Positions 1 to 64,000 of a DNA stretch of 64,000 nucleotides are shown in pieces. The position numbers and the translations under genes are program-made. Source of the DNA: a virus. Taxonomy: Duplodnaviria; Caudoviricetes. Numbering within the stretch: position 1 is the stretch's first letter; each line of letters opens with the position of its first letter. The DNA lies in IMG/VR virus record IMGVR_UViG_2930438282_000001, positions 17,042 to 81,041 of that record; one strand, given 5' to 3'. Below the pieces are notes generated by a model, which saw only the letters and a list, made by a program, of their open reading frames with translations, was not told the origin of the DNA and did no database searches.

Positions 1-435
1 GCGGAACACGGTCCGGTACAGCTGCGGGGCGACAACCCGCATCCCGAAATCGACCGCCGGCTTCAGGAATGGGTAGGTGGAGCCGTTCTTCAGGCCGGTC
101 TCCAGGTAGAGGCCGTACTTGCTGGCCGGGGTCCGTCCGTACGGTGGGGTGAACCCGGCGGCGGTGCCGACCTTCGTCTCCCACCCGCGGCCGTTGAAGA
201 TGACCGGGCTGTGGGTGAGGGACCGGCGGAGTGTTCCGGAGATGACGGCCGGGCCGGTGCCTGGCCGAGCTGGGGTGGGCGTGCCCCGCTTGTGCGCGCC
301 CACCGACGCGTTGATCTTCGCCTGGCGTTCGATCACCAATGCCAGCTGAGTGAGCACGCGGCGTGCTTTCAGCTGCCCCTCACGCTGCACCTCAGCGAAA
401 ATCCGAGTGAACACGCCCGGCCGGAGTTCCCCCAC
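1..435 (-). CDS. HK97 gp10-like tail completion/neck protein (3' truncated)
   Basis: Manual translation from GTG 435: VGELRPG...GPAVISGTLRRSL...KYGLYLETG...YPFLKPA, gp10-like motifs. Confidence 0.7.
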   Translation of the reverse strand, partial: MGELRPGVFTRIFAEVQREGQLKARRVLTQLALVIERQAKINASVGAHKRGTPTPARPGTGPAVISGTLRRSLTHSPVIFNGRGWETKVGTAAGFTPPYGRTPASKYGLYLETGLKNGSTYPFLKPAVDFGMRVVAPQLYRTVFR

Positions 436-438
436 GGG

Positions 439-711
439 TCACCCCCGTTCCCGCTCTGCACGCCGGCGTTCCCGGTCCATCTCGCGTTCCTCTTGCTCGG
501 CGATCATGCCGAGGAAGTCGAGGCAGTAACGGCGCACGTACACCGGGGTCTGCTGGAGCTGCTCCCACGACCAGTGCATCCGCCTCATCAGTGCGAAGTC
601 GGTCCACTCCGCAGGCGCGGGGACACTTCCGCCCCACGTGCCCTCGATGATCGATTCGACCGGGAGGAGGACGTCCTCGTAGTACGGAGAACCTGGGCCT
701 ACCGAGGGTCC
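439..711 (-). CDS. Tail assembly chaperone extension (gpT-like), probably reached by -1 frameshift
   Basis: Open -1 frame overlapping the TAC end: ...EWTDFALMRRMHWSWEQLQQTPVYVRRYCLDFL...; no good own start. Confidence 0.65.
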   Translation of the reverse strand, partial: GPSVGPGSPYYEDVLLPVESIIEGTWGGSVPAPAEWTDFALMRRMHWSWEQLQQTPVYVRRYCLDFLGMIAEQEEREMDRERRRAERERG

Positions 712-1103
712 GCGACCCGGCCGACCTCCTCGCCGATGCGGTTGAGGATCGCGAGGGGCAGACGGGCGATGTTCTCCACATTGATCTTGCCCAGTCGCTG
801 CTGCTCACCCGCACCCAGCGACTCGAAGAGCGCGGCAGGGTCGGCTTCCGGGTCGATGTCCAGGGTCGCGTCCGGGGCGAACGCTTCATAGACCTTCCAG
901 GCGACGATGAGCCGGGCCATGACCTTGTACATGGCCTCCTGCGCCGCCTTCGGGTCCAGGGGCTCGCCCTTTTCGTCGGTGGGCACGTCCTCCGGCTGGA
1001 TCTCGGACGGCGGCAGCAGCTGCGGGTTCTTCATCAGCACGCTGACGTTGTCGCCAAGGTCAGGGAACTGGAGCAGGACGTAGGGGTTCGTGTAGCCGGA
1101 CAT
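699..1103 (-). CDS. Tail assembly chaperone (gpG-like)
   Basis: 134 aa directly after tail tube gene, RBS AGGAGA, ends ...ADPR. Confidence 0.75.
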   Translation of the reverse strand: MSGYTNPYVLLQFPDLGDNVSVLMKNPQLLPPSEIQPEDVPTDEKGEPLDPKAAQEAMYKVMARLIVAWKVYEAFAPDATLDIDPEADPAALFESLGAGEQQRLGKINVENIARLPLAILNRIGEEVGRVADPR

Positions 1104-1116
1104 GTTTCTCCTAGCA

Positions 1117-1181
1117 GAGGGCGTTGAGGGCGTGAGACCCCCGGCCGTGCCGCGACGCCCTCACGCGCGGCACGGCCGGGG
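1117..1181 (-). other. 16-bp hairpin with loop complementary to two downstream repeats (possible pseudoknot/terminator)
   Basis: Arms 1139-1154/1166-1181; loop ACGCCCTCA complementary to TGAGGGCGT 1125-1133 and GAGGGCGT 1117-1124. Confidence 0.6.
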
Positions 1182-1187
1182 AGTTGA

Positions 1188-2351
1188 TCAGTAGGCGGTC
1201 GACACGAAGTTCTTCAGGACCGCCTGCACCGAGCCGGAGTCGGCGGCGTTGTAGACGCCGGAGACCTCGAAGTCCGCGGTCACGTACGTGCCGGACACAT
1301 CGGGCTTGCCCTTGGACCAGCCGCCCTGCGTCGTCGTGATCGTCAACGCCGAGCCGGCCGCGTCGACGCCCGCGCCGACCGGCTGCACGAGGCTCATGCT
1401 GGTCGGGTTGTTCTGCAGGGCCTGCAGGTAGAGGTTGTAGTCCGTGTCGTTCTCGTAGATCGCCTTGTAGGTGATGTCAGCGTCGAGGACGCCGGAGAAC
1501 ACCTCACGCGGCTGCTGCGAGCCGTTGGACGCGTGGATGGCCTCCACTGGCCGCTTGAGCGCCAGCTCGTACGACAGGCCGCGCGTCGAGGCTGCGCCGG
1601 CGTTGGTCATGGCGAACTGCCAGCCCAGCAGCGGGGCGGGCACAGAGAACGCGGGAGTGAACGGGCCTGCCTGGATGCTGGGGATCCAGCCGGTGTACTT
1701 GGCGCCGCAGGTGACGATGCCCTTCGGATCGACCTTGATCGATACGTCGGACAGCATCTGGCCGGTGTAGCCCCACGCTTCCAGGACGTTCGACTGGGTC
1801 AGGCTGTAGGTGGGCTTCGGCGTGGTCGCGGACTGCTTGAACGTGTGCGTGGTCTGGGACACGACGGTGGCGCCGGACGCGTGCGCGTACGTGAGGCCGC
1901 TGGTCGGGCTGGCGATAGGGATCGTGTACGGGCCGGAGCCGGTCGGGGTACCGGTGGTGGCGTACTCCACCTTCGTCCCGGTATCGATCATGATCGTGGA
2001 GCCGACAGGGATCGACGCGGCCACGCTGATTGACGTCGCGCCGGCGATCGTCGCAGACGACAGCGTCGTGGAAACCCCGGCCGTGACGGTGTCCGGGCCG
2101 ATGATGCGCAGCGCGTAGCCGAGCGCGTCCGGGTAGCCGTTGAACTCCAGGTCGACGGCGGACTCGCCCGCGCCCTGGTACAGGCCCTGCAGGTTGGAGT
2201 CGTTGGCGCGGTAAGACTCGTCCCGCAGCTGGTCGTAGTTGATCTCGAAGTCGAGCTTGGTGCAGGCCAGGTAGTACGAGGGCGTCACCCACGTGCCCTG
2301 CGTGGTCTCCTTGGCGAGGCCCACGTATGCGAGCCGTCCGAGCAGGGTCAC
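1188..2351 (-). CDS. Major tail tube protein with inserted ~80-aa beta domain
   Basis: 387 aa, N-term YVGLAKETTQGT typical of tail tube; Thr/Ser/Gly-rich insert. Confidence 0.85.
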   Translation of the reverse strand: MTLLGRLAYVGLAKETTQGTWVTPSYYLACTKLDFEINYDQLRDESYRANDSNLQGLYQGAGESAVDLEFNGYPDALGYALRIIGPDTVTAGVSTTLSSATIAGATSISVAASIPVGSTIMIDTGTKVEYATTGTPTGSGPYTIPIASPTSGLTYAHASGATVVSQTTHTFKQSATTPKPTYSLTQSNVLEAWGYTGQMLSDVSIKVDPKGIVTCGAKYTGWIPSIQAGPFTPAFSVPAPLLGWQFAMTNAGAASTRGLSYELALKRPVEAIHASNGSQQPREVFSGVLDADITYKAIYENDTDYNLYLQALQNNPTSMSLVQPVGAGVDAAGSALTITTTQGGWSKGKPDVSGTYVTADFEVSGVYNAADSGSVQAVLKNFVSTAY

Positions 2352-2608
2352 CGCGGCTCACCTCCATCCTTGTCGGTGTCCGCCGCGGCGGCGCGCTTCC
2401 TGCTGGGGGCCTTGGCCGGCGTCTCGTCGGCGACAGGCTCGGGTTCGTCTTCGAGGAGAGTCCAGCCGTCGAGGAGGGCCGGGAGTTCGGCCGTCTCGCC
2501 GGGCAGCACCGCGTAGGCCGGGTGCTCCTTGGTCTCGGCGACGTTGTAGGCGTAGGGGGTGGTGTTGCGCTGCCGGACCAGCGGCGGAGTATCGGCTTCC
2601 TGGCTCAC
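2348..2608 (-). CDS. Small phage virion-cluster protein
   Basis: 86 aa from GTG with RBS CAGGAG; GTGA overlap with tail tube gene. Confidence 0.65.
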   Translation of the reverse strand: MSQEADTPPLVRQRNTTPYAYNVAETKEHPAYAVLPGETAELPALLDGWTLLEDEPEPVADETPAKAPSRKRAAAADTDKDGGEPR

Positions 2609-2636
2609 GGGGGCTCCTGGGGCGGGCGGGGGCATG

Positions 2637-2659
2637 AAAAAGGCCCCGCTGCCGGGGCC
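2637..2659 (-). terminator. Intrinsic terminator-like hairpin
   Basis: GGCCCCG-GCAG-CGGGGCC followed by TTTTT on minus strand. Confidence 0.6.
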
Positions 2660-2680
2660 GGGAAGGGAGAAGGGGACGGG

Positions 2681-3172
2681 TCAGGAGGTGTAGTCCTGGT
2701 CGTCCGCCTGGTAGGTGATCTGCGCGGTGAGCTCGGCCTTCGCCAGGATCGATGCCTCGGGGTCTCCGAACAGGACGTCGATCGCAGCCGGATCCTCGGC
2801 GACGGACAAGAAGCGGGCACCGTGCGTCTTGTCCATGAACAGGCCGGACACACGCTGCACCACGGCGTCCACGGCCGTATCGAAGTCGCGCTGCACTGAC
2901 TCGGCCTGCCCGCTGGGCGAGGACTGCGGCCAGTACAGGCGCAGCATGAACGTGTGGTGGTTGATCTTCCGGTTGAAGCCGAACCGCTCCACCCGCAGGT
3001 TGCTGCGCGTCACGTAGAGCCGGGACTGCCGCTGCGCCCCGGTTCTGGGCACGTACGCCTGCACAACGTCGAACGGTCCGCCATCCGCCTTCAGGAGCGC
3101 CGGCAGACCGTCGGAGAAGTCGTACGCCTTCAGCCACGCGGTCTCGCGGGTCACGGCGTCTGCTGTGCTCAC
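2681..3172 (-). CDS. Tail terminator/completion-like protein
   Basis: 163 aa from GTG, RBS GGGAGG; position between connector and tail tube; C-term ITYQADD. Confidence 0.65.
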   Translation of the reverse strand: MSTADAVTRETAWLKAYDFSDGLPALLKADGGPFDVVQAYVPRTGAQRQSRLYVTRSNLRVERFGFNRKINHHTFMLRLYWPQSSPSGQAESVQRDFDTAVDAVVQRVSGLFMDKTHGARFLSVAEDPAAIDVLFGDPEASILAKAELTAQITYQADDQDYTS

Positions 3173-3188
3173 CGTGCCTCCCGTCGGC

Positions 3189-3857
3189 TCAGCTGGGCTG
3201 GTAGCGGCACAGGATCGCCTCGGCTTGCTTGTCCAGCGCGGCGGGGTCGTGGCCGAACTGGGTGCCACCCGGGTCGATTTCACCGAGCACCAGCACGGCC
3301 GCCTTCAACTTGCAGGCGCGTGCAAGGTCGGCAGGGACCGTGGTGTACCCGCCGTCGTAGGTGACGCGGATCAGCGAGCCGACAGGCAGGAACGTGCCGA
3401 GCTGGAACCACACATGCCCGCTGTCGGGTTCGGCCCCGAGCAGCGTCGTCGAGGCGACGGTCGACGTGCCGCCGTAGGACCGGAGGATCGTGACCTGCAG
3501 GTTGGCGTAGGTCCACATGTCCGGGTACCGACCGGCGTACTCGTTCAGCCAGCAGTGCCGCACCTGGTCGCTCGCGCCGAGCGCGTCGGCGTAGGACCGG
3601 CCGAGCGTGCCCTGCAGGTCCATGGGCATGTTGCTGGCGTCGGAGTACTCGTCCGGGTCGATCCCGGTGGCCCGGTGTGTTTCCGGCAAGCCCGTGAACG
3701 GCGCCAGGCGGCGTCCGGCGATGCCCTCGCACAAGCGCGTGGACTCAACCATCAACTGATCGATGTCCGACGCGCTGTAGTCGCGTACCAGGTCCGCGAA
3801 CTGCCCCTCCTGCATGTCCGCGCTGGTGGCGAGCGGGATGGGGCAGTCCGCGGCCAT
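3189..3857 (-). CDS. Head-tail connector/adaptor protein
   Basis: 222 aa; IRVTYDGGYTTVPADLARAC motif typical of gp6-like adaptors. Confidence 0.75.
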   Translation of the reverse strand: MAADCPIPLATSADMQEGQFADLVRDYSASDIDQLMVESTRLCEGIAGRRLAPFTGLPETHRATGIDPDEYSDASNMPMDLQGTLGRSYADALGASDQVRHCWLNEYAGRYPDMWTYANLQVTILRSYGGTSTVASTTLLGAEPDSGHVWFQLGTFLPVGSLIRVTYDGGYTTVPADLARACKLKAAVLVLGEIDPGGTQFGHDPAALDKQAEAILCRYQPS

Positions 3858-3860
3858 GGG

Positions 3861-4217
3861 CTACTCCTCGACCTTGCGCGAGGCGGCGGTCTTTCGGGCT
3901 GCTGCGGTCTTCTTGGCGGGCGGTGTCGGCTCGGGTTCGCCGGTGGAGGCCTTGGGGTCGATCTCGGAGAACTCCTTCTTCTCCGGGTCCTCCGGGTCCT
4001 TGTCACCCTCCGGGTCCCCGTCCTCGGGATCCTTGGGATCCTCGGGTTCCTTCGGGTCCTCGTCGCCGGGCGGGGTGACCTCGCTGAAGCCGGCATCCGT
4101 GATCGCCATGAGCGCGGCGATCTGCTCCGCGTCGTCGATCTCGACGACGGCGCCGTCCTCCGGCCAGACATGGCCGAACGAGTCGCTGCCCGCTGCGGCC
4201 TTGCGGATGAGAGCCAT
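3861..4217 (-). CDS. Acidic low-complexity head-associated protein
   Basis: 118 aa after capsid gene, RBS AAGGAG, EDPK repeats and Lys/Ala tail. Confidence 0.7.
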   Translation of the reverse strand: MALIRKAAAGSDSFGHVWPEDGAVVEIDDAEQIAALMAITDAGFSEVTPPGDEDPKEPEDPKDPEDGDPEGDKDPEDPEKKEFSEIDPKASTGEPEPTPPAKKTAAARKTAASRKVEE

Positions 4218-4279
4218 GCTCTCCACTCCTTGGGGTTGAGCGCGGCGCGCCACCCAGGCAGGTGGCGCGCCACTGGGGG

Positions 4280-5647
4280 TCAGCTGGACAGGGAGGTCGT
4301 GACGCGGGCTAGACGGCCCAGGTACTTCGGCGCCCGCACAGCCAGGGTGGTGTCCGACGCGATCGCGAAGGGCAGCTGGTCCGGGCCGGCAGTGGTCGGG
4401 TACACGTCGAGCGGCGTGAGCTCGCGGACGTACGGACGGACCACGAAGTTCTGGTCACGGGCCATCAGGTAGATGTTCTCCTGGCCGGCCGCCTGCGGCT
4501 TCACCGAGGCGTTGGTGCCGACGTACGTCGCCGGGCCCTGCGCCGGGACGGTGGAGGCGTTCTTCGGGGTGAGCTTGGTGCCGTCGTCGACGATGCTCGT
4601 GGTGAGGATCGGGGTGACACCGTCCGCGGCGAGACCGACGGTCGCGTCGACGTAGCCGAGGAACGTCTCACCGCCGGTCGCGGTGCCGCGGAACACCTTG
4701 TAGAGGTTCGGCTGGGAGCCGTCCAGGCCGGCCGGGGTGGAGAAGGACAGGGTGACCGTGCTGGTCGAGCCGGTGGTGGCCTGGGACACCTCGGCTGACG
4801 GGAGGATCTCGCCCTGGCGGGCGATGACCGGGACGATCTGGTAGTAGTACGTGTTCGCGGCCAGGGTGCCGCCGGTGGTGGCGGTGGCCGTGGTGACGGT
4901 GCCCATGCCGAACGAACGCGCCGACAGGAACGACGTCTTGATAATCGGGATGTCCCGGTAGGTGGGCACGTTCAGACCACCGGCGACCTCGACCCGGTCG
5001 GAGAACCGCTGCTGCGCCTGCAGGAGCTGCGCGACCTTCGACGCGGCGGTGGAGCTCATGACGAGCATCCACTGGGCGTCGTAGATGCCCATCGCGGCCT
5101 GCTGCTCGACCATGTCGATCAGCTTGTCGAGGGCGCCCAGCGACATCGCGGCGTTGAAGTCGATCGCGTTCTGGTTGGAGCCGGAGAACGTGCTGACGAG
5201 GGAGTCGAGGCCGTCGAACTGCGGGTAGGCGCCGAGCTGCGTGGAGGCGCTGTTGCCCCACAGGACCGCGTTCTCGATGTCCCAGTACAGGCCCTGGATC
5301 GCGCCCTCGACTTCCTGCTGCTTCAGGTCGCCGATCAGGCCCTTCGTCACGGCCTGGGAGTAGCCGGTGACCGCGCCCACGCTCTGCATGTTGCGGATCG
5401 TGAACTGGTTCTGCACGTACGTGCTGTTGGAGACCGATCGGGCGCCACCGTCGGTGACGAAGCCGCCAGCCGCACGGGCGGTGCGCTGGTTGAAGTAGTA
5501 GACCGTCGAGTCCCACTTCTTGGTGGGGATCGCCCGCACGAGCGGGGCGTAGCGCCGCTGGTACTCCAGCAGCATCGGGTCGACGATCGTGGGGACGAGC
5601 GGGGCTGCGCCGGACGCGGTCAGCGCCTCACGGAGCTCGTTGCTCAT
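4280..5647 (-). CDS. Major capsid protein (HK97 fold) with inserted Ig/FN3-like domain
   Basis: 455 aa after protease/scaffold; AVLWGN, QFDGL motifs; insert TLAANTYYYQIV...YKVFRG. Confidence 0.85.
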   Translation of the reverse strand: MSNELREALTASGAAPLVPTIVDPMLLEYQRRYAPLVRAIPTKKWDSTVYYFNQRTARAAGGFVTDGGARSVSNSTYVQNQFTIRNMQSVGAVTGYSQAVTKGLIGDLKQQEVEGAIQGLYWDIENAVLWGNSASTQLGAYPQFDGLDSLVSTFSGSNQNAIDFNAAMSLGALDKLIDMVEQQAAMGIYDAQWMLVMSSTAASKVAQLLQAQQRFSDRVEVAGGLNVPTYRDIPIIKTSFLSARSFGMGTVTTATATTGGTLAANTYYYQIVPVIARQGEILPSAEVSQATTGSTSTVTLSFSTPAGLDGSQPNLYKVFRGTATGGETFLGYVDATVGLAADGVTPILTTSIVDDGTKLTPKNASTVPAQGPATYVGTNASVKPQAAGQENIYLMARDQNFVVRPYVRELTPLDVYPTTAGPDQLPFAIASDTTLAVRAPKYLGRLARVTTSLSS

Positions 5648-5650
5648 GGT

Positions 5651-5792
5651 GATGCCTGCTTTCGGCAGAAGGGGGATATGGCGAAGCCCCGCGCACCAAG
5701 ACGGGGTGGCGGGGCTGGGCGACCATCACTGCCGAAGCGGCACCAGCAGCAGCTGGCGGTCAGGTGGTTCAGGGGGACGCCGGGGTGGCGTC
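5651..5792 (-). ncRNA. Candidate structured cis-regulatory RNA in capsid leader
   Basis: Nested inverted repeats 5651-5668/5729-5744 and 5685-5692/5709-5716; outer stem covers the capsid RBS. Confidence 0.4.
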
Positions 5793-7706
5793 TTACTCGG
5801 CGGGGCCGCGGCCGTTGAACACCGCGCCGGTGACGACCGGTGCGATGTGCTGGCGCCACTCTTCCTGCGTGTACTCGTGGAGCGGCTTCGCGGGCGCGCC
5901 CTCGGGCAGGCCCGAGGCGGTCGGACCGGTGGCCGACGTCTCCGTGACCGGCTCGACGAGGCCCTTGCGGGACGGGCCGCCGGTGGTCTCGACGTGTTCC
6001 TGGATCGCCTTCGGCAGCGCCGCGGCGACGCCCTCGGCGATCAGACGCTGGATGCGCTGGTCCTCGGTCTCCGTGACCTCGGCAGCGGCGGCCGGGGCTG
6101 CGGCCTGGGTCTCGGCGACCGGCTCGGCCGGCGCGGACTCTGTCGGGGTCGCGGGCGCGACGGGCGCCGGGCCGAGGCGGGAGAGGAGCTTTTCGAACTG
6201 CTCGTCGGTCAGGTGGACCCCACCAGCGGCGGGGACGGCAGCGGTCTCAGCCGCCGGGGTGGTGGACTCCGCCATGGCGGGCCCCTCCTTCTCTTCGGTG
6301 GGGATGTCGGCGGCCGGAGGCTCCGGCGCCGATGTCTCGGTGAGGGCGCGTCGGGCATCGATGGCCTGATTGACCAGGCCAGCAGTCACCACCACGCCAG
6401 GCTTGAGCAGGCCGGACTCTTCGAGGAGCCGCTGCTGGGCCGCTGTGAGGGGCTCGCCTGCCCTGACGTACGCCAGGCTCTCCATGGCGTCGTCGCCGTC
6501 ACCGTCGTCGTCCTCGCCCATGCAGTGCGCGCACTGTCCTCCAGAGCACTGGCACGGGCACGCGCCGGGCGTCTCAGGGATCGCGCAGCCGCAGCCACAA
6601 GGGCACGGCGCGCCAGCCGCGGTGGCCGTGGGGGTGTCGTCGCCGGGCTCGCCGGGGACGTCCACGTCGGCGTCGAGGTCCGGGTCGATGTTGACGAGCG
6701 TCTGTACGGCGCCAGCCATCGCTGCCCGGCCGACCGCGTCCAAGTCGTGGGGGTCGAGGCTGTACGACGAAACCGTCACTGTGGTCGGGCCGTTGGTGAG
6801 GGAGACGTACAGGTTCCCGGCGTCCGCCGAGTCCATGCCCCAGCACTCGGCGAGTGCCTCCGTCACCTGGGAGGCCGGCTCGATCAGCCAGCCCTCCTGC
6901 GCGGCGACCTGCACCCCGAAGCTCTTCAGTGCTTTGACGATGCGCTGCTTCACCCGCTTCAGCTGCGCTGAGGTGTACAGGCGGGCGTTGTCGGCCTGGC
7001 TGATGTACGACCAGGCGCTCTTCGCGTGGGCCTTGGTGTCGAGCGGGTACCGCTTCTTCTTGTCCGACTGGTAGCCGGGGTCGGCGTATGCGACGTCGCC
7101 GTACGGCTTGCTGGCGTCGCCGTCCTTCGCTTCGGCTTCCGTGACGGTCGTGGTCACCAGCGCCTCCTGCACTGACTCGGTGATGAGCACCCGGCCTTCG
7201 GGCGCGGTCTCCGCCGGGGCGCCCGCCGCCGTCGGGGTGAAGCTGTCGACCTGGGCTCCGAGCACGCCGGGCTTCCGGGTGAAGTCCAGACCGTCCAGCT
7301 CGAGGTCATCGGCGGTCTGCACCTGGGCGCCGTCCGGGCCGCGCTCGTTGCGGACTTTGCCCACCCACGCGCCGCGGATGGACACGCCCTTGAGGAAGGG
7401 CCGGCCTTTGCGGGTGTCGACCAGGGAGGCGATCTTGTGGGCCTCGTCGGTGTCTGCGAGGTCAGCGGTGAAGGCGGCTCTGCCGTCCTCGAGCTGGGTG
7501 ACGCTGGTGAGTTGGCCAACGATTTGGGTGGAGTCGTCGTCGGCCGCGTGGTGGGTGAGCATCGTGAGCGGCGCGCCGTCCTCTTCGATGCGGGCCTTGG
7601 CGCGCTGCACGGCCCGGCCGATCGCCTCGGCCGTGTACAGGCGGCCGTTGCGGGAGACGCCGGGGACGAGGGCGATGCCGGTGATGGTGCCAATGCGATC
7701 GGCCAC
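5793..7706 (-). CDS. Prohead protease-scaffold fusion with DUF6582-like and Cys-rich inserts
   Basis: 637 aa; GVSRNGRLY, LTHH, GVSIRG, LDFTRKPG protease-like N-term; YADPGY..KRYPLDT..AWSYI domain; acidic Ala/Pro scaffold-like C-term. Confidence 0.8.
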   Translation of the reverse strand: MADRIGTITGIALVPGVSRNGRLYTAEAIGRAVQRAKARIEEDGAPLTMLTHHAADDDSTQIVGQLTSVTQLEDGRAAFTADLADTDEAHKIASLVDTRKGRPFLKGVSIRGAWVGKVRNERGPDGAQVQTADDLELDGLDFTRKPGVLGAQVDSFTPTAAGAPAETAPEGRVLITESVQEALVTTTVTEAEAKDGDASKPYGDVAYADPGYQSDKKKRYPLDTKAHAKSAWSYISQADNARLYTSAQLKRVKQRIVKALKSFGVQVAAQEGWLIEPASQVTEALAECWGMDSADAGNLYVSLTNGPTTVTVSSYSLDPHDLDAVGRAAMAGAVQTLVNIDPDLDADVDVPGEPGDDTPTATAAGAPCPCGCGCAIPETPGACPCQCSGGQCAHCMGEDDDGDGDDAMESLAYVRAGEPLTAAQQRLLEESGLLKPGVVVTAGLVNQAIDARRALTETSAPEPPAADIPTEEKEGPAMAESTTPAAETAAVPAAGGVHLTDEQFEKLLSRLGPAPVAPATPTESAPAEPVAETQAAAPAAAAEVTETEDQRIQRLIAEGVAAALPKAIQEHVETTGGPSRKGLVEPVTETSATGPTASGLPEGAPAKPLHEYTQEEWRQHIAPVVTGAVFNGRGPAE

Positions 7707-7724
7707 GCGGGCCTCCCTTCAGGG

Positions 7725-9173
7725 TCAGACGAACCAGGCTGCGAAGTTGGCCATAGACACGGCGGCGGCGTAGCAGCAGCGGCAGTACGGATGCGTCGGG
7801 AGCCGGGGCACGTCGAGCGTGTTCCAGGGGCTGCCGACTTCGTAGTCGGCGCAGATTGCGCAGACGCGGCCGTCGCCTGCGGTGATGACGTCGATCTGTC
7901 GGACGCCCTCGGCGCGGTAGAGACGCAGGGCGCCGTCGTCGGCGGCGGTGGTCATGGCCCAGTCGACGGTGAACGCGACCGCTTCGACGTCGGTGCTACC
8001 CAGGACGTCCATTGCGGCTTCGATCATCTCTTCGCGGGACGCACCTTCCTCAGCGGCCTCTGCGAGGGCCCTCCCGAGATCGGCGGTGGCCCGGTCGAGC
8101 ATGCGACCGAGCCAGCCGTCGGCGTTGCCCCACAGCTCGTCGAGGCGCGCGAGGGACTCGTAGGCGTCTTTGAATGCGATGTTCCAATCGAGGCCGACGA
8201 CGCTCGCGCGTTCGGCTGCGATCGCGACTGCGTTGACCATGCCCTCGGCGTTGCCTGCGGCGATGGCGTTCCGGATCGCGGTGCGTACGGCGGTCCAGCC
8301 GGTGAGGTCGGCGAGTGCGTGGAGCATGGCCCGGGCGGCGGCGAGGGCTTCGGTGAGGAAGTCTCGGGCGGCTTCGGAGAGTCCGGCGTGGCTGCGGAAA
8401 CGGTCGACCATGTCCGCGACCGCGGCCCGGTCGATGAGAGGCCGCCACGCTTCGGCGACGAGCCGGGTGTGCTCTGCCTGCTTCTCTTCGCGACGCTGGA
8501 AGAGGAGCGCCCACATGCCTTCGAGCTTCCCGAGGTCGATGGTGACTTCGAGAATGTGCGGGTCGTCGGCGCACTCGATGGCCGTGTGCATGGCCGCGGT
8601 GCTTGCCGCCTTCACCCGCTCGGTCATCGGACCGCCGGACAGCGCCCAACCGGCAGCGAACGCCTCTCGGGCTGGTGCGGCCATCGGGTGCTCGAGCGGG
8701 GTATCGGTGCGCTCGGTGCCGTGCACGGCGGACAGGGCGGTGAATTCGACGGATTGGCCGTCGAGTCGATCGAGCGGTGATGGCTCGTCCGGGTCAAGGT
8801 AGGTGATGGTGCAGTGCGCGGTGAAGCCGTGGTCGCGGGGCGGTTGAATGCCTCGCGCGTGTAGGGCGTCGAGAGTGTCCCTGCGTAGGTCCTCCAGGTC
8901 AGCGGAGTCGACGAGGGCAACGATGACGTCCTTCTCGCCCCCGGTGAACCGGGCGTGGCCAGCGATATGCGCGGTGATCGGCTGCCGTTCGGCGAGCTCG
9001 GCGACGACCTCTCGAATGGCGTCGCCATCGATGTCAGCCGCGTCCCCGCAGTAGGCGACGGTGACGTGCAGCTCGTCGGCCGGTAGTCCGTCCTTCACTG
9101 CCAGCGCTGCCGCCACGTCGGGGGGCGGGTAGAGGGCGATCATGCAGCCGTCGGAATAGTCCGGGGATGCCAT
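7725..9173 (-). CDS. 2H-phosphoesterase fused to MuF-like (gp7) head morphogenesis protein
   Basis: Two HxT motifs (LHVTVAY, AHCTITY); C-term DGRVCAIC...PTHPYCRC MuF signature; between portal and protease. Confidence 0.85.
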   Translation of the reverse strand: MASPDYSDGCMIALYPPPDVAAALAVKDGLPADELHVTVAYCGDAADIDGDAIREVVAELAERQPITAHIAGHARFTGGEKDVIVALVDSADLEDLRRDTLDALHARGIQPPRDHGFTAHCTITYLDPDEPSPLDRLDGQSVEFTALSAVHGTERTDTPLEHPMAAPAREAFAAGWALSGGPMTERVKAASTAAMHTAIECADDPHILEVTIDLGKLEGMWALLFQRREEKQAEHTRLVAEAWRPLIDRAAVADMVDRFRSHAGLSEAARDFLTEALAAARAMLHALADLTGWTAVRTAIRNAIAAGNAEGMVNAVAIAAERASVVGLDWNIAFKDAYESLARLDELWGNADGWLGRMLDRATADLGRALAEAAEEGASREEMIEAAMDVLGSTDVEAVAFTVDWAMTTAADDGALRLYRAEGVRQIDVITAGDGRVCAICADYEVGSPWNTLDVPRLPTHPYCRCCYAAAVSMANFAAWFV

Positions 9174-9189
9174 GCTCACCGCCTGTCGT

Positions 9190-9297
9190 TCAGCCGACGC
9201 GCTTCTTGATGAGCGCGCCCACGTCCTTGGCCCGCAGTGGATGGTTCGGCGGGTCCGGCAGCGGCCACACAGGGCCTGGTTCAGGCGGCGCGCTCAT
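9190..9297 (-). CDS. 35-aa hypothetical protein
   Basis: Strong RBS CAGGAGG before ATG 9297, overlaps portal end. Confidence 0.5.
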   Translation of the reverse strand: MSAPPEPGPVWPLPDPPNHPLRAKDVGALIKKRVG

Positions 9298-10867
9298 CGA
9301 TACCTCCTGGTAGCGCGGCGAGGGCTTCCCGGAGACGTCGCCGGTACAGAGCGCGTGCCGTTTCCTGCTGCGGCTCTTCCGGCTGCTCGTCGTCGTCCGG
9401 CTCGGCGCCTTCCGGCCCGGGCGGCTGCTTACCGCCTGCGAACGCCTGAAGCTGGGGTGGGACGGGGGCCGGTTCAGGTTTCTCCACGCCGATCGGTTCG
9501 CCGTGGACCGGGTCGGCCGGCGAAAGGTCGGTGCCCTTGAGCTTCGATGCGATGTTGGCCTTGGACGCGGCGTCCATGTCGGACCACTTGACCAAGTTCT
9601 CGCGGTCGACGAGGACGGCCTGGTCGCCACCGTCAACAGACGGTTCGCCGATGTCGGCGCGGTAGCGGTTGAGACTCCAGGAGCCGTTGCGGAGGCGCTG
9701 GTCGCGGATGTCTTCGACGGTCTTGGAGTCCCGCATGTCGATGTCGCGGAACTTCAGCTTCCAGCCCTCGACACCGAATCCGATCTTGGCAAGGGCGAAG
9801 TTCAACGCTTCGAGGACCAGTTCCGCGATGGGCTGGCAAGTGTTGATCATGAAGGTGCGGTCCTGCGCCTCACCCGTGCCACCACCGAGGTTCCCCGACT
9901 CGATGATCCCGACCTTCGCCGGCGGGACACCGTACGAGGCGATGATCTCGTCCCGCTTCTGGTCCAGGAACTTCAGATAGTCCATGGTCCGGGACTGCGC
10001 CAGCTCCGAGACCTTGGCCCCGCCCTTGGTGTTGATCGGATTGCCGATGTTGCGCGGACCCACGTTCCGCTGCTGGTACTGCGCGTTCCACCGGTTGATC
10101 TCCGCAGCCGTCGCGCTCGACGGATGATCCACCCACAGCTGCGGCGGCGCACCCTTACGGAAGATCTCCTTGCTGGTGGCGGCGGCGAACAGCCAGGCCG
10201 TGATCGGCAGGAGCGCAGCCTGTGTCGGGCTGACACCGAACACGCTCGAGCGCGGCGAATCGAGCGAGATATGGATGACCTCGCGCGACTCGAACGTGGC
10301 CCGCTGGCCCATCTCCGTCAGCTGCACGTACGAGGTCACGTTGCCGTGCTCGTCAGCGATCGGCAGCATGCTCGGGCAGTCCAGGCTGTACAGGGCGACC
10401 GGCTGCTTCCCGATCCACACGACCTCGATGTACGCGTCGCCGAACACCAGCAGATCGACGATCACGCCGCGCAAGATCTGCCGGATGTTTTCCCGCGGGT
10501 TGCAGAAGGCGAGCATTCCCTCGAGGAGTTGGACCTCGGCCGGCTTGTCCGGGGCTTCCTCGTCGCCCTCGCCGTCGTCGTTGTCCCAGTCGGTGACGAG
10601 ACCGCCGGCGGTGATGGTGCGGGCGATCGCGTTGACGGACGCCCACGCCCAGGGGCACGCCAGGTAGGCCTGGTACAGCTGGTCCAGCATTGTGCGGCGG
10701 TCGGTCTGCGTCGCCGCGCCGCCGCCCTGGTTGGTCTCGGTCAGACCGCCCGGGCCGATGCCGTACTCGAAGCCGGATCGCTCCGGAAGCTGCTTCCGCT
10801 CGGCCGACGCGGTCTCCAGGACTTCCGGCTCTGCCTGCCTGTTCCTCCACCAACTCCTCAGCCCCAC
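9281..10867 (-). CDS. Portal protein (HK97 family)
   Basis: 528 aa; DLLVFGDAY, EVIHI, FGVSP, IIASYGVPP motifs. Confidence 0.93.
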   Translation of the reverse strand: MGLRSWWRNRQAEPEVLETASAERKQLPERSGFEYGIGPGGLTETNQGGGAATQTDRRTMLDQLYQAYLACPWAWASVNAIARTITAGGLVTDWDNDDGEGDEEAPDKPAEVQLLEGMLAFCNPRENIRQILRGVIVDLLVFGDAYIEVVWIGKQPVALYSLDCPSMLPIADEHGNVTSYVQLTEMGQRATFESREVIHISLDSPRSSVFGVSPTQAALLPITAWLFAAATSKEIFRKGAPPQLWVDHPSSATAAEINRWNAQYQQRNVGPRNIGNPINTKGGAKVSELAQSRTMDYLKFLDQKRDEIIASYGVPPAKVGIIESGNLGGGTGEAQDRTFMINTCQPIAELVLEALNFALAKIGFGVEGWKLKFRDIDMRDSKTVEDIRDQRLRNGSWSLNRYRADIGEPSVDGGDQAVLVDRENLVKWSDMDAASKANIASKLKGTDLSPADPVHGEPIGVEKPEPAPVPPQLQAFAGGKQPPGPEGAEPDDDEQPEEPQQETARALYRRRLREALAALPGGIDERAA

Positions 10868-12396
10868 GGGGATTCCACCGTCCTCCCCGCACGCGGCGCA
10901 TCGTCGTCGTCATCGGACCACCAGGCGTCGTCGCCCGGTGCAGGGTCGGCCGGCCGGTAGGCCATCGTCTGCCCCAGCGGCTGGAGCGCCTCCGCGATCG
11001 GCTCGGCCGGCGCCTCGTCGAGGATGACCATCTCCGGGCCCGATCCGAGGTTGGTGAGGAGGTAGCGCAGGCCGTCGGCCGCGTGGTCGTCGGCGGTGGT
11101 GTCCGCGTCCTCGGGGTCGCCCTTGGTGGCGTGCGGCAGGTCTGTCAGTTCGCGGTACAGCTCGGTGACGGTCTCGAAGAGGTGGATCATCGGGCAGGTT
11201 TTCCAGCCCTGCGCCCGGTGGTGCGGGCACGCCGGGCCCTCTTTGAGGTACGAGCGGACGCGCTGCCAGCCGGTCACTCGGGAGCCGGCGCCCTTCCCGG
11301 CCTGGGTGAGGTGAACGTTGTTTTCGGCGTAGATGTCGGCGATGGCCTTGGCGTCGCCGCGGGTGGCCCACATCGCGTCGTCCGCGAACCGGACCGCGAC
11401 GTGCTCGCCTTCGGACTCCGCTGCGAGGATCTGCTTCGCCTGGTCGGCCTCGCCGACCTGCGTCTTGTAGATCTCCCGGTAGACCCAGACACGGCCGTCT
11501 TCGTCGACTGCCGCCCACAGGACGGCCCAGGGCTTGGTGAAACCCCAGTCGAGCCCGTTGTACCGCTTCCACGAGGCGGGCAGCGTGATCGGCTGGACGA
11601 CATGCCGGTCCCGCTTCAGCTCGGGGAACATCTGGCCCTGGAACACGTCCCAGTCACCGTCCAGGAAAGCGCTGCGGAGCTTGCCGTCGAGGGCCTGAAG
11701 GTCTTGGGCGTACTCCGGGTTGACGTGCGGGTTGTCGGACAGCTTGGACGGGATGAAGCGGACCGTCCGGCCGCGCACGTCCCGGATGACTTTCTGGCCG
11801 TAGTTCGTCGGCTTGATATACCTCGACTTCACGGCGCCGTGACCCGCACCACCTGGGTTGGTACCTGACCGGATCCCCAGCACGGGAATGTCCCGGCGCC
11901 CGGACCGAAGCCGGGACTCCAGGAAGCTGACGACGTCCGGAGGCGTCAACGTCCGCTCGTCGAACAGGAGCTTCTGGTACTGGCCACCCTGCCGGCGGGT
12001 GGCTTCCTGGATCGTCTTCGCGTACCGGAACATGATCAGCGATTCGTTCGCGAACCGCAGCTCGTACTCCGTGCCATTCCAGGAAGCGCCCAGTGCCTTG
12101 GCGAAGCCGACTTGCGCCAGTTCGGCGATCAGCGACTCCTTGAGCTCCGGGTACGAGCGCCGGAACGCCCCCACTCGTAGCCCGGGATATTGGTCGCAGT
12201 CCCGGATGGCGTCCATGAGGAGCGCCTTCGTCTTACCGCCGCCGGCCGCGCCGCCGTACAGAACGTCGAACTCTGTCGCAGCGTGGAACTCCAGCTGCTT
12301 CGGGGTCGGCACGTAGTTGAGCAGCCCGAACACGTCGCGAGGCTCGAACGCCCGGGCCGCGTGCTCGGCCCAGTCCAGCGTGGCGGTCACCGGCAC
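10858..12396 (-). CDS. terL: Terminase large subunit
   Basis: Walker A YGGAAGGGKT, Walker B LLFDE, TNPGG, DNPH, nuclease GLDWG and DDHAADGLRY. Confidence 0.95.
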   Translation of the reverse strand: MPVTATLDWAEHAARAFEPRDVFGLLNYVPTPKQLEFHAATEFDVLYGGAAGGGKTKALLMDAIRDCDQYPGLRVGAFRRSYPELKESLIAELAQVGFAKALGASWNGTEYELRFANESLIMFRYAKTIQEATRRQGGQYQKLLFDERTLTPPDVVSFLESRLRSGRRDIPVLGIRSGTNPGGAGHGAVKSRYIKPTNYGQKVIRDVRGRTVRFIPSKLSDNPHVNPEYAQDLQALDGKLRSAFLDGDWDVFQGQMFPELKRDRHVVQPITLPASWKRYNGLDWGFTKPWAVLWAAVDEDGRVWVYREIYKTQVGEADQAKQILAAESEGEHVAVRFADDAMWATRGDAKAIADIYAENNVHLTQAGKGAGSRVTGWQRVRSYLKEGPACPHHRAQGWKTCPMIHLFETVTELYRELTDLPHATKGDPEDADTTADDHAADGLRYLLTNLGSGPEMVILDEAPAEPIAEALQPLGQTMAYRPADPAPGDDAWWSDDDDDAPRAGRTVESPWG

Positions 12397-12408
12397 CGCC
12401 CCTCACGA

Positions 12409-13086
12409 TCAGGCTCCGGCAAGCGACCTCAGGTGACGCGGGACGACCTCAGGCACGCGGGCCTGCTGCTCAGGGGTGAGCTGCAGGTCGCCGAGGATCG
12501 CGCGGATCGCCTGCGCCACCAGAGCGCCCTGCTGCTCGGCAAGCTGGATGCGACGCTCCTCGATGCCCGCCTTGATGGCAGCCGAGCACACCTTCACCAG
12601 GTGGTCGCGTTCCTGCTGGTAGAGGCGGAGCCAGACGCTCGGGACGGCTTCCTCGGTTGTGCCGTAGTCCTCGCCGCCGCTCTTTTCCTTTGTGACGCCC
12701 CAGACCAGCGGATGCTCCCGGTCCGTGCCCTCGACCCGGGCGTCGGACTCGATCTCCTGCACCCGCTCGCGCAGCCACGCGACGTGGCCGGCTGTCCACT
12801 GGACCTCTTCGAGGAGTGCTTCAGTGGCTGTGGTGTCGATGCGTCGGCCGTACGTTTCGACGAGTGCGCGCGCCCTGGTCTCGGTCATGCGTTCCTTCGC
12901 CTTCGCGAGGTTCTGGGGGGCTTTCCCGCCGTGGACCTGGCAGATGTTCTGCCCCTGCATCGCGGGATTGGGGCACTGCTTGGTGCCGCCGGACTTCTTC
13001 GTGCGGGCCCAGCAGCGGCGTACGCCGTTCTTCCGGAACTCTTCGAAGCCTTCCGGCAGCTCCCGCTTGTGGCCGCGGCTGCCCAC
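12409..13086 (-). CDS. terS: Terminase small subunit-like protein
   Basis: C..TKK..C..PA..CQVHGG zinc motif, directly upstream of TerL. Confidence 0.7.
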   Translation of the reverse strand: MGSRGHKRELPEGFEEFRKNGVRRCWARTKKSGGTKQCPNPAMQGQNICQVHGGKAPQNLAKAKERMTETRARALVETYGRRIDTTATEALLEEVQWTAGHVAWLRERVQEIESDARVEGTDREHPLVWGVTKEKSGGEDYGTTEEAVPSVWLRLYQQERDHLVKVCSAAIKAGIEERRIQLAEQQGALVAQAIRAILGDLQLTPEQQARVPEVVPRHLRSLAGA

Positions 13087-13138
13087 TACTCGGCTCCGGG
13101 CTGGGGTGGCGGGGTGAGGGTGTCCACGCCGGTCTCCT

Positions 13139-13459
13139 TCAGGTGATGGCGAGCCAGCCGATTTGCACGACGGGCTGCTCGGGGCTGTCGGTGATACGCA
13201 GCCACGTCATGTATCTGCCGGGCTCAAGGGACGGTCCCGGGCTGCCGGGACCGATGAGGATCTGTGCCCGGTACGAGCTGATGGCCGTGCTCGGCTCGGT
13301 GGACTCCCAACCGCCCGGATACCAGTCGGTGGGCCGGGCGCTGCCGCTGGTGAATGCGAACTCGACCAGGTCGTTGGTGGGGTTGTAGGGCTGGCCCTGC
13401 ACGGTGGCGGATACCTCGGCGCCGACGTACTCGCGGGAGTCGCGGTCGATCTCCTGCAT
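13139..13459 (-). CDS. Small beta-rich virion-like protein
   Basis: 106 aa, GRYMTWLRITDSPEQPV Ig-like motif; follows the repeat protein. Confidence 0.65.
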   Translation of the reverse strand: MQEIDRDSREYVGAEVSATVQGQPYNPTNDLVEFAFTSGSARPTDWYPGGWESTEPSTAISSYRAQILIGPGSPGPSLEPGRYMTWLRITDSPEQPVVQIGWLAIT

Positions 13460-13468
13460 CCCGCCCCC

Positions 13469-16117
13469 TTATTCGTCGATACGCCAGCGGGATCGGGTCA
13501 GCCACGACCGCCACCCGCGCGCCCGTTCCTCTGCTTGCCAGCGGCCGGGAGCCTGCTCGGCACTCCACCGTGCGGCGCCCTGCTGGGTGGTCCAGCGGCC
13601 GAACGGACCGCGCACGGTGACGACGAGCGCGCGGAGGTTCGAACGGACCGCCGTTGCCGCCGCCGTCACAGATGTGATGGCTTGCAGGGCAAGCTCGTAG
13701 AGGCGGCCGGAGCGGATGCTGGCCGCGACTGGGACGAGCGCCTGGTACGCGCTCAGTGTCGTGCGGCGGATCGTACGGGCGGCGGTCGTCAGGACCGCTT
13801 GCCGAGTCAGGCTGATGCGTCGTCGAGCACTCGCCGCGGTAGTAAGGCCGGCTTCGAGGGCCAGGCGCACGGCGCCCCGCACGCTCGCCACCGCGGCCGT
13901 GCTGGCGACCGCGGCGAGGGCCTGCTCGAGGAGCCGTTCCGCCCGGCTGGCGGTGGCCACGGTAGCGGTGCGGGCGAGGCTCGCGGTACGGGCGATCCGG
14001 GCCGCCGCGGTGGTGGCGGTGGCCAGGTTGAGCCTTGGCGTGCGGGTCAGCGCAGCGCCCAGGGCTGCGGCGGCCGTGACGGCGATCCCTGCGGCTCTGC
14101 GCGCCGCCGCCGCGGTGGTGAGGGCGGCGGCCTGGGTCAAGGCCGTCGCGCGCTGTACGGCGGCGTCGGCGGCCACGGTGGCGGCCGCAAGTAGGCCGGT
14201 GGCCCGTGCGGTCTGCGCCTTTAGGAGCAGGATCGCGGACGCGGCCAGGTCGGCGGTCCGGCGCGCGGCGGCCGTGGTGAGCGCGGTGGCCGCGGCGCTG
14301 AGCTGCGTGGCGCGGGTGATGGTGGCGGTGGTGGCGACTTGCGCGGCGAGGATGATGCCGTGCGCGATCTGGCTGATGCTCACCGCGGCGGTCGTGGTGA
14401 CGGTTGCGGCGAGCGTCCGCGTAAATGCCTGCCCACGCTCGAGGCCCGTAGCGAGAGTCGTCGTCACCGACCGGGCAAGCGACGCGAGCCGCTGCACGTA
14501 GGCGCTCGTCGTAGTGCTGGTCCCGCGCGTGATGTGGACGGCCCGCCGGACGGTGTCGGGCAGGCTGACAGTGGCGGAGAGGACGGTCGAGAGCATCCGC
14601 GCGACGGTCGCCGCGGTGGTCGTCGTACACGCACGGGCGAGCCCTGCCGTACGTCGGCACGCCGCGGTGGTGCCCACTAGAGCTGACCGGCCAAGCGTCA
14701 CCCGCCGGCTCATGCCTGGGCCAGCGGTGACAGCGGCTGCTCGAGCGAGGAGCGCATTGCGCGCAGCGGCGCCCGAAGTGGTCACGCTGGCGGCCCGGGC
14801 GAGAGCTGCCACCCGAGCGCATCCCGCCGTCAGGAGCACGTTCGCCGAACGGGGCAGCCCGATCACCCGGGCCATCGCCGCCGCGGGACTGACCGTCGTC
14901 TGCAGGAGCAGGCTGGTCATGCGCCCCCACACCGCCGTACTGACGGTAGTGACGGACGCCTGCCGCAACAGGCCGGCTCGACGCTGCGCGGCCGGCCCGG
15001 TCACGCTGGTCGTGGTCAACGCGCCCAGGGTGGTGCGGCGTTGCGCCACCCTGGCGGCCGAGACTGCCACGGCCTGGGCGAGAAGTGCCGCCCGGCGTAC
15101 GGACGCGACCGTGCCGACGACGGCGGCGAGGACGGTGAGGAGGAGCAGGCGCCTGGCTGACGTCGCAGTCGTGACGGCCGCAGACCTGGGCAGAGCCGTC
15201 GCCCGGGCGACAACGGGTGCGTTCGTGGCCGTGGCCGCGCGAACCAGGGCGGCGGCCCGGGCCACGCCTGGTACGGACGTAGCCGTCGCCGCACGGGCGA
15301 GTGCGGCCCGCCGGCCGACTCCGGCCGTGAGAAACGCCACCGCGGCCCGGGCGGAAAGTGCGAGGAGGCGAACAGCGGCAGTTGCCGTCGTCACGGTGGC
15401 CGCACGGGCCAGCGCAGCCGACCGGCCCGTCATTGCGCTTGTAGTGGGTGTCGCAGCCGCGCTGATGTTGTAGACGGCCGGGCCGGACGCCGCCGTCAAC
15501 GCCACTGCGGTGCACATCAGGCCGCACGACACGGACGTCGTGGCGGTCGCGGCGGCGGTCGCCGCGATCTGGTCCACAGCACCGACGCCGACATTGAAAT
15601 TCGACGCGAATGACGAGACGAGATTGACGCGCGACGTCCACGGCGAACTGGGCATCGTCGCCGAGTACGTACCCGAGTTGACGGCGCCGTGGCACCAAAT
15701 CAGCACCGACATGTCCGTGCCTGCCGCGCCGGTCAGCGCGGGTGAGGCGAGGGACGTGCCGTTCGTCTTCGTGGTCCGTGTCGGGTGCAGGTGGACGGGC
15801 GTGCTGGTATTGACGCCGGTGTAGCGGACTATCGCTCCCGCCAGTTCCAGCGGGTTCAGCGAGGGGGTGATCGTGTAGCTGGCCGGTTCCGATGAGGCGA
15901 TCTTGTAATAGGTGAAGAGCCGTTCGCCGTCGGTGGTGTCGTTGAAGTTGTCCAGCACAGTCCAGCTGGAGAGGCCGGACAGGGTGATGCTGGCAGTGTC
16001 TGCGGAGAACGCAAGGATGAGCAGATCGCCGTTCGTTGTCCCTGACGGAACGTTGATCGTGAGGCTGCTCGCGTTCTGCGCGGTGTTCGTAGACGAGGAC
16101 CCGAACGCGATCGCCAC
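13469..16117 (-). CDS. 882-aa Ala/Thr-rich repeat (fibre-like) protein with N-terminal globular domain
   Basis: ~210-aa beta domain (INVPSGTTNGDLLIL) then many ~18-19-aa degenerate repeats; RBS GAGGGAG. Confidence 0.8.
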   Translation of the reverse strand: MAIAFGSSSTNTAQNASSLTINVPSGTTNGDLLILAFSADTASITLSGLSSWTVLDNFNDTTDGERLFTYYKIASSEPASYTITPSLNPLELAGAIVRYTGVNTSTPVHLHPTRTTKTNGTSLASPALTGAAGTDMSVLIWCHGAVNSGTYSATMPSSPWTSRVNLVSSFASNFNVGVGAVDQIAATAAATATTSVSCGLMCTAVALTAASGPAVYNISAAATPTTSAMTGRSAALARAATVTTATAAVRLLALSARAAVAFLTAGVGRRAALARAATATSVPGVARAAALVRAATATNAPVVARATALPRSAAVTTATSARRLLLLTVLAAVVGTVASVRRAALLAQAVAVSAARVAQRRTTLGALTTTSVTGPAAQRRAGLLRQASVTTVSTAVWGRMTSLLLQTTVSPAAAMARVIGLPRSANVLLTAGCARVAALARAASVTTSGAAARNALLARAAAVTAGPGMSRRVTLGRSALVGTTAACRRTAGLARACTTTTAATVARMLSTVLSATVSLPDTVRRAVHITRGTSTTTSAYVQRLASLARSVTTTLATGLERGQAFTRTLAATVTTTAAVSISQIAHGIILAAQVATTATITRATQLSAAATALTTAAARRTADLAASAILLLKAQTARATGLLAAATVAADAAVQRATALTQAAALTTAAAARRAAGIAVTAAAALGAALTRTPRLNLATATTAAARIARTASLARTATVATASRAERLLEQALAAVASTAAVASVRGAVRLALEAGLTTAASARRRISLTRQAVLTTAARTIRRTTLSAYQALVPVAASIRSGRLYELALQAITSVTAAATAVRSNLRALVVTVRGPFGRWTTQQGAARWSAEQAPGRWQAEERARGWRSWLTRSRWRIDE

Positions 16118-16147
16118 GAGCTGCTCCCTCCCTCGCGGGGGCGCTCG

Positions 16148-16792
16148 TTACTGGTACTTGACCGTGAGGGTGTAGCTCACCTGGTCGCCGGAGGCGAGCG
16201 CCTGCGCGCCGTGGTCGGCGTGGAAGAACAGCGACCCGTTGGTCACGTTGCTCACGCCGGGGATGTTCCCGCCGGTCACGGTGTCGCCGGAGGCGATGGT
16301 GGAGATCGCGGTGGAGCCGTTCTGCGCGCGGGTCACCGTCAATGTGTTCGTCGAAATGCTCGTGATCTTCAGGACCTCGGTGCGGACCTGGATGTACTGG
16401 TTGACGGAGAAGTTCGCGCCGTTCGCGACGACCAGGGTCGTCGCTGAGGTCGAGCCGATGACAGCGGAGCCGGCCTGGACCGAGTCGACGGCGGTGGGCT
16501 TGGACGCACTGTCGGACAGGGCGACCTCGGCGATCGACTGCGTGGAACCGGACGTGAAGGTCGCGGTCACCTGGTAGGTGTCGGACGGGGTGGTCGTCGT
16601 CACGACCGACGACGTACCAACCACCCGCGACTCAGACGCCTCCTTGAACAGGCCCACGTCAGACACAGCAGCGCTGAGACCGGCAGGGTTCTGGCCCCAC
16701 GCGGCGTTCAGGGGCTCGGCCTGCGTCGGCGTGCTGCCACGCATCCGGCCAGCGATGATCTCCCGCCCCTTGGCGGTCACGACAGCCCCCAT
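16148..16792 (-). CDS. Virion structural protein (fibre-base-like)
   Basis: 214 aa; VVTAKGREII..., SIAEVAL, TLTVTRAQNGS, ASGDQVSYTLTV. Confidence 0.7.
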   Translation of the reverse strand: MGAVVTAKGREIIAGRMRGSTPTQAEPLNAAWGQNPAGLSAAVSDVGLFKEASESRVVGTSSVVTTTTPSDTYQVTATFTSGSTQSIAEVALSDSASKPTAVDSVQAGSAVIGSTSATTLVVANGANFSVNQYIQVRTEVLKITSISTNTLTVTRAQNGSTAISTIASGDTVTGGNIPGVSNVTNGSLFFHADHGAQALASGDQVSYTLTVKYQ

Positions 16793-16804
16793 CAGGGCCT
16801 CCTC

Positions 16805-16912
16805 TTAGTACTGAGCGTTGACGACGCCCTGGTCCTCGACGGTGCCGTCCGCCCTGGTGACGACCATGCGAAGTTCAGCGGAGTGCGGCACGTCAGCGCG
16901 AGCCCGGCTCAT
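16805..16912 (-). CDS. 35-aa hypothetical protein
   Basis: RBS GAGAGG; MSRA...VVTRADGTVEDQGVV. Confidence 0.5.
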   Translation of the reverse strand: MSRARADVPHSAELRMVVTRADGTVEDQGVVNAQY

Positions 16913-16922
16913 GGCACCTCTC

Positions 16923-17024
16923 TCACATCTCGGCGTTCCGAAGCAGCCGCGCGGCGTTCCCCAGGGCGCCGTCGACAGTGAGGCTTTCAGCAGGAGCGGA
17001 CGTGGAATCGCCATCGGAAGCCAT
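16923..17024 (-). CDS. 33-aa hypothetical, possibly truncated
   Basis: RBS AGGAGG; MASDG...NAARLLRNAEM*. Confidence 0.35.
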   Translation of the reverse strand: MASDGDSTSAPAESLTVDGALGNAARLLRNAEM

Positions 17025-17033
17025 GCCGTCCTC

Positions 17034-17360
17034 CTACTCGGCGACGCGCTCGGGCCAGTGCCAGGTGCCGCCGGCGTACGCGGCTTCGCGCCAGCCGCAT
17101 GTGCAGTACCTGAAGGGATCGCCGTGCGAGATCGTGTTGGGACAGTCGGGGGTCCCGAGCTGCTCGGCGCCGTCGTCGTACTGGACAGCGCGGTTGAAGA
17201 ACATGCCGGTCGGGTTGAAGACAGCCAGCCCGACCTGGTTGGGGTGGTCGGGGTCGCCGCTGAGCTCGGTGATGATCGCGGCCCGGCACTCCGAGGCGTA
17301 CTCGCCTCCGGGGGTGCCGTAGCTGACGTAGTGGACGGTACGGCCGACGCTGGGCTTCAC
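17034..17360 (-). CDS. Conserved phage protein
   Basis: PSVGRTVHY...RAAIIT...GTWHWPER, a common phage family. Confidence 0.8.
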   Translation of the reverse strand: MKPSVGRTVHYVSYGTPGGEYASECRAAIITELSGDPDHPNQVGLAVFNPTGMFFNRAVQYDDGAEQLGTPDCPNTISHGDPFRYCTCGWREAAYAGGTWHWPERVAE

Positions 17361-17752
17361 AGGGGTGTCTCCTCGCTGGGCGCCGGACTCATGGGCCGGG
17401 CGTGGATCGGCTCGAACGCGATCAGTTCGGTGACCTGCTCAAGGCCCTCGCGTGACGGGTGCGGATCCCACGCCATCCCACCGTCGGCCCAGACGACGGC
17501 GTGCCGTACACCCCGCGGTGAGCGACCCCAGGCCATGCCGTAGGCCACGTACGCGTCAGGGTCACAGATGACCGCCTGGTAGCCGTGCTCCAGGCAGAAC
17601 GCGGCAAGCCGCTCCAGCCAGTCGTCGTGCTGAACGAAGTGCGGGACGTCCTCGATCGGCAGCTCCAGCAGCGAAGCGACTGCAGCCTGGAGGCAGTTGC
17701 CGAGGCGGCCGGACGGATCGCTGTGCAGGATCGTCTGCGTGACCGGCAGCAC
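17357..17752 (-). CDS. Phage protein, papain-like Cys/His/Asp motifs
   Basis: GNCLQAAVASLL...HAVV...DPHP. Confidence 0.7.
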   Translation of the reverse strand: MLPVTQTILHSDPSGRLGNCLQAAVASLLELPIEDVPHFVQHDDWLERLAAFCLEHGYQAVICDPDAYVAYGMAWGRSPRGVRHAVVWADGGMAWDPHPSREGLEQVTELIAFEPIHARPMSPAPSEETPL

Positions 17753-17820
17753 GACTTCTACCTCCGCCCGGTGGTGATCCGCTGCTGGCCGCGACCCTCA
17801 ACGCGGCCAGCAGCGGACGA

Positions 17821-18036
17821 TCAGACAGCCGCGTGTGTGCGGCCGGCGCGCTGGCGGGTGGCCTGCTCGACGCGGAGGATGTCGAGGGCGCGGTATCGGG
17901 GCCAGCCGCGCCGGTTGACGGGGGCGATCTTTCCGCGGGCCCGCCATTGGTAGATCACATCCCTGGTGACGCCAGCGGCGTTCGCGGCTTCTTCAGTCGT
18001 CCAGGTGGTGTTCTGGAGGTCGGTGTCGAGGTACAC
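17821..18036 (-). CDS. MerR-like HTH DNA-binding protein
   Basis: TTEEAANAAGVTRDVIYQWRARGKI; RBS GGGAGG. Confidence 0.75.
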   Translation of the reverse strand: MYLDTDLQNTTWTTEEAANAAGVTRDVIYQWRARGKIAPVNRRGWPRYRALDILRVEQATRQRAGRTHAAV

Positions 18037-18060
18037 AGCGCCTCCCTGCTGGGTGATACG

Positions 18061-18095
18061 CGAAAGGGCCCCGGAGGCGAGTCCGGGGCCCTTCG
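18061..18095. terminator. GC hairpin
   Basis: AAGGGCCCCGGA-GGCGAG-TCCGGGGCCCTT. Confidence 0.5.
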
Positions 18096-18142
18096 GAAGG
18101 CATAGTGATCCGCGGCAAATCTGACACACGTATTGCCCCAGG

Positions 18143-18856
18143 TCAAGCGGCTGCGAGCGAGCGGTGTGCGGTGGCGAGTTGCTGGCTGTGCTCGTGATAC
18201 TCGGCGGGAGTCAGCAGGGTCTGGCAGTTGACGTTCCGGCACTCGATGTAGTTCTCGCCGTCGGCACGGAACAGCGTCAGCAAGTCGCACCGCGGGCACG
18301 GCAGTGGATGGTGCTCCAGGCGCGCGTCGCGGCGTGTGAACTTCTCGGCGCCTCGGTGCCACTGGCGGATGAGCGCGGCCGGGTCCATCGTCTCCCCGGT
18401 CGTCGGGTCGGTCTCACCGGGGTACCGGTCGAGGACCCAGATCAGGTGCGAGCGGAGAAACGTCACAGAGGCGACCAGGTCGACGCCTTCACGGCCGCGG
18501 GCATCGCGGGCCGGGAGCTGGCGGCCGGCGCGGATGACGTCTTCGAGGCCGAGGAGGCCAGTGATGATGTGGTCGGTCAGGATCCGTGACGCTTGGCCCG
18601 GCCAGGACAGTACGGCGGTTGTTCGGCCGATGGTGCCGGTTGCCTTCGGTGTGGTGCCGTTCACCGCCTCGAGCTGGATCGCAACGACCAGCTCGGGGAG
18701 CTCGCCGAGCTGGCTGTGCGCGCGATCGGTACAGCGCTGGCAGTGGATCGGGTTGCCCCACGCAGGGGCGATCTGGTGCTCCGTGCCGTCGGCAGCTTGA
18801 GCAGCCTCGGCTTTGCGCCAGGCGTTGTTGCAGGGACCAGGACAGGCGGCGGGCAT
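18143..18856 (-). CDS. Zn-binding phage protein, putative late regulator
   Basis: 237 aa, three CxxC-type pairs; precedes HTH gene and late operon. Confidence 0.65.
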   Translation of the reverse strand: MPAACPGPCNNAWRKAEAAQAADGTEHQIAPAWGNPIHCQRCTDRAHSQLGELPELVVAIQLEAVNGTTPKATGTIGRTTAVLSWPGQASRILTDHIITGLLGLEDVIRAGRQLPARDARGREGVDLVASVTFLRSHLIWVLDRYPGETDPTTGETMDPAALIRQWHRGAEKFTRRDARLEHHPLPCPRCDLLTLFRADGENYIECRNVNCQTLLTPAEYHEHSQQLATAHRSLAAA

Positions 18857-18949
18857 GGCGGGCCTCCCGTGGTGCATGAGGGTTTTGAGCCCAGTGTCCA
18901 CCAGGGTGATCATCAAGCCGGGTGGACAGCTAGCCAGCCCGCCGAGTCG

Positions 18950-19564
18950 TCACTTGTACCAGACGGCCACTCCGTGGTGGTGGGAGCAAGTGCCCTGGTG
19001 GTGCTGGCTGTAAGACAACGAGCCGTCATTGCAGAGCGCGGTCGCCCCACCGTGGTCGTCGACGGCTGGCGCGGTCGTGTGAGGCGCGGCCGGGCGATGC
19101 GTTGTGTGGACCGGAGCCGGGTTGCGCGTGGGTGGCTTGGTCGCGGTGACGCTACGGGTGTGCGACGGTGTCGGGCTGGCGGTTTCACCGGGGGCACGGA
19201 GCGTGAGGGTGATCGCGGTTGAGATGCGCACCTGGGCGCCATTGGCGGGTTTGCTGGAGACGATCGTCCATTCCTGGGCGTCGTTCGCGGAGTCCTTCAT
19301 CACGTCGTGCCCGTCGGGTGCGAGGGCTTTGACGTGGTCGAAGCACTGGAGATCTTCGCTCAGCGGGTTGAACGTCTTGCCGGCCAATTGCGGCATCGTC
19401 TGCGGCCAGCGCTCTGCGTGACATCGCGCCTCGAAGCTACCCGCAGCGTAGGTGGGGGACGCCTTCGGCTTGTTGCTGGAGCTGGTGGTTGTCGCGCTCG
19501 AGCAGGCGGTGAGCGCGCCAGCGAGCACGACAGCAGCGGCCGCGGTGGTGACTGTTCGGTTCAC
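18950..19564 (-). CDS. Lipoprotein with C-terminal DUF3761-like domain
   Basis: Lipobox LTAC; ATALCNDGSLSYSQHHQGTCSHHHGV. Confidence 0.8.
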   Translation of the reverse strand: MNRTVTTAAAAVVLAGALTACSSATTTSSSNKPKASPTYAAGSFEARCHAERWPQTMPQLAGKTFNPLSEDLQCFDHVKALAPDGHDVMKDSANDAQEWTIVSSKPANGAQVRISTAITLTLRAPGETASPTPSHTRSVTATKPPTRNPAPVHTTHRPAAPHTTAPAVDDHGGATALCNDGSLSYSQHHQGTCSHHHGVAVWYK

Positions 19565-19571
19565 GGCTGCC

Positions 19572-20090
19572 TCAGCTCAGTCCGTCAACGGCCGTCTTGT
19601 ACGTGGCGGCCTGCGTGGGGGTCAGGTAGTGGGAGACGCGGACGAGAACAGCGCCGTGGACGTAGTTGTATTCGGCGAGCGCCGGCATCGACTTGGTGAC
19701 TGTCTGGATGTACTTCGCGCGGGTCGTCGCGTCCGTCGCGCTGCTGAAGACCTCGATGGCGCCGCCGCGTTCGACGTCGCCCTTTTCTGTGCCCTCGACG
19801 TCGCTGGGTTTGATTCGGACGTCGGTGAACGTGATCTTTGATGTGTATTGGCCTGGGCGGCCGAGCAGGTGGTTCGGGTCGTTTTCCGCTGTCACGGTGC
19901 CGGACACTTTGGCTGCGCGGACCTGGCCGGAGATCTTCGAGAACGCGTCCTGGGCAGTGACGGTGCTCGCTGCTGTCGGCTTGGCGGGCTTGGGCGCGCT
20001 GTCCGTGATGGTCGGCGACTTGGTGTTGCTGCACGCCGCGAGGGCCAGGAGCGCAGCGGCCGCTGCGGTGGTGGTGAGGGTTCGTCTCAT
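19572..20090 (-). CDS. Lipoprotein
   Basis: Lipobox LAAC; DPNHLLGRPGQYTSK. Confidence 0.8.
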   Translation of the reverse strand: MRRTLTTTAAAAALLALAACSNTKSPTITDSAPKPAKPTAASTVTAQDAFSKISGQVRAAKVSGTVTAENDPNHLLGRPGQYTSKITFTDVRIKPSDVEGTEKGDVERGGAIEVFSSATDATTRAKYIQTVTKSMPALAEYNYVHGAVLVRVSHYLTPTQAATYKTAVDGLS

Positions 20091-20244
20091 GCGGGCGATC
20101 GTCGATGCTCGCGGGATCCTGTGGTGGTCATGTGACGGACTTGTGACGAAGCGTTCGGGGTCGTACGAAGGATCGTGTCCCGCCTGCGGACCGGATCCGC
20201 TCATTCCGCCCCCGACGCCCGATACATCCGGCCACACTGGCCTC

Positions 20245-20424
20245 GTGACCATCCGATACGGCGTGCAGGCAGACAGCCGGGACGAGTGCGTCGAAGGTCT
20301 GCGCCTCCTCGTCGAGGCCGGGATGGTGCCGATCATGCTGCCCGCGCAGATTGCCGGCAGTCGGTGGCTGGCCCGGGCCGTACCTCGGCCGACAGACAAC
20401 CGTCACCCGGATACGAGCGGCTGA
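20245..20424 (+). CDS. 59-aa hypothetical (leaderless)
   Basis: CACACT -10-like box 6 nt before GTG. Confidence 0.5.
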   Translation: MTIRYGVQADSRDECVEGLRLLVEAGMVPIMLPAQIAGSRWLARAVPRPTDNRHPDTSG

Positions 20425-20447
20425 TCCGGGAGCCGTAATCTCGCGGC

Positions 20448-21050
20448 GTGAATGGAATCAATTGGGGGGACGTCCCGACCTGGCTCGGGGCGATATTCGC
20501 GGCGCTGGCCGCCGCGGCGGCAGTGTGGACACTCAAGAGCCAGCGCGATCAAATCCGCGAGCAGCAGCGGTTCATCGGTGAGCAGCAGGCCACGATGGAT
20601 CTGGAACGCACCGAGCTGCGTGCGGTCGCTGAAGACCGGCGCACTGCACAGGCCAAGCGAGTCCGCATGCACCATCGGAAAGCGGGCGCGACGACCGACT
20701 GGCAAGGCGCGGAAGTCCCCGACGACCACTGGGTCGTCACAGTGGTCAACGAGAGTGACGTACCGATCCGCCAGGTCGAGGTGCATTTCGGGACCGCGCA
20801 CCGTGCCTCGGAAGTGCACGAGTGGCACTTGGGCTGGCACGAGTCTCGGACCGGTCAGGGCGAACGCTTGATGACACCGGTGCATCTCCTGGGGCCCCGC
20901 CGCGCGGCCGAGTTCCAGTCGCAGAGCTGGTCTCCGTCGACGGTGCACAACAACCCGCCGACGCTGTATTTCACAGACGGGGACGGCGGTCGCTGGTCGT
21001 TGGACTCGTCTGGCGATCTAAAGGAGTCGGAGCAGCAGCCAGGAATGTAG
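20448..21050 (+). CDS. Single-pass membrane protein (moron)
   Basis: NWGDVPTW + TM helix + coiled coil; TAATCT 6 nt before GTG. Confidence 0.75.
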   Translation: MNGINWGDVPTWLGAIFAALAAAAAVWTLKSQRDQIREQQRFIGEQQATMDLERTELRAVAEDRRTAQAKRVRMHHRKAGATTDWQGAEVPDDHWVVTVVNESDVPIRQVEVHFGTAHRASEVHEWHLGWHESRTGQGERLMTPVHLLGPRRAAEFQSQSWSPSTVHNNPPTLYFTDGDGGRWSLDSSGDLKESEQQPGM

Positions 21051-21059
21051 GCGTCCGGC

Positions 21060-21200
21060 TCAAATCGATGAGTTGAACGTCGTCGTCCGTACGACCGGAC
21101 GCGCCGGGGACCGCCTCGTCGTCGGCGCGGGTCGGACGGTCATCGCGGGGATCTGGTTGGAACGCACCGTCAGCACGGGCGTCGGCAGGGTGGAGGCCAT
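21060..21200 (-). CDS. 46-aa hypothetical
   Basis: RBS GAAAGGA before ATG. Confidence 0.45.
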   Translation of the reverse strand: MASTLPTPVLTVRSNQIPAMTVRPAPTTRRSPARPVVRTTTFNSSI

Positions 21201-21281
21201 GCTCTGTCCTTTCGGGAGAAAGATGACGGCCCCGCCGCGACGGGGATGCACGGCGGGGCCTCGGAGAGAGTGTGGCACGCG

Positions 21282-21464
21282 TCAGGTGGGTGGCAGGCCG
21301 AGCTCTTCGAACTCGCGCTGTACGTCGGCGGGGTCCATGCGGCCCTCGGCCAGCTCGCAGATCAGGCACACGGCGTGCCACGCGTCGCCGGTGGTCACGC
21401 CTTTCAGCGCGGCTGATATCCGCTTGATCAGTTCGATGCGGTCGGCTGTGCGGGCGTCGCTCAT
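21282..21464 (-). CDS. 60-aa hypothetical
   Basis: ATGA coupling with upstream gene. Confidence 0.6.
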   Translation of the reverse strand: MSDARTADRIELIKRISAALKGVTTGDAWHAVCLICELAEGRMDPADVQREFEELGLPPT

Positions 21465-21745
21465 CCGGTTTCCTCGGGCCCGCACCGGCATTCGTCGGCT
21501 GGCGCTCCCTGGCCGATCGCGCATGCACAGAAGATCGGGCCGAGTGGTCCGTCAACGGTCTCGCCGAAGCACATGTCGCACTCGCCCTCTTTCCATTCCC
21601 CGTCGCCTGGGCATTCGCATCCGCAGACGCAGCCCTGCCCACAGGAGCACTGACACATGCCTTCGCAGCAAGGCTCGGTGACGCCGAGAACGAGTTCACC
21701 GTCTTCGTCGTAGTCGGCACCCGGCACATAGCACTCGTCGATCAT
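21461..21745 (-). CDS. Cys-rich acidic metallothionein-like protein
   Basis: 16 Cys in 94 aa, CC/CxC clusters. Confidence 0.65.
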   Translation of the reverse strand: MIDECYVPGADYDEDGELVLGVTEPCCEGMCQCSCGQGCVCGCECPGDGEWKEGECDMCFGETVDGPLGPIFCACAIGQGAPADECRCGPEETG

Positions 21746-21750
21746 GCGGA

Positions 21751-21900
21751 TCAGTCCTCTGGGGTCTCGGTCACGGTCAGGTTTGGCCGGTACTTACGGA
21801 TTCGGCTGATCCGCTTCTCGGCAAAGTCGGGGGCGTTGGTGGTGAACTCGTCGAGGAACGTGCCGTCCTCGTCCAGGACGCGGTAACGGATGAACTCCAC
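21751..21900 (-). CDS. 49-aa hypothetical
   Basis: RBS AAAGGAGG before GTG; VEFIRYRVLDEDG. Confidence 0.6.
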   Translation of the reverse strand: MEFIRYRVLDEDGTFLDEFTTNAPDFAEKRISRIRKYRPNLTVTETPED

Positions 21901-21920
21901 GTGGCCTCCTTTGGTAGCGG

Positions 21921-22169
21921 TTAGCGGCCCCAGCAGTTCGCGAGGACCAGGGCGAGGAAGAAGAGGACGGCCCAGATCCAGCCGGAGGGGAGGATGCCGT
22001 CGCCGCGGGCCTGGGTGTGTACGGCGCGGACGCCGTCGCCGGCGTCCGGGGCGAGTCCTCCGTGTGCGGTGCGGCGGTGCTCCACCCCGTCGTCCTCGGC
22101 GTCCGACCGGCGTTCGTGGCGCTTGGGCGAGACGGCGTTGCAGGACCGGCAGTAGTACTCGTGTGGCAT
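21921..22169 (-). CDS. Small C2H2-like Zn protein with C-terminal TM helix
   Basis: CRSC...HRRTAH; WIWAVLFFLALVLA; RBS GGAAGGA. Confidence 0.65.
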   Translation of the reverse strand: MPHEYYCRSCNAVSPKRHERRSDAEDDGVEHRRTAHGGLAPDAGDGVRAVHTQARGDGILPSGWIWAVLFFLALVLANCWGR

Positions 22170-22240
22170 GGCGCGGTCCTTCCGGAGAGCGGGGTAGATC
22201 AGTCGTCTCCCGGGCGGGAGACGGATGGTAGACGTGCAGG

Positions 22241-22891
22241 TCAGACGGGCGGAGACGGGGCGGGAGATGAGGTGGGAGACGGAGCTCGGGAAGGGGCTTC
22301 GAGAGGGGCTCGACGCACCCCCCAGGTGGGAACTCCGGCCACCTTCACGTTGCGGTCGTGAGGGATACCGAGGGCGGTCAGACGAGTGCGCATATCCGTG
22401 ACCGTGCGGCCCTGCCACTGGCCGTGCTTCTGGAGGTGGGCGAGGACGGTCTTCAGGTGGACCTTGTCGGCGTCGCCCATGACGTCCAGGAGGAGTCGTC
22501 GGACTGCCTCTCGCTCGCTTCCCGGAGCTACGCCGGCTGTCTTGCGGGCCGGAGCGGAACGGCGCTCGATGACGGCGGCAGCGCGCTCCAAGATGTCGCC
22601 GGGGATGAAGGAGCCGACAGCGAGCAGCCACGCGAGGACGATGCCAGCGGCGACCCAACCGCCGTAGAAGCCGATCGCCCACACGGCGACGACGTACAGC
22701 CCCCAGGAGACACCTGAGCCGAAGCGGGCAGCGATCCACTGACCAGGGCCGAGGAGCCCGGTGAGGATCGGGCCGTGAGCGGCGGCTGGCGCCTCCTCGT
22801 CGGGCTCCTCTTCGATCTCCTCGGCCTGCTCCGCTTCGGAGGGTTCTGGCTCGTCCTCGGTGGCGCGTTTCCGCAGGTTGAAGAAGCTCAC
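22241..22891 (-). CDS. Membrane protein with C-terminal wHTH-like region
   Basis: 216 aa, 2 TM segments, GTGA coupled. Confidence 0.7.
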   Translation of the reverse strand: MSFFNLRKRATEDEPEPSEAEQAEEIEEEPDEEAPAAAHGPILTGLLGPGQWIAARFGSGVSWGLYVVAVWAIGFYGGWVAAGIVLAWLLAVGSFIPGDILERAAAVIERRSAPARKTAGVAPGSEREAVRRLLLDVMGDADKVHLKTVLAHLQKHGQWQGRTVTDMRTRLTALGIPHDRNVKVAGVPTWGVRRAPLEAPSRAPSPTSSPAPSPPV

Positions 22892-23292
22892 GACAGGTTC
22901 GCCCCCAAGTGGGCCACGGAGTCGGAGACGTAGGACCAGGTGCCGCCGGCGCCGGCAGCGATGTACCAGAAGAAGATCCCGAGGATGCCGACCTGCTTGG
23001 TGGTGAGCTTCTTGAACAGGATGAAAAGCGCAGTGGCGAGGGCCAAGGCGGGCATCGTCACACCGGGCAGAACGCCGTTGATCGTGCCGATGATGCTGCC
23101 GACGAAGTCGGGGACGATCTTGAAGATGCCTCCGGCAGCCTTGTACGACGATCCGGCGAGCATCGACAGGAACAGGGTCGGCCACCAGCCGAGGGGCCGC
23201 AGCTGACCGCCGCCGGGAATCCCGAAGATGAGCAGCACGGTGAGGACGAAGGCAAGGCCACCCGGGCCGAGATTTCCGAAGACGCTGTGCAC
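22888..23292 (-). CDS. Hydrophobic multi-pass membrane protein
   Basis: 134 aa, ~4 TM segments, RBS GAAGGA. Confidence 0.75.
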   Translation of the reverse strand: MHSVFGNLGPGGLAFVLTVLLIFGIPGGGQLRPLGWWPTLFLSMLAGSSYKAAGGIFKIVPDFVGSIIGTINGVLPGVTMPALALATALFILFKKLTTKQVGILGIFFWYIAAGAGGTWSYVSDSVAHLGANLS

Positions 23293-23308
23293 GGAGGGTC
23301 CTTCGGGG

Positions 23309-23989
23309 TTAGCGGCCAGTGCCGCTGTACAGCAGCACGCCGACGACGACGGATGAGACAGGAATGGCGGCGGCGCAGGTGACGAGCCAGAGGCCCCGTT
23401 TCCGCCCGACGCGATAGAGGGCGATCGCACATACGCCGAAGACGTAGATCACGAACGCTGACGGGCTGGTCCAGTGCCCTGCCCCGTACCAGGCGGCAGT
23501 GCTGGTGGCCCAGTCGACGAGCCCGATCCGCCAGCCCACGCCGGCCGCCGCGAGATGGCAGCCGAGCCACTTCAGCCGGTAAGGGACGCCGGACCAGGCA
23601 TCGACGAGAGCCTTACGCGGGTCAGAGGGCTTGGTGTCCCACGCCGACCGGGCCACGTCGGGCCCGGCCGGCTGCTTCCGACGGCGCCGCCTCTTTCGCG
23701 CCCTGCCCTTCCCCTTGCCCGGCTTGCGGCCCTCCTTCTTCGCGTTCCTCTCCGGGGCAGGCTCGGGATCCTCGTCGCCCGGGGCCTCGGCCGGTTCCTC
23801 GACCAGCTCAGGTGCGAGCTCGGCGGCCGACGTGGCGTTGCCGTCGAGGATGTTGTCGAGCCAGTCCCGCGGCCGCTGCTTCGGAATCGGAGGGATGACC
23901 GGCTGTTCGGCGTCCGGGCCGACGCCTCTCTGCTTCAGGAGTTTGGCGACACGGAGCTCGTCCGCGCCGGGTGTCGTACCGCCCATCAC
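23309..23989 (-). CDS. Membrane protein (3 C-terminal TMs)
   Basis: 226 aa, acidic/basic disordered N-term, coupled to upstream gene. Confidence 0.7.
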   Translation of the reverse strand: MMGGTTPGADELRVAKLLKQRGVGPDAEQPVIPPIPKQRPRDWLDNILDGNATSAAELAPELVEEPAEAPGDEDPEPAPERNAKKEGRKPGKGKGRARKRRRRRKQPAGPDVARSAWDTKPSDPRKALVDAWSGVPYRLKWLGCHLAAAGVGWRIGLVDWATSTAAWYGAGHWTSPSAFVIYVFGVCAIALYRVGRKRGLWLVTCAAAIPVSSVVVGVLLYSGTGR

Positions 23990-24435
23990 ACACCCCGCCC
24001 AGAGTTGTCGGACGGCGTGGGACGCGCGGAGGGGCCGGTCCTACCGGCGGGAAGCAGCGGGTACGACCGCGGAAGGCCGGTCGTGTCGTCGGGTGCGACC
24101 GTCGGACGCGGGGTCATGTGACCCGTCATACCGGTGTGATCAACCGTCGTCGGCATCCAGTACGCCTCAGGGACCGTCGTCTGCATGGAGCCGCGCTCGG
24201 GCGCCTGAGCTGGGTCATACCGTGTGAGGAAGTAGCGTGCGATCGTCGGACGCACGCCGTGCGGGAGCGTGGTGTGCTCCCACGCCTTCCGGTAGGTGCC
24301 AGCGACGATGCGCAGCGCGGATCGTACGGCGTCCGACACCGTCATACCGGTGGCAAGCATCGTCGTCAGATCGTCGTACAGTGCTTGATCAACTTTGACG
24401 GAGGCGTTCTTACCGACGGGCGGTGGCGTGGACAC
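23986..24435 (-). CDS. Hypothetical, RHH-like N-terminus
   Basis: ASVKVDQALYDDL..TVSDAVRSAL; RBS CAGGAG. Confidence 0.65.
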   Translation of the reverse strand: MSTPPPVGKNASVKVDQALYDDLTTMLATGMTVSDAVRSALRIVAGTYRKAWEHTTLPHGVRPTIARYFLTRYDPAQAPERGSMQTTVPEAYWMPTTVDHTGMTGHMTPRPTVAPDDTTGLPRSYPLLPAGRTGPSARPTPSDNSGRGV

Positions 24436-24458
24436 GGTGTGACTCCTGGTGTGACGGG

Positions 24459-25958
24459 TCAGCGGACGGGCAGGGCGATTTGCAGGGTGTCCTCGGTGTC
24501 CGGATCGATCAGCTTGGCGACGGGGATCGTCACGGTGTCGTCGTCAGGCAGCTCCGCCTTCGCGAGCCGGATAGTGGGCACGGCATCCGGCCCGGCCGCA
24601 GCGACCTCGACCGCGTCGCGCGTGCCCCACTTGCTGACCTTCCAGCAAGTGACCATCGCGTACAGGTGCATGGGCCGGAGGACGAACATCCGCCACAGGC
24701 CGGCCAAGGGCGCCAGGACCACGAGCCAGATGTGGAAGGCGAGCGGCTCGTCGTCGCGGGCGACCATGAGGAACCGCAGCGCGATCAGCCAGTTCATAAG
24801 CAGCGCGACCAGGAGCACCGACCAGATCAGCGTGCCGGCGTGCGCGCGCTGGACGGGGTCGGTGATGAGGGCGACGGGGATGACGATCGAGAGGAGCAGC
24901 TGCAGGAGCTCGGCGACGGGCATCCAGAATCCGGCGCCGGTGACGGGCATGTACTTGACCCACCAGAAGGTGCGGACGAACGTGCCGCGCATCCAGCGCA
25001 TGGACTGGTTGCGGTAGTGCTTCCAGGTCTCCGGGACCAGGGTGAACACGATGCTGGACGGCTGGTGCACGGTGTCGCCTTCGAGCATCGCGTACATCGT
25101 GAGCATCGAGTCGTCGTTCATCTGCATGGGCTGGCCGAGGAACTCCTCGTTCTCGTAGATACCGGCGTACTTGCGGACGACGTTGCCGTCGTAGAAGGCG
25201 AGGGTGCCGCTGTTGACCATGACCCGCTTGAGAACGGACTGGGCTGAGCGGAAGCCGCGGGTGAACGGGGTGTAGAGGATGCACAGCATCCGCGTGAGCA
25301 GGTTTGTCCGTGAGTTGAGGACGATCACGCATCCGGCGACGGACTTGACCTTGGCGTCCTTGAACGGCTTGAGGCCCTCGGCGACTGCCTCGCGGTCGAG
25401 GACGGAATCGGAGTCGAGGGTGACGAAGATGTCGCCCGGGTCGTCGGTGAGGACGTGCATCTGCGCGTGCCTCTTGCCGCGGTTCACGGTCCGGTCCCAC
25501 GTGGCGTAGATGCCGCGGCGTCGCGCCTCGTTGAGGAACCATGCCTTCGTCGCCGGGTAGGTGATCTGCGTCCCGGAGTCCTTGTCCTCACTGCCGTCGT
25601 CGACGACCCGGATCCGGTCGACCGGCCTGCTCTGGTCGAACACGGACTGCAGGCAGGCCCGGAGCGCCGGCTCGTCCTCGTTGTAGACGGGAACCTGGAC
25701 AGTGACGACGAGGGTGTCGAGGCGGCGCTGCTGCCGCTCGGTCGCTGTGATCGGTTTCTCCATCCAGCAGAGCGGGATCCACCAGAGCAGCAGGAAGGAG
25801 ACGAGCCACGCGAAGGCCATGCTGTTGCCGTGGCCGGTGAAGGCCACGGCCGTGGCGATGGCGTGCTCGATGGCCCACAGGGCGGCACCGAGCAGCGGCA
25901 CCGAAGCGAGAACGATGTTCCGTCTGTTGCCTGCCCACCAGGCGTGCGGGGCGGCCAT
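24459..25958 (-). CDS. Processive GT2 glycosyltransferase (hyaluronan synthase/NodC-like)
   Basis: VPVYNE, VDDGS, GKRHA, DSD, NDDSMLT, QSMRW (QxxRW); N- and C-terminal TM helices. Confidence 0.9.
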   Translation of the reverse strand: MAAPHAWWAGNRRNIVLASVPLLGAALWAIEHAIATAVAFTGHGNSMAFAWLVSFLLLWWIPLCWMEKPITATERQQRRLDTLVVTVQVPVYNEDEPALRACLQSVFDQSRPVDRIRVVDDGSEDKDSGTQITYPATKAWFLNEARRRGIYATWDRTVNRGKRHAQMHVLTDDPGDIFVTLDSDSVLDREAVAEGLKPFKDAKVKSVAGCVIVLNSRTNLLTRMLCILYTPFTRGFRSAQSVLKRVMVNSGTLAFYDGNVVRKYAGIYENEEFLGQPMQMNDDSMLTMYAMLEGDTVHQPSSIVFTLVPETWKHYRNQSMRWMRGTFVRTFWWVKYMPVTGAGFWMPVAELLQLLLSIVIPVALITDPVQRAHAGTLIWSVLLVALLMNWLIALRFLMVARDDEPLAFHIWLVVLAPLAGLWRMFVLRPMHLYAMVTCWKVSKWGTRDAVEVAAAGPDAVPTIRLAKAELPDDDTVTIPVAKLIDPDTEDTLQIALPVR

Positions 25959-26119
25959 CAGACGTCGCTCGGGGTCTTGCCGCGGCGGAAGCCGAAGCGG
26001 ACGCAGAGAGCGCCGACGAGGACGAGGCCGGCGGCGGCGCCGACGAGCCAGACCTGGTCGAGGACGACGCCGCCGATGGTGAGGGTGGCGCCGGTAGCGG
26101 CAAGAGAGCCGTAGTGCAT
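25958..26119 (-). CDS. 53-aa LAxTG sortase-signal-like micro-protein
   Basis: MHYGSLAATG + hydrophobic stretch + RFGFRRGK; RBS CAGGAG; TGATG overlap with GT2. Confidence 0.75.
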   Translation of the reverse strand: MHYGSLAATGATLTIGGVVLDQVWLVGAAAGLVLVGALCVRFGFRRGKTPSDV

Positions 26120-26207
26120 GGGTTGGTACTCCTGGATCGATCTATCGGGTGGGTGGTGCCGGGTCCGCAGTCGCGGGGAGACGCGCGGACCCGGCGGTCT
26201 GGGTGGG

Positions 26208-26408
26208 CTATTTGCGTGCCTGGCGGATGGCCGCGACGACGCTCGTGGTGAGGACGGTCAGGAAGAGGAGCGTCGACGAGCAGTCACTCGCGGGCTGGTT
26301 GTCGTACGAGGCGCGGTCCTGGACCTCGCGCATGGAGCGGCCGCGTTGCCGGTCGTGATGACGGTCGCTGCGGGGGCGGTGCCATTCCCCGCCGAAGGTG
26401 TCCGGCAT
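26208..26408 (-). CDS. 66-aa protein with C-terminal TM
   Basis: TGATG coupled; LLFLTVLTTSVVAAIRQARK. Confidence 0.6.
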   Translation of the reverse strand: MPDTFGGEWHRPRSDRHHDRQRGRSMREVQDRASYDNQPASDCSSTLLFLTVLTTSVVAAIRQARK

Positions 26409-26581
26409 CAGCGGCGCGCCCTTGCTTCCTGGGCGGCGAGGGTGGCACGGACGTCGGCGCCGGCCGCATAGTCGCCGGCGCAGTTCTCGACTGTGGCCGC
26501 CTCGGCCAGGATCGGATTCGGGCGCGGCGCAAGGGGCGCGGGGGTGGGCTGGGGTAATGGCTGATCGGTACGCTCAGTCAT
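26408..26581 (-). CDS. 57-aa hypothetical
   Basis: MTERTDQPLPQPTPAPLAPRPNP...ARARR*, first gene of the GT2 operon. Confidence 0.55.
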   Translation of the reverse strand: MTERTDQPLPQPTPAPLAPRPNPILAEAATVENCAGDYAAGADVRATLAAQEARARR

Positions 26582-26612
26582 GCCTGCCTGCTTCGTGGAG
26601 TTGAAGGTGGGC

Positions 26613-26650
26613 GCCCCGGCCCATATGGAGTGGCGACTCCGGGCCGGGGC
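26613..26650 (-). other. Leader hairpin with 4-nt bulge
   Basis: GCCCCGGCCC/GGGCCGGGGC plus GGAGT/ACTCC. Confidence 0.5.
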
Positions 26651-26686
26651 TTGTTGTTGGAAGAGACCGGGGTGGCCTCCAGAGCC

Positions 26687-26732
26687 AAGCTAAACCCCGG
26701 GGTTGAGGCGGCGCAACCCCGGGGTTTAGGCT
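26687..26732. promoter_or_regulatory. Divergent promoters with twin palindromic operators
   Basis: Perfect 16-bp inverted repeat CTAAACCCCGGGGTTG-N8-CAACCCCGGGGTTTAG; TTGAGG-18-TAGGCT (+) and TTGCGC-18-TAGCTT (-). Confidence 0.75.
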
Positions 26733-26765
26733 CATGTCGGCCGCACCGCAGGAAGGAGCGCGGGA

Positions 26766-27077
26766 GTGGCAGACGAACCCCAGCAGCCTGAGGAGGTGCA
26801 GCGCCTGGTGGAAGCCATCAAGGCGTTCGAGGCCATCGAGGACGACGAGGCGTGCGCCGTCGCCGTGTCACAGGCGCTGAAGGACTGGCCCGACCACCAG
26901 GTCGCCCTCCGGGAACTGCGCCAGCAACGCGTCCAAGCGCTGAAGGCTCAGGGCAAGACCTGGGAGGAGATCGGCCGGCTCCTTGGCGGGATCACCGCTG
27001 CACGCGCCCAGCAGATCGGGGCGGGCGTGAGCGGGGCACAGCGACGCAAGGCCGCCAAGCAGGAGACCGCGGAGTAA
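26766..27077 (+). CDS. HTH transcriptional regulator
   Basis: GKTWEEIGRLLGGITAARAQQI; RBS GGAAGGAG; divergent from GT2 operon. Confidence 0.8.
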   Translation: MADEPQQPEEVQRLVEAIKAFEAIEDDEACAVAVSQALKDWPDHQVALRELRQQRVQALKAQGKTWEEIGRLLGGITAARAQQIGAGVSGAQRRKAAKQETAE

Positions 27078-27079
27078 CA

Positions 27080-27568
27080 GTGGACGATCTCGTGAAGTGG
27101 TTCGGCGCCCAGCTCGACGAGGATGAGCGGATCGCGCGGGCGGCCTCCTGGACTGATGACGCGAACGCCTGGCACGCCGAGCCTTCGCCCTTCGGTGCCC
27201 GGGATGCGGGACAGCGCTGGTACATCGAGGACGCGATAGACGACGGTGTGGTCTCGCACGTCGATCCGGCCGCCTCCGACCATGAGGGCGTTGCGCGGCA
27301 CATCGCGGAGTGGGATCCGGCGCGGGTGCTGCGCGAGATCGATTCGAAGCGCCGCGTCCTCGGCGTGTACGCCTCCGCCCTCAAGGACCGTGCAGCGCTC
27401 CGTGACCGTATGCGTGAAGTGGTCGATTCGGATCCGGACGAGTTCTACCGACTCCACCGTCAGGAGAGCGATCTCATTGGGCGGGCGCGGCAGCTGGGTC
27501 CGATAGTGCGCCTGCTCGCGCTGCCGTACGCGGACCGGCCGGGCTACCTCGACGACTGGAGACTGTGA
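27080..27568 (+). CDS. DUF6221-like protein
   Basis: LDEDERIAR...RHIAEWDPARVLREIDSKR...LALPYADRPGY. Confidence 0.8.
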   Translation: MDDLVKWFGAQLDEDERIARAASWTDDANAWHAEPSPFGARDAGQRWYIEDAIDDGVVSHVDPAASDHEGVARHIAEWDPARVLREIDSKRRVLGVYASALKDRAALRDRMREVVDSDPDEFYRLHRQESDLIGRARQLGPIVRLLALPYADRPGYLDDWRL

Positions 27569-27571
27569 GCC

Positions 27572-28222
27572 GTGGCCATAGAAATGGGAGACTGGGCCGG
27601 TTGGGTAGGCGGGGTCGCCGGCGTTGCCGCCTTCGTGACGAGCATCTTCGGCGTTGTGAAGTCGAGCGACGCGAATCGGATCGCTCGGCAGGCGAACGCC
27701 AAGAGCGACCAGTCGAACAACATCGCCCGCGAATCTAACGACCTTGCCACCGAAGCTAACCAGATCGCCGAGGCGGCGAACGGCATTGCCCGAGAGGCAA
27801 ATGACCTCGCTCACCGCCAGGAACGACGCAGCACCGAGAGCCATGCCGTGCAATGGGACGGCAGCTGGATCGGACCCGGGCAGTTTGCCCTTGACTGTCG
27901 TGGATCGAGCGTTGCGTGGAATGTTGTTGCCCGTGTGACCGTCGACGGCGAGGAGGCCGTAGTCGAGCGCGAGCGAGTCGTAGCCCCCGACCGTCTCATC
28001 TTTGACTTCCCCGCGGCCCGTCGCGCGTTGGAACGAGAGAGGCGGGAATACGCCGAGGCTCGGCGCGCCAGCTCATCCGCGCTATACGGTGCGGTGGTCG
28101 TGGACGAACTGCGCTTCCGAAACCACAGCATCGAGGAGTGGGTGCATTGGAAGACGGAGACATCAGCGCCGAAGGAGCACCACGAAGTGTGGCGCCTAGC
28201 CACACTAGGTGACCTTGGCTAG
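27572..28222 (+). CDS. Single-pass membrane protein with heptad repeats
   Basis: GDWAGW + TM; ANxIAxx 7-aa repeats. Confidence 0.7.
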   Translation: MAIEMGDWAGWVGGVAGVAAFVTSIFGVVKSSDANRIARQANAKSDQSNNIARESNDLATEANQIAEAANGIAREANDLAHRQERRSTESHAVQWDGSWIGPGQFALDCRGSSVAWNVVARVTVDGEEAVVERERVVAPDRLIFDFPAARRALERERREYAEARRASSSALYGAVVVDELRFRNHSIEEWVHWKTETSAPKEHHEVWRLATLGDLG

Positions 28223-28321
28223 GGGGCGGCAGGCATCCGTCTGTGGCAGCCCGTGAAGCCCCGCGGTGTCCCGGTGTCCGGGGCGGACTCCATGTCAGTG
28301 CTCCGGGCTATGGTCCAAGAC

Positions 28322-28807
28322 ATGAATTGGGGAAATGCGCCCGCATGGACGGCGCTTGTGCTTTCGGGTGGTGCCTTGTGGGTCAGCATCAAGGCGCGTG
28401 GGGATGGCAAGAGGTCGGCTGACGCTGCAGCTACGTCGGCATCGGCCTCGGTCCGCTCGGCCGTGGCTGCGGAAGGGGCGCTGGCTCTGCAGCAGCAAGA
28501 GACTGCGGAGCGGCGCGCGGCCGAGGCTGAAGCTGCGCGACCGCGGCCGTCGCTCGTTGTGAAGCACTTCGAGAAGCAGCTGTACCACTTGATCAATGAG
28601 GGCCATGCTCCAGCGGAAGACGTCAGGTTCGCTGGTGAGTTGCCGGCATCAGTGATGGACGCACCCGTCGGAGTCACGCTCGGTCCGGGCGATGTGCATC
28701 CGTTTTTCATCGCGCCGGACTTCGACTCGCCCAGCATTGCGGTGCTCAAGGTCTCGTGGGAGGGGCTGGACGAGCCGGTGTCGCTTCGGGTTCCGTCGGC
28801 ACGCTGA
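28322..28807 (+). CDS. Single-pass membrane protein (moron)
   Basis: MNWGNAPAW + TM + Ala-rich coil; TATGGT 7 nt before ATG. Confidence 0.7.
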   Translation: MNWGNAPAWTALVLSGGALWVSIKARGDGKRSADAAATSASASVRSAVAAEGALALQQQETAERRAAEAEAARPRPSLVVKHFEKQLYHLINEGHAPAEDVRFAGELPASVMDAPVGVTLGPGDVHPFFIAPDFDSPSIAVLKVSWEGLDEPVSLRVPSAR

Positions 28808-28891
28808 ACTCGCACGCCATCACCTCCTCAAAACCTTCACAAGCTGACGTGTCGTGAGCCACACTGGTTCACTCAGATTTGAGGGGGGACG

Positions 28892-29206
28892 ATGAGCAAT
28901 CCGTACATCAATGCGCCTATCCGGGCCCGCATGTACTCATCCACGCTGCACAAGGTGATCTGGGTCGTCGTCGTTGTGGCGTCAGCCGGCCTGCTGGCGC
29001 CTCCGTTGTTCTTCATCGCGGCGAAGAAGCGGGTCGTCGCCATGTACGTGCCTGCGCTCTACGCCGTGTTCGCCTGGGGGACGCCGATCGTCGCGTCCAT
29101 CGTCGGAAACGCAAAGAACTGGTCAGGCGGCGTACTGGCGTTCACGATGATCACCGCGGCCGTCCACGCGGCAATCCTGGACATCGACTGGAAGTCCGGT
29201 CGGTAG
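28892..29206 (+). CDS. Small 3-TM membrane protein
   Basis: 104 aa hydrophobic; RBS GAGGGGG. Confidence 0.75.
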   Translation: MSNPYINAPIRARMYSSTLHKVIWVVVVVASAGLLAPPLFFIAAKKRVVAMYVPALYAVFAWGTPIVASIVGNAKNWSGGVLAFTMITAAVHAAILDIDWKSGR

Positions 29207-29224
29207 ACCGGAGAGGGGGCTGTC

Positions 29225-29347
29225 GTGATTGGGCTTGCGATCTCGATGGTGCGGCTGACGCTGCGCCTGACCTTCGGGATGATCGACATGATGTTCTGGG
29301 CGTGCACTCTTGGGAAGGTCGATCCGCGGACGCGCAGGTTCGTGTGA
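29225..29347 (+). CDS. 40-aa hydrophobic peptide
   Basis: VIGLAISMVRLTLRLTFGMIDMMFW...; G-rich RBS. Confidence 0.4.
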   Translation: MIGLAISMVRLTLRLTFGMIDMMFWACTLGKVDPRTRRFV

Positions 29348-29444
29348 AGCGCTGACCTTTCGTGGCCCAGGCGGGTTCCCGTATCCCGACGGCTGCCGTC
29401 GCAACCGGCTCTTCCGGGTCACCGCGCTCAGAGTGCCAGAACGC

Positions 29445-29483
29445 CTGAGGGCCCGGCCGGTCTCATCCCGGTCGGGCCCTCAG
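29445..29483. terminator. 16-bp hairpin between convergent units
   Basis: CTGAGGGCCCGGCCGG/CCGGTCGGGCCCTCAG. Confidence 0.6.
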
Positions 29484-29639
29484 AGTTTGTGCGCCGCCCG
29501 GCTGTTCGCCGACTGTTCTCGGGTACCCGGGTTTCCTCCGGGCAGACGGGTGGCTGGTGCGGGGTCTCGTATCCCAACGCCACGTCCGTCCACGAGACCC
29601 CGCCAGCTCAGGATGCCAGAAGATCGGGGTCGGCCCGTG

Positions 29640-29915
29640 TCAGTAGACCGTCACCTCGATGGGCACCTCCTTCGGTGTCTCCTCCTTGTATGTGACCACT
29701 CGCACTAGGTGTGCCGGAACGATGTGTACGGAGTATGTGCTCTGACCGGGATAGGAGGGCTCTCCGTTGCGTCGGGGGTCGATGTGGAGGAAGCCGCCGT
29801 CCACGGCGACGCGGGCGTTGTCGAGGTGGTCGAGGAGCTGGCTCGCGGACTGAGGGTTGGGGACGAGCTTGTCGTTCAAGGTGACGTCGGCAAGGCGCCA
29901 TTTCAGAGTGCTCAT
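29640..29915 (-). CDS. 91-aa hypothetical
   Basis: RBS CAAGGA, protein-like composition. Confidence 0.65.
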   Translation of the reverse strand: MSTLKWRLADVTLNDKLVPNPQSASQLLDHLDNARVAVDGGFLHIDPRRNGEPSYPGQSTYSVHIVPAHLVRVVTYKEETPKEVPIEVTVY

Positions 29916-29957
29916 GGTGTGATCCTTGTGCAGTTGGAGCTGTGCAGTGCGGTGCCG

Positions 29958-30149
29958 TCAGAATGCGATGAGCTTGCGGGAGCGAGGTCTGCCGTCGCTC
30001 GGGTCGAGTTCTTGGGCGGCGTGAAGGGCGTCGTCGATAAGGTGTCGTGCCTCGCTAGCTCCAGATGTGTCGACGCCGGTGTCTTGCAAGGCCTGCGCAA
30101 GGTCGCGGAGCAGTCTCGCAAGACGTATGGGGTCGTCGGCGTAGGGCAT
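29958..30149 (-). CDS. 63-aa hypothetical
   Basis: RBS CAAGGAG before ATG. Confidence 0.55.
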   Translation of the reverse strand: MPYADDPIRLARLLRDLAQALQDTGVDTSGASEARHLIDDALHAAQELDPSDGRPRSRKLIAF

Positions 30150-30223
30150 TGATCTCCTTGTCATTGAGGGTGTGGAGCAGCGCCCGCCCGAGATGGGCGG
30201 GCGCCGTAGGGGATGCTGGCTCG

Positions 30224-31036
30224 TCAGGCGGCGGAGCGCTTGTCCCACTCGTCGACGATGAAGTCGGCCCCCTCGGGGGTGGCGTAGGCGACCTCGTAGG
30301 AGACCCGGCCGTTGCTCTCGACCTTGACCATGAAGAACCCGGACTTCTGGTAGGTGCGACGCGGCATGTTCTGATTCGACCCGAACCGAGAGAGCTGCTT
30401 GCGGAACACGCCGATGTCGACGAGCCAGTTCGTGAAATCCTTGACCGGCAGGTCGAGCATGTCGGCGATGGCGGTCATGCCGATCAGGCCCTCGGCGTTC
30501 ACGAACCGGTCCCACTTGCTGGCCTTCGGCGCGAGGACCTTGTTCGCGGCCTCTAGGGCTTCCTTGGCCTCCAGCGCAGCCACCAGGTCGCGCGCGACCT
30601 CGAGTTTCGAAGGTTCGCGACGTATGGCGCTGCGCTTCGAGACGTACTCGTGGAGGGCGTCGGCGAACTCGACCTGCGCGAGTTCGATGTTCTCTCTCAC
30701 TGTGGGGTCTGCGATGCGGCTGCTCGTGATGTTAGCCAGCCACATCGCGACGATCCGCTCGTGGATCAGGAAGTGCGGACGCTGCTGTGGGTCACCAGGG
30801 AGCTGGACGTGCGTTACACACGTCCGGCCCTGTGACCAGGACTTTCGCTCGATAGCCTGCCGTTGACCATTGGCGTCGAGCGTGAGGTTCTGACAGAGCT
30901 GTCCGAGCACCGCCCAGTTGCCGTGCTCGTTCGACAGGATGAAGACCGGTTCGCCGTGGAAGTCGAACGAACCGATCTCAAAGTAGCCCCCGCTATTGCC
31001 AGCCGGCTCAGGGAGACTACTGTTGGGTATTGCCAT
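30224..31036 (-). CDS. Phage antirepressor (P22 AR-like N-term + KilA-C/ANT C-term)
   Basis: FDFHGEP..LCQNLTLDANGQRQAI; LAPKASKWDRFV..IGMTAIA..TPEGADFI; RBS AAGGAGG. Confidence 0.85.
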   Translation of the reverse strand: MAIPNSSLPEPAGNSGGYFEIGSFDFHGEPVFILSNEHGNWAVLGQLCQNLTLDANGQRQAIERKSWSQGRTCVTHVQLPGDPQQRPHFLIHERIVAMWLANITSSRIADPTVRENIELAQVEFADALHEYVSKRSAIRREPSKLEVARDLVAALEAKEALEAANKVLAPKASKWDRFVNAEGLIGMTAIADMLDLPVKDFTNWLVDIGVFRKQLSRFGSNQNMPRRTYQKSGFFMVKVESNGRVSYEVAYATPEGADFIVDEWDKRSAA

Positions 31037-31218
31037 GGAGCTGTACCTCCTTGGTCTTTGCCCTCGGCAGGGCTCTCCTCCCTGCGCGAGGGCACAAATC
31101 GTTGGCCTTCGATCCGAAGGCGTTCCCTGTCCGATTACGTTACGACACAGTGACTGCAGTTCGCTTCCGGCCGCTTGGGCACTGGGTGTCAGCCGCCTCG
31201 CAGGCAGCCTTCGATTCT

Positions 31219-31278
31219 CGAACTTCCGCGAACTTCCGCGTACACGTGCGTACACATGCGTAGCTCCTCGTGACACTC
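31219..31278. repeat. Six 10-bp-periodic units upstream of antirepressor
   Basis: CGAACTTCCG x2, CGTACACGTG, CGTACACATG, CGTAGCTCCT, CGTGACACTC. Confidence 0.6.
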
Positions 31279-31328
31279 TGTGCCGTTGAGGTGCCTCTGT
31301 TGTGTGATGCACTTCTCATGAGGGCTCG

Positions 31329-31658
31329 TCACCTCTTCTGTGTCGGAAGCCATGTGACGAGGCGTTGATCCACGGTCGAAGCGTCCGCCGAAGCGGAGTC
31401 GGTGGGCCACTCGATGCGGCCCTGCTTCTTCCGTCGCCGTGCTTCGCGTGCGATGGCGCGCCGGGTGGTCCGGTTCGGGCGGGGTGGGAGCGGCTGGTTC
31501 ATGTCCGGGCCGGCCGTGTCGAGTTCGCGGTGCAGGAACGTGGGCGTCTCACCGCTGCGGTCGACGAGGACTTCCCCGTGGAGGACGAGCTGGGCTTCCC
31601 AGTTGGCGCCCGGGGCGGGCATGTGCTCGCCCCGGGGCGTGGACGACGGGCCGGTCAT
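31329..31658 (-). CDS. Hypothetical
   Basis: 109 aa, ATGA coupled to HIT gene. Confidence 0.5.
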   Translation of the reverse strand: MTGPSSTPRGEHMPAPGANWEAQLVLHGEVLVDRSGETPTFLHRELDTAGPDMNQPLPPRPNRTTRRAIAREARRRKKQGRIEWPTDSASADASTVDQRLVTWLPTQKR

Positions 31659-32026
31659 GTACGTGCCTTCCTGGTGGTGCGGCGACGCCCGGAGTCCCAG
31701 GGCAGCGCCAGGCCGTCGTTCTCGGCTCTGGGAATCAGATGCAGATGCAGATGGAACACGGACTGCGTGGCTTCCCGGCCCTTGCTGGTGATCAGGTTCA
31801 TGGGACCGCCGAGCTCTGCAGCGAGGTCGGACGCCCTGCGCATGGTCTCGGCGGCCGTCATCGGGGCCTCCACGAAGTCCGCGACGTGCAGCTTCGGGAT
31901 CACGAGAGTGTGGCCTTCAACGACCGGGTTCAGCGGCACGATCGCGATGACCTGTGGCCACTCGCGGACCAGCGTTCGCGGCGCGCGTCCGGCGACGATC
32001 TCGCAGAAGGGGCAGGGCTCGGTCAC
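31655..32026 (-). CDS. HIT family nucleotide hydrolase
   Basis: CPFCEIV, GHTLVIPK, QSVFHLHLHLIPR. Confidence 0.92.
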   Translation of the reverse strand: MTEPCPFCEIVAGRAPRTLVREWPQVIAIVPLNPVVEGHTLVIPKLHVADFVEAPMTAAETMRRASDLAAELGGPMNLITSKGREATQSVFHLHLHLIPRAENDGLALPWDSGRRRTTRKART

Positions 32027-32193
32027 AGGTAGCTCCCGGTGAGTGGGACATCGGCGATGCTGTCGATCTGTGCCCGGGTCAGGCCCTGGCCGTGAAGGTC
32101 GCGGTCTTTGAGGCCGGCTACTTCGACGTCGTCGGGGTCGTAGTAGAAGCGGGTCCAGTCGATGTCGCAGAACGACTCATCCACGCGGCTCAC
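32023..32193 (-). CDS. 56-aa hypothetical
   Basis: GTGA coupled to HIT gene; start uncertain. Confidence 0.5.
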   Translation of the reverse strand: MSRVDESFCDIDWTRFYYDPDDVEVAGLKDRDLHGQGLTRAQIDSIADVPLTGSYL

Positions 32194-32545
32194 CGTCCTC
32201 GGTGACAGCGCCGAGGAGTTGAGCGGGCGTGTAGCCGCTGCCTTGAAGTGGGACGCGGCCTCGGCGGCCGAGGGCTGCGAACCATTGGATGCGGTTGCGC
32301 CATCCGTCGATGACTTCGAACATCCAGTCGTTGCGGCCCTCGGGGGTGGCGGCGGGTGAGGACTCGACGAGGGTGATGAGGGCTTCGAGGCGTTCCACGG
32401 CGCGAGGGTGCATGCGCTTCCCGGCCCGGGCGAAGTAGATCGCGTTGAGGCTGACGTGCAGCATGTTGGCGACCAGCCCCCAGTCCAGGCTGGAGATCGC
32501 GTGAAGATGCTCCAGACGGTCGGCGGTCGCGGCGGTGGAGTTCAT
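32177..32545 (-). CDS. HTH-like hypothetical
   Basis: LDWGLVANMLHVSLNAIY Xre-like; ATGA coupled. Confidence 0.6.
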   Translation of the reverse strand: MNSTAATADRLEHLHAISSLDWGLVANMLHVSLNAIYFARAGKRMHPRAVERLEALITLVESSPAATPEGRNDWMFEVIDGWRNRIQWFAALGRRGRVPLQGSGYTPAQLLGAVTEDGEPRG

Positions 32546-32817
32546 GCGGCCTCGTCGTAGTCGTGGGGCTGGGTGTGCGCCCAGAGCGGCAACGTGCGGG
32601 TGCGGCGGGCGAGAGCCCGGGCACGAAGTGGGCTGCGGGCCCAGGACGGGCGGGGCATGGCGCGGCGCACGATGTAGGGCGTGGTCGGGCGTGCGCCGAA
32701 GGCGACGAACGCGGCCACGCAGAGGATGAAGGCGGAGGCGCCGGCGAGGGCTTCGACCCATGCGGTGGCGGCGGTGATGACGGTATCGAATGCGGTCGCC
32801 AGGTCGTGGACGATCAC
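32542..32817 (-). CDS. Small membrane protein
   Basis: 91 aa, one TM, GTGA coupled. Confidence 0.55.
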   Translation of the reverse strand: MIVHDLATAFDTVITAATAWVEALAGASAFILCVAAFVAFGARPTTPYIVRRAMPRPSWARSPLRARALARRTRTLPLWAHTQPHDYDEAA

Positions 32818-32957
32818 GGGCTTCTCCGGGCATTGCGAAAGTTGCGGATGGCGGTGGCGAGGGCGGTGATCCCGGCGGCGAGGAAGAAGATCCAGCCGAG
32901 CGTCCAGCAGACGAGGCCGGCGATCACGTACGAGCCGGGTTCGATGCTGCCGGTCAC
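32814..32957 (-). CDS. 47-aa membrane peptide
   Basis: YVIAGLVCWTLGWIFFLAAG, coupled on both sides. Confidence 0.55.
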   Translation of the reverse strand: MTGSIEPGSYVIAGLVCWTLGWIFFLAAGITALATAIRNFRNARRSP

Positions 32958-34201
32958 CGGAGGGGCTCCGCGTCGGGGTTGTCCTTCCAGCGGCGGCCGA
33001 GGGCGGTGACGTGCAGGTCGTGGGGGCCTTCGACGATGCAGGGTTCGGTGGGTGCATCACCCTTGGGGAGGAGCGCGGCCGGGCACGGTGCGCCGGGCTC
33101 GTTGTCGGCGGGGTCCCAGGTGGCGTACGGGTCACGTTCGGTGGTCGCCCACACGCTGGTGGGGCACGGCCACGCCTGCTCGCACTCGATGCACTGCCCA
33201 GACGTCATCCCCGACAGGGTTCCCTGGATGTGGGCTTCCGCGATGCGGGCGAGTCGATCCGCAGGGGTCGACCGTGCGACGGCCCCGTCCTGCCGCGCCA
33301 CGACGGCGGTCGGGTCCCACTTAGCGCGGATCCTGTCGGCCTGGCCCGGCTTCCAGGGGCGAACGGCACGGCGGTCGTCGAGCAGGCCCGCGCCATCAGC
33401 GGGGACTTCCTCGCCTTCGTGGTCCCATGCGGGTTGCCCGCAGCGGTCGCAGGTGGCGAAGGACTGGCCGATCCACACGAAGCCCTGGCAGACGGGATCC
33501 TGCGCCACGACGGCGTCTGTCGTCCTCTGGCCGGTGATGGTGTCGACCATGGCCTGCACCGACTGCCGGGCGAGTTGAATGCCCGGCGTCTCGGTGGTGG
33601 GCTGCTCCTCGCCAGCCATCCGGCGCAGCTCATCGCCCCACTCGCGTACCTTGCGCGCTGCTGGCCGTGCCCATTGGCATGTGGACTTTGTGCCGAGGGC
33701 CGCAAGCCGGTCTGCGATCTCGCGGTATACGTCGGCCAGGCCGGGGGGCGCGTATGCGGTGCCGGTCACGGCATCGGCTGCGGTCATGGCTACGTCGGCG
33801 TCTGCGCTGTAGGCGATCACGTCATCGGGGTGCGCGTCAGCCCACTGGCTGCCGGGGTTCCACCGCTCGTAGATCACACGGGCGAAGTGGTTCCGGCGTT
33901 CGGCATGCGGTGCCGGAGTGCTGGGGGCTTCTTCCTCGTTGACGGTGTGGTTGGGGATCCGTGGACCTTCCGGCGGCGGGAGCGTCTCGTCGGCGCGTGT
34001 GGTCGGCTGCACCGGGGCAGACACGGTGGGTTCGTTGTTGGCGAGGGCCTGGTCGACGTGCTCGGCGAGGAGCGCTCGGATTTGTGCGTGCCCGAGGCCG
34101 CCTCCGGTCCGGTGCTTTCGCTGGAATGCGTCGATGGCGTCGTAGATCGCGGTTACGCGGTCAGGCCCGGGTGACTGCGCTGAAGGCGTGGGTTGGCTCA
34201 T
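32954..34201 (-). CDS. Modular phage hypothetical protein
   Basis: 415 aa with several small Cys/His modules; RBS AAGGAG. Confidence 0.7.
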   Translation of the reverse strand: MSQPTPSAQSPGPDRVTAIYDAIDAFQRKHRTGGGLGHAQIRALLAEHVDQALANNEPTVSAPVQPTTRADETLPPPEGPRIPNHTVNEEEAPSTPAPHAERRNHFARVIYERWNPGSQWADAHPDDVIAYSADADVAMTAADAVTGTAYAPPGLADVYREIADRLAALGTKSTCQWARPAARKVREWGDELRRMAGEEQPTTETPGIQLARQSVQAMVDTITGQRTTDAVVAQDPVCQGFVWIGQSFATCDRCGQPAWDHEGEEVPADGAGLLDDRRAVRPWKPGQADRIRAKWDPTAVVARQDGAVARSTPADRLARIAEAHIQGTLSGMTSGQCIECEQAWPCPTSVWATTERDPYATWDPADNEPGAPCPAALLPKGDAPTEPCIVEGPHDLHVTALGRRWKDNPDAEPLR

Positions 34202-34282
34202 GAGGGTGCTCCTTACTGACCGACTGGTCAGTGTGATGGTGATGGTACCGGCGGGGCGGGGGTGCTATTCGGGGTTGCGAGG

Positions 34283-34507
34283 TCAGAGGGACCAGAGGGT
34301 CGGCTGGCAGTCGGCGAGGGGCAGTTCGTCCTGGCCTGGGATCGGCTCAGCGGTGGTCGGAGTCGCCTGGCGGGGCCGGCGGCCGGGCGTGCCGTGGAGT
34401 CGCTTGTGGCAGACGGGGCCGAGGCCGCGGGCTCGTGAAACGGGGTCTCGGAGAGGACGCCCGCACGTGCAGCGCACGGGCGTCTCTTCGTCGTGCTGGT
34501 CAGTCAC
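34283..34507 (-). CDS. DUF6011-like Zn protein
   Basis: CTCGRPLRDPVSRARGLGPVC. Confidence 0.75.
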   Translation of the reverse strand: MTDQHDEETPVRCTCGRPLRDPVSRARGLGPVCHKRLHGTPGRRPRQATPTTAEPIPGQDELPLADCQPTLWSL

Positions 34508-34805
34508 GGGCCGCCAGCCGTGGGTGCAGCTCCCAGTGCGGGCAGTCGGTTATCGGCTGCTTCAGCTCGTCGGGGCCGTCTTCGTGGCCGCATCCTTCGG
34601 GCCAGCCGGGGTGCTCCGGGTACGGGCCTTCCTGGTCTGCGGGCTCGTAGTTCACACAGGTCTTGCAGGCCCGGGCGGCGGGGTTCTGCCAGCAGCGCGG
34701 CATGTGCTGCTCGACGCGGTCACGACGGGCCCGGGTGTAGCGCTGGCAGTGCGGGCACTGGTGCCGGGTGACGACGATCGGCGTGGGGAGGTCGACGGTG
34801 CTCAC
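34500..34805 (-). CDS. Cys-rich hypothetical
   Basis: CPHC..H..C, CKTC. Confidence 0.65.
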   Translation of the reverse strand: MSTVDLPTPIVVTRHQCPHCQRYTRARRDRVEQHMPRCWQNPAARACKTCVNYEPADQEGPYPEHPGWPEGCGHEDGPDELKQPITDCPHWELHPRLAARD

Positions 34806-35320
34806 CGACGTACCTCGGTCTCGCCGTCGAACGGCTCAAGCAGGTCGAACGCTTCGTCCTGGCGGTCCGCGAGCCACAGGAGGGCGTAGTCGGCGAGGTG
34901 CTCCCGCTTCAGCCAGCCGCGCTGTTCGGCGATGAAGCCTTTGTCGTCCCAGTGGCCGTCGCCGTAGGAGAGGTCGCTGCTGCCGTTCTGGTCGGCGCGG
35001 TCGAGGCGAGAGCGTGGGAAGCCGTATGCCAAGGCTTCTTCGCGGGTCCAGGTGCCGGCGGGCATCTCGCAGACGTTCGACCAGCCGATGTACAGATCGC
35101 GGTCGGGGGCGGCCTTGACGATGAGGCAGCGCAGCCGCGGGTCTTGGCCGGCGCGGAACTCGGCGAATTCGTCGCGCAGGCGGCCGATCTCGGTGAGGAG
35201 TTCGGGGACGGTGTCGGCGACGGGGTGTGCGGAGCAGCAGGAGAAGTCGCCGATGTGGCTGTGGTTCGTGCGGTAGGTGGTGTGCAGGGCGATGATCTCC
35301 TGCTCGCGTTCGGGCGTCAT
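34802..35320 (-). CDS. Hypothetical
   Basis: 172 aa, coupled on both sides. Confidence 0.65.
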   Translation of the reverse strand: MTPEREQEIIALHTTYRTNHSHIGDFSCCSAHPVADTVPELLTEIGRLRDEFAEFRAGQDPRLRCLIVKAAPDRDLYIGWSNVCEMPAGTWTREEALAYGFPRSRLDRADQNGSSDLSYGDGHWDDKGFIAEQRGWLKREHLADYALLWLADRQDEAFDLLEPFDGETEVRR

Positions 35321-35514
35321 GGGTTCTCCTGGGTGATGCTGGCCGCGGTGCGGCATTCGGTGCAGGTGCTGAGGTGGCCGGGGTGGGGGGTGCCCCAGCA
35401 GTCCATGTGGTCTTGGAGTTCGTCGGGCTGGAAGGCGGTGCCTTCGAGGAAGCCCCGGGACGGCTGGCCGTCTGGCCCGTAGTGCCAGCCGTCGTCGGGG
35501 TCGGCCGTGGTCAT
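35317..35514 (-). CDS. 65-aa hypothetical
   Basis: ATGA coupled. Confidence 0.55.
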   Translation of the reverse strand: MTTADPDDGWHYGPDGQPSRGFLEGTAFQPDELQDHMDCWGTPHPGHLSTCTECRTAASITQENP

Positions 35515-36566
35515 TCGGTGCTCGGCCCGGGTGCGGTGTTGTGGGCGTGCTGGGCTTCGGCGATGGCGCGGTGGCTGGCGCAGGTCTTCTCGACTTCGGC
35601 GAGAACGTCCAGCGTGGGGCGGTCGCTGTGGAGTGCGTTGATGAGATCGCCGAGGAAGTCGTGCAGGTCTTCGTCGTCCATGAGCGCGGCCCAGGGCAGG
35701 GCCGGCGGGTAGGTGCGGCGTTCGACGAGGCCCTCGGCAGCCTTGCGGACCTCGGAGACCCACTCGGGTACGGGAAGCGGCTGCTCCCAGCGGAGGGCCC
35801 GCTGCTCGGCCTCGTCACAGAGGTCGCGTACGGCGTCGAGGCAGGAGCTGAGGTAGGCCATCTCCTCGGCGACCGTGGGCTCCGCGCCGACGTACTTCTT
35901 CAGCTCGCGTTCCAGCTGAGCGACGCGGGCCTCGGCCGTGGCCGCGCGACCGTGCATCTTGTTGTAGACCGACCACAGCACGGGCGCCTCGGTGCCTTCG
36001 GCGTATCGCTGGAGTTCGGCGTTCATCTCGCGGAGCCGCTCGTCGGCGCGGCGCAGGCCTTCCTGATGGCGTTCCTTCGCAGCAACGAGCTCGCCTTTCA
36101 CCTCCGCGACCCGAGCCCGAGCCTCGGCCGCGTCGGCCTGGGCTTGGGCCAGCACGGCTTCCTGTCGTTTGGCCGCGGTCCTGGCGAGGTGTTCGGAGGT
36201 GAAGACGCGGGTGCCGTTCTGGCAGGCGGCCGCGCAGGGCCATTGAGTGGTCCAGCTCTCGCCCCAGCAGACGGCGCAGACCCACATGGTGGGGGTGGAG
36301 CTGTCCATGAAGACGGGGGTGTGGAAGCGGGGCGGGAGCGCGGCTCGCTGCTCCTCGGTCATTTCGAGGATCAGCTCGTAGTCGGGGGCGTCCGGTGCGG
36401 GGAGCAGGGTGGCGCGCTGTGCGCACTCGTCGTGGACGACCTGTTCGCCGTTCGCGACTCGGCCGCGGCAGGTGCCGCACGCGGACGGGTCGGCTTGCTT
36501 GCCGCGGGCGGCCGTGTCTTCTGCCAGGGCCTGGGCCCAGAACTCGGTGTCGGTCTGTTCGGTCAT
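35511..36566 (-). CDS. Coiled-coil modular phage protein
   Basis: 351 aa. Confidence 0.7.
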   Translation of the reverse strand: MTEQTDTEFWAQALAEDTAARGKQADPSACGTCRGRVANGEQVVHDECAQRATLLPAPDAPDYELILEMTEEQRAALPPRFHTPVFMDSSTPTMWVCAVCWGESWTTQWPCAAACQNGTRVFTSEHLARTAAKRQEAVLAQAQADAAEARARVAEVKGELVAAKERHQEGLRRADERLREMNAELQRYAEGTEAPVLWSVYNKMHGRAATAEARVAQLERELKKYVGAEPTVAEEMAYLSSCLDAVRDLCDEAEQRALRWEQPLPVPEWVSEVRKAAEGLVERRTYPPALPWAALMDDEDLHDFLGDLINALHSDRPTLDVLAEVEKTCASHRAIAEAQHAHNTAPGPSTE

Positions 36567-36760
36567 TGGGTCGTGTCCTCGGTCGGGCCGATGTACAGGA
36601 AGGCGAAGAGGGCTTGCTGAAGTTCGAAGAGGTCGCGGCCCGATGTGATCTCCGAGTAGCCGTGCTCTTTCAGGACTTTGGCGATGTCGAGCGCGAGCCC
36701 GAGCGTGAAGCGGGAGTCTTCGTGCGGCCGCGGCCGGATGGGGTATTGGCGCTCGTTCAC
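36563..36760 (-). CDS. 65-aa hypothetical
   Basis: GTGA/ATGA coupled. Confidence 0.6.
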   Translation of the reverse strand: MNERQYPIRPRPHEDSRFTLGLALDIAKVLKEHGYSEITSGRDLFELQQALFAFLYIGPTEDTTQ

Positions 36761-38550
36761 CGGGCTACCGCCTGGGGGAATTCGCGCACCTGGAGGTGGC
36801 GTGGCCAGTAGTCGGGGTTGCTGCCCTTGGTGTCGCCGTGGCGAGCGGCTGCCGACTGCTTGGGGTCGCGAGCCCAGGCGGAGCCAAGCTGCTTGACGAA
36901 AACAGAGGTCTCCGCGTGCTGGCATTGCCGAACGAGGTCGGCGGCCCACTCGACTTCCATCGGACGGGCGCCGGGTCCGGACTCGCCGCCGGCGATGACC
37001 CAGTCGATGCCGCGGGCTTCGGCTCGGGTGCGGGAGCCGAAGGAGGTGTACGCGTACTCCCGCTTCGGATCGTTGTCGAGGACCAGGCGGCCGATGTTGT
37101 TCCAGCAGTGCACGTACCGGCCGAGGACCTGGGGCGGGGTGGGGCCGAAGCCGTCGTCCATGCGGAGGGTGGCGCCGAACGGGGGCGCGCCCTGCTGGTG
37201 CATGTCCCGGATCCAGTGCCGGGGCGAGCGGCCCCATTCCTCGGTCCAGAACTCCTCGATCCGGAGGCGGACGTCAGCGGGCACCCAGTCGGGCCACGTC
37301 CACTTCGCCCAGGTGGCCGGGGCCTGGTCGGCCGGCACCGGGGCGATCGGCGGCATCCACCGGGTGAGATCGACGGGGCCGAGGAGCGGTTCGCACGACA
37401 GGAAGCGGACGGCAGCCGGCGTTTCGACGAGGGCCGGGATGCGGAGGTCGGCGCGCTGCTGGTCCTCGACGGACACGCCCAACCAGACTCCGGGCAGAGG
37501 CCACTGGAACTCGGCGGCTGCGATGTCGCGCCACTGTCGGCCCTGGGCGATGTTGGACACCTGCGTGTCTGAAATGCCAAATTCTTTGGCGAGCGCTGTC
37601 CTCGACTCGCCGGCCGCAGCCCTGCCCTTGATCTGCCGGGACTGTTCTTCGCTCAACTTCGAGTACGAGCGGCGGTTGCCGTGCCGCTTCCGGTCATCCC
37701 AGTTCACTTCCTGCGTGCCCCACCGCAAGTTCGGCAGAGCGTTGTTGGTTGCATCTCCATCGATGTGGCATCCCTGCTCGCCGCGATCCGCAGCCCGGTC
37801 GAAGGCAGCCAGCACCAGCCTGTGGACGAGCTCCCGGTGGACCTCGCCGTCTCGGTAGAGCGTCACCCTCTGATGGCCTTGTTCACCGGTGTCCGGGCTC
37901 ATACGACGCCGGGTGTCAGCGGGCTCGGTCCAACGGCCCATCTTCTTCTCGTAGGCCGCCTTCTGACGGCAGGTTCCGGAGCAGTAGCGCCGCCGCGCCT
38001 CGGCCTCAGCGGGCAGAGAGCCTTGGCACCAGAGGCAAGAGTCGCTGCCGCGGATCGTGTAAACGTGCCCGTAGTCCGACACCAGGTATCCCGGGTATCC
38101 GGGGGCAGCCACGACTTTCTCCGCGCCCATGGCCTCGATCTGGAGCCGGACTTGGAGGACGTCTACTTGGCGGCGAACCTCGCCGACGAACTCGGAGGAG
38201 TTCATCAGCGACCGCATGCGGCCGTGGCGTTTGGTGAGGATCTGGTAGGTGTGCTGGGGCGTCAACGCCATGATCGCGAAGGCGCGGGCGATGTGGTCGT
38301 CGGGGATGTCCTTGTGGAATAGGTCGGACATCGAGTTGACGAACACGCGGCGCGGCTTTCGCCACTTCAGCGGGAGCGTCAGCCGCTCGGGCCGCAGGGT
38401 CAGGTCGAAGCCGTTCTCGAAGTGGTGGCCGGCTGTGCCGCGGAACCGCTCGGAGAACGTCTCGGCGTAGCAGTTGTCGCAGCCCGGGGAGACTTTCGTG
38501 CAGCCGGTGACGACGTTCCAGACCTGATCGGTCCATTCGATCTTCGTCAC
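36757..38550 (-). CDS. DUF5131 (gp37/gp68, radical-SAM-like) with in-frame HNH insertion
   Basis: TKIEWTD, GCTKVSPGCDNCYA, FVNSMSDLFH, WLGVSVE, FLSCEPLLG, DWVIAGGESG, FVKQLG; 597 aa. Confidence 0.9.
   Translation of the reverse strand: MTKIEWTDQVWNVVTGCTKVSPGCDNCYAETFSERFRGTAGHHFENGFDLTLRPERLTLPLKWRKPRRVFVNSMSDLFHKDIPDDHIARAFAIMALTPQHTYQILTKRHGRMRSLMNSSEFVGEVRRQVDVLQVRLQIEAMGAEKVVAAPGYPGYLVSDYGHVYTIRGSDSCLWCQGSLPAEAEARRRYCSGTCRQKAAYEKKMGRWTEPADTRRRMSPDTGEQGHQRVTLYRDGEVHRELVHRLVLAAFDRAADRGEQGCHIDGDATNNALPNLRWGTQEVNWDDRKRHGNRRSYSKLSEEQSRQIKGRAAAGESRTALAKEFGISDTQVSNIAQGRQWRDIAAAEFQWPLPGVWLGVSVEDQQRADLRIPALVETPAAVRFLSCEPLLGPVDLTRWMPPIAPVPADQAPATWAKWTWPDWVPADVRLRIEEFWTEEWGRSPRHWIRDMHQQGAPPFGATLRMDDGFGPTPPQVLGRYVHCWNNIGRLVLDNDPKREYAYTSFGSRTRAEARGIDWVIAGGESGPGARPMEVEWAADLVRQCQHAETSVFVKQLGSAWARDPKQSAAARHGDTKGSNPDYWPRHLQVREFPQAVAR
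37520..38130 (-). mobile_element. NUMOD4-Zn finger-HNH-HTH homing endonuclease module within DUF5131 (approximate ends)
   Basis: PGYPGYLVSDYGHV; VHRLVLAAF..CHIDGDATNNALPNLRWGTQEVN; SKLSEEQ..LAKEFGIS. Confidence 0.8.
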
Positions 38551-38939
38551 GCGGTCACCGCCGTGCGAGTGCAGGGCCAGGGTTCGGCGCGGGTGATCTC
38601 GCCTGAGTCGTTGATCTCGGAGTGCGTGACGCAGATTGCAGACACCTTGACCCCCTGGCAGTAGCCGGACGCGTCGAGCTCGTGGCCGCACTCCATCTCC
38701 ACGCACAGGGCGTCCCCGCCGATGGCCGTCACTGGCCGGCAGGCGGGTTCGGGTGCGGTCGGCGCGCAGTTGGGGCACTCGCGTCGGACGTCCGGCAGTG
38801 GGCCACCGTTGATCGCGAGGTTCATCTCCTGGTCGGTGATGTCTCCGAGGAGTTCGCTGCAGCCGTTGCAGGCCCGTTTCGTTTTGATCGTTGTCGAGCC
38901 GTCCTCGTTGACCCGGTCCGGGGTGTTCGGGCGCGTCAC
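38547..38939 (-). CDS. Cys-rich hypothetical
   Basis: 130 aa, multiple CxxC, coupled. Confidence 0.65.
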   Translation of the reverse strand: MTRPNTPDRVNEDGSTTIKTKRACNGCSELLGDITDQEMNLAINGGPLPDVRRECPNCAPTAPEPACRPVTAIGGDALCVEMECGHELDASGYCQGVKVSAICVTHSEINDSGEITRAEPWPCTRTAVTA

Positions 38940-39436
38940 GACGAGACCTCCCCGCTCACGGCGGGCGGCTGCACGCCGTCGTACTCGTGGTTCCAGTGGT
39001 TGATGTTCCGGAAGCCGATGAACGTCCAGCCCGCGGTGTCGGTGTGCCAGCCGACGGCGACGCGCTCGCCGCCGTTGGGGTGGGTGGTGACAGCGACGCA
39101 GCGGAAGGTACTGCCGTCACGGTGGGTGTAGCTGTGACCGGGCTCGAAGAAGTCGGGAGTGGCGACGGCCGCGCGGCTGCTCTTCTCCCGGTTTCCGGGC
39201 ATCGTCGCGAGAATCTCGTCGATGCCCTGGTGGAGTTCGAACGGTGTGCCTCCGCCCCACTGGCGGGCGAACATCACGGCCATGGCGAGGCAGTCGCGCT
39301 CCGCCGTGACGTCACCGTTCGCGGCGAGCACTTCGGCGCGGAAGGCGTCGACTACGGCCTCGGGCGTTTCGGGCGCGCCGTCGTTCCGCTCGGTCCACTG
39401 CCGGACGATCTCGATCAGGGTGTCGCGGACCGTCAT
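38936..39436 (-). CDS. Hypothetical
   Basis: 166 aa, coupled. Confidence 0.65.
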   Translation of the reverse strand: MTVRDTLIEIVRQWTERNDGAPETPEAVVDAFRAEVLAANGDVTAERDCLAMAVMFARQWGGGTPFELHQGIDEILATMPGNREKSSRAAVATPDFFEPGHSYTHRDGSTFRCVAVTTHPNGGERVAVGWHTDTAGWTFIGFRNINHWNHEYDGVQPPAVSGEVSS

Positions 39437-40287
39437 GCCGATACCCCCGCGGGCTTCTGGGCGGCGTCGTACTGCGCGATGCCCCACACGGCGGCGTGGC
39501 ACTGGTACAGGAAGTGGTAGTCCAGCTTGCGGATGTTCCACTCGGTGAAGTCGTCGAACGTGAACCCGCCGGTCTGCCGGACGTTGACCTTGTGCTTCGG
39601 CCCGCTGCCGTGATGCGTGAGCGCGTTCCAGCAGACTGCGGAACTGTACGAATCGTGCTCAGCGCTCTCACCGCACGAGCACTCGGACCGGTACCGCATA
39701 CCGAGCTGGAACTCGCTCACCAGCCGCAGAGCGTTCTGCTCCTCGTCCATCCAGTGGCTGTCGAGGATCTCCTCACGGGCCTTGCTCTCCAGGCCATCCG
39801 GAGCCCACCCGTCGCGGACCGCCTCCGCGACCAGCTCGTTGATCGCCTGCTCCAGGCGCGCCCGGTCGTACTCCTCCACGGACTGGCGGCCGTTGACGAG
39901 CTTGCTCGCCCACGAGGCCGGGCTGACCCGGGCGCCGCGCAGCCAGTCGAACATGTCCTCGGTGTCTTTGCCGTACCGCTCGAAGTGGAAGCTGCCGTGG
40001 CTGCCTGCGACGAGCAGGTTGTAGGGCCAGGTGACGAGGACGAGGCGGGACAGGCCGGCGAGGCCGACGAATTCGAGGTGGCGGAAGACGCCGTCCTCGC
40101 GGCACTCCTTGAGCTTGTGGGTCTTCGCGTCGTCGGCGAAGTGGGCGGCGGCGCGGGCTTCGTCCGTGGCGGGGGCGTGGTGGGTTTCCGGTGACCCGCC
40201 AGGCGGCGTGCGGGGGTCGATTGGCCCCTCTGTCCGTCCGGGCTGCTGTTCGGCCCTCTCCGGGGCTCCTGTGGCTTCGGTGGTCAT
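39433..40287 (-). CDS. Conserved phage hypothetical
   Basis: DGVFRHLEF..LVTWP..; 284 aa; RBS AAGGA. Confidence 0.7.
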   Translation of the reverse strand: MTTEATGAPERAEQQPGRTEGPIDPRTPPGGSPETHHAPATDEARAAAHFADDAKTHKLKECREDGVFRHLEFVGLAGLSRLVLVTWPYNLLVAGSHGSFHFERYGKDTEDMFDWLRGARVSPASWASKLVNGRQSVEEYDRARLEQAINELVAEAVRDGWAPDGLESKAREEILDSHWMDEEQNALRLVSEFQLGMRYRSECSCGESAEHDSYSSAVCWNALTHHGSGPKHKVNVRQTGGFTFDDFTEWNIRKLDYHFLYQCHAAVWGIAQYDAAQKPAGVSA

Positions 40288-40346
40288 CTGGTGTTGTCCT
40301 TGCGTGTTCGGTCGGTGGGGTTACTGACTGGCGGGTCAGTAGTGGT

Positions 40347-40583
40347 TCAGGCTGTGGGTGGGGCGGTGAGCGTGGCGGCGATCCGGGCGTGTGCGCGTTC
40401 GCGACGTCTGGCAAGTTCGCGGAGGGTCTGGCATGCCGCGCGTAAGCGAGCGCAGTGCTGCTCGTTCCGGGCGATCAGCCAGTCGCAGATGGTCTCGGTG
40501 TTGTACTTGGCGATCTCATCGACCGAGAGGCGGAGGAGCCGTGCGGTACGTGCTTCGGCCTCGTCTTCGTCGGGCGTGGTCAT
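40347..40583 (-). CDS. 78-aa hypothetical
   Basis: ATGA coupled. Confidence 0.55.
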   Translation of the reverse strand: MTTPDEDEAEARTARLLRLSVDEIAKYNTETICDWLIARNEQHCARLRAACQTLRELARRRERAHARIAATLTAPPTA

Positions 40584-40819
40584 GCGCTGTGCCTTTCGTG
40601 GTCGGTGACGAGGTGGAGGCCGGGGGCTTCGGGGTCGGGTTCCTGGTAGTGCCAGCCGTCGATGCCTTCGAGGAGGTCGGCGAGGTGCTGGGCTTGCTCT
40701 CTGGGGGTCCAGGGCTCGATCTGCCGGGGTGGCGGGGGCTCGGGTTCTGGTGCGGGTTGCGCGTCGCCGAAGGTGCCGGTGGGCCATTGCTCGTCTTGGA
40801 GTCGTTCGTAGGCCGTCAT
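40580..40819 (-). CDS. 79-aa hypothetical
   Basis: ATGA coupled. Confidence 0.6.
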   Translation of the reverse strand: MTAYERLQDEQWPTGTFGDAQPAPEPEPPPPRQIEPWTPREQAQHLADLLEGIDGWHYQEPDPEAPGLHLVTDHERHSA

Positions 40820-41772
40820 GCGGGTGCCTCCAGGTCGAGCACGCCCTGTGCGAAGCGGTCGCGAGCGAGGTCGTGGTAGGCGGGGTTGAGGTCGATGCCG
40901 ACGTACTTCCGGCCGAGCTGTCGGGCCGCGGCGCCGGTGGTGCCGGAGCCGCTGAAGGGGTCGAGGACGGTTCCGCCGGGGCGGCAGCCGGCCTGGATAC
41001 AGCGGCGGGGCAGGTCGATGGGGAACACGGCGAAGTGGGCGGCCGGGTAGGGCCTGGTCGGGATGGACCAGACGTCTCCGGGGTTCCGGCCGAGGGGGTG
41101 GCCGTCGACTCCGGGCTCGTCACGCTGCGAGGTGGAGTGGGTCTGTGCGGGCAGGATGCCGAGCTTCTGCCGCTCCTTGTGACCTCGAGGCCTGCGCTGC
41201 GGGCGCATGGTGTGTGGCTCACGGATGGCGTCGAGATCGAAGCTGTACCTCGAGGCCTTGGCGAAGAGGAACAGGTGCTCATGCCGCGTCGACAGCCGGT
41301 CCTTGATGCTCTCCGGCATGGCGTTCGGCTTGTGCCAGATGATCTCGTTGCGGAGGATCCAGCCGTCGTCTTGGAGCGCGAACGCCACGCGCCACGGGAT
41401 GCCGAGCAGGTTCTTCGCGTTGGTCGGCCGACTCACCGGGCCCGCGGCCGCGGCGCCCATCTTGTCGCTGCGCTTCGTGGTGCCGTCGCCGGAGCGTTGA
41501 GTGGCGTAGCTGTCGCCGAGGTTCAACCAGAGCGTGCCGTCGTCGGCGAGCACGCGCCGGGCCTCGGCGAAGAGCTGGCGCATCGTTTCGACGTATTCGG
41601 CGGGTGAGGCCTCGAGGCCGTACTGCCCTTCAGCGCCGTAGTCGCGGAGCCCGTAGTAGGGCGGTGACGTGACGATGCAGTCGATGGATGAGGCCGGCAG
41701 GGTGCGCGAGGCCTCGAGGGCATCGCCGAGGAGAAGCGTCACCTGCTCGTCGCGGTAGTAGGGCTGGCTCAC
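40816..41772 (-). CDS. Orphan N4-C/N6-A DNA methyltransferase (beta class)
   Basis: TSPPY before VLDPFSGSGTT; IIWHKPN. Confidence 0.93.
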   Translation of the reverse strand: MSQPYYRDEQVTLLLGDALEASRTLPASSIDCIVTSPPYYGLRDYGAEGQYGLEASPAEYVETMRQLFAEARRVLADDGTLWLNLGDSYATQRSGDGTTKRSDKMGAAAAGPVSRPTNAKNLLGIPWRVAFALQDDGWILRNEIIWHKPNAMPESIKDRLSTRHEHLFLFAKASRYSFDLDAIREPHTMRPQRRPRGHKERQKLGILPAQTHSTSQRDEPGVDGHPLGRNPGDVWSIPTRPYPAAHFAVFPIDLPRRCIQAGCRPGGTVLDPFSGSGTTGAAARQLGRKYVGIDLNPAYHDLARDRFAQGVLDLEAPA

Positions 41773-42089
41773 TGCGGCAGCTCCGCTTGGGCGGGGGTGT
41801 GCTGTCCGCACTCCCAGTTCGTGCCGATGTGCTGGCGGTAGTGCCGCATGGTGATCAGTTCGGTGGTGTCGACGGTGATGCCTTCGCGTTCGGCCGCGGT
41901 CCGCTCACGTTTCCCGGGGTTGAGGTGCTCGTGGGCTTGCTGGGCGGTTGCGACGACTCGGCTGCCGGAGACGGCGACCAGTGCGGAGACGATGCATCCG
42001 CAGGGACGGCGCTGGATCCATCCGCATTCGTCGAGCGGGACGGACTGGCCGTCAACGGTGACGGTGAGGCCGCTGGGTTTGGTGGTCAT
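41769..42089 (-). CDS. Hypothetical
   Basis: 106 aa, coupled. Confidence 0.6.
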   Translation of the reverse strand: MTTKPSGLTVTVDGQSVPLDECGWIQRRPCGCIVSALVAVSGSRVVATAQQAHEHLNPGKRERTAAEREGITVDTTELITMRHYRQHIGTNWECGQHTPAQAELPQ

Positions 42090-42322
42090 CGGGTGGCTTC
42101 CTGCTCGGCGAGTTCCATGCCTGCAGCGGGGCTGAACGGGACCGCACCGACGACGGGCCAGTCCTTGATGGCCTCGTCGGTCTCGTAGCCGGTGGAGCCC
42201 CAGCGGTCGGTGACCATCCAGCGGGCCGGGTGCGGCGGGGACGGCCAGAGCACGGCAAGGCAGGTGCCGTTCGGGGAGCGTCGTACGGCTCCGATCAGGT
42301 CGGCGGCAGGCTGGGAGGTCAT
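42086..42322 (-). CDS. 78-aa hypothetical
   Basis: ATGA coupled. Confidence 0.55.
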   Translation of the reverse strand: MTSQPAADLIGAVRRSPNGTCLAVLWPSPPHPARWMVTDRWGSTGYETDEAIKDWPVVGAVPFSPAAGMELAEQEATR

Positions 42323-42654
42323 GTGGCTTCCGTTTCGAGTGCGTGGGCGATGGCGGCGGCCGGGGCGGGGACGGATGCCGGTCCGTGGCGTGCGGCGTGG
42401 GCGCCGGTGGCGTCGAGCCACTCGGCGAGCTGGAGGGCGAGTTGGGGGGTGAGGAGGCCGGCGAGTTGGGAGCAGATGCCGCCCATGCCGTTCTCGAAGC
42501 CGTCGCGCCACGCGGTGGCGGGGTCGTAGCACTTCCAGAAGCTGTCGGTGTCGAGGTCGTGCTGTGCTGCCTGGGCGGTGCGGCGGAGGCGTGCGGCGGC
42601 CTGGTGGAGACGGAGGGCGGGGCTGGGGGGCGGGAGCTGGGCGGGGAAGGTCAT
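42319..42654 (-). CDS. Hypothetical
   Basis: 111 aa, coupled. Confidence 0.6.
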   Translation of the reverse strand: MTFPAQLPPPSPALRLHQAAARLRRTAQAAQHDLDTDSFWKCYDPATAWRDGFENGMGGICSQLAGLLTPQLALQLAEWLDATGAHAARHGPASVPAPAAAIAHALETEAT

Positions 42655-42812
42655 TGGTCGTCTCCGGTCTGGCGGTTGAGGGTGGTCCAGGCGGTGATGC
42701 GGGCGTCGTGGCTGGGGATCGAGATATGGCCGCCACTGGGTCGGGTGCAGCGTTGGCCGGGGCTGGCGTTGCACCAGGGGCAGCGGATTGCCCATTCGGG
42801 GTGGTCGGTCAT
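42651..42812 (-). CDS. 53-aa phage zinc finger
   Basis: IRCPWCNASPGQRC..SHDAR. Confidence 0.65.
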   Translation of the reverse strand: MTDHPEWAIRCPWCNASPGQRCTRPSGGHISIPSHDARITAWTTLNRQTGDDQ

Positions 42813-43474
42813 GGGCTTCTACCGCTCTGGCGGTTGAGGGCGGCGGCGGAGACGGCGCGACGGCGTGCTTCCTCGGCCTGGGCGGTGGCGGGGTCGTGGT
42901 GGTCGTCGGCGCGGGCGCCGTGAGGGGTGTGGCGGGGGTCGCCATCGGGGAGGCGGCAGGGTCGTCCGATAGGGGCTTTGCATTTGGGGCATTCGCGGCC
43001 GAGGGGTCCGGGCCGACGGATGCTCCGGGGCTCGGTCGTGGTGCCGTCTTCGGTCGGTACGGGCCGGCCGATCGCGGCGAGCTGCTCGACGACGGTGGGG
43101 TGTGGGCCGCCTTCGAGCGCGGGGGCGGTGGTGGGGGCGGGGATGCTGCCGCTGCCGACGGCGTGCTGTTGTCCGCGGAGGCGCTGGATGTAGTGCGGGT
43201 CGGTGTCGCCGGTGGGGGGCGTGTACACGAAGTTCGCGAGGCGTTCGGCGCGTAGGGCGGCGCGGTGTGTGCGGACGTCGTGGGGCTGGATCCACAGGCG
43301 TTGGCCGTCTTTGGGCGGGGTGCCGTAGAAGCGGGCGACGGCGTCGAAGCAGTCGTCGTCGAGGGGCACGTCGTGGAGGGCTCGGGCCCACGCGCGGCGT
43401 GCGATCTGGGAGGGCTGCCGGTTGTCGAAGGCGGCGCAGGCAGCGAGGAGTTTCGCGGCGTCGTCGGGGGTCAC
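42809..43474 (-). CDS. Helicase loader/inhibitor-like protein with C-terminal Zn finger
   Basis: TPDDAAKLLA..FDNR..AW..AL; CPKCKAPIGRPC..H; follows initiator. Confidence 0.65.
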   Translation of the reverse strand: MTPDDAAKLLAACAAFDNRQPSQIARRAWARALHDVPLDDDCFDAVARFYGTPPKDGQRLWIQPHDVRTHRAALRAERLANFVYTPPTGDTDPHYIQRLRGQQHAVGSGSIPAPTTAPALEGGPHPTVVEQLAAIGRPVPTEDGTTTEPRSIRRPGPLGRECPKCKAPIGRPCRLPDGDPRHTPHGARADDHHDPATAQAEEARRRAVSAAALNRQSGRSP

Positions 43475-44361
43475 GGGCTCTCCTCTCCTGAGGCGAGGGC
43501 GAGCCAGCCGGCTACGCGTTCGTCGGTGGTGGAGCGGCGGGTGGTGGGCGGGGGTGTCTGGGCTCCGCCTTCGAGGGGGACGAGGAAGGTCCCTTGGGTG
43601 TGCTGGGCTCGTTGTGCGGCGCGCTTGACGTCGTCGCGGATCCACTTGCGCCAGGCCTCGGGCCAGTTCTGGCGGCGTGTGCCGGTGGAGCGGTAGTGGG
43701 AGACGAACTGGGTGGTGGAGAAGTCGACGTCGATGACGGGGCCGAAGGTCTGGACGACCCAGCGGCGCATGGCGTCGGTTACGTGGAAGCCGTCGATGTC
43801 GATGGGTGCGTCGGCGTGGTGTTCGGGCCTGGGCTCAGGCGCCTCACTACCTGCACTTTCACCACCTACATCAGCCATGTCTTTAGGTACGGGTCGGGTC
43901 GGGTCGGGAACGCGCGCGCGTGGGGCAGCGTCTCCGGGGGCGTCTCGCGACGCGTCTTGAGACGTGTCTGTAGACGCATCTACATCCGGCTTGCTGTTGG
44001 GGGGTGTCGGGTCGGGGGTCCCGCCGCGCTTCTTGTCGCGCCACCGCTGTTGACGTGCGGTTTTCGCCTTCCGGTCTTCGCGGACTTGTGAGGCGGTGGG
44101 GTTGTAGTCGTGGTAGTCGTGGATCTTCCAGCCGACCCCTTCGATGACTTCGAAGAGTCCAGCTTCGACGAGTTCTTTCGCGCGCGTTCGTGCTGCCCTC
44201 ACGTCCGCTACGAGTCGCAGTTCTGCCGTCTTCACGACGCCGTCAGTGAGGTTTTCTGCCGACCAGCAGATCGCGGAGACGTAGAGACGGAACGCTCCGT
44301 CGCTGATGAGTCGCACCTTCCGGTTCGAGGGGAACCGGTCGTCGAGTCGTGCCCAGGGCAT
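43471..44361 (-). CDS. Phage replication initiator protein
   Basis: MPWARLDD..; wHTH-like N-term, IHDYHDYNP, C-term FVSHY..NWPEAWRKW. Confidence 0.75.
   Translation of the reverse strand: MPWARLDDRFPSNRKVRLISDGAFRLYVSAICWSAENLTDGVVKTAELRLVADVRAARTRAKELVEAGLFEVIEGVGWKIHDYHDYNPTASQVREDRKAKTARQQRWRDKKRGGTPDPTPPNSKPDVDASTDTSQDASRDAPGDAAPRARVPDPTRPVPKDMADVGGESAGSEAPEPRPEHHADAPIDIDGFHVTDAMRRWVVQTFGPVIDVDFSTTQFVSHYRSTGTRRQNWPEAWRKWIRDDVKRAAQRAQHTQGTFLVPLEGGAQTPPPTTRRSTTDERVAGWLALASGEESP
43929..43988. repeat. 12-bp iterons in initiator gene (candidate origin)
   Basis: Five units, consensus CGTCTNNNGACG (palindromic). Confidence 0.55.
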
Positions 44362-44469
44362 CGGCGCTTCTTTCGGGGGTTGTTCTGGATCGGGGCATGG
44401 CGAACTTCCCTGCTGTTCAGGGCGGCTTGACTGCCCTTCTCGCTGACGCCATGATGTCCCTAACTTTAA

Positions 44470-44517
44470 AGATTGGCAAGCTTGGCAAGATTGGTGAGAT
44501 TAACCATGACTTACACT
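44470..44517 (+). promoter_or_regulatory. 9-bp tandem repeats and leaderless promoter of antitoxin-like gene
   Basis: AGATTGGCA AGCTTGGCA AGATTGGTG AGATTAACC; TACACT 6 nt before ATG. Confidence 0.55.
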
Positions 44518-44523
44518 CTGGCC

Positions 44524-44823
44524 ATGGCTGCTGACCAGGGCATTCAGATCGCGGACGACGGCACTCCCGAAGTGGCGATGACCCACGCCCGGGCGAACCT
44601 GACCCAGCTCCTGAGGGAGGTCCGCTACGGCAAGAAGCCGGCCGCCTTCACCGAACGGGGAGAGCGCAGCGCCTACGTCGTGCCGCCGGAGTTCTACGAG
44701 CAGGCCGAGTCCGACCGCCGCTTCCGAGCTGCCTTCCACGAGGTGATGGAGCAGTTGCCGCCGGCCGAGCGGCCGCAGAAGCTGCTGGAGCTCCTGGTGA
44801 AGAAAATCGACGAGCTCGACTGA
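44524..44823 (+). CDS. Phd/YefM-family antitoxin-like protein (orphan)
   Basis: VAMTHARANLTQLLREVRY..FTERGERSAYVVP. Confidence 0.8.
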   Translation: MAADQGIQIADDGTPEVAMTHARANLTQLLREVRYGKKPAAFTERGERSAYVVPPEFYEQAESDRRFRAAFHEVMEQLPPAERPQKLLELLVKKIDELD

Positions 44824-44848
44824 CATCGCGCCTCCTCTCGCCCTCCGG

Positions 44849-44873
44849 GCCCCGCACCGTTGTGCGGGGCTTT
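44849..44873 (+). terminator. Intrinsic terminator
   Basis: GCCCCGCAC-CGTT-GTGCGGGGC-TTT. Confidence 0.65.
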
Positions 44874-44911
44874 GTGATGTTGTGGAACCGTTCCTGCAAG
44901 ATCCGCCCGTT

Positions 44912-45187
44912 TCAGGCGGTGGCGGTTGTGGTGAGGTCTTCGCCGTATGCGGACCGGCCGTGCGGCGAGGGCCCGGGGTCGATGTACGCCTCGATGGCGT
45001 CCCGCAGGTACGCCCCGGAGATCAGGGCGGGGTTGTTGTGGGCGTAGGCCGCGTACCAGTCGCGCTCCCACGGTTCGTGGCGCGTGCCGATCAGGTCGCT
45101 GATCCCGGCAGGCGTGAGGTGTTCGCGGACGCGGGCGATCAACCGGGCGGCTCGTTCGGTGCCGAAATCTGATGGGCGGTAGTTCAC
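44912..45187 (-). CDS. 91-aa hypothetical
   Basis: GTGA coupled. Confidence 0.55.
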   Translation of the reverse strand: MNYRPSDFGTERAARLIARVREHLTPAGISDLIGTRHEPWERDWYAAYAHNNPALISGAYLRDAIEAYIDPGPSPHGRSAYGEDLTTTATA

Positions 45188-45375
45188 CGGGCCTCCTCGG
45201 TCACGGGTCCGTGTTCGGCGACGAGGACCCGCCAGCGGATGTACCGGGCGCCGGTGCATGTCCAGCGGGCGCCGTGCTTGGTCCACCGGCGTCCGGTCCG
45301 GTCCTGTACGGCGGTGACGCCGGCGGGGGCCTGGAAGGAGCCGGGGCCGTCGGGGCGCCATGTGCGGGCGGTCAT
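45184..45375 (-). CDS. 63-aa phage protein
   Basis: VQDRTGRRW..W..L..EHGPVTE. Confidence 0.65.
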   Translation of the reverse strand: MTARTWRPDGPGSFQAPAGVTAVQDRTGRRWTKHGARWTCTGARYIRWRVLVAEHGPVTEEAR

Positions 45376-46004
45376 GTGGGCACCAGCTCGAGCGCGCGGG
45401 CGTACTGGGCGTCCAGTTCGGCGTGCGCGTCGGCCGGCCGCGGGTCCTGTTCGGCTTCGGCACGGAGGATCGGCAGCCCGGAGGCCATGGAGGCGAGCAC
45501 CTCGTCACGGGTGGCGGCGCGGCCTTCGGCGTACCAGCGGGTTTCGACGGGATCTCCCACGGTCCACAGCTGGTGGCGGGGGTGGAGCTTCCAGTCGCGG
45601 GAGACCCAGAGGAGGACGGCGCCGGGGTTGCGGCGGATCATGATGCCGTCGGGTTCCTGTGCGGCCTCGGGCAAGTTGGAGTCACGGCGCCGCATGTTCG
45701 GGGTGGTGAGGAAGGGGCATGCCTCGACGGCGTAGAGCGCGCAGTCCCGGTGTGAGGGCGGTTCGGCGGAGATCCGGTTGATGGCACACATCGGGCCGAT
45801 GACGAATGCGCCGTACGCGCCGAGATGCTCGCCGCACAGCCAGCAGACGCGGAACCGCATCGCGTCGTCGAGCTTCCCTGCGCCGACGACACGGTGGTCC
45901 GGGGCACCGTCGACCCAGGCCACGAACCACGGGACGACCCTGCCGTGTTTGTCGCGGGGCAGGCGCGCCATCCGGGAGGGCAAGGGAATGTCACTGATCT
46001 TCAT
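45372..46004 (-). CDS. Conserved Zn-binding phage protein
   Basis: VPWF..CWLCG..EPPSHRDCA..ACPFL. Confidence 0.75.
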   Translation of the reverse strand: MKISDIPLPSRMARLPRDKHGRVVPWFVAWVDGAPDHRVVGAGKLDDAMRFRVCWLCGEHLGAYGAFVIGPMCAINRISAEPPSHRDCALYAVEACPFLTTPNMRRRDSNLPEAAQEPDGIMIRRNPGAVLLWVSRDWKLHPRHQLWTVGDPVETRWYAEGRAATRDEVLASMASGLPILRAEAEQDPRPADAHAELDAQYARALELVPT

Positions 46005-46453
46005 GGGGTGCGCCTCCTGGACGGGGCCTTCGATCGGACGGGGGTGGTGATGGCGCGCTCGACGTCCCAGCCGGCCTTGAGGCGGCCGAACAGGGTGGAC
46101 TTCGGCAGGCCGGTGAGGGTGGCCCAGTCCTCGAGGAGGCGGGTTTCTCCGTTGGCGGTGAGGTGCCGGTTGTCGCGCCGGTTGCGGGCCTGTTCGGCGG
46201 CGGTGGCCCAGCGGACGTTGCCGGGCTCGTAGCCGCGCTGGTTGTCGATGCGCTCGAGGGAATGGGCCGGTGACGGGCGTGGGGGCACGTCGGCGAGGAA
46301 CTGCTCGAACGACTTGCGCCACTGAGGGCAGACGTGGATGCCGCGGCCGCCGTACCGCTCGTAGGCGTGCGCGGTGGGTGCGTGGCAGCGGCGCACCATG
46401 GTCTTCCAGAGGCTGTACAAGGGGTGCTTGGAGCGCGGTGGTTCGCAGGTCAC
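46001..46453 (-). CDS. Free-standing HNH-type homing endonuclease-like protein
   Basis: WKTMVRRC..YGGRGIHVC..SLERIDNQRGYEPGNVRWAT. Confidence 0.85.
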   Translation of the reverse strand: MTCEPPRSKHPLYSLWKTMVRRCHAPTAHAYERYGGRGIHVCPQWRKSFEQFLADVPPRPSPAHSLERIDNQRGYEPGNVRWATAAEQARNRRDNRHLTANGETRLLEDWATLTGLPKSTLFGRLKAGWDVERAITTPVRSKAPSRRRTP

Positions 46454-47037
46454 GGGGTCGCCTCTCTTCCGCAGGAGCAGATGGCACGGCCGTCGCGGGC
46501 CGTGAGGGAGCGCCACCGGTGGAATGGGCACGGCGGGACGATGCCGGGGCCGGTGGGGTGCTGGACGATCGCGCAGCGCGAGTTGTACGGGCCGCCCATG
46601 GCGCGCAGCGGCTGGACGTCGCCGCAGGCGAGGCACCGACCGGCCCGGCCGCCGGGGAGTTCCTCGAAGAGGACGCTGGAGCGGGAGCCGGGGCAGTTCT
46701 TCGGTGGGGCGATGTCCCGCGGCGTGAAGATCAGTTGCCGTCCGGGCGGCTGCTCGAGTTCCTGGCCGGCGCCCATGGCCTTGCCGTCGCACATGCCGCA
46801 CACGAGGTCCCCGTCCGGCAGCTCGTCGGTAGACAGGAAGTCGTCGCCCTGGACGTGCCCGACGCACCACAAGTGGAAGACGACGCGCTCGCCTCCCCAC
46901 CGAACACCAGACCGCGGCCGGTGCCAGCGGGACATGGCCCGCGTACGGACGAACCGCGGGCCTTCCGAGAGAGCCTCCGCTCCCTCGAGGAACCTCGCAG
47001 GCATTCCGGTGACGGGCGGCAGCAGGGCGACGCTCAC
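46450..47037 (-). CDS. Cys-rich hypothetical
   Basis: 195 aa, coupled. Confidence 0.6.
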   Translation of the reverse strand: MSVALLPPVTGMPARFLEGAEALSEGPRFVRTRAMSRWHRPRSGVRWGGERVVFHLWCVGHVQGDDFLSTDELPDGDLVCGMCDGKAMGAGQELEQPPGRQLIFTPRDIAPPKNCPGSRSSVLFEELPGGRAGRCLACGDVQPLRAMGGPYNSRCAIVQHPTGPGIVPPCPFHRWRSLTARDGRAICSCGREATP

Positions 47038-47315
47038 TCGGCACCACCGGCCCGACGGCGCTGCCCTTCTTCCTCTGTCAGGTACTGCTTTGGCTTCGGC
47101 CCGGCCTTCTTTCGCAGGCCCTGGGCGTTGCGCTCGTTCTGGTACGCGTTCTCCGCCACGCGGCACGGCTCGCACAGCGGCTCGTTGCGGTAGCGGTGCT
47201 GCCGCGCGCCCTTGTACTCGCCGTGGGCGATCGGCTTGTGCCGGCTGCCGCCGCGGGGCCTCTTCAGGCCGATGTTCTTGATGAGCTGGTCCAGTTCGGC
47301 GTCCGTCAGCGTCAC
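47034..47315 (-). CDS. Small Zn-binding basic protein
   Basis: HG..G...H....EPLCEPCR. Confidence 0.65.
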   Translation of the reverse strand: MTLTDAELDQLIKNIGLKRPRGGSRHKPIAHGEYKGARQHRYRNEPLCEPCRVAENAYQNERNAQGLRKKAGPKPKQYLTEEEGQRRRAGGAE

Positions 47316-47686
47316 AGCACGCCTCGCAGTCCGGCCGCCAGCTGCTCGTCAGTGCCGCGGTCGAAGAGGTCGTGGAAGTCGATGAAGCCAGTGGTCTCTT
47401 CGTTCTCGCGGGCCCGGGACCAGTCCGGGGTGCACAGCCAGCGGACGGCCGGCTCCTTCTCGTGCCAGGGCTGCTGCTCGGGCTGGTAGCGGAAGAGCAG
47501 CCGGGTCTGCCCGCACCCTTGGCAGACACCTTCGTGTGCTGTGCCGAGTCTGAGGAGCAGGGCCTGGCGGTCGAGTTCCGCCTGGGCGTCGGCGAAGGTC
47601 AGGCCGCACAGGCAGTCGCCGGGCTGGGCGAGGCTTCCGTGCGGAGGCTGGACGGGGAAGCTGTGTTTGCAAAGGGAGACGACCAT
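47312..47686 (-). CDS. Hypothetical
   Basis: 124 aa, RBS CAGGAG. Confidence 0.65.
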   Translation of the reverse strand: MVVSLCKHSFPVQPPHGSLAQPGDCLCGLTFADAQAELDRQALLLRLGTAHEGVCQGCGQTRLLFRYQPEQQPWHEKEPAVRWLCTPDWSRARENEETTGFIDFHDLFDRGTDEQLAAGLRGVL

Positions 47687-47730
47687 GGAGTGCTCCTGGT
47701 GGTGGGCGGCCGCTGGCGAAGGACAGGGCG

Positions 47731-47937
47731 TCAGTGGTTCGGCTTCCAGCCGCGGACTCCCTGTCGACGGAGCTGGGTGTCCGCTTCGCCAAGGAGTTGG
47801 CGTGCGCAGCCGAAGGAGCGGCTGATCTCCTTGCCGACCTGCTTGATCGTGTAGCCGGACTCGTACAGGCGGCGGGCGCGGGCGGCGAGCTGACGGCGTT
47901 CGTCGCCTTCCAAGCGCTTGGCGTACGGGGTGGGCAT
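47731..47937 (-). CDS. HTH protein
   Basis: LYESGYTIKQVGKEISRSFG. Confidence 0.75.
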   Translation of the reverse strand: MPTPYAKRLEGDERRQLAARARRLYESGYTIKQVGKEISRSFGCARQLLGEADTQLRRQGVRGWKPNH

Positions 47938-47973
47938 CGCGTGCCTCTCTGTCAACCGGGCGTACCGGAACGG

Positions 47974-48171
47974 TCAGTTGCTGCGGATGCGGGGGCTGCT
48001 GCGGGGCCGGAAGCGGACGCCGGCCTCAGCCAGAAGCCGGTGGACGGCCCCGTACGAGCGGCCAGTGCGGGCAGCGAGGCCGCGGATGCTGCTGCCGGCG
48101 CGGTACAGGTCGGCGAGCTCGTCGGCGACGGCCTGGCGGTCGGCGCCGACGAGTTTCGGGTTGCGCTGCAT
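47974..48171 (-). CDS. HTH protein, paralog of neighbour
   Basis: LYRAGSSIRGLAARTGRSYGAVHRLL. Confidence 0.8.
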   Translation of the reverse strand: MQRNPKLVGADRQAVADELADLYRAGSSIRGLAARTGRSYGAVHRLLAEAGVRFRPRSSPRIRSN

Positions 48172-48269
48172 GTGCTGCTCCAGGTCGATGGCGGCCGTCG
48201 GGCCCGGGCGGGGGAAGGCGGGCTCGGCGGCCAGGGAAGGCCGCGCGTTGGGGCACGCGGCCGGGTCGG

Positions 48270-48422
48270 TTACAGCCAGTCGTCGAGGACGAGTTCGCCG
48301 AACCAGATGAGGCAGGCGATGATCACGCCGACGCCGACCGTCCAGTACGTGTTCGCGCCGGCCGCGTAGGCGATTCCGGACCCGGCCGCCCCGAAGACAA
48401 GGCCGAGCGCGAACCGGTTCAC
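48270..48422 (-). CDS. 50-aa 2-TM membrane protein
   Basis: GTGA coupled to vWA gene. Confidence 0.6.
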   Translation of the reverse strand: MNRFALGLVFGAAGSGIAYAAGANTYWTVGVGVIIACLIWFGELVLDDWL

Positions 48423-49153
48423 CGGAGGACGCCTGCAGCGGTCGCTGCAGCGAGCCAGCCGGCGTACTCGTGAGTGATGCCGTCGTAGAGCTGCTCGTCG
48501 GTGGTGCGGTATGGGTCCCGGACGTGGAAGAAGGAGGCGTTGTCGACGGTCCGGCCGCGCAGGTCGTCGAGCTTCTCCAGGAACTTCACCCGGTCGCCGA
48601 AGCCGACGAATGCGAAGTGGAGGCCGTACCGGGACGCCTCACGAAGTGCGGCTTCCGCGTCTCGCCGAGAGTCCGGCTCTCCGTCCGTCTGGAAGATCAC
48701 CAGCCCCGGGCTTGTGTTCCCGGCGTGGAGGTCGACGACGTAGTCGATGGCCCGGGCGTAGTCCGTCGAACCCCAGGAGATGCTGGAGTGGGTGCGGTTG
48801 ATGACGCCCTGGTACGAGTCCAAGCGCACGGATTCGGCCTGGTTGACGTGAGAGCCGAAGTAGGTGAGGGGCACGATCCCGTCGTCGTCGAGGTTCGCGG
48901 ACAGGCCGAGGGCCTGCTCGGCGAGGCGCTGCACGCTGCCGTTGGCATAGAAGCCATGCATGCTGCCGGAGTGGTCGAGGACCAGGTACACAGCGGCGCG
49001 CTGACCGGTCAGCCCGTACTTGTCCAGGGACACGGCGGCGGTCTTCGTCAGGCTGACCAGCCCGGACGGGACCTTGTCCAGGCTGATTGCCGGTCCTTGG
49101 CCTGTGGGCGACGGCACGGCCACCGGGCTGGTGTCCTTACGGAAGAGACTCAT
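48419..49153 (-). CDS. vWA domain protein (TerF-like vWA)
   Basis: LVLDHSGSM MIDAS motif, GSTDY, FQTDGEP, VDNASFF. Confidence 0.88.
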   Translation of the reverse strand: MSLFRKDTSPVAVPSPTGQGPAISLDKVPSGLVSLTKTAAVSLDKYGLTGQRAAVYLVLDHSGSMHGFYANGSVQRLAEQALGLSANLDDDGIVPLTYFGSHVNQAESVRLDSYQGVINRTHSSISWGSTDYARAIDYVVDLHAGNTSPGLVIFQTDGEPDSRRDAEAALREASRYGLHFAFVGFGDRVKFLEKLDDLRGRTVDNASFFHVRDPYRTTDEQLYDGITHEYAGWLAAATAAGVLR

Positions 49154-49581
49154 GTGATCTGTGCTCCTTGAGGGTTGGCCGTGCACCGGGTGTGGTGCTC
49201 GGTCTCGATGTGCTGGGCGAAGCGCGCGACCTGGTCGCCGCTGGCGCTCTCGATGTCGCCGCAGGCCGGGCAGACGTAATCGGCCGTCGGAATGCGGATC
49301 CACTTGCCGCGGGAGTCCTGCTGGCCCGGGTCGAGACGGATCCCCGGCTGCGGCCCAGGACCATGTCCGACCGCGGCCTGAGCAGACGGGTGGGAATCGC
49401 TGGGCAGACCCGGTGTCGTCCATGTGCTGGCGGGCGGCCCAGGTCCGGGCTTCGGCTCGGGAAGGCCTTGTGCCGCCCACGGCGAATGCCCGTTACACTT
49501 CCAGCCGTTGGCGTAGAAGCGGACGCTCCCCGTGTGCTCGTCGGCCGGGACGTCGCACGGCTCCGGATCGCGGCTGCTCAT
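49150..49581 (-). CDS. Hypothetical with C-terminal C2H2-like motif
   Basis: 143 aa, coupled. Confidence 0.6.
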   Translation of the reverse strand: MSSRDPEPCDVPADEHTGSVRFYANGWKCNGHSPWAAQGLPEPKPGPGPPASTWTTPGLPSDSHPSAQAAVGHGPGPQPGIRLDPGQQDSRGKWIRIPTADYVCPACGDIESASGDQVARFAQHIETEHHTRCTANPQGAQIT

Positions 49582-49892
49582 ACCGCGACCTCGTCGTCCT
49601 CGTCGAGGAGGGCCGTGTTCCGGCGGGAGCGCCGCTTCAGCTTGCGGCGCTCCTGCTCCGTGAGGCCACCCCAGATACCGAAGGCCTCGTCGGTCTCGAG
49701 GGCCGACCGCAGGCAGTACTCGGCGACAGGGCAGCGGCGGCAGACGGCTTTGGCCTCAGCGATGATGATCAGGCACGGCCCGCTATTGCCCTTGGGGAAG
49801 AAGATCTCCCGGTCTTCCTCGCGTGCACAGGCGGCGTGGTCGCGCCAGTTTCCGTCAGGGCTGGTGGTGTCCGGGTAGACGTGGTGGCTCAC
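49578..49892 (-). CDS. whiB: WhiB-family transcriptional regulator
   Basis: WRDHAAC, FFP, CRRCPV..C, GIWGGL. Confidence 0.93.
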   Translation of the reverse strand: MSHHVYPDTTSPDGNWRDHAACAREEDREIFFPKGNSGPCLIIIAEAKAVCRRCPVAEYCLRSALETDEAFGIWGGLTEQERRKLKRRSRRNTALLDEDDEVAV

Positions 49893-50923
49893 AGCGCACC
49901 TCCGAAGATGACGGCGTAGGTCTTCTTGTTGCGGGCCCGCATGGGCTGGTCTTCGAGGTGGTCACCGGCGACGCACTTCGGCATGTCGCAGCCCGGGGCT
50001 GCGCGGCCGACCGGCTCACGCCCGTACCTCATGCGGAACGCGATCCGGTACGGCGAGACCGTCCTGGCGCAGTACTTGAGCGCTGGCGCTCCGTCGCCGC
50101 TGTGTTGTCCGGTCCACCGCACGTGGTTGCCCTCGACAGACTCGATGTGCGCGCGGAAGGCGTCCTCGACGGTCGCGTAACGCGGACGCCGGCCGCGGCT
50201 GGGTGCTGGCAAGCCGAGACTGATCCGAACAGCGGCCACCCGCTTGTTGCTGACGTGCAGCTGCGCAGCGATGTGCGTCTCGGGGAGACCCGCGTGGAGC
50301 AGCTCGGTGATATCTCGACGGATCGCTTCGCGGGCCGCGGCACGAGCAGCCGGCATCTTGGGGCCGGCCTGCTTGAGGTCGCGCTTGCACTGAGCGCAGT
50401 ACGCGCGGCCATCGGCCTCCAGTCGGCCATGGACGCTCTGATCGTGGCCTTGTGGGCACCGGTCCGGGCGCTCTCCGTAGCCGGCGAGACGCCGACGTTC
50501 TTCACGCCTGGCCATGCGTCCTGGCTCGTCCTGGACGTGGCTGGGGGCGATGCAGTGCCGCCTGCTGCAGTCGGCGATGGCGTAGCCCTCGGGGTCGCGG
50601 CCGTGTTCGATGCGGAAGGCGACTGCGGCGGCGCTGTAGTACTTCTCCTTGTACCGGAGCAGGGGGGTGTCGTTGGCCGAGCCGCGTTCGCCGGTCCACT
50701 CCATGTGGCCGTCGTCGACGAGCCGGGCGAACAGAGCCCACTTCTCCTCGAGCGAGCGTGTCTGCTCGACGGGGACGTACGGGAGCAGGCCCAGTTCGTT
50801 GCGGATGCGCCGTACGCGGGCGCGGTCGACCCGCAGTTCACGACTGACGGCGCTGCTGGACTTTCCGGTACGGATGGCCGCAACGATCTGCTCGCGGGAC
50901 GCGTTCGGCAGGGTGGGGCTCAT
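49889..50923 (-). CDS. Duplicated HTH + degenerate HNH/His-Cys DNA-binding protein
   Basis: Two repeats of HTH-..WTG..C..C..H, central CPQGH..CAQC. Confidence 0.7.
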   Translation of the reverse strand: MSPTLPNASREQIVAAIRTGKSSSAVSRELRVDRARVRRIRNELGLLPYVPVEQTRSLEEKWALFARLVDDGHMEWTGERGSANDTPLLRYKEKYYSAAAVAFRIEHGRDPEGYAIADCSRRHCIAPSHVQDEPGRMARREERRRLAGYGERPDRCPQGHDQSVHGRLEADGRAYCAQCKRDLKQAGPKMPAARAAAREAIRRDITELLHAGLPETHIAAQLHVSNKRVAAVRISLGLPAPSRGRRPRYATVEDAFRAHIESVEGNHVRWTGQHSGDGAPALKYCARTVSPYRIAFRMRYGREPVGRAAPGCDMPKCVAGDHLEDQPMRARNKKTYAVIFGGAL

Positions 50924-51792
50924 TCCTCCACCTCCACGGCGTACTCCGGGAATTCCGCAAAGGCGTGGTCGATGTATGACTTGCTGACGCCGAGGCGGTC
51001 GGCGGCGTCGCCGCGGGTGAGGCCGTTCTTCGTCATGAGCCAGTGAGCGTCCTGGGCGACGATTTCGCGGCGTGTGACGCCGTAGGACGACTCGAAATGC
51101 GGGTCGTCGATGGCCCCTGGGAACTTGTCCCAGTACCGGGGCGGCGCCCACCGTCGTTCGGCCGCCTGCCGACGGGCCCGGCTGCATGCTGCCTTGCTCA
51201 CGCCATGCTTTTGCGGATCCTTATTGCGCAGCCGCTCGTAGCCTTTGGCGACCTTCTCCGCGGTAGCAGCAAGGACGCTGTGGTTGTGCTGGGTGCGACG
51301 GACCAGATCGCCTAGGTAGCTCGGGTAGAGCCCAAGGTGCTCGGCCAGACGACGCAGCGGCCATCCCTTTGCCGCGAGGGCTTGGATGCGGCGCAGCGTC
51401 CCCGTGCCGTTCATACGGCCGGACACTGCTTGTTCTGCCGTGAGGGCGAGAATCTTCCGTGCGACCTCCGGTGAGGTGCGGTGTTTCTTCGGCCGGCTTC
51501 CGTGACCCCTGGGCAGAAACGCGCGGACTGTCCAGTCCTCCATGCCTGCCATCAGGGCGATGCGGTGGGTGGTGATCCCTTGCGCCTGGAGGCTCAGGAT
51601 GTGCCTTCGGACAGGTCCGGCGTCGATGAGGGGCGGTTCGCCTTCTTGATGCTTGCGGCGCAGTTCGCGCTGCCACACGCGGCGGCGATCGACGCATTCC
51701 GGGCGGCGGCAGTTGTAGTCGGTGTAGCAGGTGAGGTTGCGGTGGTGCGGTGCCTCGCGGACCGCTGTCAGCGGCTCGACAACGGTGCTCAT
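50920..51792 (-). CDS. Zn module + multi-HTH protein
   Basis: CYTDYNCRRPEC; several HTH-like segments. Confidence 0.7.
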   Translation of the reverse strand: MSTVVEPLTAVREAPHHRNLTCYTDYNCRRPECVDRRRVWQRELRRKHQEGEPPLIDAGPVRRHILSLQAQGITTHRIALMAGMEDWTVRAFLPRGHGSRPKKHRTSPEVARKILALTAEQAVSGRMNGTGTLRRIQALAAKGWPLRRLAEHLGLYPSYLGDLVRRTQHNHSVLAATAEKVAKGYERLRNKDPQKHGVSKAACSRARRQAAERRWAPPRYWDKFPGAIDDPHFESSYGVTRREIVAQDAHWLMTKNGLTRGDAADRLGVSKSYIDHAFAEFPEYAVEVEE

Positions 51793-52067
51793 GCCTTCTC
51801 TCCCTTCTGCTCGTCATGGGCGAGGGCGTCGAGTTCGCCTGTCTTCATGCCGGGGTGTTCGGGGACGGACCACATGAGCTCGCACTCGTCCTGGAGCGCG
51901 AGGTTGATTCCGGGTTCGGTGTCGATCACGGCAGGCGCCGGGGTCTGTTCCTCGTCGACGCGTGCCAGTTCCGCGTGCAGGGCCCGCTGGATCTGCCAGA
52001 TGAGCGCGGGCCCAGCGACGAGAGCGAGGATCGCGACGGTGGCGAGGACAGAGATCAGTACCCTCAC
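51789..52067 (-). CDS. Small membrane-anchored protein
   Basis: N-terminal TM, coupled. Confidence 0.6.
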   Translation of the reverse strand: MRVLISVLATVAILALVAGPALIWQIQRALHAELARVDEEQTPAPAVIDTEPGINLALQDECELMWSVPEHPGMKTGELDALAHDEQKGEKA

Positions 52068-52351
52068 TGGCCACCTGCCGGGGTCTCCGTGCCGCAGGTC
52101 CAGCAGGTGCGGGACCCGTCACGGTGCATGGCGTGGAACGTGGTCCGCCGGCAGCGCCCGCCGCACGGTGCGGACTCGTTCGCGACGAGCTCCCCAGCAG
52201 CGAGGAGCTCCTCCAGCACCTGCTCGTCGAGCACCTGGCGCACGGCGACCGGCTGCGTGACAGGCTCGTCCAGGAGCAGGCGCACCCGGCGCTGCCGGTG
52301 CTTCCCGTTCGGGGCGACGATCTGCCTCAGGACACGCAGAGGACGGGTCAC
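52064..52351 (-). CDS. Hypothetical with Zn ribbon
   Basis: 95 aa, CWTC. Confidence 0.6.
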   Translation of the reverse strand: MTRPLRVLRQIVAPNGKHRQRRVRLLLDEPVTQPVAVRQVLDEQVLEELLAAGELVANESAPCGGRCRRTTFHAMHRDGSRTCWTCGTETPAGGQ

Positions 52352-52701
52352 GAGTCCGTCCCCTTCTCCGGGGCCGACTCGGCCACGTCTGCGCGGGCCC
52401 GAGCGACCGCGCGGGGAGCCTGCGCGATCCGGTTCGCGGCCGCGACGGCCCGGGCCCGGTCGAAGCCCGCGCCGACCTGCGCGGCCTCCAGCTGCTCGGT
52501 GAGCGCCCGGTTCCTGCCCGCGAGACGCCGGCAGGCAGCGTCCAGGACGGCGTTCTGCTCAACCACCGTCCTGCGAGCACCGAGTTCGGCCTTCGCGGCC
52601 GTCTCGGCATTTTCGGCACGCCTACGCAGCCGATTGACCTGCTCCTTCGCAGCGGCCAGCTCGTCGTCGTAACGCCGGCGCAGGACAAAGGGCCACCTCA
52701 C
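52348..52701 (-). CDS. Coiled-coil hypothetical
   Basis: 117 aa, coupled. Confidence 0.6.
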   Translation of the reverse strand: MRWPFVLRRRYDDELAAAKEQVNRLRRRAENAETAAKAELGARRTVVEQNAVLDAACRRLAGRNRALTEQLEAAQVGAGFDRARAVAAANRIAQAPRAVARARADVAESAPEKGTDS

Positions 52702-53297
52702 TGGCCACCGCCCATCACGGCGTCGAACACGTCGCGGGCCCAGCGGGCATCGCCAAGCGCAGTGTGCGCCGCGCCCTTGGCAGGGGGCTCGACACCCACA
52801 GCGCGCGACAGGACGTGCGACGACCAGGGCAACGGGCCAGCGGCGTCGATCCCGATCTTTCCAGCGGCGAGCTGGACGATGTCGTACGGCCGGTAATGCC
52901 ACTGCGCGGAGCCGGATCCGAGGAGCTTCCGTAGGAAGCGGTCGTCAAAGCCGGGATTGGATCCGATGAGGATCGCGCCACGGAGAACGTTCAAAATCGC
53001 TCCGATGGCCTCGGCGCGGCCCATCGGAACGGGACCGTCTTCGTAGCCCGTCCACGCAGCCGCCGCATCGAGCGGCACCGCGAATCGCTCCTCATAGCGG
53101 CCGATGCGGAGAGACTCAGGGTCCGCGGTGGCCAGGTCGGGACGCACCTGCCACACGTACTCGGCATCGTCGTCCGGCGAGTGGATCGCGTCCGCCTCAC
53201 GGAGGACGACGGCGACCTCCCACGCCTCGCCAACTGCGGAGTCCAGGTGGGTGGTCTCGGTATCCACGAAGGCAATCGGGATATGGCTGAAGTTCAT
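52698..53297 (-). CDS. DEDDh 3'-5' exonuclease
   Basis: FVDTETT, NPGFD, HTALGDA. Confidence 0.85.
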   Translation of the reverse strand: MNFSHIPIAFVDTETTHLDSAVGEAWEVAVVLREADAIHSPDDDAEYVWQVRPDLATADPESLRIGRYEERFAVPLDAAAAWTGYEDGPVPMGRAEAIGAILNVLRGAILIGSNPGFDDRFLRKLLGSGSAQWHYRPYDIVQLAAGKIGIDAAGPLPWSSHVLSRAVGVEPPAKGAAHTALGDARWARDVFDAVMGGGQ

Positions 53298-54022
53298 GCA
53301 GCACCCCCACGCTGGTTCGGGATAAGCGGCCACTCCAGGTCGCAGACGACGTCCGGGTCGGTCTTGCGGAGGTACTCCTGCAGGCCGGCCTGCTGCTCTG
53401 CCCGCCACTTCTGTTGGGCGGTGAACAGCTCCGGCGGAGTGAAGGCGTTGAGGGGGCCGAACCGCGCGAACTGCTCCTCCGCGATCAGCAGAGCTGCCAG
53501 GGCATCGGCCTTCGCGGCGTGCCAGTCAGTAAGTTGCACGCGATATCGCTCGGCGGTCGGCTTCAGCTTCCGCTGGCCTTTCCCGCGGACCCGGTCTACG
53601 TAATGCCGGTCGATGACGTACGGATCGATCAGGGGCAGCGGAAGGCCACTCACTCGGTCTTCAACGGTCGGCAGACCGTGGCGGAGAAGCTCGTAGTGGA
53701 GGATCGACCAGTCGAAACTGTGGTTGAAGGCGATCAGCGGGAAGCCCCACTTGATGGCCCGGGCGAGGTTCGTGGCGATCTGGTCGAGGGCGGTCTTCGG
53801 GTCCTGGCCCTTGGCCTGCACCATGGCGTCCGTGATGCGGTGGAGTTCCGTCGCCTCGGGGGGAATCGGCACGCCCGGGTTGATCAGCCAGGAGAAGGCG
53901 TGCTCCTGGTGGTCACCGCCGCGGACGATGAACGCGGCGCTGACGATCCGGTCCTCGACCGGGTTCGTGCCGGTTGTCTCGGTGTCCCAGGCTGCCTTGC
54001 GGACTTCGGCGAAGTTACTCAC
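53294..54022 (-). CDS. DnaQ-like DEDDh 3'-5' exonuclease
   Basis: WDTETTG, FNHSFD, WHAAKADA. Confidence 0.9.
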   Translation of the reverse strand: MSNFAEVRKAAWDTETTGTNPVEDRIVSAAFIVRGGDHQEHAFSWLINPGVPIPPEATELHRITDAMVQAKGQDPKTALDQIATNLARAIKWGFPLIAFNHSFDWSILHYELLRHGLPTVEDRVSGLPLPLIDPYVIDRHYVDRVRGKGQRKLKPTAERYRVQLTDWHAAKADALAALLIAEEQFARFGPLNAFTPPELFTAQQKWRAEQQAGLQEYLRKTDPDVVCDLEWPLIPNQRGGAA

Positions 54023-55089
54023 CGGCGCGCCCCCGATCCGGGAGCGGCGGCGTCGGGCCAGCTGGGGCGTTCAACGGGCTCTTCGTCCACGAACTCGCCG
54101 TCCCAGACACCCTCGTCGTCCGGGCCCTGCTCGTCGGTCGTGCTCCCGCCGCTGTCGTCCTTCGCCTCGTCGTCCTTCCGCGCGGCGATAGCCAGCAGCT
54201 TCTGCGAGAGTTCGTCGTCACCTTCCTTCGTGACGTGGCCGGCCGCGCGAGCCTTCCGCCACACGTCTCGAACGTCGTCTGAGGTGAGAGCCCCCTCCGC
54301 GTCCGCGATGTAGTCGGGGCGAGGCGCTTCGATCGCCAGACGGTTCTCTCTTGCGGACCCGGGATCCAGGGCCAGCGCTGTCGGCAGCGGTCCGGACAGA
54401 GCCTGTCGTGGGGTCACCCCACGGACCTCGACAACCACTACGGGGAAGTGCTTCGTCTGACCGCCTGCGATCCGGGTTCGCGGTTCGATCCGCAGCGTCA
54501 CAGGGACCAGGCCCTTGCCACCGGTCCCGGACAGGACCATGTCGACCGTGCCGGCCATCTCGTTGGCGGCGTAGAAGGAGTGCGTCTCGGCCCTCCAGAC
54601 GCCGACGTCCGGCATGTCGGGCAGGACTACGTTCAGGCGAGACGTCGCCGCGCAGACCTTGTCCTTGCGGTACTGGTCCTGCCGCAGCAGGTGCCACTCC
54701 TCGCCGTACTCGGCCATGCACAAGCACGGGCGGCGGGAGAGCTGCTCGGTCTCGCCGTCGCAGCGACGCTGGCAACCTCCCCTGTTCCACATCTCGTTGA
54801 ACTGGGACAGCGGGTCCCCGGGCGGCAGCAGCGCGTCGATCTGTTCCGCCTTGGTGATGACCCGGAACTGCGGCGCTCCGCTGCCTTGCGGCTGCCAGCG
54901 TTCGACCTCGCCACCCCAGGCTTCTGCGGCGGCCTGGACGTAGTGCTCAGCGTGGCTGGAGACGACCCACGTCTTTGACTTGACCGGGCGGGGACGCTTC
55001 TTCGGGTCGTCGTTCGGGACGCTCCATCCGGTGCGCAGGCGCCCGAGCTCCCGGGCCTGGCGCTGGAGGGTAATGATGCGGCCACCCAT
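54019..55089 (-). CDS. Gp3/recombination-directionality-factor-like protein
   Basis: IITLQRQARELGRLRTG, RRCDG, PCLC, C..TSRLNVVLP..GVWR.ETHS.YAA. Confidence 0.7.
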   Translation of the reverse strand: MGGRIITLQRQARELGRLRTGWSVPNDDPKKRPRPVKSKTWVVSSHAEHYVQAAAEAWGGEVERWQPQGSGAPQFRVITKAEQIDALLPPGDPLSQFNEMWNRGGCQRRCDGETEQLSRRPCLCMAEYGEEWHLLRQDQYRKDKVCAATSRLNVVLPDMPDVGVWRAETHSFYAANEMAGTVDMVLSGTGGKGLVPVTLRIEPRTRIAGGQTKHFPVVVVEVRGVTPRQALSGPLPTALALDPGSARENRLAIEAPRPDYIADAEGALTSDDVRDVWRKARAAGHVTKEGDDELSQKLLAIAARKDDEAKDDSGGSTTDEQGPDDEGVWDGEFVDEEPVERPSWPDAAAPGSGARR

Positions 55090-55091
55090 GA

Positions 55092-55940
55092 TCAGGCTGC
55101 CTTTCGGTTCGAGAGCGCCTCGTCTGCCACCGGAGGCAGGAGCGCGGGGTACGTGGATTCCGCTGCGTGCAGCCACTTCGTGGTCTCCAGCGCACCGCGG
55201 AACGCCCGGTGGGCGCGACGGTTGCCGGGCATAGGCACGAGGGCGTGCGAGCGGGAACGGAGATTGAGGATCCCGGTCCGGTTCACCGGAGGAACGGGCA
55301 TCTCACTGTCGTCGGGCAGCAGGACCGACTCGGCATAGCGGAGCGCGGCCAGCTGCAGCGTGTACTCCGGGTACACCGACGAAGCCGGCCGCGTCGCCGA
55401 CGACTTGTAGTCGATCAGCCACGCCTGCTTCGCCCGGCGTCCCCGGATCCAGCGGCGGCCGGTGCGCAAGAGCATGACGACGTCGCCAGTGCCCGCGTAG
55501 CCGAGACGGCGGTGCAGGAACGTCATCTCCGCGGCAAGGATGTCCTCGTCGAGGTCGACGTCCCACCGCTGCCAGAACAGCACCAGCTGCCGGGCGTACG
55601 GATCGACTTGCGGGTCGACCGGGTACGGGGCGCTGAGGGCCATCATGTGTGCGCGGTGGTGGATTCGGCTGCCCAGGTCCATGGCCTTCTCGGACGCGTT
55701 CCGGTGGACGGCCTTGATCTCCTTCAGCAGTGCCTCACGGTCGTTGACCGCCCGGCGGGCGACTTCGATCCGGTGTTCCAGCACCCATTCCGCGGTGAGC
55801 TTCACGGCCCACGGCGGGATCGCGTGCTTGGCGACACCGACTGAGAGGACGTTGGTCACGGACACCAGGTCCGGGCCCCCGGCGGGGTCGGTGTAGTACC
55901 GGCCGCGCTCGGTCTGCTTCGCGTACTTCGGATCGGTCAC
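55092..55940 (-). CDS. PD-(D/E)XK exonuclease (RecE/Cas4-like)
   Basis: LVSVTNVL, GSRIH, YAGTGD, LIDYKS, LQLAAL. Confidence 0.85.
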   Translation of the reverse strand: MTDPKYAKQTERGRYYTDPAGGPDLVSVTNVLSVGVAKHAIPPWAVKLTAEWVLEHRIEVARRAVNDREALLKEIKAVHRNASEKAMDLGSRIHHRAHMMALSAPYPVDPQVDPYARQLVLFWQRWDVDLDEDILAAEMTFLHRRLGYAGTGDVVMLLRTGRRWIRGRRAKQAWLIDYKSSATRPASSVYPEYTLQLAALRYAESVLLPDDSEMPVPPVNRTGILNLRSRSHALVPMPGNRRAHRAFRGALETTKWLHAAESTYPALLPPVADEALSNRKAA

Positions 55941-56122
55941 TGGCCACCGCCCGGGGTGAGGCTGGTGACGGCATCGGCCCACGCGGTGTCGGGGTCCGGG
56001 CCCCAGACGTCGTTGCCGTACGCCTCCATCGCGCGGGCCGCGATCTTGCGCGCGCCTTCGGGGCCGGCGAGGACTTCACCGCGCTCGATCTGCCCGAGGA
56101 CGCGCTCGGTGTCCGGGCTCAT
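55937..56122 (-). CDS. 61-aa hypothetical
   Basis: Coupled on both sides. Confidence 0.55.
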   Translation of the reverse strand: MSPDTERVLGQIERGEVLAGPEGARKIAARAMEAYGNDVWGPDPDTAWADAVTSLTPGGGQ

Positions 56123-56331
56123 GAGCGGCCGCCCTTCCGGCCCGTGACGGAGTCGGCCAGCGTGCTGAGCAGGAACGAGAGGAGGACCATCGCGTCGAGC
56201 CACGCGACGGTGGCGGCGGTCGGGTCGTTGAACGGGATCATCGCGAGGTTCGCGACGAGCCCCGCGGTGCCGCAGATGATCGTGTAGCGGACGGTCGCCC
56301 CGGCAATTTGGCGGACAGTGTGCTGGCTCAT
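56119..56331 (-). CDS. 70-aa 2-TM protein
   Basis: Hydrophobic, coupled. Confidence 0.6.
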   Translation of the reverse strand: MSQHTVRQIAGATVRYTIICGTAGLVANLAMIPFNDPTAATVAWLDAMVLLSFLLSTLADSVTGRKGGRS

Positions 56332-56678
56332 GGGCGCATGTCCGTCCCGTGCGGGAGCAGCCCACGGTCCATGGCGATTGCCACGGCGTGCGCGCCGTTC
56401 TTGGCGCCGAGCCGCGCGTAGAGACGGCGTCTCTGCGTCTTGACCGTTTCCACGGCCCGCCCGATCCGGCTGGCCGTCTCTACGATCTCCTCGCCGCCGG
56501 CGAGTCCAACGAGGACCAGGTGCAGGGACTGGCTGATCTCGGCCCGCGGCACGGTGCCCCGGGCCGCCCGGTCCATGACGTGTGTGGCCAGTCGGTCGAC
56601 CTGGACTCGCGTGAGTGGCAGGTTCAGTTCGTTGGCAGCGGCGATGATGTGCCGCCGCAGGTCGAGGACGGAGATCAT
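56328..56678 (-). CDS. LuxR-type HTH regulator
   Basis: ETVKTQRRRLYARLGAKNGAHAVAIA. Confidence 0.8.
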   Translation of the reverse strand: MISVLDLRRHIIAAANELNLPLTRVQVDRLATHVMDRAARGTVPRAEISQSLHLVLVGLAGGEEIVETASRIGRAVETVKTQRRRLYARLGAKNGAHAVAIAMDRGLLPHGTDMRP

Positions 56679-56911
56679 CGGTCCCCCCTGTGGTCGGTGC
56701 TGGTGAGGGCGTAGGTACGGCGGCCGTTCACGTCGGTCGCGGTCAAGTGACCGGACCGCGTCAAGGCACGAAGGTCTTTGCGTGCGGTGTTGCGGTGGCA
56801 GCTCCAGGGCGTTCCGGCGAGGAGCTGCTCTGCATCGGCTGTGCGGACCGGTCGGCCAGTCGCCGTTATGGCGGTGAGGAGCCAGTTCCGGCGGCGCGTC
56901 TCTTCGGCCAT
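56675..56911 (-). CDS. Small wHTH-like protein
   Basis: RNTARKDLRALTRSGHL. Confidence 0.6.
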   Translation of the reverse strand: MAEETRRRNWLLTAITATGRPVRTADAEQLLAGTPWSCHRNTARKDLRALTRSGHLTATDVNGRRTYALTSTDHRGDR

Positions 56912-57333
56912 CAGTGGTCTCCATCGAGCTCGAAGTAGCGGACGCCGTCCGCGTCGTGCTGGACCAGGTGGCCTTCGATGCGGAGGGCCTTGAGGTCGCC
57001 GGCGGCCCTGTAGGTGCCGACGTGGCCGTATCCGAGGCGCTTGTACAGGTGGATCGCGTGGCCGGACTTCCAGCGGCCGCCCTCGGCTTCGATCGCCTTC
57101 AGGAGGGCGGAACGACGCTGGGCCGTGACGAGATCGGAGTCGGGCTCGCCCGTCGCCAGGGCGGCACAGGCGATGTCCGTGCGGTCCAGGGCGTGCCGAT
57201 CGGGATCGTCGAGGGGCAAGTGGGTGCACAGCTCGTCGAGCTGAGCGAGCCGGCGGCGGACGACGAGCAGCTCCACGAGCCGGGAGATCCTCAGGGTCGG
57301 ATGCCCGCTGATCGGGCGGACGGCGGTGCTCAT
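56911..57333 (-). CDS. Hypothetical with wHTH-like C-term
   Basis: RAAGDLKALRIEGHL, resembles downstream neighbour. Confidence 0.6.
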   Translation of the reverse strand: MSTAVRPISGHPTLRISRLVELLVVRRRLAQLDELCTHLPLDDPDRHALDRTDIACAALATGEPDSDLVTAQRRSALLKAIEAEGGRWKSGHAIHLYKRLGYGHVGTYRAAGDLKALRIEGHLVQHDADGVRYFELDGDH

Positions 57334-57704
57334 TCGCCACCTGCCTCGCGCTGCGCCGGCACGGTGTCCAGGGCGGGGATGGCGTCCCGCAGGCGGTCGG
57401 CCAGTGTTGCGACGGCGGGCCCGTACAGGGCCAGTTCGAAGCCGACGGCCTCGATGAGCCGCTCCATGAGGAGCTTCTCTGGCGCCCACCCGTCGTGGTC
57501 ACGGCTGATGCCGCGATCGTCGGAGATGTCCAGCAGCAGGGCCAGGAGGTCCGGGTCGTCCGCGATCCGCGTGATCACGGCGGTCAGGTAGTGCTCCACG
57601 TCGAGCATCGCGCCGGCCGGAGTACGGCGGACGTAGATGCGGTAGGGGCCGGTGACTGCGGGGCGGCGGAACAGCCGGTGAACGGCGTGGAGAGCACGCT
57701 TCAT
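57330..57704 (-). CDS. Hypothetical
   Basis: 124 aa, coupled. Confidence 0.6.
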   Translation of the reverse strand: MKRALHAVHRLFRRPAVTGPYRIYVRRTPAGAMLDVEHYLTAVITRIADDPDLLALLLDISDDRGISRDHDGWAPEKLLMERLIEAVGFELALYGPAVATLADRLRDAIPALDTVPAQREAGGE

Positions 57705-57928
57705 CGGGTAACTCCCTTCGGGGCGGTGAGAAGCAGCAGGAGAACCGCCGCGGTGAGCGCGGCTTCGTCGCGCAGCACGCGGGCCTTGTCGGGGAGTTCG
57801 CGTACGGCGCGTGGTAGGAAGTGCTCGGCCTCCACGAAGAGGAAGAACGGCACGAGCGAGCCGCTGAACAGGGTGATCGCGAAGAACACGCAGGTGAGGA
57901 CTTCGCGGGCAGAGGTTTCGCCGATCAT
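57701..57928 (-). CDS. Small membrane protein
   Basis: 75 aa, coupled. Confidence 0.55.
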   Translation of the reverse strand: MIGETSAREVLTCVFFAITLFSGSLVPFFLFVEAEHFLPRAVRELPDKARVLRDEAALTAAVLLLLLTAPKGVTR

Positions 57929-58338
57929 GCGTTCCCACCCACCAGACGCATCGCGTCGTCGGCCGAAAGCGGCCTCAGCCACAGGCCGATCAGGTGGTCA
58001 TGCATCCGGCAGTGATCGGCCTCGCACCGCCACGGGTCTACTACGGGCGCGAAGGGCTTCGCGGCCTCCCACGGCTCCGGGCAACGGCACACGCTCTTGC
58101 GAGCCTCGCGGCGGGCCTTCATCCGCGCGAGGATCTGGCGCTCCGTCGGCTGCTCCCACTGGTGGTAGCCCCGCTTCGGCAAGTACTGCCAACCGTGGGG
58201 CCCAGCGATGCCGCACCAGCGGCAGCCGAACGGCGTCGGCGGCTGCCCCTGAGGCCAGCGGACGATGCTGTGAGCCATGCCCGAGTCGACGTCGCGGAGC
58301 CGGAACCCAGTCGGATGTGAGTGGATCCACGTCTTCAT
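57925..58338 (-). CDS. Cys/His-rich hypothetical
   Basis: GCRWCG..H; 137 aa. Confidence 0.65.
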   Translation of the reverse strand: MKTWIHSHPTGFRLRDVDSGMAHSIVRWPQGQPPTPFGCRWCGIAGPHGWQYLPKRGYHQWEQPTERQILARMKARREARKSVCRCPEPWEAAKPFAPVVDPWRCEADHCRMHDHLIGLWLRPLSADDAMRLVGGNA

Positions 58339-58646
58339 CGGCTCTCACCCGCTCCACAGGTGTTGCAGGTAAAACCCACAGGCGGCTCGCCGCCGCACTT
58401 CGAGCAGTGATCGCCGAACAGGTCACCGGCGGCCACGCCGAACAGTTCGGCAAGCGCGGCAATCTCGTTGGCGGTCCATGCCTTCGGACGGCCGGTTTCC
58501 GGGGATCGCTCGGCTGCGGACCAAGAGGCGAGCGAGACTCGTTTGCCACTGACGGCGCTCATTCGCCGTGCGGCGTCTTCTTGTGTCCAGCCCTTTGCTC
58601 GGCGCAGTCGTCGAACGTTGCGGCTGATGTTCTCGGCGGCGCTCAT
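58335..58646 (-). CDS. XRE HTH protein with C-terminal Zn ribbon
   Basis: VRRLRRAKGWTQEDAA; CSKC..CNTC. Confidence 0.8.
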   Translation of the reverse strand: MSAAENISRNVRRLRRAKGWTQEDAARRMSAVSGKRVSLASWSAAERSPETGRPKAWTANEIAALAELFGVAAGDLFGDHCSKCGGEPPVGFTCNTCGAGESR

Positions 58647-59554
58647 TCGTCACCGTCCGGGTCGTACGCGGAGGAGACCTCCAGCGGCGTCACCACGTAC
58701 CCGGTGCCACGGATCAATCCGCCGGTCTCGGCCGGGGTGATGTGCAGCTCGTACTCAGCCTCCGGGCCGATGTCATCGGCCGACCAGCTCAGGTGGCGGA
58801 TTGAGCCCTCGGGCTCCTCCTGCCGCACCTTGCTCTCGCAGTGAGCCTGCGCAGCCTCACGGGTTGTGTAGTGGCCCATCACGATCGAGTCGTGCGACGC
58901 CCGGAACACCGTCAATGAGAGATCACCGGTGAGTTCGCCGAGGAGGGCGGGCGCCAGATCCTCGACAAAGACGAACCGCTTCCCGTCCTCGTTCTTCCAG
59001 ACCTGGACCATCGCAGCGCGGTGAAGACGCTCCTTGAGAACGTCCTGCTCACGCTTCAACTCGGCCGTGTCGAACGTGTACGCCCGCTCAACCTCGTCGA
59101 GCCGGACTCGAATCTTCTCGACCTTGTCGATCGCCCGGATACGCAGGTCATCGAGGCCGGCGTTCGCCTTCTCCAACTCGGCGACCCTGGCGAGCAAGTG
59201 CTCGTTGTCCCGCATTAGCTTGCGCGTGACCGGGTTCCGGCTGGCCTGGTCCTCCTCCCAGGCAGCCTGCAGCCCGTCCCGATTCGGGTCCTCCAGCAGC
59301 CACGCCCTGATAGCGGAACGGGCCGCCGTCGAAGCGGAGTCAGAAACCATCCCGCTGTCCGCGACGTACTGGTGCGCGACGTCCAGCACCTCGGGCCACG
59401 CACGGTCCGTCAGCCCGTGGAACATCTCGGCTGGCAGCAGGTACGTTGCACGCGCTACTTCGGGGATCTGTACGTGCACGGCTGTCTGCTTCTCGGACGG
59501 GTGCACGAAGTCGTATGAGTCCAGTCCGACGCGGACGGTGATCGAGTCATTCAT
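58643..59554 (-). CDS. Modular coiled-coil phage protein
   Basis: 303 aa, coupled. Confidence 0.7.
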   Translation of the reverse strand: MNDSITVRVGLDSYDFVHPSEKQTAVHVQIPEVARATYLLPAEMFHGLTDRAWPEVLDVAHQYVADSGMVSDSASTAARSAIRAWLLEDPNRDGLQAAWEEDQASRNPVTRKLMRDNEHLLARVAELEKANAGLDDLRIRAIDKVEKIRVRLDEVERAYTFDTAELKREQDVLKERLHRAAMVQVWKNEDGKRFVFVEDLAPALLGELTGDLSLTVFRASHDSIVMGHYTTREAAQAHCESKVRQEEPEGSIRHLSWSADDIGPEAEYELHITPAETGGLIRGTGYVVTPLEVSSAYDPDGDE

Positions 59555-59916
59555 GCCGCCACCGCCGACGCTTCGGCCTGTGGGACGTTCTGTTCGTGCG
59601 TGAGCGGGACGTTGAAGCCCGTCAGCAACACCTTCGTGCCGCGGAACATGCCCTCGACCTGAAGCCAGACGTAGTCATGCGTCGAGCGGAGCTCCACGTC
59701 CGGCGGTGCCAGTTCAAGGGCTGTTCGCCACTGCTCGAAGTCCTGTGGCGAGTCCAGCTGGATGCCAATCCAGCTGGCGATCCCGTGCATGGGGCGGTGG
59801 GTCCTGAGGTACGCGGCGGGCAGGTGCCCAACCTCTTGCGTCAGGGACAGCAGTAGCGCAAGGGCGTCGCCCTGTTCCCGGAGCTGCGCGGCTGGGACGG
59901 TAGTCTCTGTGGCCAT
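59551..59916 (-). CDS. Hypothetical
   Basis: 121 aa, RBS GAAAGAAGG. Confidence 0.65.
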   Translation of the reverse strand: MATETTVPAAQLREQGDALALLLSLTQEVGHLPAAYLRTHRPMHGIASWIGIQLDSPQDFEQWRTALELAPPDVELRSTHDYVWLQVEGMFRGTKVLLTGFNVPLTHEQNVPQAEASAVAA

Positions 59917-60008
59917 CGGTGGCCTTCTTTCTCTGGTGTGGAAGTCGCCGAATGTCGTTGGGCTGCTCAGGACCGGCCAGTCGGAGCGGCCCTTCGGCGT
60001 TTGTGGGG

Positions 60009-60125
60009 TCAGGCGCCGAGTGGGCGGTCGCGCCGGCACTTCCGGCACTGCATGCGGATCGGCGGATTCCTGTGTTGGCAGGTCGGGCAGACCCAGGCGA
60101 GGAGAGATCGCAGGCGCGCCCGCAT
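60009..60125 (-). CDS. 38-aa RanBP2/NZF-type zinc finger micro-protein
   Basis: WVCPTCQHRNPPIRMQCRKC fits W-x-C-x2-C-x3-N-x6-C-x2-C; TGATG coupled. Confidence 0.6.
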   Translation of the reverse strand: MRARLRSLLAWVCPTCQHRNPPIRMQCRKCRRDRPLGA

Positions 60126-60334
60126 CACGCGCCTTCCAGCAGCCGCACCAGGGCTGCAGTCGCGAAGACGTGACGTCCGGGCACGGGTACCGGGCTGACC
60201 GGCGAGTTGCCGCTCTTGACGAGGTTGCGGAGGTGGCTCGCGGAGATGCCGAGCGCGGAGGCCGCCTTCGGCAGGTTGACCGCGGCCGGCCAGGTGCGGA
60301 TTTCGTCGAGAGTCGGGCGCTCGGCGACCATCAC
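60125..60334 (-). CDS. Excisionase-like HTH protein
   Basis: AVNLPKAASALGIS..LVKSG; follows Cro. Confidence 0.7.
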   Translation of the reverse strand: MMVAERPTLDEIRTWPAAVNLPKAASALGISASHLRNLVKSGNSPVSPVPVPGRHVFATAALVRLLEGA

Positions 60335-60582
60335 GCAGCACCTGCCTGGGTGTCCGCCGTACTCGTGGCGCCCGGATCGGGCGGCATCAGATCGACGATT
60401 TCGCAGTCCAAGGCCTCAGCGAACTGCTTGAGAAGGCGGGGCGACGGATTGCCCAGCCCGCGTTCGATGCGCCCTACGTACGACTTGTGACAGCCAACCT
60501 TCGCGGCCAGTTCCTTGCGGTTGAGGCCTGCCTGGATCCGGCGTCGCTGCAGTCTCTGTGGGTCAGTGGTGGGTGGAGACAT
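60331..60582 (-). CDS. Cro-like XRE regulator
   Basis: RRIQAGLNRKELAAKVG..YVGRIERG..PS; leaderless. Confidence 0.88.
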   Translation of the reverse strand: MSPPTTDPQRLQRRRIQAGLNRKELAAKVGCHKSYVGRIERGLGNPSPRLLKQFAEALDCEIVDLMPPDPGATSTADTQAGAA

Positions 60583-60588
60583 GCCACA

Positions 60589-60744
60589 AGAGTAGCGAGA
60601 AGTAGCAACAAGTCAAGAGAAAAGTAGCGAGAAGTAGCCTCAGGTTTGTGAAGAAGTTGTGGGGTGCCCTTCCCGTGGGGTCGGGGGACCCGTACACCTG
60701 GGACAGTTGACTAAAGTTGCCTAAAGTTCACAGGAGTAGGAGAA
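60589..60744. promoter_or_regulatory. Genetic switch: divergent promoters with 10-bp-periodic AGT-core repeats
   Basis: AGTAGCGAGA-type x5 (60591-60642), AGTTG(A/C)CTAA-type x4 (60705-60744); TTGACT-16-TACTCT before cro ATG. Confidence 0.7.
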
Positions 60745-60747
60745 ACC

Positions 60748-61278
60748 ATGAGCTCGCCCGAGCACGGCCCCCCGGCGCCGCCGCCCGAGGCAGACCTCAT
60801 CCGCCTCGCACGCCAAGCACGTGGCCTCAGTACCGACGAAGCGGCGGACCGCACCCCTGTGCGCATCAAGGGGTTCAGGTGGCGTCAGATCGAGAACGGC
60901 TTCAAAGGCAAGCCCGGCGCTTCCGATCCTGTGAAGGCGCCGGCGAAAACCCTCGCCCACATGGCATACACCGTGGGCGTCGCCTCCACCAGGCTCGCCG
61001 AGGTGGGCCGAGAAGATGCGGCCAAGATCCTCCGTGAAATCCAGATCCAGCGCGCGGGCGAGACGGCGAGTCTCCCTGACCCACTGGACCACCTGGATCC
61101 GCAGAGGCAGCGCATCATCCTGGACATGCTCCAGCAACTGCCACCAGCTGATCGCGGGCCGGCGCTTCGAAGGCTCGCTGAGCGAGTTGAGGCTGGCGAG
61201 ATGGGCGTCGAGTCTGACCCAGACGTGCCGCAGGGGCAGTTGCGGTCGGTGGAGGAGCGACCTACTCAGACCGGATAG
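60748..61278 (+). CDS. Immunity repressor-like XRE protein
   Basis: LIRLARQARGLSTDEAA..RWRQIENG; divergent from Cro; RBS AGGAG. Confidence 0.75.
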   Translation: MSSPEHGPPAPPPEADLIRLARQARGLSTDEAADRTPVRIKGFRWRQIENGFKGKPGASDPVKAPAKTLAHMAYTVGVASTRLAEVGREDAAKILREIQIQRAGETASLPDPLDHLDPQRQRIILDMLQQLPPADRGPALRRLAERVEAGEMGVESDPDVPQGQLRSVEERPTQTG

Positions 61279-61404
61279 TAAAGAGTTAGTCACGATCCGT
61301 GTCTGTTCGAATCACTTGAGTCAACTCCTGTCGCATTGTGTGTACTCCGCACACACGCCGACGTGTACGGAGACCGAGACCAACCGTGCAACAGGGGATA
61401 GAGA

Positions 61405-62190
61405 ATGATCTACGTCATTCTCGCGGCTGGGCTCGGCGTCGCTAACTTCATCGCGTATGCGCTGCTTTTCCGGCGGGCGAGGCAACTCGCCCGGCAGCTC
61501 AGCGACATGCGTGCCGAGCACAACAGCGAATGGATACTGCACGCCCTCCGGGACGTGCCCGACCGACCAGAGCAAGCGGCCCGGACCGCGAACGGGGGCT
61601 ACCACCTGCTGGCCGCCAGCCAGCAACCGATCCGCCGCAAACGGCACCTAGGGCTGTACCTAGGAGGAGGAGTCGCCGCGATCCTGGCCGCTATAGGCCA
61701 GACAGCGCGGCAGACCTGGCAGAAGAACCGAGGCCAGGTTCTTAGCGGAGCCGTAGGCGCCAGCATCGCCTCAACGGCTGCCCTCGCGGCCGTCGTCAGC
61801 ACATGGCCGAATGGCACCGGCAACGGACCGCCGTCCGCCGCACCGACGGTGACCGCCACCATCACCAGCACCCCCCGGTACTCACCTCAAGAGCCGCCGG
61901 GAGGGGCGCCCATGATGGCACCCGCCCCCACGAGCCGGGCTGGACGCACACCAACTCCAGCCCCTACGGCGTCCGCCGGCCAGGGCGCCACACTGACGCC
62001 CGGGCCGGGACAGACTGGCATTTCGATCCCTCCGGGCCTTGGAGAGATCACGCCGAGCCTGACGCCCCAACTGCCAGTGCCTACCGCCTCACCAACGAGC
62101 ACGGCAGTGGCTGTGAACTATGACGGATGCTTCGGCATCAGCCTCGCCCCTCTCCTCCGCGTGCACTTGTGTCACCCGGAAGGGAGGTAA
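61405..62190 (+). CDS. Membrane protein with Pro/Thr-rich C-terminus
   Basis: 261 aa, 2-3 TM segments, between repressor and integrase. Confidence 0.65.
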   Translation: MIYVILAAGLGVANFIAYALLFRRARQLARQLSDMRAEHNSEWILHALRDVPDRPEQAARTANGGYHLLAASQQPIRRKRHLGLYLGGGVAAILAAIGQTARQTWQKNRGQVLSGAVGASIASTAALAAVVSTWPNGTGNGPPSAAPTVTATITSTPRYSPQEPPGGAPMMAPAPTSRAGRTPTPAPTASAGQGATLTPGPGQTGISIPPGLGEITPSLTPQLPVPTASPTSTAVAVNYDGCFGISLAPLLRVHLCHPEGR

Positions 62191-62214
62191 CGGCACAACA
62201 CCAGAGAGAAGGTC

Positions 62215-63435
62215 ATGGCAGAGATCAAGAAGGTCGTGCTGCGAGGCGGTGCCGTCAGGTACCGCTTCGTGGTCGACGTCGGCTACGAGCCGAAGAAGGA
62301 CAAGACCACCGGCGAGCCCGTCCTCGACGACAACGGGCAGCCGGTGATGAAACGCAGGCAGCTCACCGTCACGAAGAAGACGAAGACCGAGGCGAAGACC
62401 GAACTTGCCCGCATCGAGAACGAGCGGGCAGCGGGGACGTTCATTGCCCCGAATGAGATCACCGTGGCGCAATGGCTGGACCAGTGGCTGGAATACAAGC
62501 GCAGGGACGTCGAGGAGACGACGATCCGCACCTACAAGCTCGCGCTCGTACACGTCTACGATCGGCTCGGCCACATCCGTCTGCAGGAGCTCACCGAGGA
62601 CCAGGTCCGCGACTTCATCGACGAGGTGGTTGCCACCGGCCGGCGCAAGGGCGGCGAGCCCGGGACGCGACTTGCGGTGTCCACGGCCGAGGGCATTCTC
62701 ACGCGTCTTCGCGAGGCGTTGGCGCGTGCCGTCGTCCGGAAGCTCGTCCCCGTGAACGTGGCGATGCACGTCCGGGTGGCGCTCGCCGACAAGAAGATCG
62801 ACAAGCGGGAGCGGCCGGCACTGAAGCCGTGGACGGTTTCAGAGGTGCAGACGTTCATCAAGGGCATCGAGCAGGATCGGCTGTACTCGCCGCTGCTGCT
62901 CTCCCTGATGGGCCTTCGGCCAGCCGAGGTCTGCGGGCAGAAGTGGCCGTTCATCGATCTCCAAGTGGGTGTTCTCGAGATGACCAACACCCGCACGATG
63001 ATCGGCAACAAGGACGTGCTGGAGAAGGACGCCAAGACTGCGGCCGGCGAACGTGGGCTCCCGCTGCCGTCGAAAGTCCTGGAGGCGCTGAAAAAGTTCA
63101 AGGCGCAGCAGGCTCGGGAGAAGTTGGCGGCGGGGGAGGCGTACACCGATAGCGGGTACGTCGTCGTCGATGAGCTGGGCGTCGTACTCAACACGCGCCA
63201 GCTGCGGGAGCACACGTACCGGCTGATGCGCAGACTCGGCCTGCGGCAGGTCCGCCTGTACGACGCGCGACACTCCTGCTTGACCTATCTGGCGAACAAC
63301 GGGGTGCCGGACCACATCCTCGCCCGCTGGGCTGGCCACACGAGTGCTGCCTTCACGAAGAAGAAGTACGTCCATGTCGAGCCCGAGGACATGCGTGACG
63401 CGGCCACCGCGTGGGACGCATTCCACAGCGGGTGA
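62215..63435 (+). CDS. int: Tyrosine integrase
   Basis: GLRPAE, K, YDARH, AGH, Y; N-terminal arm-binding and core-binding regions. Confidence 0.95.
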   Translation: MAEIKKVVLRGGAVRYRFVVDVGYEPKKDKTTGEPVLDDNGQPVMKRRQLTVTKKTKTEAKTELARIENERAAGTFIAPNEITVAQWLDQWLEYKRRDVEETTIRTYKLALVHVYDRLGHIRLQELTEDQVRDFIDEVVATGRRKGGEPGTRLAVSTAEGILTRLREALARAVVRKLVPVNVAMHVRVALADKKIDKRERPALKPWTVSEVQTFIKGIEQDRLYSPLLLSLMGLRPAEVCGQKWPFIDLQVGVLEMTNTRTMIGNKDVLEKDAKTAAGERGLPLPSKVLEALKKFKAQQAREKLAAGEAYTDSGYVVVDELGVVLNTRQLREHTYRLMRRLGLRQVRLYDARHSCLTYLANNGVPDHILARWAGHTSAAFTKKKYVHVEPEDMRDAATAWDAFHSG

Positions 63436-63530
63436 GAGATTGTGAGATTTCTAGGCCCGAGAGGCGTCTCACATACCATCTGATCTGCTGAAACGCGCAG
63501 ACACGTAGAACAGTGCACCGAGTCTACTGG
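63432..63530. other. Probable att region (arm-type sites)
   Basis: GTGAGA direct repeats 63432/63442 and inverted copy 63467-63472 right after int. Confidence 0.45.
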
Positions 63531-63640
63531 CGATTCGTGCAGGCCAGCGCCATGGGCCGATTCGGCGGAAACTACGAGACCGGCGTCACCGCGTACGGCT
63601 CCGCCGCCGCGGAGCCGGGTGGCGCCCGCGGGGCCGGTTC

Positions 63641-64000
63641 CTACGACCCGTGCCCGAGGCCTCCGGTGCGGTCCGCGATCTCCGCCAGGATGTCACCGTG
63701 GCACGCCTCGGGCGCGCACCAGCAGGCCAGAGTCCTGCCGCGCAGTGCGGGCACCAGCTCCAGCAGATCGGGGCGGGACTTCAGGTGCTCCCGGTACTTG
63801 TCCATCACCTCGGCCCGTGTCCCGTCGCGCTTCTTCTGCGGGGTGTCGATCTGGAACGGGTTGTACAGCCGGTGCCCGGGGAGGTTCCAGCCGCCCCTGA
63901 CCATGCGGCGGCCGATGTAGACGACGTCCTCCGGGCCGTACTCCAGGGCGGGGCCGAACTCCTGGAGGCGGCCCTTGAGGTTGATCACCGTCGTGGTCAT
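63641..64000 (-). CDS. DUF4326-family protein (probably host side)
   Basis: VYIGR..NPF..LRGRTLACWCAPEACHGDIL. Confidence 0.85.
   Translation of the reverse strand: MTTTVINLKGRLQEFGPALEYGPEDVVYIGRRMVRGGWNLPGHRLYNPFQIDTPQKKRDGTRAEVMDKYREHLKSRPDLLELVPALRGRTLACWCAPEACHGDILAEIADRTGGLGHGS

Follow-up and report, generated by a model that had tools for sequence, protein, structure and literature searches.

Does the run of small membrane-protein genes around a glycan synthase in this phage DNA form one envelope system, or was it assembled from separate parts? The 64-kb stretch that we analyzed (the window) belongs to an IMG/VR provirus record that is 94% complete and carries genes for tail tube, capsid, portal, Ant, and integrase. 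A sequence-only reading had called the source a prophage, which these features bear out; the host phage is a Streptomyces-type prophage. The gene list of that reading also held up. Its minus-strand ORFs lie where it had placed them, and the motifs of the GT2, the micro-protein with LAATG, the membrane proteins, and a pair of palindromes next to a divergent HTH gene were all seen. The locus comprises the following features:

21282-21900, minus strand: three small ORFs (49 aa, Cys-rich 94 aa, and 60 aa), from the ORF list and composition
21921-22169, minus strand: 82-aa protein (p82) with C7xxC10...H31xxxxH36 and a C-terminal transmembrane (TM) segment, from sequence
22241-22891, minus strand: 216-aa membrane protein, homolog of Kromp gp85 and VWB gp26
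22888-23292, minus strand: 134-aa Gly/Ala-rich polytopic membrane protein (phrog_38677 at 1.5e-29; GC3 0.89)
23309-23989, minus strand: 226-aa protein (p226) with a Pro/charge-rich N-terminus and C-terminal TM helices, from hydropathy
23986-24435, minus strand: 149-aa protein (p149) with a possible ribbon-helix-helix N-terminus (phrog_16946 at 6e-14)
24459-25958, minus strand: 499-aa HasA/NodC-class processive GT2, predicted from Pfam GT2 families, motifs, and fold
25958-26119, minus strand: 53-aa micro-protein (p53; GC3 0.91), overlapping the start of the GT2 gene by 1 nt
26208-26408, minus strand: 66-aa tail-anchored small membrane protein (p66; GC3 0.90), one C-terminal TM segment at residues 43-61
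26408-26581, minus strand: 57-aa Pro/Ala-rich ORF (p57), promoter-proximal, coding status uncertain
26690-26729, no strand: putative twin dyad operators, AACCCCGGGGTT twice
26766-27077, plus strand: 103-aa HTH protein, sigma-70 region-4-like by homology
27080-27568, plus strand: DUF6221 protein, putatively in one transcript with the HTH gene (PF19730 at 2.9e-27; homolog of Kromp gp73)

Four of the eight junctions in the nine-gene run from p57 to p82 overlap by 1 or 4 bases (p57/p66, p53/GT2, p149/p226, and p134/p216), and the other four have gaps of 16 to 88 nt. The minus-strand run continues past the left border set by the sequence-only reading, to about 21282. Two listed gene starts were rejected. 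The ORF listed at 180 aa begins too early, as its phrog_38677 match starts at residue 47 and the gene codes for 134 aa. The ORF listed at 314 aa was over-extended, and the gene codes for 216 aa.

We classified the GT2 by its family matches, motifs, and predicted fold. Its GT-A GT2 domain scores 59.5 bits against PF00535 (cut-off 23.3), 52.6 against PF13632 (27), and 49.9 against PF13641 (27). The motifs VDDGS, DSDS, NDDS, Q318xxRW322, and W444GTR447 are invariant or nearly so among 40 aligned relatives (motif residues D120/D121, D182/D184, D282/D283, Q318, R321, W322, W444, G445, T446, and R447), and the WGTR motif aligns with that of the Chlorella virus HAS. The GT2 matches this HAS at 4e-13 by sequence and is 31.6% identical to Bacillus HasA (E 9e-41). 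An AF2 model (mean pLDDT 80.7) has helices at 11-39, 46-66, 312-336, 342-366, 374-398, and 406-436, and hydropathy and the model both place TM helices on either side of the GT domain. Foldseek aligned the model to HAS (PDB 7sp7) at 4.7e-18 over 471 columns, the 7sp7 chain having 497 residues, and every one of the 13 best matches is a hyaluronan synthase. We conclude that, as judged from sequence and model, the GT2 is a membrane-embedded processive synthase of the HasA/NodC/chitin-synthase class, in agreement with the class first proposed for it. The sequence-only reading had also separated it from Gtr-type enzymes, and Pfam and NCBIfam indeed identified no GtrA, GtrB, or GT-C family among the module proteins.

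We asked which genes travel with the GT2. An HMM placed the micro-protein gene directly upstream of the GT2 gene at 83 of the 84 related loci, and a contig end truncates the remaining one; this HMM was built from the same 84 loci on which it was run, and tblastn detects the micro-protein in 73 of them. The loci and sequences are related, so these counts do not represent independent events. The two genes overlap by 1 base in the window, and a start/stop overlap is frequent across loci. GT2s of 36-42% identity encoded by Pseudonocardia plasmids, Streptomyces plasmids, and Streptomyces phage Kromp are paired in this way too. When 1.84 billion representatives were searched with a profile, 151 micro-protein matches were returned, nearly all of them stand-alone proteins of ~53 aa, with no fusions. 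By these gene neighborhoods, the conserved unit is two genes, and the micro-protein is an obligate partner of the GT2. The pair is widespread in actinomycetes and lacks prior study; we found no description of it in the literature searched, consistent with the initial impression that this was not a described system.

In its layout, the micro-protein resembles a sortase sorting signal with little else attached. An uncharged 5-residue N-tail, LAATG at residues 6-10, a hydrophobic stretch at 15-44, and a basic RFGFRRGK segment at 41-48 follow the sorting-signal order of L(P/A)xTG, hydrophobic stretch, and basic tail. LAxTG is present in 73 of the 84 family members, where shuffles predict ~0.8, and it lies at position 6 in 17 members, at position 12 or 13 in another 56, and at other positions in a few; the 11 members that lack it come chiefly from a Nonomuraea clade. 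L[AP]xTG is found in 104 of 150 distant representatives and absent from 46, versus 1.6 expected and a maximum of 6 over 300 shuffles. A median of 6 residues (range 4-19) precedes the motif in representatives of up to 62 aa. Tyr3 is conserved in 90% or more of 40 relatives.

Curated sorting-signal models were also compared with the family. With TIGR01167 (LPXTG_anchor), 20 of 40 members give matches at E values up to 10 (best 0.0013), and its cut-off of 15.9 bits is reached by two of the 11 relatives scored, L017 (18.1 bits) and L066 (16.6 bits). NF058583 (LAXTG_small_WW) weakly matches 34 of 40 relatives (best E 7.2e-8), and the top score among 11 relatives scored individually is 25.1 bits. 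The window micro-protein has no TIGR01167 match and remains below the cut-offs of NF058582 (14.5 bits vs 27) and NF058583 (7.9 vs 65). Streptomyces class E sortases recognize LAXTG (PMC8225981). A divergent class E sortase gene adjoins the pair on both Pseudonocardia plasmids examined, which are related and count as roughly one event. No sortase gene was found in the 64-kb window, nor within 6 kb at the 84 main-family loci. The motif statistics and the Pseudonocardia neighbor support the sortase-type signal that had been noticed from the letters alone. The micro-protein has no N-terminal signal peptide or passenger domain and only five residues before LAATG, and it is therefore not a conventional sortase substrate.

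A possible but tentative alternative is that the micro-protein serves the synthase as a small TM subunit or an activator, much like IcaD with IcaA and PgaD with PgaC, with the LAxTG-like motif being a Gly/Ala/Thr-rich juxtamembrane segment that involves no sortase. That the two genes are strictly adjacent, often with overlapping start and stop codons, suggests a partner made in fixed stoichiometry, but the ~65- to 90-fold enrichment of the motif over shuffles is harder to reconcile with a generic juxtamembrane segment. Some family members and representatives lack the motif, as such a subunit might; where present, however, its second position is only A or P, residues accepted by sortases, and it is kept while shifting between two alignment positions. 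The missing signal peptide and passenger domain and the lack of a sortase gene near main-family loci also suit a subunit, whereas the class E sortase gene abutting the pair in Pseudonocardia, and the exosortase-like and GT2 genes that adjoin other actinomycete LAxTG small proteins, favor our preferred reading of a sorting signal.

We think it unlikely that the GT2 makes short chitooligosaccharides in the manner of NodC, as a diffusible signal and not a surface coat. NodC (TIGR04242) is its best NCBIfam match (1.5e-39), but the score of 136.1 bits does not reach the equivalog cut-off of 550. No UDP-glucose dehydrogenase gene accompanies the GT2 in the window's own clade, so UDP-GlcNAc alone could suffice; such a gene adjoins GT2 relatives on two Streptomyces plasmids and points to a uronic-acid polymer there. 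A short diffusible product is also disfavored by the neighborhoods, which hold no conserved nodA, nodB, or nltIJ-type gene, by fold matches that are full-length polymer-translocating hyaluronan synthases, and by the membrane sorting-signal partner, which better suits a wall-associated product.

We then compared the rest of the run. Across the 84 loci that carry a GT2 relative, tblastn gave no match to p57, p66, p149, p226, p180 (the 134-aa protein), or p82. The p314 query (the 216-aa protein) and the DUF6221 protein were matched in Kromp only, and the HTH protein (HTH103) matched Kromp gp74 by blastp only. Clustering the genes of these loci yielded no conserved third gene. Downstream of the GT2, gene content differs considerably in the phage-clade relatives L002, L004, and L082-L084. 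The downstream membrane block occurs in 15 Streptomyces loci, and only one of these contains the GT2 cassette, which makes the cassette an optional insertion. One locus, L107, has p57 and p82 homologs but no cassette. Since the GT2 has no co-conserved neighbor except the 53-aa gene, and the block mostly occurs without the GT2, the nine genes represent a mosaic. On this comparative evidence, they are an inserted cassette plus a backbone block and not one system. Co-conservation of the GT2 with its neighbors was the test that the sequence-only reading had set for itself, and the outcome went largely against its claim of a single module. Its model, a single self-regulated system of the envelope for coating hyphae or a peptide carrier, is very improbable on this evidence, even though the nine genes share a strand with short gaps or overlaps and both Kromp and locus L105 keep the order HTH, small genes, micro-protein, GT2, and membrane proteins. 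It had also put forward receptor masking, superinfection exclusion, or prophage spread as hypothetical roles.

The remaining genes of the run have few named relatives. The coding statistics of p57 are weak (GC123 0.76/0.64/0.78) and it has no obvious RBS; homologs occur in L107 (62%), L111, and L113, which are loci without the GT2. No homolog of p66 was found among the loci examined. For p149 there is no Pfam, NCBIfam, or PDB sequence match; among named Atlas clusters, those closest to it are RHH families (0.86), a lead only, and it resembles the C-terminal part of Kromp gp82 (blastp E 0.002). p226 is a positional analog of Kromp gp83, with a weak blastp match (E 0.006). The 216-aa protein is predicted to have an acidic disordered N-terminus, TM helices, and a winged-helix-like cytoplasmic C-terminal domain (AF2 pLDDT 78.8; order a1-b1-a2-a3-b2-b3). 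Its fold matches to winged-helix regulators are weak (E at least 0.28), and none of its 120 homologs is named. A 74%-identical homolog of p82 in L107 retains both Cys and both His, and p82 may bind zinc. A homolog of the 94-aa ORF follows a K85-like gene in L112.

The putative control region lies within the 184-nt intergenic region between the divergent genes. Across the 64-kb window there are just two exact copies of AACCCCGGGGTT, at 26693 and 26715; they are spaced 22 bp centre to centre and lie some 37 nt before the start of the HTH gene. L105 contains AACCCTAGGGTT twice at identical spacing beside a 78%-identical HTH, a palindrome-preserving change. Kromp has a different twin dyad beside its HTH gene, gp74, whose product is 34% identical to the window protein (E 1.8e-6, blastp). 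This covariation of dyad and HTH supports the earlier suggestion that the palindromes are cognate operators of the divergent HTH, and the 103-aa protein is probably the regulator that binds them. It has no Pfam match of its own; Kromp gp74 passes Sigma70_r4 (PF04545) at 27.3 bits (cut-off 24.1).

We compared the locus to known systems. Kromp (gp73-gp85) has the same layout, with gp78/gp79 corresponding to the micro-protein and GT2 at 58% and 42% identity. Kromp gp85 and VWB gp26 (within VWB gp24-gp26) are homologs of the 216-aa protein. VWB has no GT2 match, and a DUF2637 protein present in both phages is absent from the window. These Kromp and VWB genes are all annotated as hypothetical, apart from the glycosyltransferase and a 'sigma factor'. 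Class I HAS enzymes (Chlorella virus HAS 7sp7 and HasA) and NodC resemble the window GT2 in being single-polypeptide GT2s with N- and C-terminal TM helices and D, DxD, DD, QxxRW, and WGTR motifs. The fold alignment covers nearly the whole Chlorella virus HAS chain, and the synthase is virus-encoded in both cases. The window GT2 differs in its identity to this class, which is about 20-32% with no curated equivalog cut-off reached, and no hasB or hasC is linked in its clade. Neither Bacillus hasA nor its Actinomyces oris counterpart was seen to have a micro-protein gene upstream, and we know of no need for such a partner in HAS/NodC enzymes.

The micro-protein resembles NF058583 ('LAXTG motif-containing small protein') as a stand-alone protein of ~54 aa with a Gly/Ala-rich N-tail, LAxTG, a TM segment, and a basic tail. 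Loci L090 and L091 place an LAxTG small protein in one operon with a membrane GT2; these are small-exosortase plus GT2 loci (XrtP/XrtR with NF053846). The window differs from them in having no exosortase gene and a GT2 that is HAS/NodC-like and not of the XrtP-associated type. In the poly-N-acetylglucosamine synthases IcaAD and PgaCD, too, a processive GT2 is joined by a small membrane protein whose gene lies next to its own. The window GT2 matches the PgaC_IcaA model (TIGR03937) at 2.5e-18, but with 66.2 bits against an equivalog cut-off of 422.3, and its small partner lies upstream, is shorter, and is sorting-signal-like. Gtr seroconversion (GtrA/GtrB/GtrC) likewise involves a prophage glycosyltransferase that would change the host surface, but the window enzyme is a predicted polymer synthase and not a bactoprenol glucosyltransferase.

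We favor a model, with a probability of roughly 55%, in which a mosaic operon carries a mobile glycan-synthase/sorting-signal cassette tied to the sortase pathway. The operon would be controlled from the divergent promoter, with two dyads probably read by the adjoining HTH protein, and the mobile two-gene cassette would have inserted into it. Using UDP-GlcNAc and possibly UDP-GlcA as well, the GT2 would polymerize a beta-linked GlcNAc-containing glycan and extrude it at the hyphal surface by way of the enzyme's own transmembrane channel. Translational coupling would supply the micro-protein in fixed proportion to the GT2. The micro-protein would sit N-out, C-in, with LAATG at the outer face of the membrane, and would most likely link the synthase or its product to wall attachment by a host class E sortase; the cassette may have an envelope or anti-phage effect. 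p149, p226, the 134-aa and 216-aa membrane proteins, and p82 belong to a separate backbone block of this phage group, one that works with or without the cassette.

A more specific mechanism, which we regard as a long shot, is that the micro-protein acts as a peptide primer or anchor. The synthase would begin or attach the chain on the conserved N-terminal peptide with its retained Tyr3, peptide and glycan would be threaded outward beside the TM helix, and a class E sortase would cut LAAT|G and link the peptide-glycan covalently to peptidoglycan. If this were true, it would represent a new sortase-dependent way of fixing an exopolysaccharide to the Gram-positive wall, one that phages would have borrowed to re-coat their host.

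The window covers 64 kb of an 81-kb IMG/VR provirus record whose completeness is rated at 94%, and its G+C content is about 68%. Most of its genes lie on the minus strand, among them those for the tail tube, capsid, portal, Ant antirepressor and many small proteins. The host is likely Streptomyces-like, because the genes we studied have their nearest relatives in Streptomyces. We called genes with our own heuristic on third-position G+C together with an ORF listing. The ORFs of the sequence-only reading proved real by these calls, though two were over-extended in the raw list. The listed 180-aa ORF is a 134-aa protein, since its match to phrog_38677 begins at residue 47. The listed 314-aa ORF (p314) becomes a 216-aa protein, which fits its homologue gp85 (197 aa) from the Streptomyces phage Kromp and other homologues of 190-260 aa. 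The features discussed here are as follows.

7725-9179, minus: 484-aa protein among the structural genes, with a 2'-5' RNA ligase superfamily domain
21461-21745, minus: 94-aa protein, very Cys-rich (CxC and CxxC runs), no family match
22241-22891, minus: 216-aa membrane protein
22888-23292, minus: 134-aa protein
24459-25958, minus: 499-aa GT2 glycosyltransferase
25958-26119, minus: 53-aa micro-protein
26766-27077, divergent: 103-aa HTH protein
27080-27568, plus: DUF6221 protein
27572-29350, plus: block of a 216-aa protein with TM and repeat-rich segments (27572-28222), a 184-aa protein and a 104-aa polytopic membrane protein
36757-38778, minus: 673-aa protein with a DUF5131 match (243-position profile, 4.6e-83) split over two separated stretches; it may contain an insertion such as an intein
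48419-49480, minus: vWA-TerF-like protein
62215-63435: tyrosine integrase

Overlaps of 1 or 4 bases occur at four of the eight gene junctions in the module, the coding statistics of p57 are weak, and the same-strand run extends to about 21282. A sigma-70 promoter scan gave 0 sites, terminator-like sites were at chance level (3 seen versus 2.8), and Rfam returned nothing close to a gathering score within 20500-29500. PADLOC found no defence system in the module, and a PDB sequence search with p149 had no match.

We compared the module with GT2 loci found by pattern scan. Eighty loci in species-representative genomes, three in IMG/VR and phage Kromp made a set of 84, picked by GT2 similarity (≥52% identity, Kromp excepted) and with sequences related to one another. 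Searching these loci with all module proteins (tblastn) recovered the 53-aa protein in 73, p314 and the DUF6221 protein in Kromp only, and the remaining module proteins in none. An HMM of the micro-protein, made from the same loci it was run on, matched directly upstream of the GT2 gene in 83 of 84; in the sole exception (L007), the contig ends about 100 bases from the GT2 start. Clustering of approximately 1000 neighbouring ORFs gave no further gene in more than 18 loci. The nine genes had been read as one system, and this reading largely fails because only the micro-protein accompanies the GT2 across the 84 loci. By these sequence comparisons, the linked unit proper is the pair of micro-protein and GT2, and the module is a mosaic. 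An operon of the nodBC-nltIJ type, described in Frankia and other actinobacteria (PMC4447401), was rejected for want of a conserved third neighbour among the 84 loci. The pair persists for remoter GT2s of 36-42% identity, namely Kromp gp78/gp79 and those of two Pseudonocardia and two Streptomyces plasmids. No micro-protein was seen upstream of the Actinomyces oris homologue or Bacillus hasA. The micro-protein gene is easily overlooked in annotation: in the PLSDB gene tables it is a "hypothetical protein" for each of the five pair-carrying actinomycete plasmids examined. Full-text search, outside subscription journals, found no description of the pair or of a phage HAS/NodC-like synthase in Streptomyces.

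The micro-protein resembles a bare sortase signal. Its consensus is MxYGS...LAxTG...W...(hydrophobic)...RxxFRRG(K/R), and LAxTG occurs in 73 of 84 members versus 0.8 expected when residues 2-24 are shuffled. In 17 members, the window's among them, the motif starts at position 6; in 56 it starts at 12 or 13. It has thus been retained despite shifting along the alignment; the 11 members without it are mostly from Nonomuraea. When 1.84 billion representatives were searched with the micro-protein profile, 151 matched at E up to 0.001, so that at least 151 clusters are known at 50% identity. The 150 matches listed are 54 aa long at the median and include no fusions, and L[AP]xTG is present in 104 of them versus 1.6 expected. 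Among NCBIfam models, NF058583 ("LAXTG motif-containing small protein") weakly matched 34 of 40 members and TIGR01167 matched 20 of 40, with its cut-off passed by two of 11 tested. The window's own micro-protein passes no NCBIfam sorting-signal cut-off, and NF058583 scored above cut-off in none of five pair-carrying genomes and none of 301 sampled genomes of the class.

LAXTG is reported as the motif read by class E sortases in Streptomyces (PMC8225981). A class E sortase gene lies beside the pair, in divergent orientation, on both Pseudonocardia plasmids examined, and these two plasmids are the sole direct genomic sortase link we found; none of the 84 main loci has a sortase gene within 6 kb. 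Comparable LAxTG small proteins elsewhere in actinomycetes are encoded ahead of an exosortase-R-like gene and a GT2 of the XrtP-associated type. The combination of a tiny sorting-signal protein with a membrane GT2 therefore recurs as a design.

L119:1828-4464 (plasmid pFRP1-1) and L122:1828-4596 (plasmid pBCI2-2), Pseudonocardia: divergent class E sortase, 55-aa LAYTG micro-protein and coupled GT2
L090:3-1647, L091:3-1695 and L099:1501-3119: LAxTG small proteins upstream of GT2s matching the XrtP-associated model NF053846

The L099 GT2 scores 629 bits against NF053846 (cut-off 520), and the incomplete ORFs of L090 and L091 score 215 and 208. Both L090 and L091 have a 201-aa exosortase-R-like protein encoded between the small protein and the GT2, and the neighbour in L099 is a PVV-CTERM "choice-of-anchor G" protein.

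Assignment of the 499-aa enzyme to the HasA/NodC class was correct. It scores above the cut-off of three Pfam GT2 models, and its top curated model is NodC (1.5e-39, far under the equivalog cut-off). Sequence matches include hyaluronan synthases (HASs) of Chlorella virus and Xenopus, and identity to Bacillus HasA is 31.6% over 87% (E 9e-41). The VDDGS, DSDS, NDDS, QxxRW and WGTR motifs are invariant or nearly so. With an AlphaFold model built from 40 relatives (mean pLDDT 80.7), the best 13 Foldseek matches were all HASs, aligned over about 470 columns. The complete HAS architecture is therefore present in the GT2 alone, and the micro-protein is no fragment detached from it. Processive synthases of the HAS/NodC type are generally regarded as self-sufficient. 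The proposal that the module differs from Gtr-type systems also stands, as Gtr components are absent from it.

Neighbouring genes bear on the product. Two Streptomyces plasmids carry a UDP-glucose dehydrogenase gene after the GT2 gene, an order like that of hasA-hasB.

L120:2747-6018 and L123:2750-6015, Streptomyces plasmids: 66-aa LAQTG micro-protein and GT2, then a UDP-glucose/GDP-mannose dehydrogenase family gene

This gene content suggests a hyaluronan-like polymer for these two plasmid GT2s, and the analogy hints at a uronic-acid polymer in their clade. The A. oris homologue has a polysaccharide deacetylase gene before it. Neither a UDP-glucose dehydrogenase nor a deacetylase gene accompanies the GT2 in the window's clade. 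The safest statement from sequence is that the product would be a GlcNAc-containing beta-glycan; function past the enzyme class we infer.

The membrane genes downstream of the pair form a separate backbone block. We fetched 15 genome loci with a homologue of the minus-strand 216-aa protein. Homologues of Kromp gp83, gp84 and gp85 are consecutive in 13 of these, a full DUF2637 homologue of Kromp gp82 is present in four, and an HTH103 or DUF6221 homologue lies near the block in 11. Micro-protein and GT2 occur in only one (L105, a Kromp-like prophage), and another locus (L107) has homologues of p57 (62%) and p82 (74%) without them. It follows that the operon is conserved and the pair an optional insertion into it. 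A homologue of the 94-aa Cys-rich protein follows the gp85-like gene in L112.

The 216-aa block protein has 120 homologues, mostly from Streptomyces and none named; it has no plasmid matches, and its Atlas clusters are all unnamed. In its AF2 model, the N-terminus is acidic and disordered, TM helices come next, and the C-terminal domain has the order a1-b1-a2-a3-b2-b3; fold matches to winged-helix regulators are only weak, with no PDB match below E 0.28. Kromp gp82 and gp24 of Streptomyces phage VWB are DUF2637 proteins. Homologues of this family are on 341 actinomycete plasmid records (324 from Streptomyces), once beside a T4CP-type gene and MobF relaxase.

L117:5028-9027, S. chartreusis 34-kb plasmid: DUF2637 protein (67% identity to VWB gp24, N-terminal half) immediately before a type IV coupling-protein-like gene, MobF relaxase near

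This plasmid arrangement suggests that part of the phage membrane block is of DNA-transfer ancestry. We considered a spread or conjugation apparatus for the block, and this reading stays a lead because the window has no DUF2637 domain. A literature search on DUF2637 gave nothing related.

Twin palindromes had been proposed as operators of the divergent HTH gene, and covariation of dyads and HTH among the window, L105 and Kromp supports this. An exact match to AACCCCGGGGTT occurs at just two places in the window, the twin dyads. The L105 HTH is 78% identical to that of the window, and there AACCCTAGGGTT occurs twice with the same 22-bp spacing and conserved flanks; relative to AACCCCGGGGTT, the change is symmetric and preserves the palindrome. 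The Kromp HTH is 34% identical, and the same place holds a different twin dyad, TGTGTAG-N5-CTACACA. These patterns support the dyads as cognate operators to which the HTH protein would bind. The Kromp-like prophage L105 (442-6414) has a GT2 93% identical to Kromp gp79, yet it carries the window-type HTH and operators. The regulator/operator unit has therefore been swapped independently of the operon under its control. Beyond the HTH and DUF6221 genes, the plus-strand genes at 27572-29350 could be lysogen-expressed, as a prediction; their 216-aa protein gave the sole PADLOC match, a marginal one to LeoBC (E 8.6e-4).

In a quick maximum-likelihood tree built from 81 GT2s (three truncated rows omitted, rooted on the long Kromp branch), chromosomal copies group by genus, with one change for Nonomuraea and two each for Actinomadura and Nocardiopsis. 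These copies have ordinary metabolic neighbours (oligopeptide ABC transporter, LysR regulator, GH3, SDR). The window GT2 clusters with L002, L004, L003, L082-L084, L074 and L056 at moderate support (SH-aLRT 81-88). For L002, L004 and L082-L084, the genes examined around the cassette are phage-like (WhiB, vWA-TerF-like, Bro-N, CI-like repressor, RNA ligase, PNKP), and those downstream differ between loci. Several unrelated actinophages and proviruses carry a cassette lineage of their own. The vWA-TerF-like protein of the window belongs to the same family as one near the L004 cassette.

A whole HAS/NodC-type lineage is tied to a protein of about 53 residues that resembles a bare sortase signal, and the pair offers a minimal two-gene system for studying the link between glycan synthesis and cell-wall sorting in actinomycetes. 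Chloroviruses encode a hyaluronan synthase, and the actinophage cassettes parallel it as synthases carried by a virus. This analogy suggests that phages may remodel the Streptomyces surface, for example for exclusion, adsorption control or developmental manipulation.
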